A stretch of DNA of 64,000 nt, taken from Dipteris shenzhenensis. Lineage: Eukaryota. Numbering within the stretch: position 1 is the stretch's first letter; each line of letters starts with the position of its first letter. The notes under the pieces are model-generated. The model was not told the origin of the DNA and searched no databases. It saw only the letters and a list, made by a program, of their open reading frames with translations. The DNA lies in NCBI GenBank assembly GCA_047967505.1, contig CM106538.1; one strand, written 5' to 3'. The position numbers and the translations under genes are program-made. Shown in pieces: positions 1-64,000 of the stretch.

Positions 1-1
1 T

Positions 2-172
2 GCATACGAGAAACTGTTTCACCGGAAGGTGCCCGAGTTGGGGGCCTTCCCATTGCTTGGAGCATGCGTGATTCCTTTCTTGGCACGTTACATATCCAAG
101 AAAGAGGCTGCTGCTGGGGATAGTAGTGCTGCGTCCCAAGCATCCACTGCCAAGTGGTTGTCTTGGGTGTGA
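2..172 (+). CDS. Possible C-terminal end of a coding exon running in from outside the window
   Basis: Frame 2 is open from the window edge (AYEKLFHRKVPELGAFPLLGACVIPFLARYISKK...KWLSWV*) and is followed by T-rich, 3'UTR-like sequence. No family recognised. Confidence 0.3.
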   Translation, partial: AYEKLFHRKVPELGAFPLLGACVIPFLARYISKKEAAAGDSSAASQASTAKWLSWV

Positions 173-469
173 GTTTTACTCAATTTGTCTGTTGTGTTTG
201 GAAGTGCATTTGTCGGCATTTATATGACATGTGATTAGTTTTTTTTCGAAGTTGCAGGAAGGATGTAAGTAACAAATCTACGATATGATCGTTCTATAAA
301 GATGTGGTATCTTTTACATGTAAGCTTCTTTGGGATACTCAGAACAGACATGCTATGATTGTAAATAAGTGAATCATCTGTTTAGGCATATGGTTGTTTC
401 CATTTGCAGTTTTATATGGATGATGGGTGTTTGGGACTTTAAGCAGAATTATATCAGGATCTTTCAAGG

Positions 470-2112
470 TGATCAGCTAGGAGATATGCAGAGAGAATTG
501 AAGTGCATCTGAAGTGTTTTGGGGATTGTGCGTGGGGATAATGTGTAGGTGGCGAGTTGTGTAGAGACCTCCCTAACTCTTGTTGCTCCCTGTTTTCCAG
601 CGGTCATGTCCTCTAATGAAATCTGCTTCCCTGCCTGGAGGATCTCCTGCTGAAGTTCCTGTAACTTCTTGATGTGGTCCTGCATCGATGAAGACTTCTT
701 GGGATCCAACAACCGCATCTGGACCTCCAGTGAGACCCTCTTCGGTTCAATTATACATGGACACTAAATGCACCCATATACTTTTGCCCGCTGACATGTG
801 CTTTACGTGATTAATCACCTTAGGAGTATAGTTAAGAAATATGAATTATCTTACCCTTGCATTGGCATGGTCCCACAGCTAGGATAGAGTCTCTGCCTCC
901 TTCTGAGCCAGGGTGCCAAGGTCCTTTGCAAGGGGATCTGGTCGGGCAACACCAATCAAGATGAAATCTGTTAAATCAAATGACTGTAACACAAACTCCA
1001 TCATCACCCACTAGACGCTGTAATTGAGCCCATCCAACTATCAATCAACTGGGAAGATGGGCAACACTAGAATTTTTGTCTTATTCTCTACCATCTTGGA
1101 CAGAGTTGCCATGTCGGAGTGAAGAGGTGACCTGAAAGAGAAGGTGGATGGGATAGAATGGGACTGAGGGTTGAAGAAAGGAGAGGGCTGAAGAAGAGGA
1201 TGAAGGGGCTGGCAGCCCAATGTACCTTCACACCTCGCTTTCCGTCCCTTGGGAACACCTCTTCTCTGATTTGAAAACACCCTTCAAAGTCACCCTTCGC
1301 TAGTCACCTGAACATTCTACTCCTCGAACATGTTTCTCCTCAAAGACACCTCTGAACAACACCCTATTCTTCCTCTCAATGTGTTGGCTCAACACTCCCT
1401 TCGCTCCTCGCGTCTCAAGCCAACCATGGCTTTGATATCATGTGAGAAATGCAATGGAAATGAATGGAAGAGAGAGAGAGAGAGAGAGAGAGCACCTCAT
1501 ACACACACCAAACTGAGAAGGAGAGAAAGGAGAGAAAGGCAAAGGAGAACTGCAAGCGATCTTTGGAGAAAACCCCCTAGCCCCCCCCAATAGGTCAGCC
1601 TGTTAGGGCAATGACCAACTGCACATAAGGGGCTGACCCCACTGCTGTATGTGGGCTGACCCACCTCTCGGGCTGCCCACAGCCCTATAAGAGGGGCTGG
1701 TAACAGCCCTACTGCTCCCTAAACTAGGGCCGGCCAAGCTGCCTCTGCCCCCATATAAGGGGCCCGCCTCTACTTGCATGTGAAGGCTGGGCAACAGCCC
1801 TTTAGGGCCGACCTGCCCCTACTCTACATAGAGGTTGCTATGCAGCTCTATAAGGGGGCTGCCTCCCCCACCTAATGGCTGGCCAGGCCTGGTGATAGGG
1901 CCGTCCCAACACCCTATACGAGGGGCTGTTGGGGCCTAGTCTCTTGCCCCAAAGGCACCTGCTAGCACAAGTAGATCTACCCTCATGGGATCGGGCACAC
2001 CCACAACAAAATCCCTCTCTCTGTCTATGCTAGCCTTACTCACTAGGTGGGCACACCCACAAGCAAGGCCCTCTCTTTCTATGGTGACATGAAGAGACGT
2101 TGACCTCTAACA
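470..2112 (-). mobile_element. Decayed 5' part of a Ty1/copia element: LTR (~1441-2112), tRNA-iMet PBS and gag remnant
   Basis: Minus strand reads ...TCTCACA-TGATATCAAAGC (PBS 1429-1440, consensus TGGTATCAGAGC); LTR probably starts TGTTAGA at 2112. Frameshifted UBN2-type gag follows (SSSMQDHIKKLQELQQEILQAGKQISLEDM). Confidence 0.7.
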
Positions 2113-2250
2113 ATACCATATCTATTACAAAGAGTCTCCTAAGTGATGGATGTGACTATGGGATGCGGGCTACCTTGAGGAGTCTAGCCCAAGGAATGTA
2201 ATCATGGAATGAAGAGAGAAGGAAGAGACATCATGCCACATATTTTTTAG

Positions 2251-2590
2251 AGAAATCCAACCAAACTATGATAGTTGTTTCTATATGCTTGAGCTAACCT
2301 CAAATGAACATCTACCTACAATAGTTGTTTCTATATGATAGTTGTTTCTATATGCTTGAGCTAACCTCAAATGAACATCTACCTATGACAATTTATGCTA
2401 CCAAAATATGACTAGCAAGCCATCATGGTTCCTCATCCCACAAGGCTATCTACAGAAATCCGACCAAACTATGATAGTTGTTTCTATATGCTTGAGCTAA
2501 CCTCAAATGAACGTCTATCTACGACATTTTATGCTCCCAAAATATGACCAGCAAGCCATCATGGTTCCTCAACAAGGCTATCTAGTTGAG
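2251..2590. repeat. Local direct duplications
   Basis: TATGATAGTTGTTTCTATATGCTTGAGCTAACCTCAAATGAAC occurs three times; the AGCAAGCCATCATGGTTCCTC block occurs twice. Confidence 0.85.
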
Positions 2591-4831
2591 CCTATACTAT
2601 CCTCAAACCAATACTTTTAGACACACACACGATACCATAGCATGGCATTTCAGGTACAAAATATGGTTCCTCCCTTTTCTTATAAAATAATGCTATGGAT
2701 GTGGAGGATTGATTCAACACTGGTGCCTAATGGTGTGTGTAAAGATTTCATGTGCACACCTTTCTTGCTTGCCAAATTCTTGTATAATTATCTCCAATAA
2801 CATAGTCAACCTTAAGCACATACTGTTCTGAGCTTATTATGTTGATACAAACTCTCTTCCAAGTGTGTAATATCAACAAGAATAGAACAATATCATGTAA
2901 GGTGAAAAAATTTAACTCTATATTCAATTGCACATGCTAGAGTTGCATTAGTATATGACTATTCTTGCAATTTTAATGAGATGACTCATAAGTAAATTGT
3001 TATAGATAGACATTATAATATCACATCCATTGCACACATGAATATCATCAAACCCTTACTGAAGTGGGCATGCAACAAACATCTTTTGTCATGCATGACA
3101 ACAATGCACATACATGTGACATTAGCAAGGCACTTGATTTTACATGCTCAAAGACACCATCAAATGCATGCTGCCCATACTATGCCCTCATTCCAGCTTA
3201 CTAGTAGGGGGGTGGCTAGATATAGCCACCTTTAGGATAGGGCAGCCTGCCCTTGAGGCTCAAGCTTCCCTCCTCTAACATCAATTGAAGCCAACTATCG
3301 GCACACATGATTCCAACAGAGGAGGGTTTTCAGGCAAAGAGAGCTGCTCAAATGTATTGCACATTGAGGATGCTATCTTCAGCAATTGTTCCACCATATC
3401 TAGGTTGGATATTGCCTAACTTTCAAGCCATTTTGTGCTATTGTTTAGTGACTATTTCTTGGTCTAATAATTTAATGATTTCAATCATCCCTGGCAAAGG
3501 CTATGCCACTGTCCAAAGCTAAATGTCTCCAAAGATGTGCAAGTGTCACCATTATCTAAAGCTAAATGTCTCCAAAGATTAACTGCTCAAAGAGGATGCA
3601 AGCAAGGCAATCTACCCGAATAGGCCTGACTAAGATGAGAGAACAAAATAGCCCAACGATGCACACAAGTTTGGAAATCTTACACAAAAATGCATAGCAT
3701 GATACAGAAACAAAGGATGAGCAGAAGACAAAAGAAATCCTTCTACAACCAAAACTACAAGAGCCTCGTCATCTCAAACCCTCCCCTATACAACTCACTA
3801 GCAGGGACAACCCTCCCCAAAAAACAAACCTTAGTGTTTGCAACTACTGTCCATTCCCTTCACCTTTTTGAGGATCCAACAACCAATATGGCATCTTGCC
3901 AAGTAGGAGATTATTAAGCACTTTGTCTGGTAAGTTTTAGAGCACCTGGAGGCCGTTAAAGCGCCAAATTTTGTAGTGTCGTCAAAAATTTGTGCCGTGC
4001 GATTCTTGGGGAGCCAACATCGATGTAGGAAGACTTTGATAAACGAGGGCATTACGTGCCAACTCCTTGCATTTCACTAGCTACCAGAAGTTTGGCTGGG
4101 AAGCCAAATGCAATCCGTGCCTGCAAACATTCAACACCTTAGATGCTCTCTATGGCATGCCTACGTGATCCTTCAACTGTCTTACATCGGTGGACACGGC
4201 CAATACTAGGACTCAGATTGTTTGAACAAAGGCTGTATGAATTGCTCTTAAAGCGTTAGCTTAGGGAGGTAAATCGAACCTTCAAAAAAAGCTCTTTGTC
4301 TTCCCCTTTAGCAGCAACATGGAGGAGGGACTTGGCTGCATCGACAACATTGGCAATATATGCTGCTAGCGATTGGCCGTATCTTGAGACACCTCCCATT
4401 ATTGGGAGAACAAGAGGATGCAAGAACGTCATAGTGCAGCCTGCATGATTGCTTCTTCCATAAAGGAGCTGACTGGAGGAATATAAAAGGAGCAACAGAA
4501 CAACCATATGTAGACGTGTGTTGGCCTGCTCTTTTCTTCAAAGACGGATGGAGAAGGAAGGATCCTGGAAAGCAGAACAATTTTTCATAGTTGAGATAGA
4601 GGATCGTCGGTTGTAACAATACCTGCAATTCTATGCAACTGTCAGTTCCCCTGTTTATCATCTACCATTTGCAATTTGTTGGCAGCTAGGATCGACATTG
4701 ATGGCTTTCTGCAACCTTGAGATTGTTAGTAGTCCTTTCGGGTGCCCATTTCATGACAACAAAGCTGGCACTAGCAATGATATGGTGTCCTGGGAGGGGG
4801 AAGCTTCAAAGGAAACTGAAGCCTTGATGGC

Positions 4832-5374
4832 AATATAGAAATTAAGGTTTACTAGGTCACCCCTTCTCAATTTAAAGATTATTCCAAAAGGTTGGCTTTA
4901 GTACGTGTTTTGAAGGCAAAAAGTTCAAAACTTTGACTTTTAGGATTTTGGGAATAATTCAGGCTACCCATATGTTTTAAAAATGGTGCATAAACTTATC
5001 CCTATTGTAAATATATTTCTGTAATTTTGAAGAATAATACTACCCCACATTTAGAACTCTCATGGTACACTTACATTTCCCAAGGTGACCCCCCAGGCTA
5101 TAATATAGAAATTAAGGTTTACTAGGTCACCCCTTCTCAATTTAAAGATTATTCCAAAAGGTTGGCTTAAGTAGGTGTTTTGAAGGCAAAAAGTTCAAAA
5201 CTTTGACTTTTAGGATTTTGGGAATAATTCAGGCTACCTATATGTTTTAAAAATGGTGCATAAACTTATCCCTATTGTAAATATATTTCTGTAATTTTGA
5301 AGAATAATACTACCCCACATTTCGAACTCTCATGGTACACTTACATTTCCCAAGGTGACCCCCCCGAGGCTATA
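4832..5374. repeat. Near-perfect 270-bp tandem duplication
   Basis: AATATAGAAATTAAGGTTTACTAGGTCACC starts at 4832 and 5102; the two units differ at only a few positions. Confidence 0.95.
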
Positions 5375-6114
5375 ATCTCCCATTAAGTGTCCATTAAAGC
5401 ATCTAAAGGCGTGTACAAAGAAAAAGGGACACACTCAAGCTTTCAAAACTACACATCTTGGAGCTACACCAAGGTATTTCAAAAGGATTCTTGACTCCCA
5501 TAAAAGATTTGAGGCCTAGTAAGGGAGAGCTAGACCACATAATCCCAAGTAATGATGAAAAGTAGGAGGAAGATCCTCTGTAGTAGATCTGCAATCCTAG
5601 TCCAAATGATCTTGGCCTATTTGGGGCCTATTTGCACTCCCAAAGGTAGTGCTAAATAGACAGAGTAGAACTAAAAGCACCAAGGATAAGAGTGATCAAC
5701 TTAAAAAAATAATCATTCACCACTGATTCAATGCAATCCAAGACCAAAAAAGAGAATGACAAGATTAAAAGACAGTCAAATCATCAAGATTAGAGATCTA
5801 TTTATGCAAGAAAGCATAGCGTCCTAATGCAAAGGACAATGAGAGCAATAAAGACAGAACAACTTTATAGAATTGTCTAGAATTCAAGAAAATGCAAGAA
5901 GACTGCATACTCATCACAAAAGGATAATTCCATCAATAGCATTCTAAAATTTCCCATGACATAAACTACTCTACCCAAACATGCATGTTGCATATTGGGA
6001 GCTTCTCGGCCTTTTTAAATATAAAACACCCTTTTGTAAATTAACCTTTCGATCTTAATTTATTTCCTTATGTATATATAAATCTGTAAGTAATGGAATT
6101 AATAAAAACCCATC

Positions 6115-6690
6115 TGTTGAACTCATGAGATAGGGTTACAAGGAGGTTACAAGTGACTCTCTCGAGCTTGAAGGCTTGTGAGTGTGAGATTCTTTCATGA
6201 GTGTGAGAGGCTTGTTGAGAGTTCTTATGCTTACATTACTTGGTTGAGATAGCCCCTTTCATAGTCTAGAGATAGATGCTCTTGGGGTGGCATATCTTGC
6301 TTCTTTTCTAGGGTTGCTTGAGTGTGGCAAAGGTACCTAGCCATCCTTGAGAAGTAATTACCATTCACAACAAGCAACCATGAGTGAGTAGTGCTTGCAT
6401 GAAAGCTTGTGTACCGTGAGGTGTCTAGAGGCCCGTAAACCTCACGTGGAGGGTGTGGAGTAGAAGAGTTGATGTTGAGAGAGAGAGTTGAGTTGTATAT
6501 TTTCTTTTGTTGTCATTTGTTGTCTTCTTTAGGTTAGGTTAGGTCGTATGCTACTTTACATTGTAGGCTAGATTTGTTGTTTTAGATTAGTTTGCTAGTT
6601 TTAGTGTACAGTTTGAGAGTTGGTCTCCTACGTGACTTCCATCATCACGCAAACACCCAACGGTATGTTTCTAGGCTACACAATTGGTAT
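6115..6690 (+). mobile_element. Putative LTR with PBS stub
   Basis: TGTTGA start at 6115 and ...CTACACA end at 6682, followed by ATTGGTAT (partial iMet PBS). No partner LTR or TSD seen. Confidence 0.4.
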
Positions 6691-7148
6691 GAATTCTTGA
6701 TGGCATTCCCAAGGAGAATCACGATGTGTTCACTGTGTTATTTCATGCAATACCAAAAGCCAGCCATGTCCATTACCCATACCAAAGTCGCATCAAATGT
6801 CTATGCTTTTAGATTCTAGGGCAATGTTGTAGCACTCAATTATTTGTAGAGTCGTCTTGTAGTTGCATGTGTGTGCTTTAGTACATATAATGTTTCCCTC
6901 ATCTTGGTAGAATATAATGTTTTGACAACCAATCCCTTTGCCGCTTGATAGAATGGAACATGGTTAGAATGCGTAAGGTAAGTTCGGACCACCCCAAAGT
7001 GGATAGGGCCATGTTCATAGGTGGGGATGGTGGTAGGAGCTTGAGGAGGGATAAGTGGAAGCAAGACGTTGGGAGAAGTATAAGAGTAGAGATAAGAAAG
7101 GCTTGAGGGGTAGACGGAATCAATGACAAGGAAGGTGAAAATAGGTCG

Positions 7149-7185
<37 letters not shown>

Positions 7186-7204
7186 GAATAAAGTTGCAAG
7201 GAGA

Positions 7205-7340
7205 GATTTCTTAGTTTTGTCCTTTGGTGTGTGTTTTATTTTGCTCTTTATGTCTTAATTCGGACTAGGTGATTTCTTAGTTTTGTCCTTTGGTGTGTGT
7301 TTTATTTTGCTCTTTATGTCTTAATTCGGACTAGGTGATT
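7205..7340. repeat. 66-bp tandem duplication next to a (GA)n microsatellite (7152-7180)
   Basis: GATTTCTTAGTTTTGTCCTTTGG...CGGACTAGGT at 7205 and 7271. Confidence 0.95.
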
Positions 7341-7828
7341 GTTTTGGAAATGTGAAAAATGAGAAGGATGAAGTATGGCTTTGATTCAATTACTATACAC
7401 CACGTTTGTAATGAGGTTGACTCAATTACGTTCGTAATGAGGTTGGCGATTGCATCCCAATGAAGTTAGGTCTATTCCCATGGGCGACAATGCAACCCTC
7501 ACAAGGAGCACCACATTGAGAAACCAACAATAGTTAGAGGGCATTTCAAAGCATTGGAGAGGAAAATTTATTGCATTTGGAAAGAGAAAGAAGAAATTTG
7601 TCATCCATGGGTATTACAGATGTATAGGGCAAAGCAATTGGATTTAAATAAGGAACAATGGCACTAAAGTTTTGTTGACATAGTAAGTTGTTGCTACCTT
7701 TGAATGGCTATATTTTTAATCATTTTTAGCTTTTGAAACATGCGTTAATTCTTGGTAGATGTCTTTCCATTGAATCATTTTGTTTGTAGCATATCATAGG
7801 GCTCTTGGAACTTTGGCACTCAATACAT

Positions 7829-9598
7829 TGTTGGGGAGGTGATCCTCGTAGGAGTGGTGTCATGACTGATAGGCTTGTGATTGGCTGTGGCACAGACACT
7901 TGGTCATTGGACCATGCAATAGGTCAAGCGTGATTGGAGATTATGGAGAGTCGTGGACACTTGGCAGTTCAAGAGAATAGTGTAGACGTTGCATGGAGGC
8001 GGTGTTTGGGTGGGAGTGATCATTCACGACTACAAAGCCCTACATGACGATTTTATAATTATCACGAGCCATAGAGCTGTGAAGTCGAGGTCCGTAAGAA
8101 GGCAGAGAAGTCCGTCGTCAGATTTACTGGCAGAAACTTCGAGAGCTGGTAGCTGTCGGCAAAATTATGGTTTATGCAGAAGGGCTTGTGGGAGATTGTG
8201 TCCAGAATAGAGAAGCAGCCGACAACCGATGAAGCAAAGAAACGATCGTGGAAGAAGAACAATGATAAAGCAATTGGCATGATGGCATGAGCCCTAGGAG
8301 AGGAGTACTTCCACCATCTTGAGATTACAAAGTCAGCACCAGGAAACTGGGCAATTCTAGAGGCACTGTTCGAAACAAAATTGCGTCATTCCAAAGCAAA
8401 TCTCAAGCAGCAACTTTACGACCTCCATATGAATGACAACGAAGATTTGGGAACCTTTCTGAACCGCATTCAGGCGCTCTTGAAACAACTTCAATGAGTT
8501 GGTGCCAATATTGAGGATGATGATCAAAAGGCTATACTCTTGAAAAGTCTCCCTTCCCGGTTCAATGAGATAGCGCGAATTCTGATGATGGATGATGAAG
8601 CTGATTTTGTTGATTGTGTGGGACTTCTTATGAGTGAAGTAAAAAGGGAGGAGGATCTCTATGGCGGCGACACTGCATTTACCATGAAAGAAAGAAGAAA
8701 TACAGGCAGAGACACTCGTGCATGTTATTACTGTGGCAAGCCTGGCCACATTGAGAGGTTTTGCGTGAAGAAACAGAAAGACGAGGAAGCAAGAAAAGAA
8801 AAGAATAAAGCTTGCATAGCCGAAGAGACAGCGACAGCCGGACTAGTCAGTGATGATATGCCAGGGCATTTTGATGGTTATGCAGTTTGGCTACAGCGCC
8901 AATCGGTAAGCTTTGACTCCTGGAAGATTCTATGCGATTGAGCTATGAGCTCAAGAGTATTTTGTGTGGAGTGTGATGTTTCTGAAGTCATGAGATTTTG
9001 ATTCTGAGTGTTTGATTGTAATGGTGACAAGTCGGTAGGAATGAGCCAAAGTTTTTTTGCTGTGATTTATTGTTTCAGATCAAGGGAGGATGTTGGGGAG
9101 GTGATCTTTGTAGGAGTGGTGTCATGACTAAGGTTTGGTGATAGGCTTGTGATTGGCTGATAATCATTGTAGACACTTGGTCATTGGACCATGCAATAGG
9201 TCAAGCGTGATTGGAGATTATGGAGAGTCGTGGACACTTGGCAGTTCAAGAGAATAGTCTAGACGTTGCATGGAGGCGATGTTTGGGTGGCGGTGATCGT
9301 TCACGACTACAAAGCCCTACATGACGATTTGATACGGCCTTTTATCGTTATCACGAGCCATAGAGCCGTGAAGTCGAGGTCCATTAGATAGGTCGCTGTT
9401 GTTGCAGCTGCACATCAAAGATAGGGTCTTTTGGTCTTGTAAGCCAACAAACTCAGTAGAGTTGAGGCGCACAACTTGAATGAATAAAGAGACTATTTGT
9501 GTGTCTGTATCGATTCCATTTGATCGTGTTCCAGAGTTGATTATTGAGAGATTCTTTATAGTCTATGTGAAGAGTCAATCTTACTTTGAATTCCAACA
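7829..9598 (+). mobile_element. Small non-autonomous gag-only LTR retrotransposon (TR-GAG-like)
   Basis: LTRs begin TGTTGGGGAGGTGATC at 7829 and 9091; 3' LTR ends TTCCAACA at 9598; TSD TACAT (7824-7828 and 9599-9603); PPT AGATCAAGGGAGGA 9077-9090; 5' LTR truncated at ~8093; no pol. Confidence 0.92.
8095..8941 (+). pseudogene. gag: Copia-type gag (UBN2 domain plus CCHC zinc knuckle) with stops
   Basis: GLWEIV...W..NNDKA, LKQQLYDLHM, ILLKSLPSRF and CYYCGKPGHIERFC motifs. Confidence 0.85.
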
Positions 9599-10759
9599 TA
9601 CATGAAATGTTACGAGTTGGTTTAATGTCTTACAACAAAAATATAAATTTTTACAAATAGTCATGCATCGTTTCAAGGCAAAATGGAGTTGTTCTTCTTT
9701 AGCTCTACCAAAGTTTGACAATAAAGAATGGGTTGTTCCATGAATACACACACTCGAGGCGTATCACGCAAAGGTGGGAAGTCATGCACTTGACCACATG
9801 AAGCCAACGTTTGGCTCAAAAAAAAACTGAACAATGCTTGTGGATATATTTGGGCCTTTTTTTGTAGGCAACAAACCTATTCACAAGATATACAATGTTT
9901 GTTTGCAAGGAGCCCTCACTAGAGTTTTTTATATAAGTTTTTAAAGGTATTCGAATGTAATGGAAATTCTTAAGCTCCATTCAAAACATTATAAATGTAT
10001 TATTTGATTTGGAGTATGGAAATTTGATATGTGATGAAGAAAGTAGATCACATGTTTGTCTGATACATATTTATAAGGATAGCGTTTTTATGCAGGCCTT
10101 TGGAAAGGCCCAATGATGTGGTGAAAATGGTCAAAATATCACTTTACAAAGTGTTTCTCCTCCTTGTTACATAGATTGGGATAATCATCAATTTTAAGTT
10201 GAGCAAAAATATCGTACTAAAGCACAAAAGAATTTGTTGATTTTATTAGGCAAGTTTGTAGCTGGAAAGGAACAGTGGCAAAAAAACTCTCTCCATAATT
10301 AAAATATGTAAAGAACATTGCACAAAATTTTGCCTCAATTGTAATTGCCAAATGGTAGAGCTTTAAAAAAATAAGTAGGTAGGTTTTAATCAAAGTTTAT
10401 TAAGATATGAAAAAATAAGATGAAGAAAGTATTAACGTTTAAAAAATATGGTAGCCTAAGTAGCTCTCTACATACCATATTTTTTGATCCACATCTATAA
10501 AGACAATAGATCAGTGGTTGTTGCAACATGAAACAATCATCCTTTGTAGTATTCGAGAAAGCACAAAACAACAAGATCATATATAACAAAGGAAACATTT
10601 ATTGTGAAGTAATCAGGAATACAACCGACTACACTTCCTCAAACTCCATTCTTGAAAGTAGTTCTTTGTATGACTAAGCCTAAGATGTGAATGCTACATA
10701 AATTCAAATTTCTACAAATCTCATTAGAGAGCTTGAAAATCAAAACAATAGAGACACAT

Positions 10760-10762
<3 letters not shown>

Positions 10763-10801
<39 letters not shown>
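10763..10801. repeat. (GA)n microsatellite
   Basis: About 19 GA units. Confidence 0.95.
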
Positions 10802-10805
<4 letters not shown>

Positions 10806-11203
10806 ATAGAAAACGACACTAAGATCAATATTCCATTAGATTGAAAAAGTAAGTGTGGAATAGGCCCTTGAAAGCATGGTCAAAGGCTTCCCTATGCATG
10901 GTGGTCATATATTACTCTCTCTGAATTGAAGTATAGTTCTCCTTGCAATGTCAAAGATTCATAGGCCCTGGAAAGGTTGGTTGATTTCTCTTTACACTTT
11001 TGAAGGACATTTGTATGTAATGAGGATGTATGTTTCTCCTTTTAAATAAAAATTTCGTCAAACAATTCCAGAAATTACTAATTCCGTCCTTCATGCAACC
11101 TCCTCTGTCTTCTCTGTCTGCCTCTAAGATCTCTCGGCGAAAAGCACGTCTCCCTCCTTCATAGCTTTTTCGGTGACGAGCATTCTGTCCTCATATCTCA
11201 CCA

Positions 11204-11915
11204 ATGGCTGTCGTGGCATCACCATTGTCACCACAGAAGGGATTACAGAAGGGATTCCAGTTCGATGGCTCGCCGTTGCCCATGAGCACAGCCCAGCTTT
11301 TCCAAACGGCGCGCACGGAAGGAACCAAGATTTTGAAAGGACAAGTGTGCGACCCGGAAGACACCCCTTCACCACACTCGATGTATGTTTCTCATACGAA
11401 AAAGCATGGAGAAGAGTTGGAAAGCATGGGTCAATCTGGCGACATGGACGGTATTTTGAAGGTGCTCGATGATGGAAGGGCACTCACGCACGGACAAAGT
11501 GATCAAAGTGATCGCACAAAATCTGAAGGAGCAGTCAGAGAAGCTTGCGGTGCTAGAAGAACTGGACAGTTTGGGCACGTCCTCTCTCATCCTGGTGTAC
11601 GAATGCTTCAAAGCCCTCGAGAGCGACATCGCAAAAGATTATTCCCACAAAGTAAAGTCCTTAGCGCAGCCAGTTCTTGTCCAATTTGGCCAAATTGTGA
11701 AGGATTTTCAACGTAAACAAGTCGACACGATGATCACCAAGACCACGGGAGATCTGTCCAAGGTGTGCGGCAAAATCGGGATGATTACCTTCGCTGCTGC
11801 TTTGTTTGATTTTGTGACCCATTTCAGCGAATACTATGACACACAGAAAGCTCAAAAGTACACGGAGGTCACTGCCAAGGCTCTTGCCAAGCCACTCTTA
11901 AATATGTACAAGGAC
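11204..11915 (+). pseudogene. Orphan coding sequence with one frameshift (~11468), cut at its 3' end by a LINE remnant
   Basis: ORF 11204 (MAVVASPLSP...GILKVL) and ORF 11469 (MMEGHSRTDKVIKV...KPLLNMYKD) join into a plausible helical protein. TATA-like TTTAAATAAAA at ~11041 and a CT-rich leader at ~11100; CpGs retained. Confidence 0.55.
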
Positions 11916-12850
11916 ATGCATCCCCTAATGCTAACCATCTCTCTGATTGTAGTCATGCCCTTGACCTCTATGAGTCTCCTGAGAAGGGAGATGCTCCTGC
12001 AGCAGGTAAAAACTAGGTATAAAGGACTTTCAGTTGTAGCTGTGATACCTCAAGGGCTCTTACTGCATAGTACATTCCAATAGAAATGGGTCCATAGTAC
12101 TTTCAGTTGTAGCTGTGATACCTGAAGGGATTTTACAGCATTTGATGCATCCTTTTTGTGGCAGAAGCTGTCCTTTCCCCATCTCTTAACCACTCTCTAT
12201 AGAGATCATAACTTAAGTTGCCAGCCTAGTATAGGGTCCACATTCTCTGTCTGTACCCTTGTCCAAGCCTTCTTTACTTCATCCATAAAATCTTTATTAG
12301 AGAGGTGGGAGACATTGAGGAAACATTTCAATAGGGCTCAAACATAGCTTGTGGAGAAGGGTAAATTGATCCAATTAATTATGGTGATACAAAATAAAGG
12401 AGCGGTTACCCACCATCCTTTGTTACACCAAAAAGACCTATCATGCCTATAGCAGTCCTTGTGTTTATTATGCCAGATGATGCCATTTGCAATTGATGTT
12501 GAACTCAACTAGTTGATGAACCAGCCTTTTCCCAGCTTGTATTTCAAAACCTGACATGTCTCTCTCAGGGTGTGATCTCTCATCACTAAAGTTAAAAACA
12601 TGAAGCGATCTAGAGAGAATCACGATGTGTTAGATCTGGCTTCAGAAGCATCTAGGGCATATGCATATACCTTGACTGCTCTACTCCCAACATTGTGCCT
12701 CCGTCTACCGATCATGGAAATTTGTTTTTCACATTACCACCACTACCCCTGAGGGCATTAGAATAACATTGATAATGGTTCAGCTGGAAATCAGTGAGCA
12801 CCCATTTTAACCTACTACGAGATTAATACTTCAGGGTAGTGATAATGCAA
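11915..12850 (-). mobile_element. Degraded LINE ORF2 fragment (endonuclease end and linker)
   Basis: Minus-strand peptides FMDEVKKAWTRV...GWQLKL and RWLALGDAC resemble the L1-type linker motifs; many stops. Confidence 0.55.
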
Positions 12851-13249
12851 ACTATCTGACACAGCAAACTGCTTCAACTGGCAGCACCAGCCCTTATATT
12901 CCATTGCCCAATAGTCAGAGTGTTGGAAAGGTTACAGGTCTGCTGACTCAGTTTTCCAAGAAGAACTGTTTTCTTATGGACAGTCGTTAAACCCTTGCTT
13001 ATTAAAGGCAGTGTAGCTTCCCTTCACCTTTAAACGTATGTGCTTCTGTCCTCACAAGATTCCTTCACCATCCAGTCTAAAAGTGGTATTTCAGTCAAAC
13101 ATTTCAAGGCCTTAGAGCAGACTATGTGCATGGGAGTATGGACACTTTCAAGGAACTGCAGGATGAGTTTTCTTATGACTAAAGTTTTTTGAATACTTAA
13201 GAAAAGGCATCAAGCTCAAAGCCATAGTAGTTCATTTGTGCCAGCAGTT

Positions 13250-14875
13250 CCAAAGATGCATCACTTCACTGGGCACATTAAAACCATGGTCTACTCTGAC
13301 TGTGGGGTCCCCTCAAATAGCTTGTAAACTTTTCTGAACACTTTGTTCCTACTACCAACCACGGAAAGGCACTAAATGCAGGGAGGCTCAAAGCTTCAGC
13401 TTTTCATTGTACCCAAGTGTTTCAAAGATACATCGTTTCAGTGTGCCCAGAAAATCCATGGTCAACTCTGCCTGCTCACAGCCTGAAGCCAAAGCATTGT
13501 ATTCGAAGCTATGAAATTTCTCCATCACGAGCAAAGGTGAAAAGAACCATGCTGGTCTAGCCTGTTGTAGATCCTAGTGTGTGATTTTATGGGTCTCGAT
13601 CATTCCATCTAAATTTGAAAGAGGAATGCCCCATTGGCCTAGCCAAAAAATGCTTCGCTTATTCACATTAGCCTGACACCCCCCCTTATCATTTTCTTTC
13701 ACAGGTCCAAAGCTTCTTTGTCTTGCTTACCCATCAATCAATGTTGCAAGCCACAGAGTAGCGTTTCTTTATCATTTGAGTGAAGAAGGAAATAGCCAGG
13801 TCTCCTCAGCCTGCTTTGACTAGGCCAGGAATTATGCAGATCTGGCTCACATAGCAAGTCCACAATGTCGTCTATCAAACCTTTCTTAACAAACCAATCA
13901 ACAAGCATATTGAAAGTTGCAATGTCAGGAATGCATCCCTCTTCTGTCATTTGTTAATGGATTGGACATGGCCAGGTCACCTCGTCCTGCAACCAGATAT
14001 GAATCTGGTTAAGTCATGGTGTCCTGCTTCAATCATTTCTCCAACAGTTCCAAAGATTGCTCTCATCTTTCCCTCCTTACCAAACCAACCAATCAGAGTC
14101 AAGGTGGAAAGAGCCATGTCACCTTGCCCTGCCTTGATCAGGCCAGACATCACGCTGGTATACGTCATCTTGTTTGACTGGTAGCCCATAGTTGTTGTTT
14201 TGCCCAGTAAGTCCAGAACATCCTCTATCATGCCTTCTTTAACAAACCAATCAAGAAGCATAGTGAAAGTCACAATGTCACAATGTCAGGAATGCATCCC
14301 TCTTCTGTTATTTGAGTGCAAGTGGACATGGCCAATCATTTTCTCCAATAGTTCCTTAAGCTTCCTTTATCTTGCCGTCCTTACTAAACCAATTGACTGA
14401 GTGCATTGTAAGTCACATAGTCAATCATTCGATTGAAGGTGGAAAGAGCCATGTCACCTCACCCTACCTTGACCAGGCCAGATATCATACTATTATATGT
14501 TACCTTGTCTGGCTGGCAGCCCATAACAGTCATTTTCTCCAGTAATTCCAAAGCTTTGTCTGTCTTGCCCTCCTTGCCAAACCAATGGATGAGCTTATTG
14601 CAAGTCACAAGGTTAGGAGTGTATCCTTTCTCCATCATTCGAACTAAAATTGAAAGGGCCATGTTGCCTCGGCTTGCCTTGTGCAGGCCTGATATCAACC
14701 TTGTATACGTCACTTTATCTGGATGGCAATCCATATCAGTCATTTTCTCCAGCAGCTGCAAAGCGTCGTCTATCTTGCTCATTACCAAACCAATTTATCT
14801 TTGTCGTGAAAGTCGCAGTGTCTAGCCTGCAACCCATATCATCATTCGACTGAAAGTGGAGAGGGCCATATCGTC
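13250..14875 (-). pseudogene. P-class pentatricopeptide repeat (PPR) pseudogene
   Basis: Repeated 35-aa units such as GCQPDKVTYNSMISGLVK, GYTPNLVTCNKLIHWFGKEGKTDKALELLEKM and GCIPDIATFNMLVDWFVKKG, broken by frameshifts; 5' side abuts a Copia LTR. Confidence 0.88.
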
Positions 14876-14877
14876 TT

Positions 14878-17800
14878 TGTAGACCATCTTCTCCCAGTTC
14901 TAGTGATGCCCTATGGGCCCTGGTATGTGCCTTGTAGGCATAGTTATAGGCACTCTAGTGTTTTAGTGCCTTTTAACCACATAGGACACTTAGTCCTATG
15001 TGACACCTAGGACACTTAGTCCTAGGGTCTACCTTCAAGTACTATGTACTTTTCTTTTCATCTTATCTAGTTGACGTGACTGCTGATATCCATCGACTCT
15101 TGAATCTTGTGCTTGCTCTCTCGTTTATCGATCCTTCAGTGGTATCAGAGCCAGCCTTACACTTGTGTTCCAGCTCTCCTTAGCCTCCCCCGAGTCCTCC
15201 ATTGCTCATTGGGAGTCTGCTGCCCTGCTGGTCGTCACATTTTCAGCCTGTTCGAGGCTCTTCAGCTGCTGTCCAAGGCTTCCAGAGCCTTTTTGTCGCC
15301 CTAACTTGCCTTATTGCTGCTTCCAGCTGAGGCGACTGCTTCTAGGCCCTGCTGCAGCATTTTCGAGGTCTTCTACAGCACCCGTGGCCATCTGTCGCCA
15401 TTTTTGTACTGCAGATCCAGGCGCCCAGCTCCTGCAACCTCAACCAGACTCAGATCCAGGCGCCCAGCTCCCGTGACCTCTCCAGAGTCATCTACAGGAG
15501 GCGTCCTGCTGTCGCGACCTGTCCAGAGACCTCCACAGGAAACACTTGCAGCCACGCACTCATTTCGAGGTGCCTGAGGGCTGTTCCAGCTTTGCTCCAG
15601 CCACCTTTTGCACTTCAACCTGCTGCAGCAGCTCCGTGGTCTGTCATATTCTACCTACAGAGGTCTTTTGGGTCTCAGCCTTAAGTTCAGGGGACCAGAA
15701 GCTGATTTACAAGCAACATTTGCAGTCTTTTACTGTTTTTTGACAGTTTTTACTGTCGAGCCCTAATTTCCAACAGAAAAATTTAGGGCTTTTGACATTT
15801 GGACCTTCAACCTGTCAATACAATACTTTGGACAAGGTTGACAACTGAAATCCTTCCAAAAATTGAAGTTTTCAGTCAATTTCAGGTTCAGGACTGTCAC
15901 ATTGTGCCACGTCATCACTCAGGTCAACAAAATTTCGGGATTTTGTGTTGGGAGCTCAATTTCAGCTGGTAACTTTGTTTCTATACCTTGCTGCATATAT
16001 TTTCAGTCTATTTGCTCTCTCTATTTTATCATCTGAGCAAGAAAAGGCACCGTGTTGCCTTGAGGCCCAGTTCAGCCTCCTGGAAATATCTATTGTTGGC
16101 TCACAGGTATTTGGGACAGTAAAACATATTTTTGCAGCTTAAAGCCTTGAGGCTATCCTTTGGTCACTTTGTCAGTGCATTTCTATCAGTACTATTTACA
16201 ATGGCTGGGAACAATCACGACTTATTTGGCATTCTTCGTGAAGATGATAAGTTGGATGGGACCAACTATCCGATGTGGTCCTATCTCATGAAACATATTC
16301 TTGTTGCAAGGCACTTTTGGAATATTGTTTCTGGGGTTGATCTGAGGCTAGCCAATGCTACAGTGGTTGCCTCTACTGCTGGTCGCTCTACAAAGGGTAC
16401 TACTCCTAATGCCTTATCTTCTAGCACCCCTGCTGCTGCTACCCCAACTCAGGAACAATCAAGATGGGATGCTAGCGATGCAAATGCACATTCCTGTATT
16501 GCTTTATCATGCAAGAGAATCATTATTCCACACATCCGATCTTGCAGGACAGCAAAGGATGCTTGGGACAAATTGGCTTCTCTTTATCAAATTCGCAATG
16601 AGGCACGTACATTCGTACAACCGTACACCGTACAGCTTGGTACATGCGTTCCGTACACCGTACAGCTTTGCATCTGTACAGTTGTACTTGCTCCAGGATT
16701 TGGTACAACATTTGGCACGTGTGAAATTACTTGCAGTCTTTTACTGTTTTTTGACAGTTTTTATTGTCAAACCCTAATTTCCGACAGCAAAATTTAGGGC
16801 TTTTGACATCTGAATCTTCAACCTGTCAATACAATACTTTGGACAAGATTGACAACTAAAACCCTTCCAAAAATTGAAGTTTTCAGTTAATTTCAGGTTC
16901 AGGACTGTCACATTGTGCCACATCATCACTCAGGTCAACAAAATTTGGGGCTTTTGTGTTGGGAGCTCAATTTCAACTAGTGTTTGGGACAGTAACTCAT
17001 ACTTTTGCAGTTTCAAGCCTTGAGGCTATACATTGGGTCAAATTATCATTCATTCGGTCACATCTGCAAAAATTTCAGCAAAATTTGGGGCTTTTTTGCA
17101 TTTGCCCCCTTTTTGGCCTATTTGCCCTCATTAAATTTGGGGCTTTTGCCAGATTTGTTGTTTTTGCAGTGAACATTGCCTGCCACAGTCACATTTGGGT
17201 CAGATCTGCATTTGCCCTTTGATTTGGGTTGGAAATTTGCAGATATTTGCTGTCATTTTTGGACAGCCACCTTTTTGCAGTAATAGCCTTGAGTCTTTTG
17301 GGTTTTCAGGTCTCTTTCAGGGTATCACATTGGCTATGGTTGGGAACAATCAAGATCTATTTGGCGTTCTTCGTGAAGATGATAAGTTGGATGGCACCAA
17401 CTGTCCGATGTGGTCTTATCTCATGAAACATATTCTTGTTGCAAAGCATTTGTGGAATATTGTTTCTGGGGTTGATCTGAGGCCAGGCAATGCTACAGTG
17501 GTTGCCTCTACTGTTGGTCCCTCTGCAGGGGGTACTCCTCCTGATGCCTCATCTTCTAGCACTCCTGCTACTACTCTTCCAACTCAGCAAAGGATGCTTG
17601 GGACAAATTGGCTTCTCTCTATCAGAGTCGCAATGAAGCACGTGTTGCATATTTGAGAAGGCAATTACAGGAAGTCAGTATGAATGAAGGTGACTCTATG
17701 GATGCATACCTGACAAAGGTCAACGACCTCATGGAACAACTTGCCAATATTAATGAGGTGGTGCCAAATTCACAGCTTGTTAGTACCACACTGAATGGAT

Positions 17801-20800
17801 TGCCAGACACATATCAAGGGTTTGCTACAACCCTTCGATTAATGGCCATGGGTAATCCAGACCACTATTCTTTTGATCAGCTAGTTACTTTGCTTTTGCA
17901 GGAAGAGCAAAGTCGAGCTAATAGACAAGCCATTATTCCTGATCATGCATTTGGTTCACAGCAGACAGGAAGAGGCAAGGCTTCCAAGCCTATGGGCAAG
18001 CCTAAATATGCGCATAGCAGCTGTAATTCCTCCCATGCATCTAAAAATACAACAGATAAGTCAAAGAAGAAAAGATGCAACTATTGTCGCAAGCTTGGAC
18101 ATGACATTTCAGAATGCAGGAAGCGCATTGCTTCGGAGAAAAAGAAAGCAAGATTGATAGTTAATGCCTCACATGCTATTGAATCCCATGAGCCAGCAGA
18201 TGCTTCACATGCACATGCTCTTCAGGATGATTGGGCATGGGCTGTCCATTGCTCATTTGATCCCTCCAAGCTGATGCACTCTTAAGTGCTAATGACGCTC
18301 AATCTTGGTATTTTGATAGTGGTGCCTCCAAGGCACGTCACATCGTGCAGACAGTTGTTTCATTCTTTAGCAGATGCACCTCGAGGGGGGACTGTCACAT
18401 GTGCTAATAATGCCTCATATGCTGTAAAAGGAATTGGAGATGTGCAGCTCACATCCATTTCAAGCCATCCTGTCACTCTGACAAATGTTCTTTTTGTGCC
18501 TGGAATTGAAGTCAACTTGATGTCAATTTCAGCAATTGCCACTTCAGGTTTCAGAGTGATTTTTTATGGCTATAGATGCCTAGTTTATGATCTTCGTGAT
18601 GACAATGTCATAGTTCTCATTGGCACTTTGCAAAAGGGGCTTCATCACCTTGATTATCACTTAGCTGCACTTTCTATTGAAGCATATGCTATTTCAAATT
18701 CACAGCTTGCTAAAACTCATCTTTGGCATGAGAGAATGGGTCATCTCAATTATAGAGCTCTTGCAAAGCTACATTCACAGCAGATGGCAAATGATGTACC
18801 TCAAACTCACACAGTTTCCAAACATGTGTGTGAGGGTTGTCTTTTGGGTAAGATGCATTGGTTTCCTTTTCAAAAGAATTGTCCAAAACTCTCACAAAGG
18901 AAATTGCAGCTAGTACACAGTGATGTCTGTGGCCCAATGAGCACAAATGCCATTGGGGGGTACAAATATTTTATGACTCTCATTGATGATTTCACAAGAT
19001 ATTGCTGGGTATATCCTTTAAAAGCCAAATCTGAAGTTTTCTCATATTTTCAGAGGTGGCTGAATATGGTTGAGAATGAATCAGGATGCAAGCTTGTCAC
19101 TCTGAACACAGATAGGGGGGGAGAGTATATGTCAAAGGACTTTGATGCATTTCTATCTTCACGGGGCATTATTCACTCATGCACTACTCCTTACACTCCT
19201 CAGCAGAATCCTGTTTCTGAAAGGAAAAACAGGTCCACAATGGAGATGGCCAGATGCATGCTTAAGGCCAAGTCTTTGCCCAATAAATTTTGGCTTGATG
19301 CAGTGATGTGTGCCAACTATGTGCTGAATAGATCACCTACAAGGGCATTGAAGACTGTTACACCTTATGAAGCATGGAAAGGCAGGAAGCCTTCACTTTC
19401 ACACATGATAGTTTTTGGGTCTCTTGCATATGTTCATGTACCATCTCAGCTGAGATATAAGCTTGATGACAAGGTAATCAAATGCATATTTATTGGTTAC
19501 AGCCAGGAGAGCAGAGGGTATCGGTTATACCAACCAAATACTGGGAAGATTATTGTCAGTAGAGATGTAATCTTTGCTGAACATTGAGCTTCTCCTCTTG
19601 TGGACTACAAAGCTAAGCCAGATGTTGACATGTTTGATGCCTTTGACTCTTGGTTACCTCTATCGTCATCAGAGGAAGACTTTGACCAGCAACATGAGCC
19701 TCCTGCAGGCCCTTCAACAAGCATTGATCAACCAGTACCCCATGCTGATTTGCAGGTTTCTCTTCCAGCATCAAATGATCCCACTATTCATGATGCAGTG
19801 ATTGAAGAAAGAGCTGTCAATAGACAACAAAGGGAAGTTCCCAGATGGCTTCTTGATACATTGAGGGACAGCAAACAAGATCAGCCTTTTGCTGCTCGGA
19901 CAAGATTAGGGAATAGACAAATGCATGGTCACTTTCTTGAGTTTGCACTCCTTGCTACAGCTTGCAATGAAGAGCCTCTGTGCCATAAAGATGCTTTTGA
20001 CAGCAAAGAGTGGATGGATGCAATGAGAGTTGAGTTACAATCCATTGCCAAAAATGACACATGGGAATTAGTAGATCTCCCTCCCGGCAAGCATGCCATT
20101 GGTACTCGGTGGATCTACAAATTAAAAAGGAAATCTGATGGCAGTATAGATCGATGCAAAGCCCGTCGTGTTGCAAAAGGATATGCCCAACAACAAGGCA
20201 TTGACTTTGAGGAGACATTTGCTCCCACATCCAGGATTACTACCATCAGATGTGTCATTGCCATTGCAGCCCATCGCCATTGGCAAGTGCACCAACTTGA
20301 CATCAAGACTGCTTTTCTTTATGGGGATCTGCAGGAAGAAGTCTATGTCACACAACCTCCTGGCTTTGAGGTTGTTAATTTTGAAAACAAGGTATGCCAG
20401 CTTAGAAAAGCCCTTTATGGTTTGAAGTAGGCACCCAGGGCATGGTATGCCAAAATTCATGCACACTTACTATCTCTTGGTTTTCAGAATAGCCCCACAG
20501 AACCCACTCTTTATGTCCGTGGGAGTAGATCTGATTTTTTAGTGCTGATTTTATATGTGGATGATATGCTCATCACAGGCCCAGATACTCAGCATATTGC
20601 AGCTTTCAAGGCTGATTTGCAGCAGGTTTTTGAAATGTCAGACATGGGACAGCTCCACTATTATTTGGGCATTCAGTTTGCTCATGTTGAGGGGGGTATC
20701 ATGATGTCTCAGTCCAAGTATATTGGACAGTCGTTTTCAGTTCGAGGATTGCAAGCCAATCTCTACACCAGTGGACCCTGGCTTCAAATTCTCAGCTCAT

Positions 20801-21842
20801 GATGGGAGCCCACCATGTGATCTCACTCTTTATCAGTAGGCTGTTGGATGCCGTACTTATATATGTCACACCAGACCTGACTTATAGTATGCAGTATCTC
20901 AGCTCAGCAGATTCATGCACATGCCCAGTTCACAGCATTGGCAGGCAGCATTGGCAGGCAGTGAAGAGAGTCTTCAGATATTTCAGAGGCACTCAGGATT
21001 TAGCCCTCTTCTATGGTGATCAGGGTTCACTTACCATGCATGCTTACACGGATAGTGACTGGGCAGGATGTTCCGACACCAGAGTGTCACACACTGGCAA
21101 TTGTTTTTTGCTTGGCAATTCATGTATCTCTTGGCTCAGCAAGAAGCAACCAACAATTGCCACATCTAGCTGTGAGGCTGAGTACAGAGCCGCTTTCACT
21201 GCTACAGTAGAGTGTGTTTGGCTTCGACAAGTTGCTTACAGATCTTGGTATTCGCCAAACATCCTCCACTATTGTCTACACTGATAGCCAGAGTGCTTTG
21301 GCCATTATGCGTAACCCAGTGTTTCATCCGCGTACCAAGCATATTGAAGTTCACTATCATTATGTTCGGAAGCGGTTGTTAGCAAGAGACATAGAGTTGT
21401 CCTATCTTCCCACAGAGGACAACATAGCAGATATGTTTACAAAGGCACTTCCTCGTCCCAAGTTCGAAGTCTTCCAACAGGCTTTACACTTGGTTCCCTT
21501 TGTTACATGATCTGAAATCCCTTGTACATTCATAGGTGGCTATATCCTTTTGGATGAACATGTGCCACCATGACCAGAAAATACCAGGTATTCTGAGACG
21601 TTTCCAGAGTACTTCAGCCCATCCCATTGTGGGGGGTTTGTAGGCCATCTCTTGGTGGTTTTAGTGATGCCCTATAGGCCATGGTATGTGCCTTGTAGAC
21701 ATAAATATAGGCACTTGTAGTGTTAGTGCCTTTTAGGCCACATAGGACACTTAGTCCTATGTGACACCTAGGACACTTAGTCCTAGGTCTAGGTACAATT
21801 ACCTTGTACTCCTTTTTTCATCTACACTAGTTGACGTGATGG
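14878..21842 (+). mobile_element. Ty1/copia element A (chimeric, duplicated 5' region, 3' LTR truncated by element B)
   Basis: 5' LTR 14878-15138 (TG...CA); PBS TGGTATCAGAGC 15140-15151; PPT ~21629-21638; 3' LTR from 21639; domain order gag-PR-INT-RT-RH. Confidence 0.95.
17337..21510 (+). pseudogene. Copia A gag-pol with frameshifts and stops
   Basis: CNYCRKLGHDISEC knuckle; LWHERMGH (GAG-pre-integrase); integrase HSDVCGP..DRGGEY..ERKNR; RT DIKTAFL and LYVDD; RNase H DSDWAG..EAEY..KHIEVHYH. Confidence 0.95.
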
Positions 21843-23995
21843 TGTTTTTGAGAGTGCTCTCAACAGAAGCAAGAATGGAAGAGGGAGAGAGAGAAACAGA
21901 GAGCCACACAAGTTTTGGTGGGTGCAGAATACCCTAATCTTCTTTTTCATTGATTTATATATGTGTTTGAGTATTGTACATAACCGGGGTAAAGGCACAG
22001 TGACCTTTAACCCCCACAACCTCCCACCTAAAGGACATTGTGCCTTTAAGGGAGAACCACCAGGGAGCATACTATCCAATGCCCATAAATACACGACAAT
22101 ACTTAAACCGCTGACTAGGTAGACTCTTCGTTAGCATATCTGCAGGATTATCATCTGTATGAACCTTGACAAGCTCTATGCGCTTGTCCTCAAGTACCTC
22201 CCTGATGAAATGGTACCTGACCTCAATGTGTTTGGTCCTTGCATGAAAGACCGGATTCCGTGCTAGCTAAATAGCACTCATGGAATCACTATGCAATGTC
22301 GGTACACTTGTATGAATCCCCAAATCTCCCACTAGCCGATCACGCCATATAGCCTCCCTTGAACCCTCTGTGGCTGCAACATACTCAGCCTCTGTGGTAG
22401 ACAAAGCAACATACTTCTGTGCGCGAGACATCCACGACATTGCACCACCTACAAAGGTGAACACATAACTAGAAGTGGATCTCCTACTATCCACATGCCC
22501 TGCATAGTCTGAATCTGTGTACCCAAGTACACGCATGTCTCTTCTACCAAAGCAAATGCACATCTCCTTGGTACCCTTCATGTACCTCATGATGCACTTA
22601 ACTGCCTCCCAATGCCTCTTTCCTGGATTAGCCATATACCGGCTAACAACTCCCACTACAAATGCAATGTCTGGTCTAGTAGCTATCATAGCATATATAA
22701 GACTCCCAACCGCTGATGCAAAAGGAACCTTGGCCATCATGGCCCTCTCCTCATCGAATTTGGGACTATCTGTATGACTCAGTTTCACAATGGAGGCAAT
22801 GGAGTACTCACTGCCTTCCCCCCCTCCATATTGAAATGCTGCAATACTTTTGTAACATACTCCTCCTGTGAAAGCCAAAGGAGTTTCCTACTCCGATCAC
22901 GCGTGATGCGCATACCAAGAATATGACCTGCAAGTCCCAAATCCTTCATATCAAAGGCCTCATGCAACTTGGCATTTAATGCATCTAGCTCATAAGTATT
23001 CTTGCTAGCCAATAGCATATCATCCACATATAGTGCCAGGAGGATCAGGCTATTATCCTTAGCCCTTTTAGTGTAGAGGCAGTGATCAATTTCACTCCTA
23101 AAAAAACCCTGGGACCGAATGAAAGCATCAAATTTCTGCTACCATTCTCTAGGCGCTTGCTTAAGACCATAGAGACTCTTCTTCAGCTTGCAAACTAAAT
23201 GCTCTTTGCCCTTTTCTTCAAAGCCTTCCGGCTGCACCATGTAAATTTCCTCATGCAGATCCCCATGCAAGAAAGCTGTCTTGACATCCATCTGCATAAG
23301 CTCCATATCCTCCGCTGCCACTAGTCCAAGCATGCATCTAAGTTTGGTCATCTTCACAACCGGAGAGAATATCTCATCAAAGTCCACACCCTTCTCTTGC
23401 TTGAACCCTTTAGCAACCAAACGGGCCTTGTACCTAGGCACATCATCACCTGTGACCTTCATCTTGTAGACCCATTTACATGGCAATGCTTTCTTTCCAT
23501 GTGGCAAAGAAACCAAGTCCCAAGTCTTATTCTTCATAAGTGAACTCATCTCTGATTGCATAGCATACTCCCACTTGCGTTGATCCTCGCACATCATAGC
23601 CTCTCTGTAGCAAGAAGGCTCCCCGCAATCAGTAAGCATCACATAGTCTACCCCTGGAACAAACCTATCAGGCGGTCTAGACACTCTAGATGATCTTCTC
23701 ATTGGCATTTCAGCTTGCTATCCCACCTGCATATCAGCCTTATTTGGCTCATCATTTCCACCAATAGATGATCCATCACAAGCCAGGCCACAAGGGATGC
23801 AACAGTGTGCAGCAAAAGCAGTAGGGAAGAAAGGCTGTGTCACTACATGGTCAACAGGTACGGAAGGTACCGCAGGAGGTATAGCGGTATGGGATGTTGC
23901 ACAACTAAAGTCCATCAAGGACACGGGGTGATCTAAGAGTAGTCTACAACAAGATATCCAAACAGCCTTACCACTTGTTTTCCCCGCAGGTGTTA
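21843..23995 (-). mobile_element. Ty1/copia element B, 3' half only (RT, RNase H, 3' LTR)
   Basis: LTR 21843-22018 (minus strand TGTGGGGG...AAACA); PPT AGGTGGGAGG just inside; [13 protein letters not shown] and YVDDML; RNase H DSDYAG..STTEAEY. Confidence 0.9.
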
Positions 23996-26900
23996 TCACA
24001 GTTTCTCGTTGAAAATTACCAGCATGTCTTCAATACCAATGATACTCAGCTTCATCACGTTGGAGTACGAATATAACTGCCACCAGCGCGGTGGTCTGCT
24101 TCTATTATTATTATTACAAGACAAGATGAATTTCATACAATTCATTCGGTTGGGCTAGTTAGACACTACATATACTTGGGATGACTTTCACGGGTTGGGC
24201 CCAAGTTTACTGTGGAACCAGCAGCACATAAACGCTTGACTAGAGGATACGGTTCATTGTCGAGGTTGGAATGACTGCATCGAATGACTGCATCCAGGCA
24301 CAAACACGCTTGACTAGACGGTACGCTTCATTGTCGAGATTGGAAAGGCTGCTTCCACGCACAGTTTCAGCATATGGACACGAAGTCACTGATTTTTAAC
24401 TCTCTAGACCAACAATGGTCCTATACGCAGGTACTTTGGGGCAGTAGACACCTTTGTTCCCTGCTTTTATCAACTTTGTCCACATCAACTATGTAGTCTT
24501 CTTCAACCCTGCATCATATGATGGAGATTACTACTTTACTACAACATACTGCTATAAGTTCTTTTGGGTTGGTGACACCCTTGTTTACCACAACCTTTTG
24601 GATTGCACCATAGCTACACAATTAGCTTCATATCCAAATGCATCTTTGACAGAGCGGCTTCATAGTCCATGGAGACATATGACATGCTTAGCTTTGACAT
24701 GTTCATCATGCTCTTATGCATAATTATTCATGCATTCATTGTTTGATCAACCATTCTTTCATCCAGAAGACTTCATTTTCTTTGGCATTCTTCCCTCATC
24801 CCTTTGGCTATCCATTGGGTTTTATTCCCAAAGGTGAATGCTTTGTATGTTGTATTCTTCGGATTGTAGTGTTACAATTTGACTAGTTTCTACATTTTTT
24901 GTTTTAGAATTGCATGGCATTAATGGCATTGTTATAATTCATATTGCCCCTTCACCTTGACAAAGAAAAATTGATAATTAATGCTAGTTTTGTATTATAA
25001 TGATTCTATAATTGTTGATAGAAATGATTAAATCAACATAGCTTTGTAGATACCAGGTAAAACATGTGGATGAATAAAGTCACATCAAAAGACTACTACC
25101 TTCATCCTCCATCATGTGTATGTGTGTGTGTATCTTATTTTTCCATCTAGTATTTACTTGATTCTCTTGTGTCCACACACGCACGCGCACGCACGAATGC
25201 ATGCATGCATACATATTTTAATTCTAGTTTCCCACCTCACACTATGCATATATGTATTTGTGGTATGTTGGGCTACTATGATCCACGTGGAATGAAACTT
25301 GGTGGAACTTTAGAGCATGGTTGGATCAAGCATCCTAGCAAATTTGGTCCCATTTGGAAACCCTTGGATTTCCATATCAGCCAATTCAGTCAACAATTCA
25401 CATCAAATGGCTAGGTCTATTCATCCATAGGATTTGGACTAATATGAGACTAATGGGAAAATATATCTAGTGAAGCAACTAGTAATAGGGAATTGGAACT
25501 CAATTGGAAAATATGACACAATTTTGAAAGCTAGGCTTGGGATTGGTGGAGCCACCAAAGGGAAAGAATGTCATTGACTACAAAGGAGTGTACAAGCCTG
25601 TTATTTTCAGCACTCGATGCCTTGTTATGGGCCATGCACTTTCCAATCCATTCAACCTTGCATAATGAATGGAACTCTAGGCTCCACAGTTTGTGCTCCA
25701 CCAACACTCATGCAGAGCATGTAGCATCACAACAAAGTAGGTTGGTGCCAGCTTACTTCATCATTTTTTCCACCGAAACCTCCATTTATTCAACATTATG
25801 CCTTTATATCCTCAGTTTTTCCATCTCCTCATTAGAGCAATCGATAAGGTGAGCACCAAAAAGCGAGTGAGCCAAAAAATGCAAGTGAAATCGTCAAAAC
25901 AATTGCACAAAACTAGCTATAGTGTGTATGTGGTACACAAGTTTACACTATCTATGTAGGCCATGTGATTAAGTTGTTTGTTTTACTTGGCCCCACTTGA
26001 CTTACATACCCTACATATCCCTTCACCCTCATTCACTGCAAGGCGAATCGTCATTGGTTGAATGGAAAAGGAAATCTATCAAGAATCTACCCCCCACACC
26101 CAGAGCAAAGCGAAGGGCCACCACCAGTAAGTAGAACCACAATTCAATTTTAACATACCTAAAGTATAGTTTGTAAAGCTTTCTTTTATGTGCACTCTTT
26201 TGCATCCTTCAACAATGTAAACTTGTCCAATCTAAAGCCATGATACTTACGATAGTTACGATACTATAATAGGTTTTTTTGGGATCGTGCAATAGGTTTG
26301 CTGGTTTCGAAGAGAGTAAGAGAAGAGTTGCACAATGAATCAAAATGACCTTCTTCTATTACTTAGACAGATGGTGATTAAGATAAAAACAATAATGAGG
26401 CCACACTCTACATACACACGTTGCTCTGGCAACAAGACAAACCAAACTCATAGGACTCTAGGACTTTATATTTGACATTCGGCGTGGGTGCTACCCACCA
26501 CATTTACTATCATTCGCAATACCCATCATAAGGGTAGTTGCCATTATATCGTACCCACTCATGCCCTAACATTTTTTACATTTGCATATCCTATGTTGGA
26601 CCCATGTTGGCTGGCCTTCTTTGACATTGCCCAAGGTCTTTAACAATCACGGCTCTCATTGCCTGACTCTTTGTCTTGTTGCACAATGGCTATCTTGGAT
26701 TGGGCATCATGTAGACTACATTAACTAGTACAAAGAAGCTTCTTCCCATCCCTTATACATGAATTCCAAGGTTCAACAAGGTCATTTTAGTAGAACCACA
26801 ATAATGTACAAGAACCTTCAGTATCGACTCCAAAATAATTCATATACATACACATAGACCTTGTGCACATAGTTTCGCTTCTATTTCTGGGGAAGAGACT

Positions 26901-28299
26901 ACATGGGCACCCAAACTACATGAGATATCTTTGGGAAGACCTCACTCCAAATGTGGCAAGCTACCCATCAATGTTTGGGAAGACTCGCTCTGAATTTGGC
27001 AACCTACCCGTCAATCTATGAGATTTCCCTAAAGATGTCTATGTGGCAAATTACCCATTTTGTGGCAAGTTACCCATCAATATTTATCAAGAAACCCAAT
27101 TAAACGAACTCACAATGGCGAATATGGAATCTCTCGCCGGGGGGGGAGGGATATAAATCATGATTGGAAATGCACATTGTGTATTGCCATAGCCCTATAA
27201 TCAAGTAATTTGATGGTGGCAATATTGCACTAGTGATAGGCTTGCCGAGTGTATTAATTACTCATTTCAAAGTAGTTAACTTGCGTGTTGAATTACCTAT
27301 GGGGATAAATTAGATGATACTAGACAAAAGATGTTGCTTAAGAGGTATCTAGTGCTTTATGAGCTTGTAAAGGCTTAAACAAATTCGGAATAGCCTACAT
27401 GATTATTTCATTTCCATATAAGTTGTTCATTTCGTAATTCTACGTACGAGATCTCAAAGGAATTCAGTATCATTATGATCTCGCTTTATGTATGTGTATC
27501 CTTGGTTGTTATGCATGTGATTGTGGAAAAACATATACAATTTCTCATTTAGTACATCCAATATGAAGTTCAAAATTAAAGTTAATGAATAAATACCTGC
27601 AAGGATACAAATGACCATAGTAAAATTTAGGCTATTACTAAACCAAGTATATCAATAGTAAAGTCTAGGACACTAGCAAAAAAACTGAGGATACTTGCAT
27701 TAAGTAAGCAAGAAGTTAAATGGTGCAAGTACATGAGAATGAAGCAATAGCAAGGATGGATTGTATAGTGTTGTAGTTATTCTTATGATCCTACAATGGA
27801 ATGATCATAACTTTTACAAACTCATGTAGGTTGTTTTTTAGTGGGCTAATGTTCATCTTGTACCTACCACTGTCAATATAAAACGTGTCATCTTCTTGTC
27901 CATTTGGAGAATTTGTAAGGTTTTTCTAGTGCTACTTCAAATTATAGTCTGGGGCCTCAAAAGTCATTTTAGATTGCATGTGATCACATCATTGTAGGGC
28001 CTAGTAGGACAACTTGCTATTGTCTCCTTGGAAGGTTTCATTTATTCACCCCTCTACCCAAGTTGTCTTTTAAGCATTAGTCCTCATTTTACCAATTTGT
28101 TTACTACTTGCTATCTAGCTATAAATTTAACCTCTCCGCTTGATTATGAATATTCTATATTTTCTTTTAGATCACTTTATAAAATCCCATTGTGCATGTA
28201 TCTGGCTTTTTCTACTGTCTATTTCCTGATCTGCACATATGTGAAGCACATTAAGTAAAGAAGTTTGTGATTCTACTCACCACACACACTGTGTAGAAC

Positions 28300-28858
28300 A
28301 TCCTATTTGAAGAATTGGATTGATAAATTGAATTAACTGTTTGCTTACCTTACTAGTTCAATTCCACGCTTGCATCCTCCACTACCAGCCTTCAACTCTG
28401 CAATGTTTTGAATCCTTTTTTTTTGTAGTCTTTCTCTTCCTTCTTACTCATCGCAACTCCGTCGTCGTATTCGAGTGCTCTTGGATTTCTCTTTGCAGTT
28501 GCTCTGTCAAAGTTGACACAATCTCCATTTGTTGAGTCTTTTCCGTACTCTCTTGCATACATAGCATCTTGTACATTTCCATATTGGATTTGTGAGCCCC
28601 AATGTATCCATACAATCCTGGGCTATTCTATCATTCTTCCGCTGTGTACCCTCTGTTGGTTGATTTCTAACCCTCCCCCTCGTTGTTGCCCCCATCCCTG
28701 AGATATCTAGGCAATGAGTTGGGATCGGGAGCAGGCTGGCTTTCTTTCTCCACTAGTCTTGGGGGGGTTTTTCCCGATCGGTGCCTTCAGATAGCCGACT
28801 AGTATGTTTGATCTTTCCAAGCATTAATAGAAATTTCCTTTTTCTGGGAAAAAAAAAG
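28300..28858 (+). mobile_element. Probable 5'-truncated non-LTR retroelement tail ending in poly(A)
   Basis: Ends TTCCAAGCATTAATAGAAATTTCCTTTTTCTGGG-A9; a related 3' end lies at 59670-59722. Confidence 0.45.
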
Positions 28859-29231
28859 TGTATACATATGTCAGGATGACATGTCTTTTTTGTGGTGACC
28901 TTCCTTTTTTGAACATATAAAATAAGCTCACATCATTATGGTTCACATTACCACTGTTTCTATCGTTAAAATTTACTTTGTCCCCCAATAAATCTCACCA
29001 CTAGTCTTGGCCAGATGTCGATGGCATTTATGTCATCTTTACAGGTTATAAAAGTTCATAACTAGCAAAAACGTCATTCATGTCTAAATATAATCAACCT
29101 AGGTTTCACTTATATGGTGCTATGAAGAATACTACAAAATATATTACTTTGAAAACGCCTGTGTCATCAGCTGCAAGCAGTAGAACTTTGGTGTAGATTA
29201 CCTGGGCTTTACGAATGACTTCACTTCACTG

Positions 29232-30197
29232 GCTCTGATACCATGTTGGAAAGCAGACCTACCCATATCTCTATCTCACAGATCAAGGTAGATAGAACAA
29301 TCACATTACATCAAACACCAACCTTCACTACAAGTCATCTAATATGGAAACTTTGCCAGGATAACACACCCAAAAACGCACTTCAATGCATGTGCACACA
29401 GTAATATAGAGAGCACTTCAGATCTGGAAAGATGACACACAATAGTACAGCCAAAGGCAGATTATATCAAGTACAAAACCTGCAACACAGTAGGCCACTA
29501 CGAGCTCTCTGATACAACCAAGTATGGTACTTCTTTGTGCAACGTTTGCTCCTCGTACTGTTGTACATCTCTCCCCCGAAACGAGCGCGTGTCTCACAGA
29601 GTTCAGTAGCTGCTCATAATTGAGCTCTTCTGCTGCCTCCTTTACATTCACTAGTGCTCTCCCACAGGCTGTGCGTCTGCACCAAAGTAGTGCCCTGGAT
29701 GCCGAGGGCATGCTGCAGGCTGAACTGCAGAAGGAACTGTAGAATCCCCCCCAAGGGCGCCCTTTTATGGGGCACAAGGCTGTCAGATCTGGCCAACCAA
29801 ACTCTCCAGATCAGCCAACCCAGCCTAAGATGGCCTACTGGGGAAGCCTGCTGCCGACAGCAGGCAGGTCTCCTTGCCTATAAATAGGCACAAGGCTAGT
29901 TGCCTTTCTGCTGTGTCTTTCTCAACTATCTGCCCACCAGAGGAGCTCATTGCTGGGGATATGCCAGCCCTACCGCTAGCCCCAAATCAGGTCAAGATGC
30001 ACAGCAGCCCACATGGCTGCCCTTCTGCCAGCCCTACAGTCTGTCTGTGCTGCCCATGTGGCAGTGCTCTTTTCTTCTCTAGGATCATCCCATGTGGCAG
30101 TCCTCTCCTCTGCCCTTCCCCTATAGATGTCAAGCCCCTTTGTCCTCCTCATTTGGGGGCTCACAGGTGGGACACTGTACCTCATATTCGGACAACA
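29232..30197 (-). mobile_element. ~950-bp LTR with intact iMet PBS; internal region absent
   Basis: Minus strand TGTTGTCC (30197) to TTCCAACA (29244), then perfect TGGTATCAGAGC (29243-29232). Confidence 0.8.
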
Positions 30198-31205
30198 TAG
30201 TCACATGAACTTCTAGAAAGGTTGCATACAGTATACATTTTTAGCTGTACATGTTTTTAAAATAAAATTTCAAACTTTTCAATGGCCTGTCTAATTGAGC
30301 AGCTGGCCCCAAATTAATCCTAGCTAGGCCAATCTATGTGCAGGGACTGCACCCAAAGATTGTAGAATACAGCTCAAAATTTTCTAGCATTCTTTATCCG
30401 AATTATTACACACAGATTGCCAATAAGGATCCCTATTGGTATCTGGATTTTGAAGACCACCTAATTAGTGCCTGAATTACATTATACAGAACAAAAGAGA
30501 CTAAAAGTGAATTTATGTTGTTTTATGCGTAATCAATCTTTAGAACCATTAAATCGGCCAGCTAAAATACTTTAGTTGAAGTGTAAGTGCCAAGGTGTGG
30601 TTTGGACCCTTTCTCCATTGAAATGAAACTTGGCCACCATTGAGAATAATAAAGGATAGCATACTATCAAATGCAAAGTTCTATTATCTATACATAAGCT
30701 TCCAATGAAAATGAACAAAAGTTTCCATTACAATATACAAGTACTCAAAGTGGGTCTTTTATATCACAACTTGTTACAAGCCAACATTCTCTAGAGGAAG
30801 AGGGTTGTGGTTCTTGATCCGTAGGTTGACCATATGGCTAGATCATCATAATAGGATGTCAAGGCTAACCATACAATTGGAACAGCATAACAGAAGGTCA
30901 AAACGGTACATAAAGGGTGGACCACTTGTCCAGGGCAGATTAAGCGTGGAGGACATAGGCAATCTTGTCTCAATTTCCTTTTATCTGTAGCGGGACTCTG
31001 TCCTGATCTAGCTGTGGGCTGTAGTCTGATTAGAAAAACAGCTCATTTAAAAGAAAAGGATATGGAAAAATTTTCTAGTCATAACACCTATGAACCAAGA
31101 AAGCATTTGACATGCATACCATTGACTGCTACAACAACAATCTCTTAGCAGCAACCTTTCTGAAATCCAAATACATGCCAATATTCTCTTGTACTAAGGA
31201 GCAAA

Positions 31206-31403
31206 CTAAATTTCTCTGTTTACACCTTTTACTTCTTCATAACGGGAAGCTGCTCGTTTGTTTACTATAAAATTGCATCTATAGCAAGGAATTTCCTTAG
31301 GAGAGGAAAATTGGGATTGCTTAACAAGAAGACATCGCACTCTGGAATTATCAATGCCCGTTGAAAGGCCACACATACTGCATAACTCTTCCAAGTCCCC
31401 TTC
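31206..31403 (-). CDS. SAC3C: SAC3/GANP-family protein (SAC3C-like), last coding exon
   Basis: tgtgcag|GAA acceptor; EGDLEELCSMCGLSTG...LLVKQSQF...REI*; recalled similarity to the Arabidopsis SAC3C C-terminus. Confidence 0.85.
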   Translation of the reverse strand, partial: EGDLEELCSMCGLSTGIDNSRVRCLLVKQSQFSSPKEIPCYRCNFIVNKRAASRYEEVKGVNREI

Positions 31404-32143
31404 CTGCACAAGGAGGAGGGAGGAAAAGTCAATCAAAGCTCGACTCAAAACAAACTTCATATATCTCACTACAAGAATATGCAAGGCAACACTGCACTTT
31501 ATTTTCAGTGTCGTAAGACATTATATCCACAAGGTATTCAAACGAGCAGCCAGCACTAAAACCAAACTTGTCAAGATGCAAGAGAGTGCACTAGATTAGC
31601 AATACTCATGAAGTACATATGACTAAGTGCATTGGCACAAGAAAGTATATGAATTGACATTGTACTCAAAGCTAGAAGGCTAGATCTCTCCCCTCCCTTC
31701 CACATCATGAGCAAGTGTTTAGCTACAAGAAAGCATGAGAACTGAAATTGTTTGCACACGAACAACAAAACATTCCTCCCTTCACCGCAGCCCCATTTTT
31801 CACACAAGTATCATGACCCCAGACCCATTTTCTACAATTAGGATGCAAGATCGCAGCCACATGATGTGACCCACAATCCTGACCACCTCAAAACATGCAT
31901 TTACTTCATATGGATGAAAGCAGATTTATAACTTGATGCACAAAAGATGTGATCAGCTGTCTTATTCAGGGCAATAAAATTGTGTAAGGACAGGATTGAC
32001 AATACAAAGGCAAGGGGTAACACCGGATCTAATTTTTTAGTTAGAAATTGTCCCAATGACATGTAAAAAGTACATCACTCAAAAGTGACAATATTGTAGA
32101 AGATAAAAATAAGGGGCACAAAAGGGATCTAAAAGTGACATGC

Positions 32144-32236
32144 CTTCATCAAAAGTAGCTTTGCAATGTCTGCTAGTGAAATAGGGTGAAGCTTATAACC
32201 CCCTTGGTTCATAGCTGCCAAGGCATTCAAACGGAC
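32144..32236 (-). CDS. SAC3C: SAC3C-like exon (93 bp) with GC donor
   Basis: acag|GTC acceptor; VRLNALAAMNQGGYKLHPISLADIAKLLLMK; ends AAG|gcatgt in phase 0 with the next exon. Confidence 0.85.
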
Positions 32237-32357
32237 CTGTATTGCAAATGCCATCAACAAGGAAATAATTGTAAGTCATTATAGTTTTGAAAGCAAATGT
32301 CTTTTATTTTTGTATTGCCGAGTGTCACATCATCATACCAACCTTGCAAAGTCATAC

Positions 32358-32451
32358 CTCATTAAAGTGAAGCTCCATAAGGCAGCCTTGTAAGAAAGTT
32401 GCGCCGAATGTTAGACTAAAAAAGGTCTTAAAATTGCCCGTACGGTAGCAT
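32358..32451 (-). CDS. SAC3C: SAC3C-like exon (94 bp)
   Basis: tgtag|A acceptor completes the AG+A Arg codon from exon 60186; CYRTGNFKTFFSLTFGATFLQGCLMELHFNE|gtatg. Confidence 0.88.
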
Positions 32452-32889
32452 CTACAAAACTTTACACACATTAGGTGTTGGCATTTCAAGTGCTTTAAAC
32501 ATGTAGGATGAAAGCATGATAATTCAGAAGACAAACAAGCACAAATTCTGCATGCATCCATAATCTTAAATTCTAAGAAATTTGAAAGTACTAACGACAC
32601 GGTTAGGCACAACACATGGACATGCTTGCTTGAAACTATTGGATCAAAACCACCACCTTAACAAAGGTGGAGTAAGGAGAGGAGCGAGCAGAAAAGGAGA
32701 AGAGAGAACAGCACTGAATGACCGATTGTACACTCAATTAGTGGTAAAGAATGAAGATATACATACCCATTCAGAATTACAATTAGGATTTCTAACCCTT
32801 TGCTTTTTTAGCACTCTTTTTATGTTAGTGCATATTCATAAATGCACCTTCTCTCAAGATCAACATCATGAAGTAGGCCTCCCCTCAAT

Positions 32890-33975
32890 ATAATGATTCC
32901 AGGGTTTGAAGAAGCATTAAGAATTACTGTTGCAATAGGGTTGGTCACCTCCCCATCTGTAGACTGTAAGCCCCCCTATGAGGAGAGCAAAGGGGGGGTG
33001 AACCATAGGGTGACACATGGGCAGCACTTTGACTGCCATGTGGGCAGCATGCTCACAGGCAAAAAACAGATCATGGGGCTGCCACATGGGCAGCAAACAG
33101 GCTGCCATGTGGGAAGCACAAAGAGAGGAGTACCTGGCAGATGGAGCTCCTGGAGGGCATATCTGGCATGGAATTGCCACGTGTCTGCCAATGACTGGAG
33201 GGATCTTAACTGCACAGGGAATCCAGCCAGAAACAAGGCGATAACCTGGCAGCAGCTGTGCAGAGGCTGTCAGCAGGCAGTACAGAGAAGTTTGGAAAGG
33301 CTCCAGGGCCTGGAAGAGGCCTGAACAGGTGCGGAACAGATGCAGCAGGGATTGCACAGGTTTGGAGAGCCAAAAGGCCCTGGATCAGGTCGGGGTAGGG
33401 GCTGCAGGGACTGGCTAGTGGTTGCCTGCCACGTGGCCAGGCAGGGCCAGCCCTACATCAGTTTATGTGCCCCACCACGGGGGATTTACAGAATACCAGG
33501 GAGGCTGTTGGGTTGCCCCAAATCCCCCTACCGGGTCACTTGACTTGGGGGCATCCCAGCCCCTGTGGAAGGAGGCCATTGGGGGCCGGGGCCTCACTTT
33601 ACATCTAGTCAGGCAGAACTTCAAGGAGCAGAAAGGAGCAGCACCATTGATGCCTACATCCAGGAGGTTAATTGGAGGCTGAAGAGCTGCAGACTTAGCT
33701 CAGCAAGGGACTGTACCCTTGGCTGTCTTCTAGGGCAGCAAGGAGCAGGGATCACGGCATGGTGCCTAAGGTCTACAGAAGCTCATTGAGGAGCACGCGG
33801 ACTCAGGGATCTAGACGTGCCAGGGAGGTAGTAGGACAACACTTTTTTGGGTAAGGACACAGGACCACTCTGGACTTCTTTTGTATCGTGTCTTGTCGGA
33901 CGGAAATATATTTTGGTTCATTCTATGTCTCTTGTGGAGCGTTGTCTACTTATTGGCTTGTGCACGCACGCACAC
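32890..33975 (+). mobile_element. LTR-like sequence related to the 29244-30197 LTR, opposite orientation, cut by a LINE
   Basis: Shares GACTGCCATGTGGGCAGC and CTGTAAGCCCCC-type blocks with the reverse complement of 30000-30180; ends not defined. Confidence 0.5.
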
Positions 33976-34704
33976 TTTTTTTTTATAGTGAAAGCTTTGA
34001 TTGATTATATTACAAGAATAGTCACCTCAGAAAAGAGGCGCTAGAAAATACATCAATTGAAGATCTCAGTATAAGCCAAATATACATCCTGATCTATCTA
34101 GCGAATCTGCAAGCAATCAAAGAAAGATTTCTGCAGAGAACGCTTAAAAAAAGCAAATAAAGAAAAATTGGGATCACTAAAGACTTTACCATTGCGGTCT
34201 GTCCATAAAGTCCTAAGTGCCCAATAATGAGCCCAAATAAAGAAAAGATGAAACTCCAGTCGCTGTGTGAATGAAAACCAAAGAGCTAGAAAAATTTCCC
34301 AAAGAGAAGAGTCGGGAATCTCGCTCGTAGCCTCTATCGAAGAGAATCCAGAAATTGTCGAGAAGACGGGCAATGCCAGAATAAATGAGGCACAGTCTCC
34401 TGAGAAATCAGACACCGATGACATAGAGTAGGAGCAATGTGCCTACGGGCCAGCAAATGTCCAGATGGAAAAATTCCCAGAAGCACTCGCCATAAAAAAA
34501 CATGTTGCCAAAGTGGAATCTTGTACGCCCAAAGTTGCCGCAGTCTTTTTCTCCACCACTTAATTGGCCGATGCATTCGCCAAATAGAATTACCCCTTTC
34601 TGAAACCCAGGGTTGAGGCAAAAGGATTTTTTTTTTTTTTCATGAAAAAGACTTCTATTAAGTAAGAACAAAAACCCGCGAGAGCAAGCTCAAAGCGGAA
34701 TACA

Positions 34705-37700
34705 TCATGAAATCATGAGGATAATAAAAAACCCCCTCAGAGTGAGGTGGAAAGAAATGAAGAAAGAAGCCCTCCTAGCTGAGGCTGCACGGGAGTCCCC
34801 CTGCATACCCGTCCATACGGCCATCAGAGTGTGTACGATGTCTGTCCAGATACTAGCCAATGTGTGCGAGGGATGAACCTGAGTACCCTCCATAGCCTCT
34901 GTGCATCTGGATCTCCAGATATGCCAGGCTGCTATGCTCGCTATAATCTCCCAAGAAGTATCCACAGAGGCATGTACAGCTGTAAAAGGACGGTGTGGAA
35001 CCACATCCAACGAGCAGAGCTCAACCCGATGACGTCGAACCGAAATGGCCCGGGAGGAGTCAAGTCCCTCATAGAAAACCTGAGGTCCTGTAAGAGAAAG
35101 CCAAGCCACCGAGCCCCAAGTCATAAAGAGTGGGGAATGGGCAAAGTGACTGAAGATCCTGGCTATCCCCATCCAAATCAATCTCGCCTGTCTGCAATCC
35201 CATAAGCAATGCTGAATAGACTCCGAAGCAGAAAGGCAACGAGGGCAAGTAGGGTCGGCTCCGAATCTGGACCTCCAAAGGTTCACTGCAATCCCTCCAT
35301 GAATAGAAAGCCAAAAGAAGATAGTGATCTTTCTATTCCTGTGGGATTTCTAGAGCCTCCTCCAGAAGTACCTCTGCTGATCCGCAGTAATACCAAAAGT
35401 CTCCCAATGAGGAACTCTGGAGGGTCTCCAGCCTCTACTACTGAGCTGAAATCTCCTGGCATTACTGACCGTGTAACGAAAGAAGGGGATGGTCTTCTCT
35501 CGATGCCCCGCGTCAATCCACTCCCACTCTCCGGGGTCCCACTGTAAATACCTGATGGGAACTCCTATAGAGCCAAAGTCTCCAAGACCCGGTGGAGAGT
35601 AACTGGGGGTCAGGGTCTAAGAACCACTCTGAATCTGATCCCTGCATCAAAAGGCCTACGACCCTGATAGGCTGAAAAGCAGACTCAAGCAATATATCAT
35701 CTGAAGATCTGAGCAATCTGCCACCATCCTGGACACTGAAAACCAAAGCATCCTCCTGTGCATCTCGAAAGGCTAAGACCTGAAGTGGAACCCCGCCTCT
35801 CGAGAAAGTACCTGCCCAAGTGGAGGTAGTGAGAGGCATATCATCTGTGTCTATCCAAGCCTCTGGAAGGGCTGTCTCAATCTGCAAGATCCTCCCTGCA
35901 CTCCCTCTGAGATGTCCTGTCAACCTTGACTTGGTTTCCTCTGGAAGCCTACGGAAGGCTTTCCAAGATCCTAAAGAAGAAGCAGGTCCCCTCTCCCACC
36001 TGGCCCACTGCATGTAGAGTGAGGCACCCAGTGGTCTGCCACGATCATCTAAAATACTGTCGTTCCACATGATGGGCTGCCTATCAATCTCTTCCCGGGA
36101 GGAAGGAGGAATCCTCCGAAGAGAGCTTCTGAAACTAGCCCAAGCTTTCAGAATGGCAACCATGAGAGGGGAAGAAGGTGATCTGAGGTGTGCTGAGGTG
36201 AAGATCCATCTAACACTGCTCATCCAGTCTCCTCCTGAGGAAGGTGTGCACCTCTGTATGCTGCTGATAAGAAAGTCCTTCCACGGTTCCTGTCCTGGCA
36301 AAAGTCCTCGCACCACTATCTTGCAAAGTAAGGCTCTGCACTGTAAATCTGGATCAATAATATTGAGACCCCCATCCTGTGTAGGGAGGATGAGGGTCTC
36401 CCAAGCCACTCTGGCTAAGGCATCTGCTGTGCCATCAAGCCCACTCCAGAGAAAGTTCCTGATCGGTCTTCTTAGCTGAATGATGCAGTCCCTAGAACGG
36501 CACCAACATGAACAAATAAACCAGGCCGTGGCCAAGAGGACCTGGTTGACCACCACAACTCTAGAGGCAAGATCCAGCTTGGCTGAGCTCCAAAAGAGAA
36601 GCTTCCTTCTGATGCTCTCCAACACGGGAGCAAACTGCTGCGTGGTAGAAATACCCAAGCCGACCTGGCAGCCCAAATACCTGATAGGCACACCCCTCTG
36701 AACCCAAGTGAACCCTATGTCAAGTCCCCAAACTGGAGTGTCCTCATCACTGATCCAAAAGCCATTGGATTTATGCCAATTTATCTGCGCCCCTGCCGCC
36801 AAGCAAAATAAATCCAAAGCTGTCCTGAAAGAAGTCAATGTCTGTGGAGAGGCATCCAAATAAATCGTTGTGTCATCAGCCAACTCACTGTCAAGCAGCT
36901 CCTCTTCTCTTCTGATAGAAAGTCTCAGCCCAAAGATGTCAGCTTGAGATCTAACATAGATGCTCATAGCTTCGGCCACGAATAAAAAAAGGAAAGGAGC
37001 AAGGGGGCATCCCTGACGGACTGATCTCGAAATCTGAAATCTCTCACCCCTTACCCCACCAATAAGTACCTGGCTATGGGCTGATCTGTACAAAGAGGAA
37101 ACACCTCTGATCCAAACGTCAGTGAATCCAAAGCGTAGAAGGGTGCCCTCCAAAAAACTCCAATCTACTCTGTCATAAGCTTTTTCAAAATCCAACAGTA
37201 GAATGGCAAGATTCTGGCCACTCTGCATGGCCCACTCTGAAGCTTCCCAGAAAGAAAAAATGTTATAAAAAATACATCTGCCATGCACAAATCCCGTCTG
37301 AGTGTCGTGGATAAGATCAGGGAGAAGTGGCTGCAATCGGAGGCTGATAGCCTTGGCCAGAATCTTGTAACAAGTCCCCAGAAGTGTGATAGGCCTCCAC
37401 TGGGACAATAAATTTCTGCTACCTCCTTTTGGGATAAGGTGGATGAGGCCCTCTGTAAGCGATTCAGGCATCTCGCCAGAGTCCCAAATGGCCTGCATGC
37501 CTGAAGTAATATAGTCTCCAATCATATCCCAAAATGCAATGAAAAAAGACGGGGTAAGGCCATCTAAACCTGGGCACTTGCCCTTGTGAAGGGCTGAAAG
37601 TGCAGTCCTGAACTCTGTGTTGGTGAAAGGTGCGTCAAGTAGAACATGCATATCCGGATTCACCAACACTGGGATACTCTGCCAAATAGCCTGTCTAGCA

Positions 37701-39007
37701 TCCTCTATATCGTGTGTCTCAGGATCAGCAGTAAGGAGGGTGGCATAGAAATCTGAAGCTATGCGTAAGACGTCATTTGGCTCTGTCTGTAAAACCCCAT
37801 GTGAGTCAATAAGCTGAGATACACTCTCTCTACTATGTCTAGGGCCAAGAGTAGAGAAAAAGTGTTTATTGACTCTACCACCCATCTGAATCCAGAAGGA
37901 CTCCCGTGCATGAAAGGCATACTCTGCTCTCTGATCAAGCAATAACTGCAGATGAGCCCTCGCTGCAGCAAGGCGCTCCTGAATCCAAGCATCTGAAGGC
38001 CGTTTCTGCTCTTCCCTCTGCAAAGCTGCTAACTGCTGGCGAACACCAATCTCACGTCTGAGAATATCTCGTCTCCTGGTAGAAGCAACTGAGCAGTAAA
38101 AGTCGCTAATACCAGAGAGGGCAGCGGCTAAATGTGAAGGATGTGGCTGCCCTCCCTGGACATGAGCAAACCATATCCGTAGGGCTGCCTCTGTAAGGTC
38201 CTCCTCTGTGTAAAAGGCATCTGGAATCCTGATGCTGGCAGATCGGCCTCTCAAGTGAGGCTCTGAGATAGCCAGAACAACAGGGAAATGGTCTGAGGTG
38301 GAAACCCCCGCAGCAATGCATACCGATCCACCTCTGTCTAGTGCCCAGTCATCTACATAAAATCTGTCAATGCGTGCATGAATAGGCATCTGTTGCCTCC
38401 TGTTCGACCAAGAGAACAGGAGGGACTGTGGCTGAATAAGAAAGGCATCATCACACCAAATATCTCTGCCACAGAAATGGAAAAGGAAGGCATCCCAAGC
38501 TGCTCTCTCCAAAGAGTGAAGTCCGCCTTCTCTACCCCCTTTTTTGTCTGAAGGTAACTCGACCATGTTAAAGTCACCTCCAATCACCCAAGAATCCACA
38601 ATGGGGGCCCGGGAGAGCAAAGTCTTCCACATAAGGACACGTTCCCCTCTAATGTTGGAGGCATATAGGTTGAGGAAGCCAACCTTACGCCCTCCAATCA
38701 AAAGAATAATCCACTGAGCTCTAGAGGGGATAATGACTCCGTGCCCAACAACTAAGGGGAGAACCGACTGCGAAACTGAAATAGAAGTGCCACCCCTAGT
38801 GCCCAATGCAGGCGACCAAAAAGTATGTCCTGAAAGCAACTTGCCTGACTTGGCACAATCTCTATAATCCAGCTTGTGCTCTTGAATAAATAATATATCA
38901 ATGGGACCCCCAGTAACACCTGGATGAAGCTGATCCCGGATCAGCTGTCTACGGCGGCGATGTGGGACGCCACCTAGGCCCTGTATGTTCCAACTGATAA
39001 TCCTCAT
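34705..39007 (-). pseudogene. LINE ORF2 (APE endonuclease, RT, C-terminal zinc finger); frameshift ~35565 and stop ~35350
   Basis: SWNIQG, QE, GDFN and SDH endonuclease motifs; WRPITL, DFEKAYD, RQGCPL and LADD RT motifs; CPRC...HCLWDC in the downstream frame. Confidence 0.95.
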
Positions 39008-40563
39008 CGACGGGAGGATGTAGAGTGGAACACCTTACCCGACCTAGTGGCGGAAACAAACCCCTCAACAGGGGAAGACCTCCTGCTCGAGGAAGGAGGG
39101 AAGGAACCCAGTGGAGGAAAGTCAATAGGGGAAAGAATCCTGGCACCTGAAGAAGAAGCCCTGTCAATAGGAAATCCAACCACTGGCTCCCCAAAAGTAG
39201 CGGGCACAAACTCCTCCTCTGGGAAATCTGAACTCTCTGCCAAGGCTGAAAACGAGTTCCTGTGAAGCAATCCAGACACCGGAGTACGAAGGATCCCTTG
39301 TGAGGGAAGAGGATCAACAGTGTAAGCTATCCCCTTCCCCCTGTCCAAGGGAGGGAGTGAGGAAGGCTCTCTACCCGGTGTCTGCCCAGCCGCGGAAATC
39401 TCTCCGTCCTCAAGAGGAACATCTGGCAGTGCTGGATCTAAGGAAGAAGCTGCAACTGGGGAGGAGGTCGAAGCTTCAGCGTCTCGGACTGTGCAAGGTG
39501 AGACAGGAAGGACAGCTCGAGGTGAAGCAGAGTCTACTAAGGTACCCTCGTGAACTGAAGGAGGGACCTGCACACGTACTGGAACCCACTGTAAAGCGTC
39601 GCGTGTGCCTGAGGGAGGTGGGGGTCGAGGAGCAGGTGAAGGACCTGTACCACCCCCCTGACGAGGCCGAGGAATAGGTACTGGACCTGTACCACCACCT
39701 GACTGAGCAGGACCGCCACGTGAAGAACGAGGAGCAGGAGCTGGACCTGTACCACCCCTCTGTCGAGGTCGAGGGGCAAGTGCCGGGTCTAATCCCCCCC
39801 CCTGTCCCCCCTGTCGATGCCCTGAGGCGGTAGCTGTACCAGAGGGCTTCTTAGGCCTTTTCTTCTTCCTGGGACAATCCCTGGCAAAGTGTCCCGAGGT
39901 CCTGCAAATCCTGCACTGGTCCTGCCTGCCTGAAATCTCCACTCTCTGGCGAAAAAAGAAACCATCCGGGCGCTGTATCATGACGTGGTCCATCTCGAGG
40001 TTAGGATCCTTGCAAAGGACCCTAACTCTAGGAACCCCATCAGCCTTGGTTGCCTCTGCTGCAGTCAATGGCAACCCAGGGAGGGGTGGGATCTCAGCAA
40101 TTGCGCCAAAATGCTCCCCAATAACAGAAAGAAGTCGATGGTAAACCTGGGGAAGCCCGGGGAACCTGATGAAGAGCGAGAAGAATTTCTTATCTGCCTC
40201 CACTGGGTCGAAACCAAGGTGAAAGGCTTCAAAGAAGATCTTCCAGTGTCCCTGGTGTAAAAAATCGGCCTTGAGCACAGTGCTCGCAGCCTCTGGAGTG
40301 TCAAAAACAACCTGGAAAAAACCTCGTCCCAGAAGGCGAACATCTACCAATCGAGGAGCGAGGTCTGGGGGGAGAGCCGCAAGCATCCAGTCTCTGGCTT
40401 GGGATCTGGAAGGGTGAGACCCGAAGATGCGTGCTAGCAAAGTGGTAGAGCACTCAATCTCTACATCCTTCTTGAGCTGCTGCAACTCGTCTTTAGAGAA
40501 AGTGATAGTTTTCGCGGCCGGTGGAGATGGAGTAGGATTGGCTGACGGGGAATCCATCGCCAA
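39004..40563 (-). CDS. LINE ORF1 (DUF4283/RRM-like region, CCHC knuckle, Pro-rich tail), intact 519 aa
   Basis: LGRGFFQVVF, CRICRTSGHFARDC, three GGGTGPxPxPR repeats; stop overlaps the ORF2 ATG (ATGA). Confidence 0.92.
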   Translation of the reverse strand: MAMDSPSANPTPSPPAAKTITFSKDELQQLKKDVEIECSTTLLARIFGSHPSRSQARDWMLAALPPDLAPRLVDVRLLGRGFFQVVFDTPEAASTVLKADFLHQGHWKIFFEAFHLGFDPVEADKKFFSLFIRFPGLPQVYHRLLSVIGEHFGAIAEIPPLPGLPLTAAEATKADGVPRVRVLCKDPNLEMDHVMIQRPDGFFFRQRVEISGRQDQCRICRTSGHFARDCPRKKKRPKKPSGTATASGHRQGGQGGGLDPALAPRPRQRGGTGPAPAPRSSRGGPAQSGGGTGPVPIPRPRQGGGTGPSPAPRPPPPSGTRDALQWVPVRVQVPPSVHEGTLVDSASPRAVLPVSPCTVRDAEASTSSPVAASSLDPALPDVPLEDGEISAAGQTPGREPSSLPPLDRGKGIAYTVDPLPSQGILRTPVSGLLHRNSFSALAESSDFPEEEFVPATFGEPVVGFPIDRASSSGARILSPIDFPPLGSFPPSSSRRSSPVEGFVSATRSGKVFHSTSSRR

Positions 40564-40619
40564 TCAAGGTGAGGAGGCCGACTCGAACAGAAAAAAAAAA
40601 AAAACTCCTTCCGTTCCAA

Positions 40620-41300
40620 AAAAGCTGCGAGGGGCAAGGGAGGGGAAAGGGGGGAAGGGGAAAGGAGGCTAAGAGGAAACAGGGGGGAAGGGGAGGGAAG
40701 GAGGAGAGGGGCTGGGGCTGAGAGGGGAGAGGGGCAAGCTGAGAGGGAGGGAGGGGAAAGGAGAGGAGAAGAAAGGGAGGAGTGAGAGGAGGAGAGGGGG
40801 CGGGAGAGCAAGCAGGGAGGGGGCAGGACAGCAGGGGAGGGGGCGGAGGCAGGGAGAGGGAGCGGAGCAGCAGGGGGGAAGGGGCGGAGGCAGGGGGGAG
40901 AGGGGGAGCAGCAGGGGGGAGGGGGCAGAGGCAGGGAGAGGGGGCGGAGCAGCAGGGGGGAGGGGACGGAGGCAGGGAGAGGGGGCGGGACAGCAGGGGG
41001 CAGGGGGGAGCAGCAGGGGGGAGGGGGCGGAGGCAGGGAGAGGGGGCGGAGCAGCAGGGGGGAGGGGACGGAGGCAGGGAGAGGGGGCGGGACAGCAGGG
41101 GGGAGGGGGCGGAAGCAGGGAGCAGAGGGAGGGAGCGAGGGACAGGCAGGGGGAGGGGGCGGAGCAGCAGGGGGGGAGGGGGCGGAGCAGCAGGGGGGGA
41201 GGGAGGGGAGCAGCAGGGAGGGGCTAGGGACAGGCTGAGGGGGGAGAGAGACGGGCTGAGGGAGGGGGAGCAGCAGGGGAACGGGGAGGAGCAGCAGCTC
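40620..41300 (-). repeat. Extremely C-rich (G-rich on +) tandemly repetitive LINE 5' UTR
   Basis: GGCAGGGAGAGGGGGCGG and GGAGCAGCAGGGGGG modules; ~102-bp unit at 40931 and 41033. Confidence 0.9.
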
Positions 41301-43249
41301 AAAACCCGGCAAAAGGATTTTGTATAATGCAAGCACAGTAATCTGAGATAGCCTCAAAGGACGAGAGGAGGACCCAAGGGAAGTCAAAGTCCAATCCTCT
41401 AATCGATCCTGGAGTTCCAAAGGGGGAATCGGAACCATAGGGGAAAGCATACAAGTGATTTGCTGCCACAAAGTACGATAATGAGAACCCAAACCATACT
41501 ATGTGGCTGCCAGAGAAAAGGGAAGCATAGAGCCATCATCATGAATAACATTAGCAACAGTATTGATCCCTTTAAAAGAAATAAAGTAGGAACGACGAGG
41601 TTCCTGTAAAGCAAGTGGATGCTGGAAAACTTTTGACTAGTGAATGCTTTCATCCTGCAAAGAGTTACCCATCAGAGATTGTTGACCATGCCATTCAAGA
41701 TGAGACAGAATATGCTTCCAGTCAAGAAGCAAGTTGGAGACCGTAGGACAGCCATGCAAAGTGCCATCAATGCACCCAAACAAGAAATCCCACTGAGTGG
41801 GTTGCCAATGACCAAAAGCAGGAGTACTGATATGTGTGACTAGAGATTGAATCATGAGAGCCAAGGGCTGATCACCTTTCAGTAAATGCAGCAACATTTT
41901 TCCCATGTGAGCTAGCATGTGCACCTGGATATTAGTGATATTCAATCCTCCATGCATTTTAGGGGAACAAATTCGGTACACCGAAAGCAGTCTAAGACTT
42001 TTTTTGCCATGTTTGGAACACCAAAAGATTTCCATAATGACAAACATAAAGGAATCAAGATCTGCCTAGGTGAACATGATCAAAGGCAAATAAAATTGAA
42101 TGTACGCCACAAGAATGGACTGCACTATTAAGAGACGAACATGTAAAGGCCAGGTTGCCAATTTCCAATATTCAAGCTTTTTCCTAAGCTTGATTAGAAC
42201 CCAATCAATTTGCTGTCGACGAGTAAGTCCCCAGCCCAAAGGATATCCAAGGTGTCGAACTAACTGAGTGGGTGGGATGATCTCCCCTGGCCATACGAGA
42301 CTGTGCCAGTCTTTAATATGCAATGGGAGCAGCTTAGACTTTTGAAAGTTAACATGAAGGCCAGCTGCCAAACCATAACCTGAAAGGGCTTGCATCAAAG
42401 CAGAAAGATCAGGCTGAGTATTCCTTGGAGTAAAGAAAGAATCATCAGCATAGGCCTGAGCAACCATGCTTCGATTTTCATCCAGTTCCAAACCATGGAG
42501 AGAATCTATAGCCACTAGATGATCAATGTATTGTAGCATAGGATGAGTAGCAATGGCATACAATAAGGCACTAAGGGGACAGCCCTGATGAACCGAACTA
42601 CGAAGTATCCATTCTTCAGAGATGTCTCCAGAAAGAATACAAGCAGCATTGCTATCCCTGTAGAGCCAATAAATAACCTGCTGCATTTTTATTCCAAAGC
42701 CCAAGGATCGCATTGTTTGCGAGATGAATTCCCATTGAACTGTGTCAAAAGCTTTGGCAATGTCAATCTGTAAGAGCAAAACATCCTACTGCGTGTACTT
42801 GGCATATTCAATTCCAACATAAGCATTGGCAATATTGTCCATGATATGCCTACGAGGAACAAAGCCATATTGAGAAGGATGCAGCCCATCATGTAGATAG
42901 CCTTTGATACGGTCAACAAGCATTTTAGCTATGATCTTGTAAATCACTGACATGAGCGTGATTAGGAAGGAGCTTTACCAGCCCCTTTTTCCATGACGGA
43001 GGCATTTGCTAATTTTCCCAAGCTGAATTAGCCATCCCATCCTGGAGATTTCAACAATGAGGCCATCCCATCCTGAAGATTTCCATCTACCACAGGATTT
43101 AACTGCATCTGACAATTCCCTCTCAGTGAAGGAAAGTTCCAGTTCCAAAGCCTGAGCTTGAGAAAGAATTGGATGGAATGCGACACACACACACACACGT
43201 TTGTTGAGTACACATAAGAAAAGAAGTTTTCCCTAAATGGGAATGCCCT

Positions 43250-43700
43250 TCCTTTGTGTCGATGCTTCTCAAAAAGCTCTTTTCCAAGTGGTTTGGTTAT
43301 CCTTGTCACAGTGTTGTAGTGTAATGTCACCATGTAGCACTCTTTCTATGATGAAATGCTCTTTTACATCAATATGCTTTGTTCTTAAGTGATACATTGA
43401 ATTCTTTGCTAGTGCTTGAGCTGATTGATCATCATAGTATGTAGTAGTCGGCTTTGTCTCATCAAAGTAATATGTCCCTGACAATAGTCTTCTAAGCCAA
43501 ATTGCTTCACATGCTCCTATTGCTACGGCTCTATCTTCTGCTTTTATTGATGAAAGAACCTATTGGCTGTCAGTTATGACCATGAAATTACTTATCCACG
43601 GAAAAAAGCGCAAGCTTGAGTTGACATCCTAATATTCTCATCTCCAGCATAGTTTAACCATGAAACTTAAGATGATTACCTCTATATTTTATTTGTGATT
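43250..43700 (-). mobile_element. Copia RNase H remnant
   Basis: DQSAQALAKN...RTKHIDVKEHFI...TKPLGKELFEKHR. Confidence 0.75.
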
Positions 43701-43839
43701 GTACTTCATTCAAGTATCCATTTAGGAATGCATTTTTAACATTTAGTTAAAACTTAATACGTACTCCATTTGCTTAAATTCTATGGTTCATGCATTTGCT
43801 CAATTGCTTGGATCTTACTTGGCTCGGTTCGAATGGCTT

Positions 43840-44330
43840 ATTTGAAAATCACATGACCAGGAAACACACCCATCTTCACATAGAAAACACACTTGGCCGT
43901 GTTCGGGGAGATTCCTACCTGCCTACACCTGCCAAAAGCTGTTTCAAAGAAAGCCAAATGCACAAACAGAAACTGCCAAGTATAGACAAAAATCATCCAA
44001 GTACATGGCAATAAACTTGTGCAAATAATCTCGGAAAGTCTCAACCATGAACCTATGGAAAGTTGACGGTGCATTTCACAGACCAAATGGCATGACTTCG
44101 CATGCATATGCACCCCCTTATGTGATAAATGCAGTCTTCTACTAATCCTCACGTGCCAAAGACATCTAATTGTACCCACTATAGCCATCCATGAACAAGT
44201 ACATCTCATGTCCTACAACTTGGTCAAGTATGCAATCAATAAAAAGAGATCCAACATTGTCTGAGCATTAAGTTTCTAGCGGTCCATGAAAACTTGGAGC
44301 TTGCCTTTCTTCTTGGGCACCACCACAATT
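43840..44330 (-). mobile_element. Gypsy RT remnant
   Basis: Degraded MPFGL...FQR and YLDDF motifs, followed by KCVF...FPGHVI on the minus strand. Confidence 0.6.
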
Positions 44331-47300
44331 AGAAACATATCTGGATGAATCCAAGAACATGCCCGAAGTTATTCTCTAAAAATACAACACGTGCAGTTTC
44401 AATCTCATGATAGTCACTCATAAGGTTGAAAACTGAAGGGACGATCGCAAAATAGAGAGTGCAGGTAGCAAAGAGTCGTACCATAGTTTAGCAGTCATGT
44501 CAAACTTAGATAATGAAAAGGTACAAGTACAAGGTACTTGTACCTAGACCTAGGACTAAGTGTCCTAGGTGTCACATAGGACTAAGTGTCCTATGTGGCC
44601 TAAAAGGCACTAACACTACAAGTGCCTACACTTATGCCTACAAGGCACATACCATGGCCTATAGGGCATCACTAGAACCACCAGAAGATGGCCTACAAAC
44701 CCCCCTCCATGGGATGGGCTGAAGTACTCTGGAAACATCTCAGAATACCTGATACTTTCTGGTCATGGTGGCACATGTTCATCCAAAAGGATATAGCCAC
44801 CTATGAATGTACAAGGGATGTCAGATCATGTAACAAAGGGAACCAAGTGTAAAGCCTATCGGAAGACTTCGAACTTGGGACGAGGAAGTGCCTTTGTAAA
44901 CATATCTGCTATGTTGTCCTCTGTCTCCTGCTGACAACCGCTCCCGAACATAATGATAGTGAACTTTGATATTCTTGGTACGCGCATGAAACACTGGGTT
45001 ACGCGCAATGGCCTGGCTGGCAAATACCAAGATCTGTAAGTAACTGTCGAAGCCAAACACACTCTACTGTAGCGGTGAAAGCTGCCCTGTACTCAGCCTC
45101 ACAACTAGACGTGGCAACTGTTGGTTGCTTCTTGCTGAGCCAAGAGATACATGAATTGCCAAGCCAAAAACAATTGCCAATATGTGACACTCTGATGTCG
45201 GAACATCCTGCCCAGTCACTATCCATGTAAGCATGCATGGTAAGTGAACCCTAATCACCATAGAAGAGGGATAAATCCTGAGTGCCTCTGAGATATCTGA
45301 AGACTCTCTTCACTACCTGCCCTAGTATGACATAAATAAATAAGGCATCCAATAGCCTGCTGATAAAGAGTGATATCACATGGTGGGCTCCCATCATGAG
45401 CTGAGAATTTGAAACTAGGGTCCACTGGAGTAGAGATTGGCTTGCAATCCTCAAACTGAAAACGATCAAGGAGCTGTACAATATACTTGGACTGAGACAT
45501 CATGATACCCCCCTCAACATGAGCAAACTCAATGCCCAAATAATAATGAAGCCGTCCCATGTCTGACATGTCAAAAATCTGCTGCAAATCAGCCTTGAAA
45601 GCTGCAATTTGCTGAGTATCTGAGCCCGTGATGAGCATATCATCCACATATAAAATCAGCACTAAAAAATCAGATCCACTCCCACGGACATAAAGAGTGG
45701 GTTCTGTGGGACTATTATGAAAACCAAGGGATAGTAAGTGTGCATGAATTTTGGCATACCATGCCCTGGGTGCCTGCTTCAAACCATAAAGGGCTTTTCT
45801 AAGCTGGCATACCTTATTTTCAGAATTAACAACCTCAAAGCCAGGAGGTTGTGTGACATAGACTTCTTCCTACAGATCCCCATGAAGAAAAGCAGTCTTG
45901 ATGTCAAGTTGGTGCACTTGCCAATGATGATGGGCTGCAATGGCAATGACACATTGAATGGTAATCCTGGATGTGGGAGCAAATGTCTCCTCAAAGTCAA
46001 TGCCTTGTTGTTGGGCATACCCTTTTGCAACAAGACAGGCTTTGTATCAATCTATGCTGCCATCAGATTTCCTTTTTAATTTTAGACCCACCGCGTTCCA
46101 ATGGCATGCTTGCCAGGAGGGAGATCTACTAATTCCCATGTGTCATTTTTGGCAATAGATTGTAACTCAGCTTTCATTGCATCCATCCACTCTTTGCTGT
46201 CAAAAGCATCTTTATGGCACAAAGGCTCTTCATTGCAAGCTGTAGCAAGGAGTGCAAACTCAAGAAAGTGACCATGCTGTCTATTCCCTGATCTTGTCCG
46301 GGCAGCAAAAGGCTGATCTTGTTTGCTGTCCCTCAATGTATCAAGAAGCCATCTGGGAACTTGCCTTTGCTGTCTATTGACAGCTCTTTCTTTAATGACT
46401 GCACCATGAGTAGTGGGATCATTTTGTGCCAGAAGAGAAACCTGCAAACCAGCATGAGGAAGTGGCTGATTATTGCTTGGTGGAGGGCCTGCAGGAGGCT
46501 CATGTTGCTGGTCAAAATCCTCTTCTGATGATGGCAGAGGTAACCAAGATTCAAAGGCATCAAACATGTCAACATCTGGCTTTGCTTTGCAGTCCACAAG
46601 AGGAGAAGCTGAATGTTCAGCAAAGATTACATCTCTAATGACAATAATCTTCCCAATATTTGGTTGATATAACCGATACCCTCTGCTCTCCTGGCTGTAA
46701 CCAATAAATATGCATTTGATTGCCTTGTCATCAAGCTTGTGTCTCAGCTGAGATGGTACATGAACATATGCAAGAGACCCAAAAACTCTCATGTGTGAAA
46801 GTGCAGGCTTCCTGCCTTTCCATGCTTCATAAGGTGTAATGGTCTTCAATGCCCGTGTAGGTGATCTATTCAGCACATAGTTGGCACACATTACAGCATC
46901 AAGCCAAAATTTATTCGGCAAAGACTTGGCCTTAAGCATGCATCTGGCCATCTCCATTATTGTGGACCTGTTTTTCCTTTCAGAAACAGGATTCTGCTGA
47001 GGAGTGTAAGGAGTAGTGCATGAGTGAATAATGCCCCGTGAAGACAGAAATGCATCAAACTCCTTTGACATATACTCTCCCCCCCTATCTGTGTTGAGGG
47101 TGACAAGCTTGCATCCTAATTCATTCTCAACCATATTCAGCCATCTTTGAAAGCATAAGAAAACTTCAGATTTGGCCTTTACAGGATATACTTAGCAATG
47201 TCTTGTGAAATCATCAATGAGAGTCATGAAATACTTATACCCCCCAATGGCATTTTGACACATCCCACCACTCCTGAAACCTCTGATCTGCAAAACAAAC

Positions 47301-47789
47301 ACACACCACATGAGAACTGAGCCGGCTGCTCACCACCCAACCATGACATCTACGGGATGTGATCCCAATCAGGAGATGTCCCCTCCGAGCCACGAGCTGA
47401 GCTACTGGCACGAACTCCCAATCAGATCCAAACCAGCCTGGTGTCCCATACCACCAGGTGGCGCTGTGAAGCCCTGGATCTGCCACTGGGCCTTGGGCTA
47501 CGCTAAGATGCAGGCGCGCGTCCGTGACTCAATCCAGGAACAGACTTTGCACTTGGGAACAAAACTTGCTCTCAACTGCATACTGAGAACTGAACCCCCT
47601 GGGCCCCTTTTATAGACTCGGGCCCCGAGCGCCAAAAATAGCAAAGACCTATAAATAGTTCGTACCCTTGCCACTCAACCCGAGAATCAAGCCTGCCTAG
47701 CTCTAAGCCTCCCCAGGCTACCTGAGCTAGTCTAGTGTACCCAGTACACGTCAGATACCAATCCGTGCACATGACATACTCCCCCTCCT

Positions 47790-50700
47790 CTAAGAACTCA
47801 CTCCTGAGTTCGCTATAAAACTCGGAAATGTTCTTTGGAGGTTTTGTAATGTCTCCCATGTTGCATCCTCCTCAACACGATCCTTCCACTTGATTTTGTA
47901 TTCCGTGATAGATCGATTACGAATCTGTCTGTCACGAAATTCAAGAATACACTCAGGTTCGTGAGGAATAAAAGTCAAATCTGTAACTTCTATTATCTCG
48001 TGAGGAGAAACAAGTTGATCTTCTGCACCCAAAAGTTCTTTCAGTCTACTGACATGAAAGACTGGATGTACTTTAACATCAGGAGGCAATTCTAGTCGAT
48101 ATGCAACTGGTCCAATTCTTTTAATGACCTTGAATGGGCCACATTATCTGGGGGATAATTTCAGAACCAAACCAATACTTAGGCTCTTGGATTCCTTGGG
48201 AATTCGCAAATATACCATCGTTCCTTCAGAGAACTCTCTAGGTGAACGATGTCTATTAGCATAAAATCTGTCCCGATCTTGGGCAGTTCTAATAGACTCC
48301 TTGGCAAACTGCAACATTTCCTGCATATCTAGCAAGAAGTTCTTAGCAGCATCATTTTGAATCCCTTTTAATCCAACCATAACTGGTGACTTAGGTTGAA
48401 ACCCGTACATAAGCATAAAAGGACTGTAACCAGTACTAGAATGCTTTGCACTGTTGTAAGCAAATCAATCATAGGTAGATAATCTTCCCATGAAGACTGT
48501 CTCTTAGATACATATGCCCGAAGCATGTCTTCAACCAACTGGTTAACCTTCTCTGTATTGCCATCGGATTGTGCATGATCCGAGGAACTCATACTTAGAG
48601 TAGTTTCTAACTTCTCAAAAACAAGTGTCCAAAAATTACTTGTAAACTTTGAGTCCCTGTCACTGACTATGTCAGATGGCAAACCATACAGCTTAAACAA
48701 GTGGTCCACAAACTCGTGAGCCAACTGAACAGCTGAAATAGTTGTTCTAGTAGGTAAGAATCTAGCCATTTTTATCAACCGGTCGACTATGACCCAAATG
48801 GAGTCATGACCCTTGCGCGTTCGAGGCAAACCAGTAATAAAATCCATGGAAATACTTTCCCATTTATTACCTGGAATCTGTAATGGCTGTAATAAACCCG
48901 CGCTTCTAAGGCGTTCTGCCTTAGTATCCTGACAAACTCGGCAACCTACTACATAGTTCTCAATGAATGCACGCATCTTTGGCCAATAAAAGGTATGCTT
49001 CACAAGAGACAGAGTCCTATGTATACCCGGATGTCCAGCACTAGGAGCATCATGACACTCCCAGAGAATCTTGGATTTAAGGTCCAGAACATCAAGCACA
49101 CAAATCTTTTCATTCCGGAACAACAAGCCGTTCCTAATCATCCACTGACCTCCCGCCGCCTGTACTGTAGGTAGCACAATCCCTGAGTCCTGGTCAACCA
49201 TGGAGCTCCCATCCTAGACTCTCTACCAATAAGAACTGAAATGACTATCAGTTGCGTATAGCCCTCTCAAGGATTGAAATAGGTCTGAGGATATTTCCGT
49301 AAATGACAAAGCATTTACAAACTTAACTCGACTTAAGGCATCCGCCACACTATTCAACGAACCCTTACGATAACGTATTTCAAAATCAAAATCTTGCATT
49401 AATTCTGCCCATCTAGCTTTCCGTCCCCTCAATTCAGATCCATCACACACATACTTAATTGACTGATGATCAGTCAATACAAGGAACTTTGAACCATACA
49501 GGTAGTGTCTCCAAACCTTAAAGGCATACACTACAGCATAAAGTTCCTTTTCAAGTGTGGGCCAACGATATTGAGTGTTGTCTAGCTTCTTACTCTCGAA
49601 AGCTACAGGTCTGCCCTCTTGGAATAGAGCTGCCCCAATCGCATAATCACTCGCATCGGCCTCTAAAACATAAGGCCGGGTAGGATCGGGTAATGCAAGA
49701 ACGGGTGCTTCCTTGATAGAAAACTTCAAGGTTTCAAAAGCCTTGTTCATTGCATCATTCCAAGAGATCGGCTGGGTAGACCTGCGTCCATGACCTTTCA
49801 ATATGTTTGTCAAGGGTGCCGTGATATGTGAATAACCACGCACAGACTTCCGTAGAAATACCGTAAATCCTAGGAAAGAACGAAGTTGTTTCACAGTCTG
49901 AGGGATAGGCCATTCTAAAACCTTCTGGATACGATCCAGATCAATGCTAATACCTTCAGAAGAAATCTTGTGTCCTAAGTAAATGATCTCCTTCATAAAG
50001 AAGTCACATTTACTCATCTTGGCATAGAGCTTATGCTGTCTTAGAATAACTAAGACAATCCGGAGGTGTCCGATGTGATCCTCAAGCGTTCGACTATATA
50101 CCAAGATGTCATCTAAGAATACTACAACAAATTTGCCCAGAAAATCCCTGAACAAATCGTTCATCATCTGCTGAAAGGTGGCAGGAGCATTGGTCAAACC
50201 AAAAGGTAGTACAAGAAACTCGTAATGACCATACCTAATTCGGAATGCGGTTCTATCTATGTGTTTAGCATAGATACGGATTTGGTGATAACCCGTACGC
50301 AAATCAATCTTAGTGAAATACTTCGCTCCGGCCAAACGCTCTATCAAATCATCGGAACGAGGTAGAGGGTATCGATTCTTAATTGTCACTTTATTTAATC
50401 GTTTATAATCTATACACATTCTCCAGGTAGAATCTTTCTTCTTTCTTAAGAAGAAAGGTGCACCCCAAAGGTGATTTACTTGGGCGTATATAGCCCATAT
50501 TCAGGTAATCCTGTAGCTGGGTAGCTAACTCATCCTCCTCGACCTGGCTCATCCTATAAGGTGGCACACTAATAGGTTGAGCCCCTAGGACTACGTCTAT
50601 GCGATGATCTACTGCCCGTTCTGGAGGTAAACCTTCCGGCAGTTGAGTAGGGAATACATCCTTAAAACTATCTAATAACATTCTCAATTCACGGTGTTCA

Positions 50701-52370
50701 AACACACTTAAATCATTCTTGTTAATTACAGAAACAACAAATGAAGAAAGCGGAATCAAAACACACTGATAGACATCATAATGAGAAGTGTTTAATATAT
50801 TTCGAAGCTGCATCGCAAATACAATAAGTCCCTGATAAGAGGGAATTTTATCACACTGAATACAAAATTGGGTGCCCTTATCTACAAAAGAAAGTGTATG
50901 CTCCGTCCATCCAATCTGAATATTGTGGGTTTTAAACCACTCTATTCCAATCAACAAGTCTACATGCTCCAGGTGCATAACATAACACGTAAGAACCCCT
51001 GTGTAGGCTAACATCCGGATAGGAAGCACTTCAACCTTGCGATCCCAAAACTGCTTCCCAGCTGGAAGCTGCACCTCATAGGTGTGGTCGCTAGGTACTG
51101 TGGACAGCCCCATCTTCTGCACAAATTTGTAATTAACAAAATTGTGAGAGCTGCCCGGATCAAAGAGAATGTGAACTTGTTGGTCCCTAACTTCTCCATA
51201 AACTCGAAAAAGATCATGGGAACCAAACAACGAAGTATTGAAAGTACAATTACAAGAGAGTGGGCAGGTAATGACATTTACAGAAATACCTGTCATCGAG
51301 ACTTGGTTCGCTCCCTTGGCTGTGGTACGTGGACCCGCCTGGAGCTTCGGTCCGAGCGCTAACTTTTGATTCTTGCGCTTTGGACACTCATTCTTGGTGT
51401 GGCCCCGCTCCTCGCAATAGAAGCAACGTCCTTCTTTCTTGAGCTTCAAAGTACGAAGGAAACGGGCTTTACCATTCTTTGCCTGAGTCAAGTGTTTCTT
51501 GGAGGCGTTGTTCGTAGACTTCGTCTCCCCAGTACCAGTCCTAGGCTGAAAGAACTTGCGTTTCTTCTTTCCACTCGTGTCGGAAACTGTAGTTGCTTTT
51601 GCACCGGCCATGGTATCATCATAAATACGCGCGTAATTCATGGCCTCTTGCAACGTTGTGCATTTGTTGTTCTTTATTTGCAACTTGTATGAATCTGGCA
51701 AACCATCCACAAAGAAACCTAACAAGGTCACTGGATCCATCTTTGTGGCCCTGGTCTGCAGATCTCGAAACCTTTGAAGATAAACTTCAAATGACAAGTT
51801 CTGCTTTGACATATCGAGGGCTTTAAGCTTGCCAACGATATCATAATCGTCCTCCTTCTTCAGGAACTCCTTCCTGAAGACCCCTTCGAAATCTATCCAT
51901 GTATCTGGCTTAGGCTGGAGTTCCTTCCACCATAGCAACGCCTTACCTGACATGAAACCGGCTGCAAGCTGGATTTTCTTCTCATCTGGGTACGGGTGGA
52001 ACTGAAAGTGTACCTGCCACTTGTGTAACCAAGTGTCAACTACCTCCTTCGTTCGAGACTTTTGATCTCCCGGAAAAGGATCTGGAGTTATGTTCGGGCC
52101 TAGCACTGAAGCCATGGCATCCACATGCATGAGTGCCTGCATAGTGCTAGCCAGAAGAGTGAGAGTCGTCTGAATCCCTTGGAGTTGCTGTGTCAACCCC
52201 GTTTGATTCGCATTAACCTGCTCGAATTTTCCATCTAGAGCAGTGGTGAATTCACTGAAGGCCTTTTTCGTAATCAGGTCATTATAAAGACCCTGATCTT
52301 CCTCTCCCACAGGAGTGTAATCCAAATCCTGCTCTCCCATGGTGAACTCGGGATTTGCAGAATCAGACAT
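47790..52370 (-). pseudogene. Gypsy D gag-pol: Gag, CCHC, protease, RT, RNase H, integrase, chromodomain; several frameshifts
   Basis: CFYCEERGHTKNEC; LFDPGSSHNF; CIDYKRLN..FLDD; DASD..TDH..ADALSR; GHPG and SDRD; chromodomain [19 protein letters not shown]. Confidence 0.95.
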
Positions 52371-52549
52371 AACTGAAATCTGATTTGGAACGAATATAAA
52401 CTGAGAGAAATAATTGAGAAATCGTAGCTGAAAGGATAGTGGAGCAGAGAAAAACTGTCCCAAGAGATGCTGACGGAAGAAGATGCTGAAAACTGGCGAA
52501 CCGCACGCGCAATAAACCCGGAGGCTGGCTGAACTCGATGCAGGCTGCA

Positions 52550-52792
52550 GCGTACGGAATTCTGCAGCAATCCGTACCGTACGGTACCCTCCTGCTGACC
52601 GTACCGGTGACGCAGCTGTACGGATGGCTGACGTGGCTGTACGGCTGCTGACGCGATCCGTACGGCTGCTGATGCAATCTGTACGGATGCTGACGCAGTC
52701 CGTAAAGTCGCTGACGTGTGTGTACGGTGGCTGACGTAGGCAGTACGGTGATGACGCAGGCTGTACGGCCGATGACGCAGGCTGTACGGTAG
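52550..52792 (-). repeat. ~21-bp period CGTAC plus CGTCA (TGACG) motif array in the Gypsy D leader
   Basis: About 13 GTAC and 8 TGACG in ~240 bp; unit on + is roughly GTACGGNNGCTGACGCANNNN. Confidence 0.9.
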
Positions 52793-55700
52793 CCTGCGCA
52801 GGCTGTCCCGAATCTCGATGGCGCAGTCACTTCGTAGAGCAGAGAGGGCTCCTTGCAAGGCTATGGCTGGGGCTGGAACCCTATCCAACTATATAGGGAA
52901 CAGGGCAGCCTAATTAGGAAGCCCTGCTTCCAAAAAAGGCTCACCCTCCCAGCTTTGGAGGGTGGTGCTTTTCGAAAAAAGCAACACCTCTTCGTAGGGT
53001 GATCGCACACTGTTCCTGCACATCGCGCCTCTCCCTGCCCTGGCCGAAAATCGTACCAGCCTTCGCACCAACACAGCCTCCACCACAGCCCCGTCAGTCG
53101 CTATCTGCTTGCCTACAACTCAGCTACCCTATCGCCTCTCTTTCCTTCTTCTCTGCTCTCTCCCTGCTACGTGCATCCTTCTCTCTCTAAAACCCTTCAG
53201 TAAATTCGAAATCTAGACTCTCTCTTTCTCCTACCTTTTCCCTACATCCTGACCACCCCTGATAACCCAGGAACCAAGCAGAATTTGCAGCAACAAATTT
53301 CGAATTTTAGGGCATACCTGGAGGAAGAAATCGTCAAAAATTCTTGCATAAGAAATTCCTACCTCAGGAGCTGGCTCTGATACCAACTGACACATCCCAG
53401 CACTCCTGAAACCTCTGATCTGCAAAACAAACACACACCACATGAGAACTGAGCCGGCTGCTCACCACCCAACCATGACATCTACGGGATGTGATCCCGA
53501 ATCAGGAGATGTCCCCTCCGAGCCACGAGCTGAGCTACTGGCACAAACTCCCAATCAGATCCAAACCAGCTTGGTGTCCCATACCACCAGGTGGCGCTGT
53601 GAAGCCCTAGATCTGCCACTGGGCCTTGGGCTACGCTAAGATGCAGGCGCGCGTCCACGACTCAATCCAGGAACAGACCTAGCACCTGGGAACGAAACTT
53701 GCTCCCAACTGCATACTGAGAACTGAACCCCCTAGGCCCCTTTTATAGACTCGGGCCCCGAGCGCCAAAAATAGCGAAGACCTATAAATAGTTCGTACCC
53801 TTGCCACTCAACCCGAGAATCAAGCCTGCCTAGCTCTAAGCCTCCCCAGGCTACCTGAGCTAGTCTAGTGTACCCAGTACACGTCAGATACCAATCCGCG
53901 CACATGACACATTTGTCCTCATTGGGCCACAGACATCACTGTGTACTAGCTGCAATTTCCTTTGTGAGAGTTTTGGACAATTCTTTTGAAAAGGAAATCG
54001 ATGCATCTTACCCAAAAGACAACCCTCACACACATACTTGGAAACTGTGTGAGTCTGAGGTACATCATTTGCCATCTGCTTTGAATGTAGCTTTGCAAGA
54101 GCTCTATAATTGAGATGGCCCATTCTCTCATGCCAAAGATGAGTTTCAGCAAGCTCTGAACCTGAAATAGCCAATGCTTCAATAGAAAGTGCAGCTGGAT
54201 GATGATCAAGGTGATAAAGCCCTTTTTGCAAAGTGCCAGTGAGAACTATGGCATTGTCATCACGAAGATCATAAACTAGACAGCTGTAGCCATCAAAAAT
54301 TACTCTGAAACTTGAAGTAGCAATTGCTGAAATTGAAATCAAGTTGACTTCAATGCCAGGCACAAAAAGGACATTTGTCAGAGTAACGGGATGGCTTGAA
54401 ATGGATGTGAGCTGCACATCTCCAACTCCTTTTACAGCATATGAAGCATTATTAGCACATGTAACAGTCCCCCCTCGAGGTGCATCAGCTAAAGAGTGGA
54501 ACAACTGCCTGCAAGATGTGACATGCTTAGAAGCACCACTATCAAAGTACCAGGACTGAGCATCATTAGCAGTAAAGAGTGCATCAGCTTTGGAGGGATC
54601 AAATGAGCAATGGACAGCCCATGCCCAATCATCCTGAAGAGCATGTGCATGTGAAGCATCTGCTGGCTCATGGGATTCAATAGCATGTGAGGCATTAACT
54701 GTCAATCCTGCTTTCTTTTTCTCCGAAGCAATGCGCTTCCTGCATTCTGAAATGTCATGTCCAGGCTTGCGACAATAGTTGCATCTTTTCTTCTTTGCCT
54801 TATCTGCTGTATTTTTAGATGCATGGGAGGAATTGCAGCTGCTATGCGCAGATTTTGGCTTGCCCATAGGCTTGGAAGCCTTGCCTCTTCCTGTCTGCTG
54901 TGAAGCAAATGCATGATCAGGAATAATGGCTTATCTGTTAGCTCTACTTTGCTCTTCCTGCAAAAGCGAAGTAACTAGCTGATCAAAAGAATAGTGGTCT
55001 GGATTACCCATGGCCACTAATCAAAGGGTTGTAGCAAACCCTTGATATGTATCTGGCAGTCCATTCAATGTGGTACTGACAAGCTGTGAATTTGGCACCA
55101 CCTCATCAATGTTGGCAAGCTGTTCCACGAGGTCCTTGACCTTTGTCAAGTATGCATCCATTGACTCACCTTCATTCATACTGACTTCCTATAATTGCCT
55201 TCTCAAATATGCAATACGAGCTTCATTGCGAATCTGATAGAGAGAAGCCAATTTATCCCAAGCATCCTTTGCTGTCCTGCAAGACCGGATGTGTGGAATA
55301 ATGATTCTCTTGCATGATAAAGCAATGCATGAATGTGCATTTGCATCTCTTGCATCCCATCTTGACTGTTCTTGAGTTGGAAGAGCAGCAGTAGGAGTGC
55401 TAGAGGAAGAGGCATCGGGAGGAGTACCCCCTGCAGAAGGACCAGCAGTAGAGGCAACCACTGAAGCATTGGCTGGCCTCAGATCAGCCCCAGAAACAAT
55501 ATTCCACAAATGCTTCGCAACAAGAATATGTTTCATGAGATAAGACCACATCGGATAGTTGGTGCCATCCAACTTATCATCTTCACGAAGAACTCCAAAT
55601 AAATCTTGATTGTTCCCAGCCATAGCAAATGTGATACCCTGAAAAAAGACCTGAAAACCCAAAAGCCTCAAGGCTATCACTGCAAAAAGCTGGCTGTCCA

Positions 55701-56103
55701 AAAATGACAGCAAATATCTGCAAATTTCTGACCCAAATCAAAGGGCAAATGCAGATCTGACCCAAATGTGACTGTGACAGGCAATGTTCACTGCAAAAAA
55801 CAGCAAATCTGGCAAAAGCCCCAAATTTAATGAGGGCAAATAGGCCAAAAAGAGGGCAAATGTAGAAAAGCCCCAAATTTTACTGAAACTTTTGCAAATG
55901 TGACCCAATGTATGTAAATCTGACTCAATGTCCTGCAGAAGTGACTCAATGTCCTACAAAAGTGACTCAATGTATAGCCTCAAGGCTTGAAAAAGCAAAA
56001 GTATGAGTTACTGTCCCAAACTCAAAAGTATGAGTTACTGCTCAGTTGAAATTAAGCTTCCAACGCAAAAGCCCCAAATTTTTGTTGACCAAATTCCGGA
56101 TCA

Positions 56104-56372
56104 AGTACAACTGTACGGATGTCAGTACGGTGCTTGTACGGAACATAGTACGATAGCTGTACGGAACTGTACGATAGCTTGGTACGTGCACACGTGACTG
56201 TACGGAGAAGTAGTACGGAATATGCACAATGTACGGATCAGGTACGACGCAGTGTACGGAACGCAGGTGTACGGCGATGCAAGTATCCGTACGTGACAGT
56301 ACGGAACGCAGTGTACGGCGACGCAGATATCCGTACGTGACAGTACGGACGTCTGGTGTGCAGGCTGTACGG
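56104..56372 (-). repeat. CGTAC motif array in the Copia C leader
   Basis: About 20 GTAC in ~270 bp, nearly all GTACG on +, many spaced 10-13 bp apart. Confidence 0.9.
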
Positions 56373-56965
56373 TGGCATAGGTAGAGCTGAGATTTGTATG
56401 AGGTTGTGGAAGCTGGGCGCCTAGATCAGCAGCACAAAAAATGGCGACTGATAGCCACAGGTGCTGTAGGAGACCTCGAAAAAGCTGCAACAGAACCTAG
56501 AAGTAGTCGCCTCTGCTGGAAAGCAGCAATAAGGTAAGTTATGGCGACAAAAATGGCTCTCGAAGCCTTAGACAGCAGTTGAAGATCCTCGAACAGGCTG
56601 AAGATGTGACAACCAGCAGAGCAACAGACTCCCAATGAGCAATGGAGGACTCGAGGGCTGAGGAGAGCTGGAAGACAAAAGCAATACCTGCTCTGATACC
56701 GCTGAAGGGACGATCGCAAAAGAGAGAGTGCAGGTAGCAAAGAGTCGTACCATAGTTTAGCAGTCATGTCAAACTTAGATAATGAAAAGGTACAAGGTAC
56801 TTGTACCTAGACCTAGGACTAAGTGTCCTAGGTGTCACATAGGACTAAGTGTCCTATGTGGCCTAAAAGGCACTTACACTACAAGTGCCTACACTTATGC
56901 CTACAAGGCACATACCATGGCCTATAGGGCATCACTAGAACCACCAGAAGATGGCCTACAAAAAC

Positions 56966-58790
56966 CACCACGATTGGAAATAACCAATCGCTACAATCTA
57001 TTGCCTAAATAAAGACCACTTGTAACAATCCCCAACTAGGGCACCGCCAGATCTCCTCTATTCTTGAGCTAACCTACACATAGAACATGCAACATTGGGA
57101 CACATAGTGAAAGGGTTAGTGCGTCACCACCCAACCATAGGTCCATCCGGACCACCCCCGAGCTAGAGGTCAGGCAACCACCAACCGTAGTCCATCCCAA
57201 GTAGACTGCGCATCCCATACTTCGCAGCCCCAGCCAATCTGACTGTCGTTAGAGAGACACATGCCTAGACGGGTCTCTACCAAGCTTGGGTCTCTCAGGA
57301 GGCCCCATCTCCTGAGATGACCCCAAGTGAGTAATGACCCTAACTTATATAGACATAGGGTGTCCTAGGTGTCTCAATCCTAGGACCCGCTATTCATAGC
57401 ATATATGCTAGGCGCCCTTACTCTCCCAGGGTTAGGCGCATATCTAGGATTGTCTTGACCTCTCCACACTAGCCATGGTTATGTCTAGGCGTGGACATAA
57501 TATTCTCCCCCCCTGAATCAAGGAAAGTCTGAGACATGAAGTCTGGAAATTGGTGTCGAACAGGATTAACACTTTCCCAAGTAGTATCCTCCTCACAACG
57601 ATCCTTCCAACTAACCTTCAACTCTCGAACTGTCCTGTTCCGAACTTGTCTTTCCTTGAAATCCAAAAGGCTTTCCGGTTCATGGGGCGTATAAGTGGAT
57701 AAATATTCTAATCTTGTGAGTTCCTTCTCAGAGACCAAGTTATCTTCAGCGCCCAGGGCTTCTTTCAGTCGATTGACATAAAAGACTCGATGTACCCGAA
57801 CTCCTTCAGGTAATTGTAGCTTGTAAGCCCCATCATTGATCTTTTTAAGGATTAAAAACGGTCCACAAGCATGCCAAAGTCCTCTGTACCCACGGATGAC
57901 CAACATTGGGACTGTCATGACATTCAAACAAGATAAGACGTCTCGTATCACTCACATTGGGTACGCAGACCTTACCCTTTCGGAAAAGAAAACCATTCCG
58001 AATGGAGTATTCTCGAAGGTTACTACCACGAGGGGCATTCCCAACTTGTACTTTATCCCATACAATTTGGAAGTATTCATCTTCTGGATAAAGGCCCGTT
58101 AGAGAGTCATAAAGGTCTGACTAAATCTCAGTGAAGCTCAGTTGATTCACACTACCGATCCTGCTCAGAGAGTCTGCTACGTTATATTGGTAGACCCCTT
58201 TCGATTTCGAATCTCGAAATCGAATTCCTGCATCAACTCTGAGCACCGAGCTTTCTTGCCCCTTAGATCAGTTGCATTGCAGAAATGTCTCACGAAGGAA
58301 TGGTCCACGTAGACCACAAAAGTGGAGCCATACAGGTAATGTCTGCACTTTTTCAACACAAGAATGACCGCATACAACTCTCTCTCATGCGTAGGCCACT
58401 TACACTATGGTTCTGACAGCTTTTTGCTCTCAAAAGCTACTAGTCTACCATCCTGGAACAATGCTCCTCCAATGGCATAGTCACGGGCATCCATTTCAAC
58501 CACAAATGGTTTACTCGAATCAACTATCTGCAATATAGAAGCTGTGGTAACTGCATGTTTCAACTGCTTGAAGCATGTATCCATTTTCTCTATCCACCCA
58601 ATGGGAGTTCCTTTGGAAACACTTCGGGAAATTCTGTCAGCACATCTCAGATAAGCTGAGCCTCGAGTGAATCCTCACTCAAAGAACTCTTATCCAAAAC
58701 TTCTGCTAACTCAGTAGTCCAAGTATAAGGTTCAGCGCATCATGTGTAACCCGAACAGGTGGATATCCATCCATACTCTGTTCTCCCCTC
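56966..58790 (-). mobile_element. Decayed chromovirus Gypsy element E (RNase H, integrase end, chromodomain, 3' LTR)
   Basis: Chromodomain EPESLLDF..KVSWK..DTTWE; PPT AGGGGGGAGAA before an LTR starting at 57497; RNase H ELYAV..RHYLYG..DH. Confidence 0.85.
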
Positions 58791-59249
58791 ACTGAATCCT
58801 CAGTATGGGCAGCCAATCCATGGCTGCGGTATTTCCATGATCTGAATAGACTGCTGGACACTTATCTAGTACCCTGTTTTTCTGGACAGCAAACCCATTA
58901 TCGCAATCATTACCCTCGAGACACGCTTTAAAGGTGTGTTTAACCGAGAACAAACTTGAATCGTTATTGAAGTAGAATTCAGGTTTCTCAATACACCAAA
59001 ACACTTCAGCATCTCCCGATTGGAATAATTCAAACGTTTCCAAAGCCGAACAAATATATTGATCATATAAAGTATCCATATCCATTTTAACGTGAGAAGC
59101 CATTTTAAACATAGGACCACGTAGATCACCAGCTAGAGAGAATAGCTTTTCATTCAATGGAAACTGAACAATATGAATTTTATAATCAATATTTACATAT
59201 CTTTGGAGTAAACCAGTTAAGACATTTCCACTCTTGGAAATAACTGAAA

Positions 59250-59724
59250 GAGAATCAAAGCTACCTGCAGTGCCACATAGGATGATGACTTGTATGAGAA
59301 GCCACCAAGAAGCTTCTCCCTCACACCTCCTCAGCTAGGGTTTGCTTAATTGTGTGTTTGCAGCCAATCGATGCATTTTCAGTTTAGTGCATCCATTGTA
59401 GCCAGCTTGCTGGAGCTTGGACAAGTCCCCCCGGCAAGGATCTAGGGAAAACTCTGAGAGGCAGGAGCGTTTCTACAAGGCTTGGCTTGCATGTGTCTTT
59501 TATGTATTCATAGAGCAAGGTATTCGCTGGATCTGTAGTCCCCCACCCTGGTTGTTAGCACTTGTTACAGAGATTCCCTAGGCACTAAGCTGGGTTCCCT
59601 GAAAACAGGCTGGTTTGACAGCCAATCTTTCCTCTTTATTTCCCACAATCAGCACCTCACAGATTACTAATTTGTATGGTTGGTTTTTCCAAGAATTAAT
59701 AGAAAGTTCTTTTCTGGGGGGGGA
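59250..59724 (+). mobile_element. Second copy of the probable non-LTR tail seen at 28300-28858
   Basis: TTTTCCAAGAATTAATAGAAAGTTCTTTTCTGGG resembles 28815-28848; CAGGCTGG block also shared. Confidence 0.45.
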
Positions 59725-60185
59725 ATGTTACATTATATACTCCCTAGAGTAGAAGACACTCAACAAGGCATGAAGGAATCAGCACACAATATACTGAGAA
59801 AGCCTCAAAGGAATGGTATAGTGGGTCCTTGAATTCCATTCCAGGGGATACAGAATTCAAAAACTTTCCCGAGTTGAGAACTTGAATGTCACTAGACATA
59901 ATACTAGAGCCACAGCTAAAGATGGCCAGACCATTCTGTGGTTTCAGCTATCCCATATTATGATGGGCTCATTTGGCCCCTTATCTTTCCATTTAACCCT
60001 CTTCTCAGCTTTCAAGCCTGCTCGTTAAGCTGAAAGAGATATACAGAATTTGCACAACTGCTTAGGTGTGTATGATGGCATGGTATCCTCCTTTTAAGAT
60101 ACTCTTGCTCCCTTGGTAACAATTTCCAGAACATTCTCATTCATTGCTCACGATGTAACAAAGAAACATGTCACACAAAACATAC

Positions 60186-60268
60186 CTGAGCACCTTCCTT
60201 GCAAACTTCATCTCTGGAGTATGAAGGACAGCTCGGCATTGGCGGAACCATAGTGACAACGAATCTGC
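60186..60268 (-). CDS. SAC3C: SAC3C-like exon (83 bp)
   Basis: ctgtag|GCA acceptor; ADSLSLWFRQCRAVLHTPEMKFARKVL; AG|gtatg donor in phase 2. Confidence 0.9.
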
Positions 60269-60389
60269 CTACAGTGAAAAGCCCCTCAGCCAGATTGTAT
60301 CGTAATTTCATGTGCATAACTTGAAAGAATAACAGATGCTAAGAGTAGAATAAGTACAAATGGGTCTTCTTGTAAATGCTATGCTCTAC

Positions 60390-60602
60390 CTGGTATCTGC
60401 TCACATTGCCCAAATTCAATAGCACATAATAGGCTCTGAATTCGGCTTCATTCTTCATTGTTTCACCAGCCTTCAAACCATACAAATCAAAAAGACTCGT
60501 AAGTGATTTGGAAAGCTGCTGTAAATTTAGATGAGAATCTGAAGCATGTCTTCCTGGAACACGCTGGCTCAGCTCATGCTCGGACAATATGTGAAAGCGA
60601 AC
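60390..60602 (-). CDS. SAC3C: SAC3C-like exon (213 bp); earlier exons lie outside the window
   Basis: ttgcag|GTT acceptor; VRFHILS...HLNLQQLSKSLTSLFDLY...NEAEFRAYYVLLNL, a typical SAC3/GANP motif; CAG|gtagag donor. Confidence 0.92.
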
Positions 60603-60907
60603 CTGCAAATAGAAAACAACCAAATGTGTTACAATTCACAGATGTATGCAATAATTTACCTAAAACAATCTGATACCGTGATCTCAATCCATATTATGAT
60701 CTGACAAGATCAGCATTGCAGCATTGAAATGAGGGGAGAAGGCATTGACATGCTACCCCAAGGATCCTGAACACGTCATCTAGAAATCAAATGGCTCAAA
60801 ACTTTTTACAAAGCAAATAGTTTCTAGAAGAAAGTAGAGAAATCAATCACAACAATTAATAACTTCTTCTTAAATTGGAAGCCATTAGTTTCTTCTATGA
60901 CAAGAAT

Positions 60908-61672
60908 TGTTAGCACTTAGCCTTGGTACGGCCTTATAGTCCAGTTAGGATTCAGTCAACCCTCAGGTTGACTTCATTGGTCAACTCTTCTGGTTGACTT
61001 TGGACCATCACTCGTACTTTCTCATTATCCATTTGCATAGTTGTTGTCCGCTCCCTCGCAATCTATTTGCATTACATTGCTCCCCACACCCAACAGTAGT
61101 ATCAAAGCAGCTTCAAGATCCACTGCTCACCCCCATGCACATCTAGTTGCCCATTGCTTGTAGCTCGACTTAATGTTCAGCTGCTCAAGTTCTGCCGTAC
61201 ATCAGCATTGCACTTTTGTACCTACTTGCATAGCGCCGTACTGCATCTAGCTTACAGTTATACAATGCTTTAAGCTTTCCAAAAGCAAAAATTTGCATGC
61301 ATAAGGTTTCCAACATCATTCTACTCCAGTGAGTGGTATCACCCTACATTAGGCATACTCCTGTACGAGCCTACAGTAGCATCATCCCTGCAATCATCGT
61401 CCATCCATACATTTGTTATACAACTATACATTTCCCTGTACAGTTTTTGTTGTTCAATTGTACGACGTTAGACACTCAGCCGTCTATCTATACTTCGTCC
61501 ATATAGTCATACATCCGTGTGCAGCTGCAGGCGCTACTTCAATACTATATGTGTCCATACCACCTGCCATACATGTCCGTACCACCTGCCATACGATCTC
61601 TTGAAAATTACCTTACAGTACCAATCTGCAGTGTTGTACATCACCGTACAACTTGTTGTACACTGTAGAGCA
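60908..61672 (+). mobile_element. Short LTR (60908-61095), degenerate iMet PBS and GTAC-rich leader
   Basis: TGTTAG...CCAACA followed by GTAGTATCAAAGC; about 11 GTAC in 61195-61662. Confidence 0.7.
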
Positions 61673-61673
61673 C

Positions 61674-64000
61674 TTAGTCACACATGTATACCTCCTTGAG
61701 ATCTCCATTCACAAAGGCAGATTTTACATCCATCTGAAACACGGGCCAACTTCCCTGGGCAGCTAAAGCCAAAACACTGCGAATTGTGGTTAGTCGAGCT
61801 GTGGGAGCAAAAGTATCCTGATAATCAAAACCATGTACCTGTGCGAATCCTTTTGCCACGAGCCGAGCCTTGTACTTATCCAACGTGCCGTCGGACTTGT
61901 ACTTGGTCTTGTACACCCACTTGGTGCCGATTACCTTGCGTTTTGGTGGTCGATCCACAAGGTCCCAAGTGTTGTTCTTCATTATGGAGCCATACTCTGA
62001 CTGCATAGCCTCCATCCACCTATCATCACCCTGTGCCTCTTCAAGACACTTGGGTTCATCAGCACGGATCACCTCTGTCATCAAAGCATAGTTGACCAAG
62101 TGTTCCTGCGCCCTTCTTTGCTCCTCTAATCTCTTGGACTGGCGGTGTTCGGATGGTTCCTCCTCAATGGCTGGAGGTTCTCTCCCGTCCAAGAGCTGCT
62201 TTACCCACTTCAAGAAAGGCCGTTGCCGTTGTGGTTCTACAGGCTCTTCTTCCTCTTCTTTATCTTGAATCCTCCCAAGCACCATTGGGGGAGTTCGGTC
62301 TGCTATTGGTGGTTGTACTGGATATCCTGGTCCTCGTTGTCTGGGAAGGAAGCATCCTCCTCCAATTGATGCGGCTGTTCTGAGAAGACCACATCGCGAC
62401 TTACTATTACCTTCTTGGTAACAGGGTTATAGAGACGGTAACCCTTCGCCTCTTCACTGTAGCCCAAGAAAATACACTTCCGGCTCTTCGGTTCCCATTT
62501 GGTCCTGTTAGCATCAGGGACATGCACAAAACAATCACATCCAAAAACTCTGAAATGTGCAGCTGAAGGTTTCTTACCAGAAAAGGCATACAGTAGAGTC
62601 ATCCCGTTCGTTCACAGCCTTCGTGTAGCTACGATTTAGAATGTAAACTGCAGTGTTATATGCTTCAATCCAGAAAGTCTTTGGCAAATCTTTCCCTTTC
62701 ATCATACTCCTGCCCATTTCACAGATGACGCGCATCTTGCGTTCTACTACTCCATTTTACTGTGATGTATGTGGTGGGGGTTTTTGCCTCTTGATCCCAT
62801 GACTTTTGCAGTAACTTTCGAATTCACTTGATGTGAACTCTCCACCTCTGTCTGATCTCAATTTCTTCACCTTCCTCCCCGTTTCTTTCTCGACCATTAC
62901 ATGCCATTCCTTGAACTTACTAAAAGCCTCGTCTTTAGTCTTCAGGAAGTATATCCATATCCTTCTACTGTAGTCGTCGATCAGCGTCATGAAGTAGTAG
63001 AAACCACCCAAAGCTTCCGTCTCCATCTTTCCGCAGAGGTCCGTGTGAACGAGCTCTAGAGGAGCCTTTGCCCTGCTGGCCTCTTTAGGAAAGGGATGTT
63101 GATGCTGCTTGCCCATCATATGCAAGCTTCACATACATCGGGCAGATCTGTAATTTCTGCTAGGTCTGCAATCATTCCACTTTTATGCATCTCCTTTAAA
63201 GAACTAAGGTTTAGATGACCAAACCTCTCATGCCACAGCTTAGTGTTCTTCACATCGGCTCGAGCACTGAAAGCTGAGAGTTCGTAGATGTTGTTGCGCC
63301 GTGTACCTTTACCAATGACCTTCCCTTGAAGATCCAGAATCTGTGCACCATTCTTATCGAATTGAACTTTGAGGTCCCGATCCGTGATCGCAGAAACGCA
63401 CAACAAGTTCCTCTTGATATCTGGCACATAAAGAACATCGGACAACTGTTTTACAACTCCATCTGACTTGAGAGCTATCGTACCTTTTCCTTTTGCTGGA
63501 CATTTTGCATCATTGCCAACTGCTACCAGGATGTCATTCCCTACCGGCTGTAGAGAGGTGTACCAATCCTTCCGACTGGTCATGTGGCACGATGCACCAT
63601 TGTCAATAATCCCAAATCTTCTCTAGTCCTCGTCTTTTGACGCATCTCCTCCTCCAGAAGCATTGCGCTGATATCCTCAAAGTTGAGGGGCGGATTTCTG
63701 TTCTGCGTATTCAGCGCCGTAACAAGACCGTTGTACTTTGGTGGGAGAATCCGTATGCACCTTCGTGCTAGATTCTCGTTGGTGATGGTGATGCCAATCG
63801 CAGTCATCTGATCGCGCAAATTCTTCACCCTGGTGATGAACTTCTCTGCCGCTTCAGACTCACACAGTTTCTCGTTCACGAGTTGAGTCTCCAGATTCTG
63901 AATCCGCGTCTGATTCGTGGTCTTGTACTGATTTTTCAAGACCGTTCATGCCTCCTCCGCTGTGGTGACATGTTGAATTAACGCCATGACGGAATCACTT
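61674..64000 (-). mobile_element. Ty1/copia internal segment F (gag, protease, integrase, 5' RT), cut inside RT
   Basis: UBN2 gag; [40 protein letters not shown] ends abruptly at ~61685; runs off the window edge. Confidence 0.93.

Follow-up and report, generated by a model that had tools for sequence, protein, structure and literature searches.

For plant LTR retrotransposons, control is attributed for the most part to motifs in the U3 region of the LTR. In Arabidopsis, VANDAL transposons carry arrays of short motifs in their non-coding DNA that are bound by VANC, a reader encoded by the transposon itself, and that are tied to escape from silencing, and Wilson et al. are said to have described, in 1998, an enhancer in the untranslated leader of Drosophila copia. 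The term 'ULR' of Drosophila copia is in use (PMC2443393, cited, like the other papers below, from excerpts). Drosophila gypsy possesses a leader array for a host factor: 12 Su(Hw) sites are spread over 340 bp of the 5' UTR, and the array works as an insulator and is read by a zinc-finger DNA-binding protein (PMC2374998). In plants, the RM boxes of the Sireviruses, a Copia genus, are high-copy short CpG motifs, symmetric and with a CGG-CCG core, that form a CpG island in non-coding DNA; they sit ahead of the TATA box within the LTR, and also ahead of env, and their function is presumed to be regulatory (PMC2829016). Hypervariable regions of tandem repeats are common in plant LTR elements and have been ascribed to replication errors; those of the Tat/Ogre elements are short non-coding arrays of variable unit and length, presumably born of replication, which are situated in the 3' UTR and vary in sequence from one element to the next (PMC7004042).

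A host protein family with a suitable target is also known. The cis-element of the SBP domain is given as 5'-CCGTAC(A/G)-3' (PMC6508781) or as TNCGTACAA with a GTAC core (PMC7490389), and CCGTAC has been employed as the SBP-box motif (PMC10165856). SBP domains bind zinc, and algae, moss and angiosperms are all reported to possess SBP genes (PMC7490389). As far as the excerpts go, known SBP sites occur singly or as a few per gene promoter and not as arrays of 10-20 copies in retrotransposon leaders. A search of the open-licence PMC/bioRxiv literature found no link between SBP cis-elements and LTR elements, and in the same texts, supplements excluded, no description was found of GTAC or CCGTAC arrays in LTR-retrotransposon leaders.

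In the window, i.e., the whole 64,000-nt stretch of DNA analysed here, one Copia family, Gypsy D and a possible third family carry leader arrays of CCGTAC(A/G), in each case in sense orientation. The arrays lie between the PBS and gag, at a distance of 318-824 bp from the PBS upstream of them and of 180-480 bp from the gag ATG downstream, and, as in the Su(Hw) array, those of D and C pack at least 10 motif copies into a few hundred bp. An array is present in three of the four LTR-element lineages with a visible leader in the window (Copia A/C, Gypsy D and fragment E). The initial annotation had reported dense GTAC arrays in these leaders, with CGTAC on the element sense strand in the D, C and A arrays, and both statements are borne out by a recount (13 GTAC in Gypsy D, 20 in Copia C, 10 in the second leader of Copia A, hereafter A2, and 13 at 60926-61658) and by the strand counts, with CCGTAC on the sense strand in all three arrays. 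Uniform sense polarity is not required by a double-stranded DNA site (chance 0.25), an observation that weighs against reading the arrays as SBP sites.

GTAC alone is not enriched in the 64,000-nt window (224 observed, ~243 predicted by base composition). There are 86 copies of CGTAC, where 22.79 ± 5.36 are expected; 0 of 100 shuffles reached this count, and the excess is local to the arrays and not window-wide. CCGTAC[A/G] is present 28 times on both strands of the window, with 24 of these sense-oriented within four short arrays (D, 9; C, 9; A2, 4; E, 2) and four, strands pooled, in the remaining 62.5 kb. Based on position counts, the sense-strand consensus is (T/C)CCGTAC(A/T/G)G, and in the D and C arrays a conserved site of ~8-9 bases is separated by variable spacers. 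Ten of the 13 sites in D and 13 of the 20 in C read CCGTAC, and the arrays match the SBP-box (SPL/CRR1) elements, including the GTAC copper-response core, over 7-8 bases. The earlier equation of GTAC with the core bound by SBP/SPL factors thus holds as a motif match, with the amendment that the word is longer, CCGTAC(A/G), the published SBP-domain cis-element.

The uniform sense polarity (sense to antisense, CGTAC 19:2 in C and 6:0 in A2; 12:1 in E) and the location in the transcribed leader, the home of retroelement packaging and export signals, would also suit a cis element acting at the RNA level, with CCGUACA repeats that pair with one another, or are bound by an RNA-binding protein of the host or one associated with Gag, and that help the unspliced RNA to be exported from the nucleus, packaged, dimerised or translated; we consider this unlikely. 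Packaging and export elements are unknown for plant LTR elements according to the excerpted text of a review (PMC12786077). The D array folds somewhat better than its shuffles (z = -2.59) and the fold of the C array includes two CCGUAC-N6-GUACGG hairpins, but the C array folds no better than its shuffles (z = -0.98) and Rfam holds no matching family. Further, the motif is an exact match to a known DNA-binding consensus, a packaging signal shared by Copia and Gypsy is unlikely since their Gag proteins are unrelated, and we know of no RNA-binding protein with CCGUACA specificity, which likewise counts against an RNA element.

The Gypsy D array (52550..52792, minus strand, 243 bp) contains 13 GTAC (52552-52784) and 10 sense-strand CCGTAC. 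The PBS (53385..53374, minus strand) is an exact match to TGGTATCAGAGC, and the ORF for gag and protease (50403..52370, minus strand; Ty3 capsid, Retrotrans_gag and RVP_2) has its ATG at 52370, 180 bp downstream of the array. The 5' LTR (53388..53909, minus strand) is 97.1% identical to the 3' LTR (47256-47776), and the 5-bp target duplication CATTT flanking the element identifies it as a true insertion inside Copia C. Stop-free frames over the D array were considered as a coding region and rejected. A protein search with residues 1-152 of the translated leader returned no match, and in a HMMER search with the leader (E<=1e-3) none of the 150 matches listed, of 547, begins before query residue 182; as the frames lack protein relatives, their openness is attributed to composition.

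Approximately nine 20-21-bp units, CCGTAC-N6-CGTCA-N4-5, make up the D array and are followed by a compact run of overlapping sites, with tandem periods of 21 and 41 (TRF), 21 bp being two helical turns. A miRNA or small-RNA target, suggested by the 21-nt period, was rejected, with only 14-17 nt common to the families. The tandem structure, which the C array shares with its own periods, is what would be expected if the arrays were functionless hypervariable minisatellites, with a unit that arose once, passed between families by template switching or recombination and expanded by slippage, so that the word is shared by descent. The hypervariable tandem repeats of other plant LTR elements offer a precedent (PMC7004042, in excerpt), and exchange mediated by RNA would keep the strand polarity. 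Nevertheless, this explanation appears quite improbable. In an alignment of the nine D units, mismatches fall in 4 of 99 positions of CCGTAC and CGTCA versus 35 of 99 in the other columns (Fisher p = 1.8e-8), with the CGTCA (TGACG) block kept in eight of the nine units. Both conserved blocks contain CpG in a genome with a CpG observed/expected ratio of 0.40, and they would be expected to be the fastest-decaying sites, so that their near-invariance in D is the reverse of neutral decay and argues against a neutral minisatellite. The conservation of core versus spacer in D points to selection on the motif, and the CCGTAC(A/G) word in the leader arrays appears to be kept by selection.

The Copia C array (56104..56372, minus strand, 269 bp) contains 20 GTAC (56105-56367), with 19 CGTAC and 13 CCGTAC on the sense strand, at an irregular spacing of 8-24 bp, mostly 10-13 bp, and with local duplications of period 15, 21-23 and 44 bp (TRF). 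The PBS (56701..56690, minus strand) has one mismatch, and the gag N-terminus (55189..55623, minus strand; DUF4219 and Retrotran_gag_2) has its ATG at 55623, ~480 bp downstream of the array. The 5' LTR (56702..56962, minus strand) is 97.0% identical to the 3' LTR (44433-44699) and, at only ~261 bp, leaves little room for upstream control. As in Drosophila copia, the candidate regulatory region would be in the leader downstream of a short LTR, though with other motifs and other factors.

Copia A and Copia C share 93% identity and constitute a single family, to be counted once, which leaves fewer independent cases for convergence; among annotated proteins, the nearest relatives of the Copia integrase come from ferns. 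Copia A has an exact PBS (15140..15151, plus strand), followed by a first leader (15152..16200, plus strand) that lacks a GTAC array and has ~280 bp of unrelated sequence (15442-15720) at the place of the C array, so that the array is dispensable, at least for that copy. The partial array of its second leader (A2; 16604..16706, plus strand) contains 10 GTAC (16607-16703) and 6 CGTAC and begins at a rearrangement junction, after a duplicated gag N-terminus. A2 is homologous to the 3' end of the C array, while elsewhere the arrays are unaligned. The spacing in A2 is 7-19 bp, compared to the 8-24 bp of C, with CGTAC cores in both, suggesting that the core is retained while the architecture of the array turns over. 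Some neighbouring sites are only 5-8 bp apart and could not all be occupied simultaneously, which, like the dispensability of the array, weighs against a cluster of host-factor sites. The replacement of the array in the first A leader and the rearrangement junction inside the A array indicate a modular segment, a property that would also be consistent with a passively spreading minisatellite.

A looser array at 61195..61662 (plus strand; E) contains 12 C[CT][GA]TAC on the plus strand versus 1 on the minus strand (4 CCGTAC, 4 CCATAC, 2 CTGTAC and 2 CTATAC), where 2000 shuffles gave a mean of 0.82 and a maximum of 4, and includes a 22-bp tandem unit at 61552-61594. Upstream of E is a PBS-like site (61097..61108, plus strand) with 10 of the 12 bases of the tRNA-iMet PBS, preceded by a putative LTR (60909-61096), a second copy of which is absent from the window. 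The loose array at 61.2-61.7 kb is a CpG-decayed CCGTAC array, possibly of a third family, and adds one case of recurrence. The PBS of another LTR element (29232..29243, minus strand; exact match) provides a negative case, with no GTAC array in the 1.8 kb downstream of it.

For the D and C arrays the CpG observed/expected ratio amounts to 1.21 and 1.61, respectively; Copia coding DNA gives 0.19-0.21 and the remainder of the C leader 0.27, in agreement with the initial annotation, which had noted that the arrays keep CpG amid CpG-poor Copia coding regions. Its further suggestion that the leader is kept unmethylated is contradicted by the older copies, in which A2 has CpG-to-TpG changes (CCGTAC to CTGTAC) and E has decayed in the same manner, so that inserted copies are not durably protected from methylation. 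Since the cores do decay at CpG in the old A2 and E, the intact cores of the young arrays would reflect selection in the source lineage, a further point against a minisatellite.

These local CpG islands (observed/expected 1.2-1.6) resemble the CGG-CCG boxes of the Sireviruses (PMC2829016, in excerpt) and, together with the insulator activity of the gypsy leader array (PMC2374998, in excerpt), would fit a DNA platform for a different or additional factor, either a bipartite site (CCGTAC with CTGC/CCTGC or, in D, with TGACG for a bZIP/TGA-type partner) or a boundary or anti-silencing element against the spread of methylation. The second invariant block of D, CGTCA, and the recurrence of CTGC, CCTG, TGCA and GCAT in the spacers of all three arrays are in line with such a platform; the four shared spacer words compare to a null mean of 0.47 and were matched in 0 of 500 shuffles. 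On the other side, CGTCA has 0 copies in the C array, no 5-mer occurs at least twice in each of the three arrays, the CpG-type decay of A2 and E speaks against durable protection, and Pfam identified no extra element-encoded protein in D or C. A platform of this kind is, on balance, distinctly unlikely. The Sirevirus RM boxes themselves share the CpG-island property with the arrays and differ in having a CGG-CCG core and a position in the LTR, as opposed to a GTAC core in the leader.

The D and C arrays agree at 16 positions of a 17-nt stretch (blastn of one leader against the other, E 0.011), CTGCGT occurs four times in each, and both have a 14-17-nt unit in common, with ACCGTACAGCCTGC present in the 5'-most unit of each. 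This common unit would be expected of a minisatellite, though outside of the arrays the leaders are without similarity and most of the C spacers are unrelated to the D unit. The claim that the spacers are not alignable between Copia and Gypsy is therefore correct for most C spacers and fails for the shared 17-nt stretch and CTGCGT. The claim that different lineages converged gains a case from the decayed array E and is weakened by the membership of A and C in one family and by the unit shared between D and C; with this unit and the common spacer words, an exchange of units and a site that is longer or bipartite are explanations equal in likelihood to pure convergence. The likeness of D to C and of the spacers in the three arrays also extends beyond the SBP core, which an SBP site alone is insufficient to explain.

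Compared to the described systems, the arrays are most readily set beside that of gypsy, with which they share about a dozen copies of a short motif, variably spaced within ~250-350 bp of an LTR element's transcribed leader, and, if read by SBP proteins, a zinc-binding host reader (PMC2374998 and PMC7490389, in excerpt). They differ in the motif, CCGTAC in place of YRYTGCATAYYY within AT-rich spacers, in the kingdom and protein family, and in the recurrence of one word across Copia, Gypsy and a third fragment. Given the difference in motif, the arrays may work like the gypsy class without being members of it. The arrays are tandem, like the Tat/Ogre repeats, but they lie in the 5' leader upstream of gag, have a CCGTAC core in Copia, Gypsy and fragment E instead of unrelated monomers, and display core-specific conservation. 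A VANC-like reader encoded by the elements, drawn in by analogy with VANDAL, is not present; the Pfam domains of D and C are confined to gag, protease, RT, RNase H and integrase, and, unlike VANDAL, the old copies here are CpG-decayed.

We regard it as plausible, if somewhat short of probable, that the arrays are leader clusters of host transcription-factor sites, akin to the Su(Hw) array. As homotypic site clusters on proviral DNA, they would, we infer, be bound by a host GTAC-reading transcription factor, with an SBP-box (SPL/CRR1-type) protein as the most likely reader. Placed within the transcribed leader, after a short LTR, the array may act as a downstream enhancer or activation platform and would tie transcription of the element to the activity of the factor, with copper status or the phase of development as examples. 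Through slippage or template switching in the course of reverse transcription the arrays would grow, shrink and be reshuffled, while selection in the replicating lineage would retain the CCGTAC(A/G) core and, in Gypsy D, also CGTCA (TGACG). That, in what is probably a fern-like plant genome, unrelated LTR lineages (Copia, Gypsy and the third family) selectively maintain SBP/SPL-site arrays in their leaders, whether evolved independently or exchanged as units, and thereby plug their transcription into the age, reproductive-phase and copper network of the host is possible, though doubtful.

Searches beyond the window covered contigs and proteins. Among the public runs listed, none that contains the sequence is from RNA. 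Logan contigs from four runs cover gag and parts of the LTR and leave out the array centres, with few contigs touching the array edges; all four runs have a depth of 0 in bin 52602-52752, and the depths in bin 56226-56376 are 0, 0, 0.26 and 0. No relative was found with the Copia gag in viral contigs, with an alignment of the Copia gag in metagenome contigs or with the Gypsy gag in metagenome contigs, and a Protein Atlas search returned generic gag clusters only. A search of viral contigs for three spaced CCGTACA yielded 117 phage stretches, mostly with an 18-bp period, which are unrelated to retrotransposons and were dropped.

If the host-factor reading is true, a leader array selected for one host factor family in both Copia and Gypsy elements would constitute a new control point and the equivalent in plants of the gypsy Su(Hw) array, with several transposon families addressing one host factor. 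It would connect transposon activity to the SPL or copper regulatory pathways in a way open to direct testing and would account for the persistence of CpG-rich islands inside CpG-depleted elements. If the arrays are instead exchanged units, they would represent modular swapping of non-coding segments between retrotransposon superfamilies.

The window (G+C 44%, CpG observed/expected 0.40) is made up of nested retroelements, as delineated by self-comparison, Pfam and tblastn. Copia A (about 14876-21840, plus strand) and Copia C (44433-56962, minus strand) share 93% identity across gag-pol and thus constitute a single family; Gypsy D (47256-53909, minus strand; LTR pair 97.1% identical) lies inserted within Copia C with the 5-bp target duplication CATTT on both sides, and a LINE (35513-40563, minus strand) and additional Copia and Gypsy fragments are also present. 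Primer-binding sites (PBS) of the tRNA-iMet type are exact matches in Copia A (15140), Gypsy D (53385..53374) and another LTR element (29243..29232, minus strand) and carry one mismatch in Copia C (56701..56690), with gag ATGs at 52370 in Gypsy D, 55623 in Copia C and both 16201 and 17336 in Copia A. Among annotated proteins, those closest to the Copia integrase region (18286-19584) are hypothetical proteins of the fern Adiantum nelumboides, dozens of them at 55-57% identity, and the Gypsy D gag has distant relatives only, which points to a poorly sampled host that probably lies outside the seed plants; no related loci were recovered from viral and metagenome contigs with the Copia gag query or from metagenome contigs with the Gypsy gag query. 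Parts of these elements also occur in public runs, among them an 'algae metagenome', but contigs from public runs do not extend across the arrays. Unannotated sequence (4832-5376 and 7205-7340) holds a tandem 270-bp unit (x2, 97% identical) and a 66-bp unit (x2.1, 100% identical).

As described in the initial annotation, dense GTAC arrays occupy the leaders. The counts are 13 GTAC in Gypsy D (52552-52784), 20 in Copia C (56105-56367), 10 in the second leader of Copia A (A2; 16607-16703) and 13 in a looser array (60926-61658). CGTAC occurs 86 times in the window against 22.8 +/- 5.4 expected (0 of 100 shuffles as high) and, since GTAC overall is not enriched (224 against about 243 expected), this excess is local. 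The array word extends beyond GTAC: on the element sense strand, CCGTAC is found at 10 of the 13 sites in D, CGTAC at 19 and CCGTAC at 13 of the 20 sites in C, and the next base is mostly A, or G in D. Sense CCGTAC[AG] 7-mers number nine in D, nine in C, four in A2 and two in the looser array (fragment E), with only four outside the arrays on both strands of the remaining 62.5 kb. The reported retention of CpG also holds, with observed/expected ratios of 1.21 (D array) and 1.61 (C array) compared to 0.23 in the LTR of C, 0.27 in its leader outside the array and 0.19-0.21 in Copia coding sequence.

Copia A and Copia C, previously treated as separate cases, represent one family whose arrays are homologous, that of A2 aligning to the 3' end of C's array. 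Copia A is a rearranged copy in which a complete array-free first leader, with about 280 bp of unrelated sequence at the array's place, is followed by 134 gag codons, the array tail, the second leader and another start of gag (15152-17335). The junction is abrupt at 16603/16604, within the array, and this breakpoint suggests that the arrays are prone to recombination or template switching. Fragment E, on the plus strand downstream of a PBS-like site at 61097 (10 of 12 bases matching), carries 12 C[CT][GA]TAC words on the plus and one on the minus strand (shuffles: mean, 0.82; maximum, 4 in 2000), comprising four CCGTAC, four CCATAC, two CTGTAC and two CTATAC. The loose array recorded behind the LTR at 60908 is a decayed one, its word variants being those of CpG-type decay; E resembles nothing else in the window and therefore probably belongs to a third family. 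A negative case is provided by the element whose exact PBS lies at 29243, as its first 1.8 kb contains no GTAC array; no recognisable gag is found within 1.8 kb of that site (29232-29243, minus strand, downstream to about 27400), and the element may be non-autonomous or interrupted.

Sequence beyond the core is common to arrays of different families. The best match between the D and C leaders is identical at 16 of 17 nt (E = 0.011) and involves the 5'-most unit of each array, and CTGCGT is present in four copies in each of the two arrays, compared to a rate elsewhere of 0.055 per kb on each strand. Four 4-mers are common to the D, C and E spacers at no fewer than two copies each (CTGC, CCTG, TGCA and GCAT; null mean, 0.47; 0 of 500 shuffles), and no 5-mer is by the same count. 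The earlier view that Copia and Gypsy spacers are not alignable therefore holds only in part. A DNA reader that is different or bipartite, or a platform with a boundary/anti-silencing role, would fit the common CTGC words and the CpG-island character that the arrays share with the Sirevirus RM boxes (PMC2829016), but we consider this reading improbable. The old copies A2 and E contain the decay forms CTGTAC and CCATAC, which speak against durable protection by such a platform, and likewise against a leader kept unmethylated as first proposed, and show that, once inserted, copies have no lasting shield from methylation-driven mutation. A VANC-like self-encoded reader is excluded for these elements by Pfam.

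Tandem structure was detected by TRF (periods 21 and 41 in D; 15, 21-23 and 44 in C), so copy number is partly due to duplication. A neutral hypervariable repeat exchanged between families would fit the unit common to D and C and the modular replacement in Copia A, and replication-born tandem repeats are known in plant LTR elements (PMC7004042), but such a repeat is at odds with the core-specific conservation. Among nine aligned D units, mismatches occur in 3 of 54 cells of CCGTAC (all within one degenerate unit) and 1 of 45 cells of CGTCA, against 35 of 99 in the remaining columns (Fisher p = 1.8e-8, two blocks versus remainder), where the anchoring of units on GTAC makes the CCGTAC block, though not the CGTCA block, conserved partly by construction. 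Each block includes CpG, which in DNA this depleted in CpG is the dinucleotide most prone to mutation, and the A2 and C arrays have been restructured, with differing spacing and alignment at one end only, while CGTAC cores persist in both. These observations argue against a neutral minisatellite, an explanation that seems distinctly unlikely.

Other repeats and frames were observed in and beyond the window. All three sense frames across the D array (52274-52888, minus strand) are stop-free (ORFs of 165, 204 and 807 codons); a coding role was rejected, the array part having no relatives in protein searches (for HMMER, among the matches listed) and the open frames being a side effect of repeat composition. 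Many phage contigs among IMG/VR loci L001-L080 carry CCGTACA runs with an 18-bp period (matches 43 nt long, up to seven successive runs), which are probably coding hexapeptide-type repeats unrelated to the leader arrays. The LINE, with ORF1 (39004-40563, minus strand; DUF4283 and zinc knuckle) and ORF2 (35513-39034, minus strand; endonuclease and RT), has about 600 bp of tandem repeats immediately upstream of ORF1 (40640-41300, minus strand; periods about 20, 41 and 102 bp), C-rich on the sense strand with a CCGCCCCCTCCCC-type unit and then CTGCTGCT, so that LTR elements are not alone here in carrying 5' tandem arrays. This layout resembles that of the mouse L1 5' UTR with its monomer arrays.

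A limited literature search found no paper on GTAC/CCGTAC arrays in LTR retrotransposon leaders. Features of this kind are already known, as arrays of host-factor sites in the leaders of retroelements and as repeated CpG-rich boxes in the LTRs of plant Copia elements; what is new is the motif, its placement in the leader of plant elements and the fact that superfamilies share it. CCGTAC(A/G) is a published SBP-domain cis-element (PMC6508781), CCGTAC serves as an SBP-box motif (PMC10165856) and TNCGTACAA has a GTAC core (PMC7490389). The arrays have uniform sense polarity, which counts against an orientation-free DNA site (chance 0.25), and an SBP site alone would leave the shared sequence beyond the core unexplained. 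Polarity and leader position would both fit a signal acting at the RNA level in export, packaging or translation, to which folding lends weak support (against shuffles, z = -2.6 in D and z = -1.0 in C), but Rfam gives no match and such a signal is unlikely. We tentatively favor the arrays as candidate site clusters for a host SBP/SPL-type factor, given the site-sized conservation (about 8-9 bases), the period (21 bp in D; in C, mostly 10-13 bp), and the precedent of the Drosophila gypsy 5' UTR with 12 Su(Hw) sites within 340 bp (PMC2374998). The second D block, CGTCA, reads TGACG on the other strand, which may point to an additional, bZIP-type partner in D's family; the C array lacks this block. 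The host factor would bind the arrays on proviral DNA, and these, lying behind short LTRs, would function as an enhancer from a downstream position.
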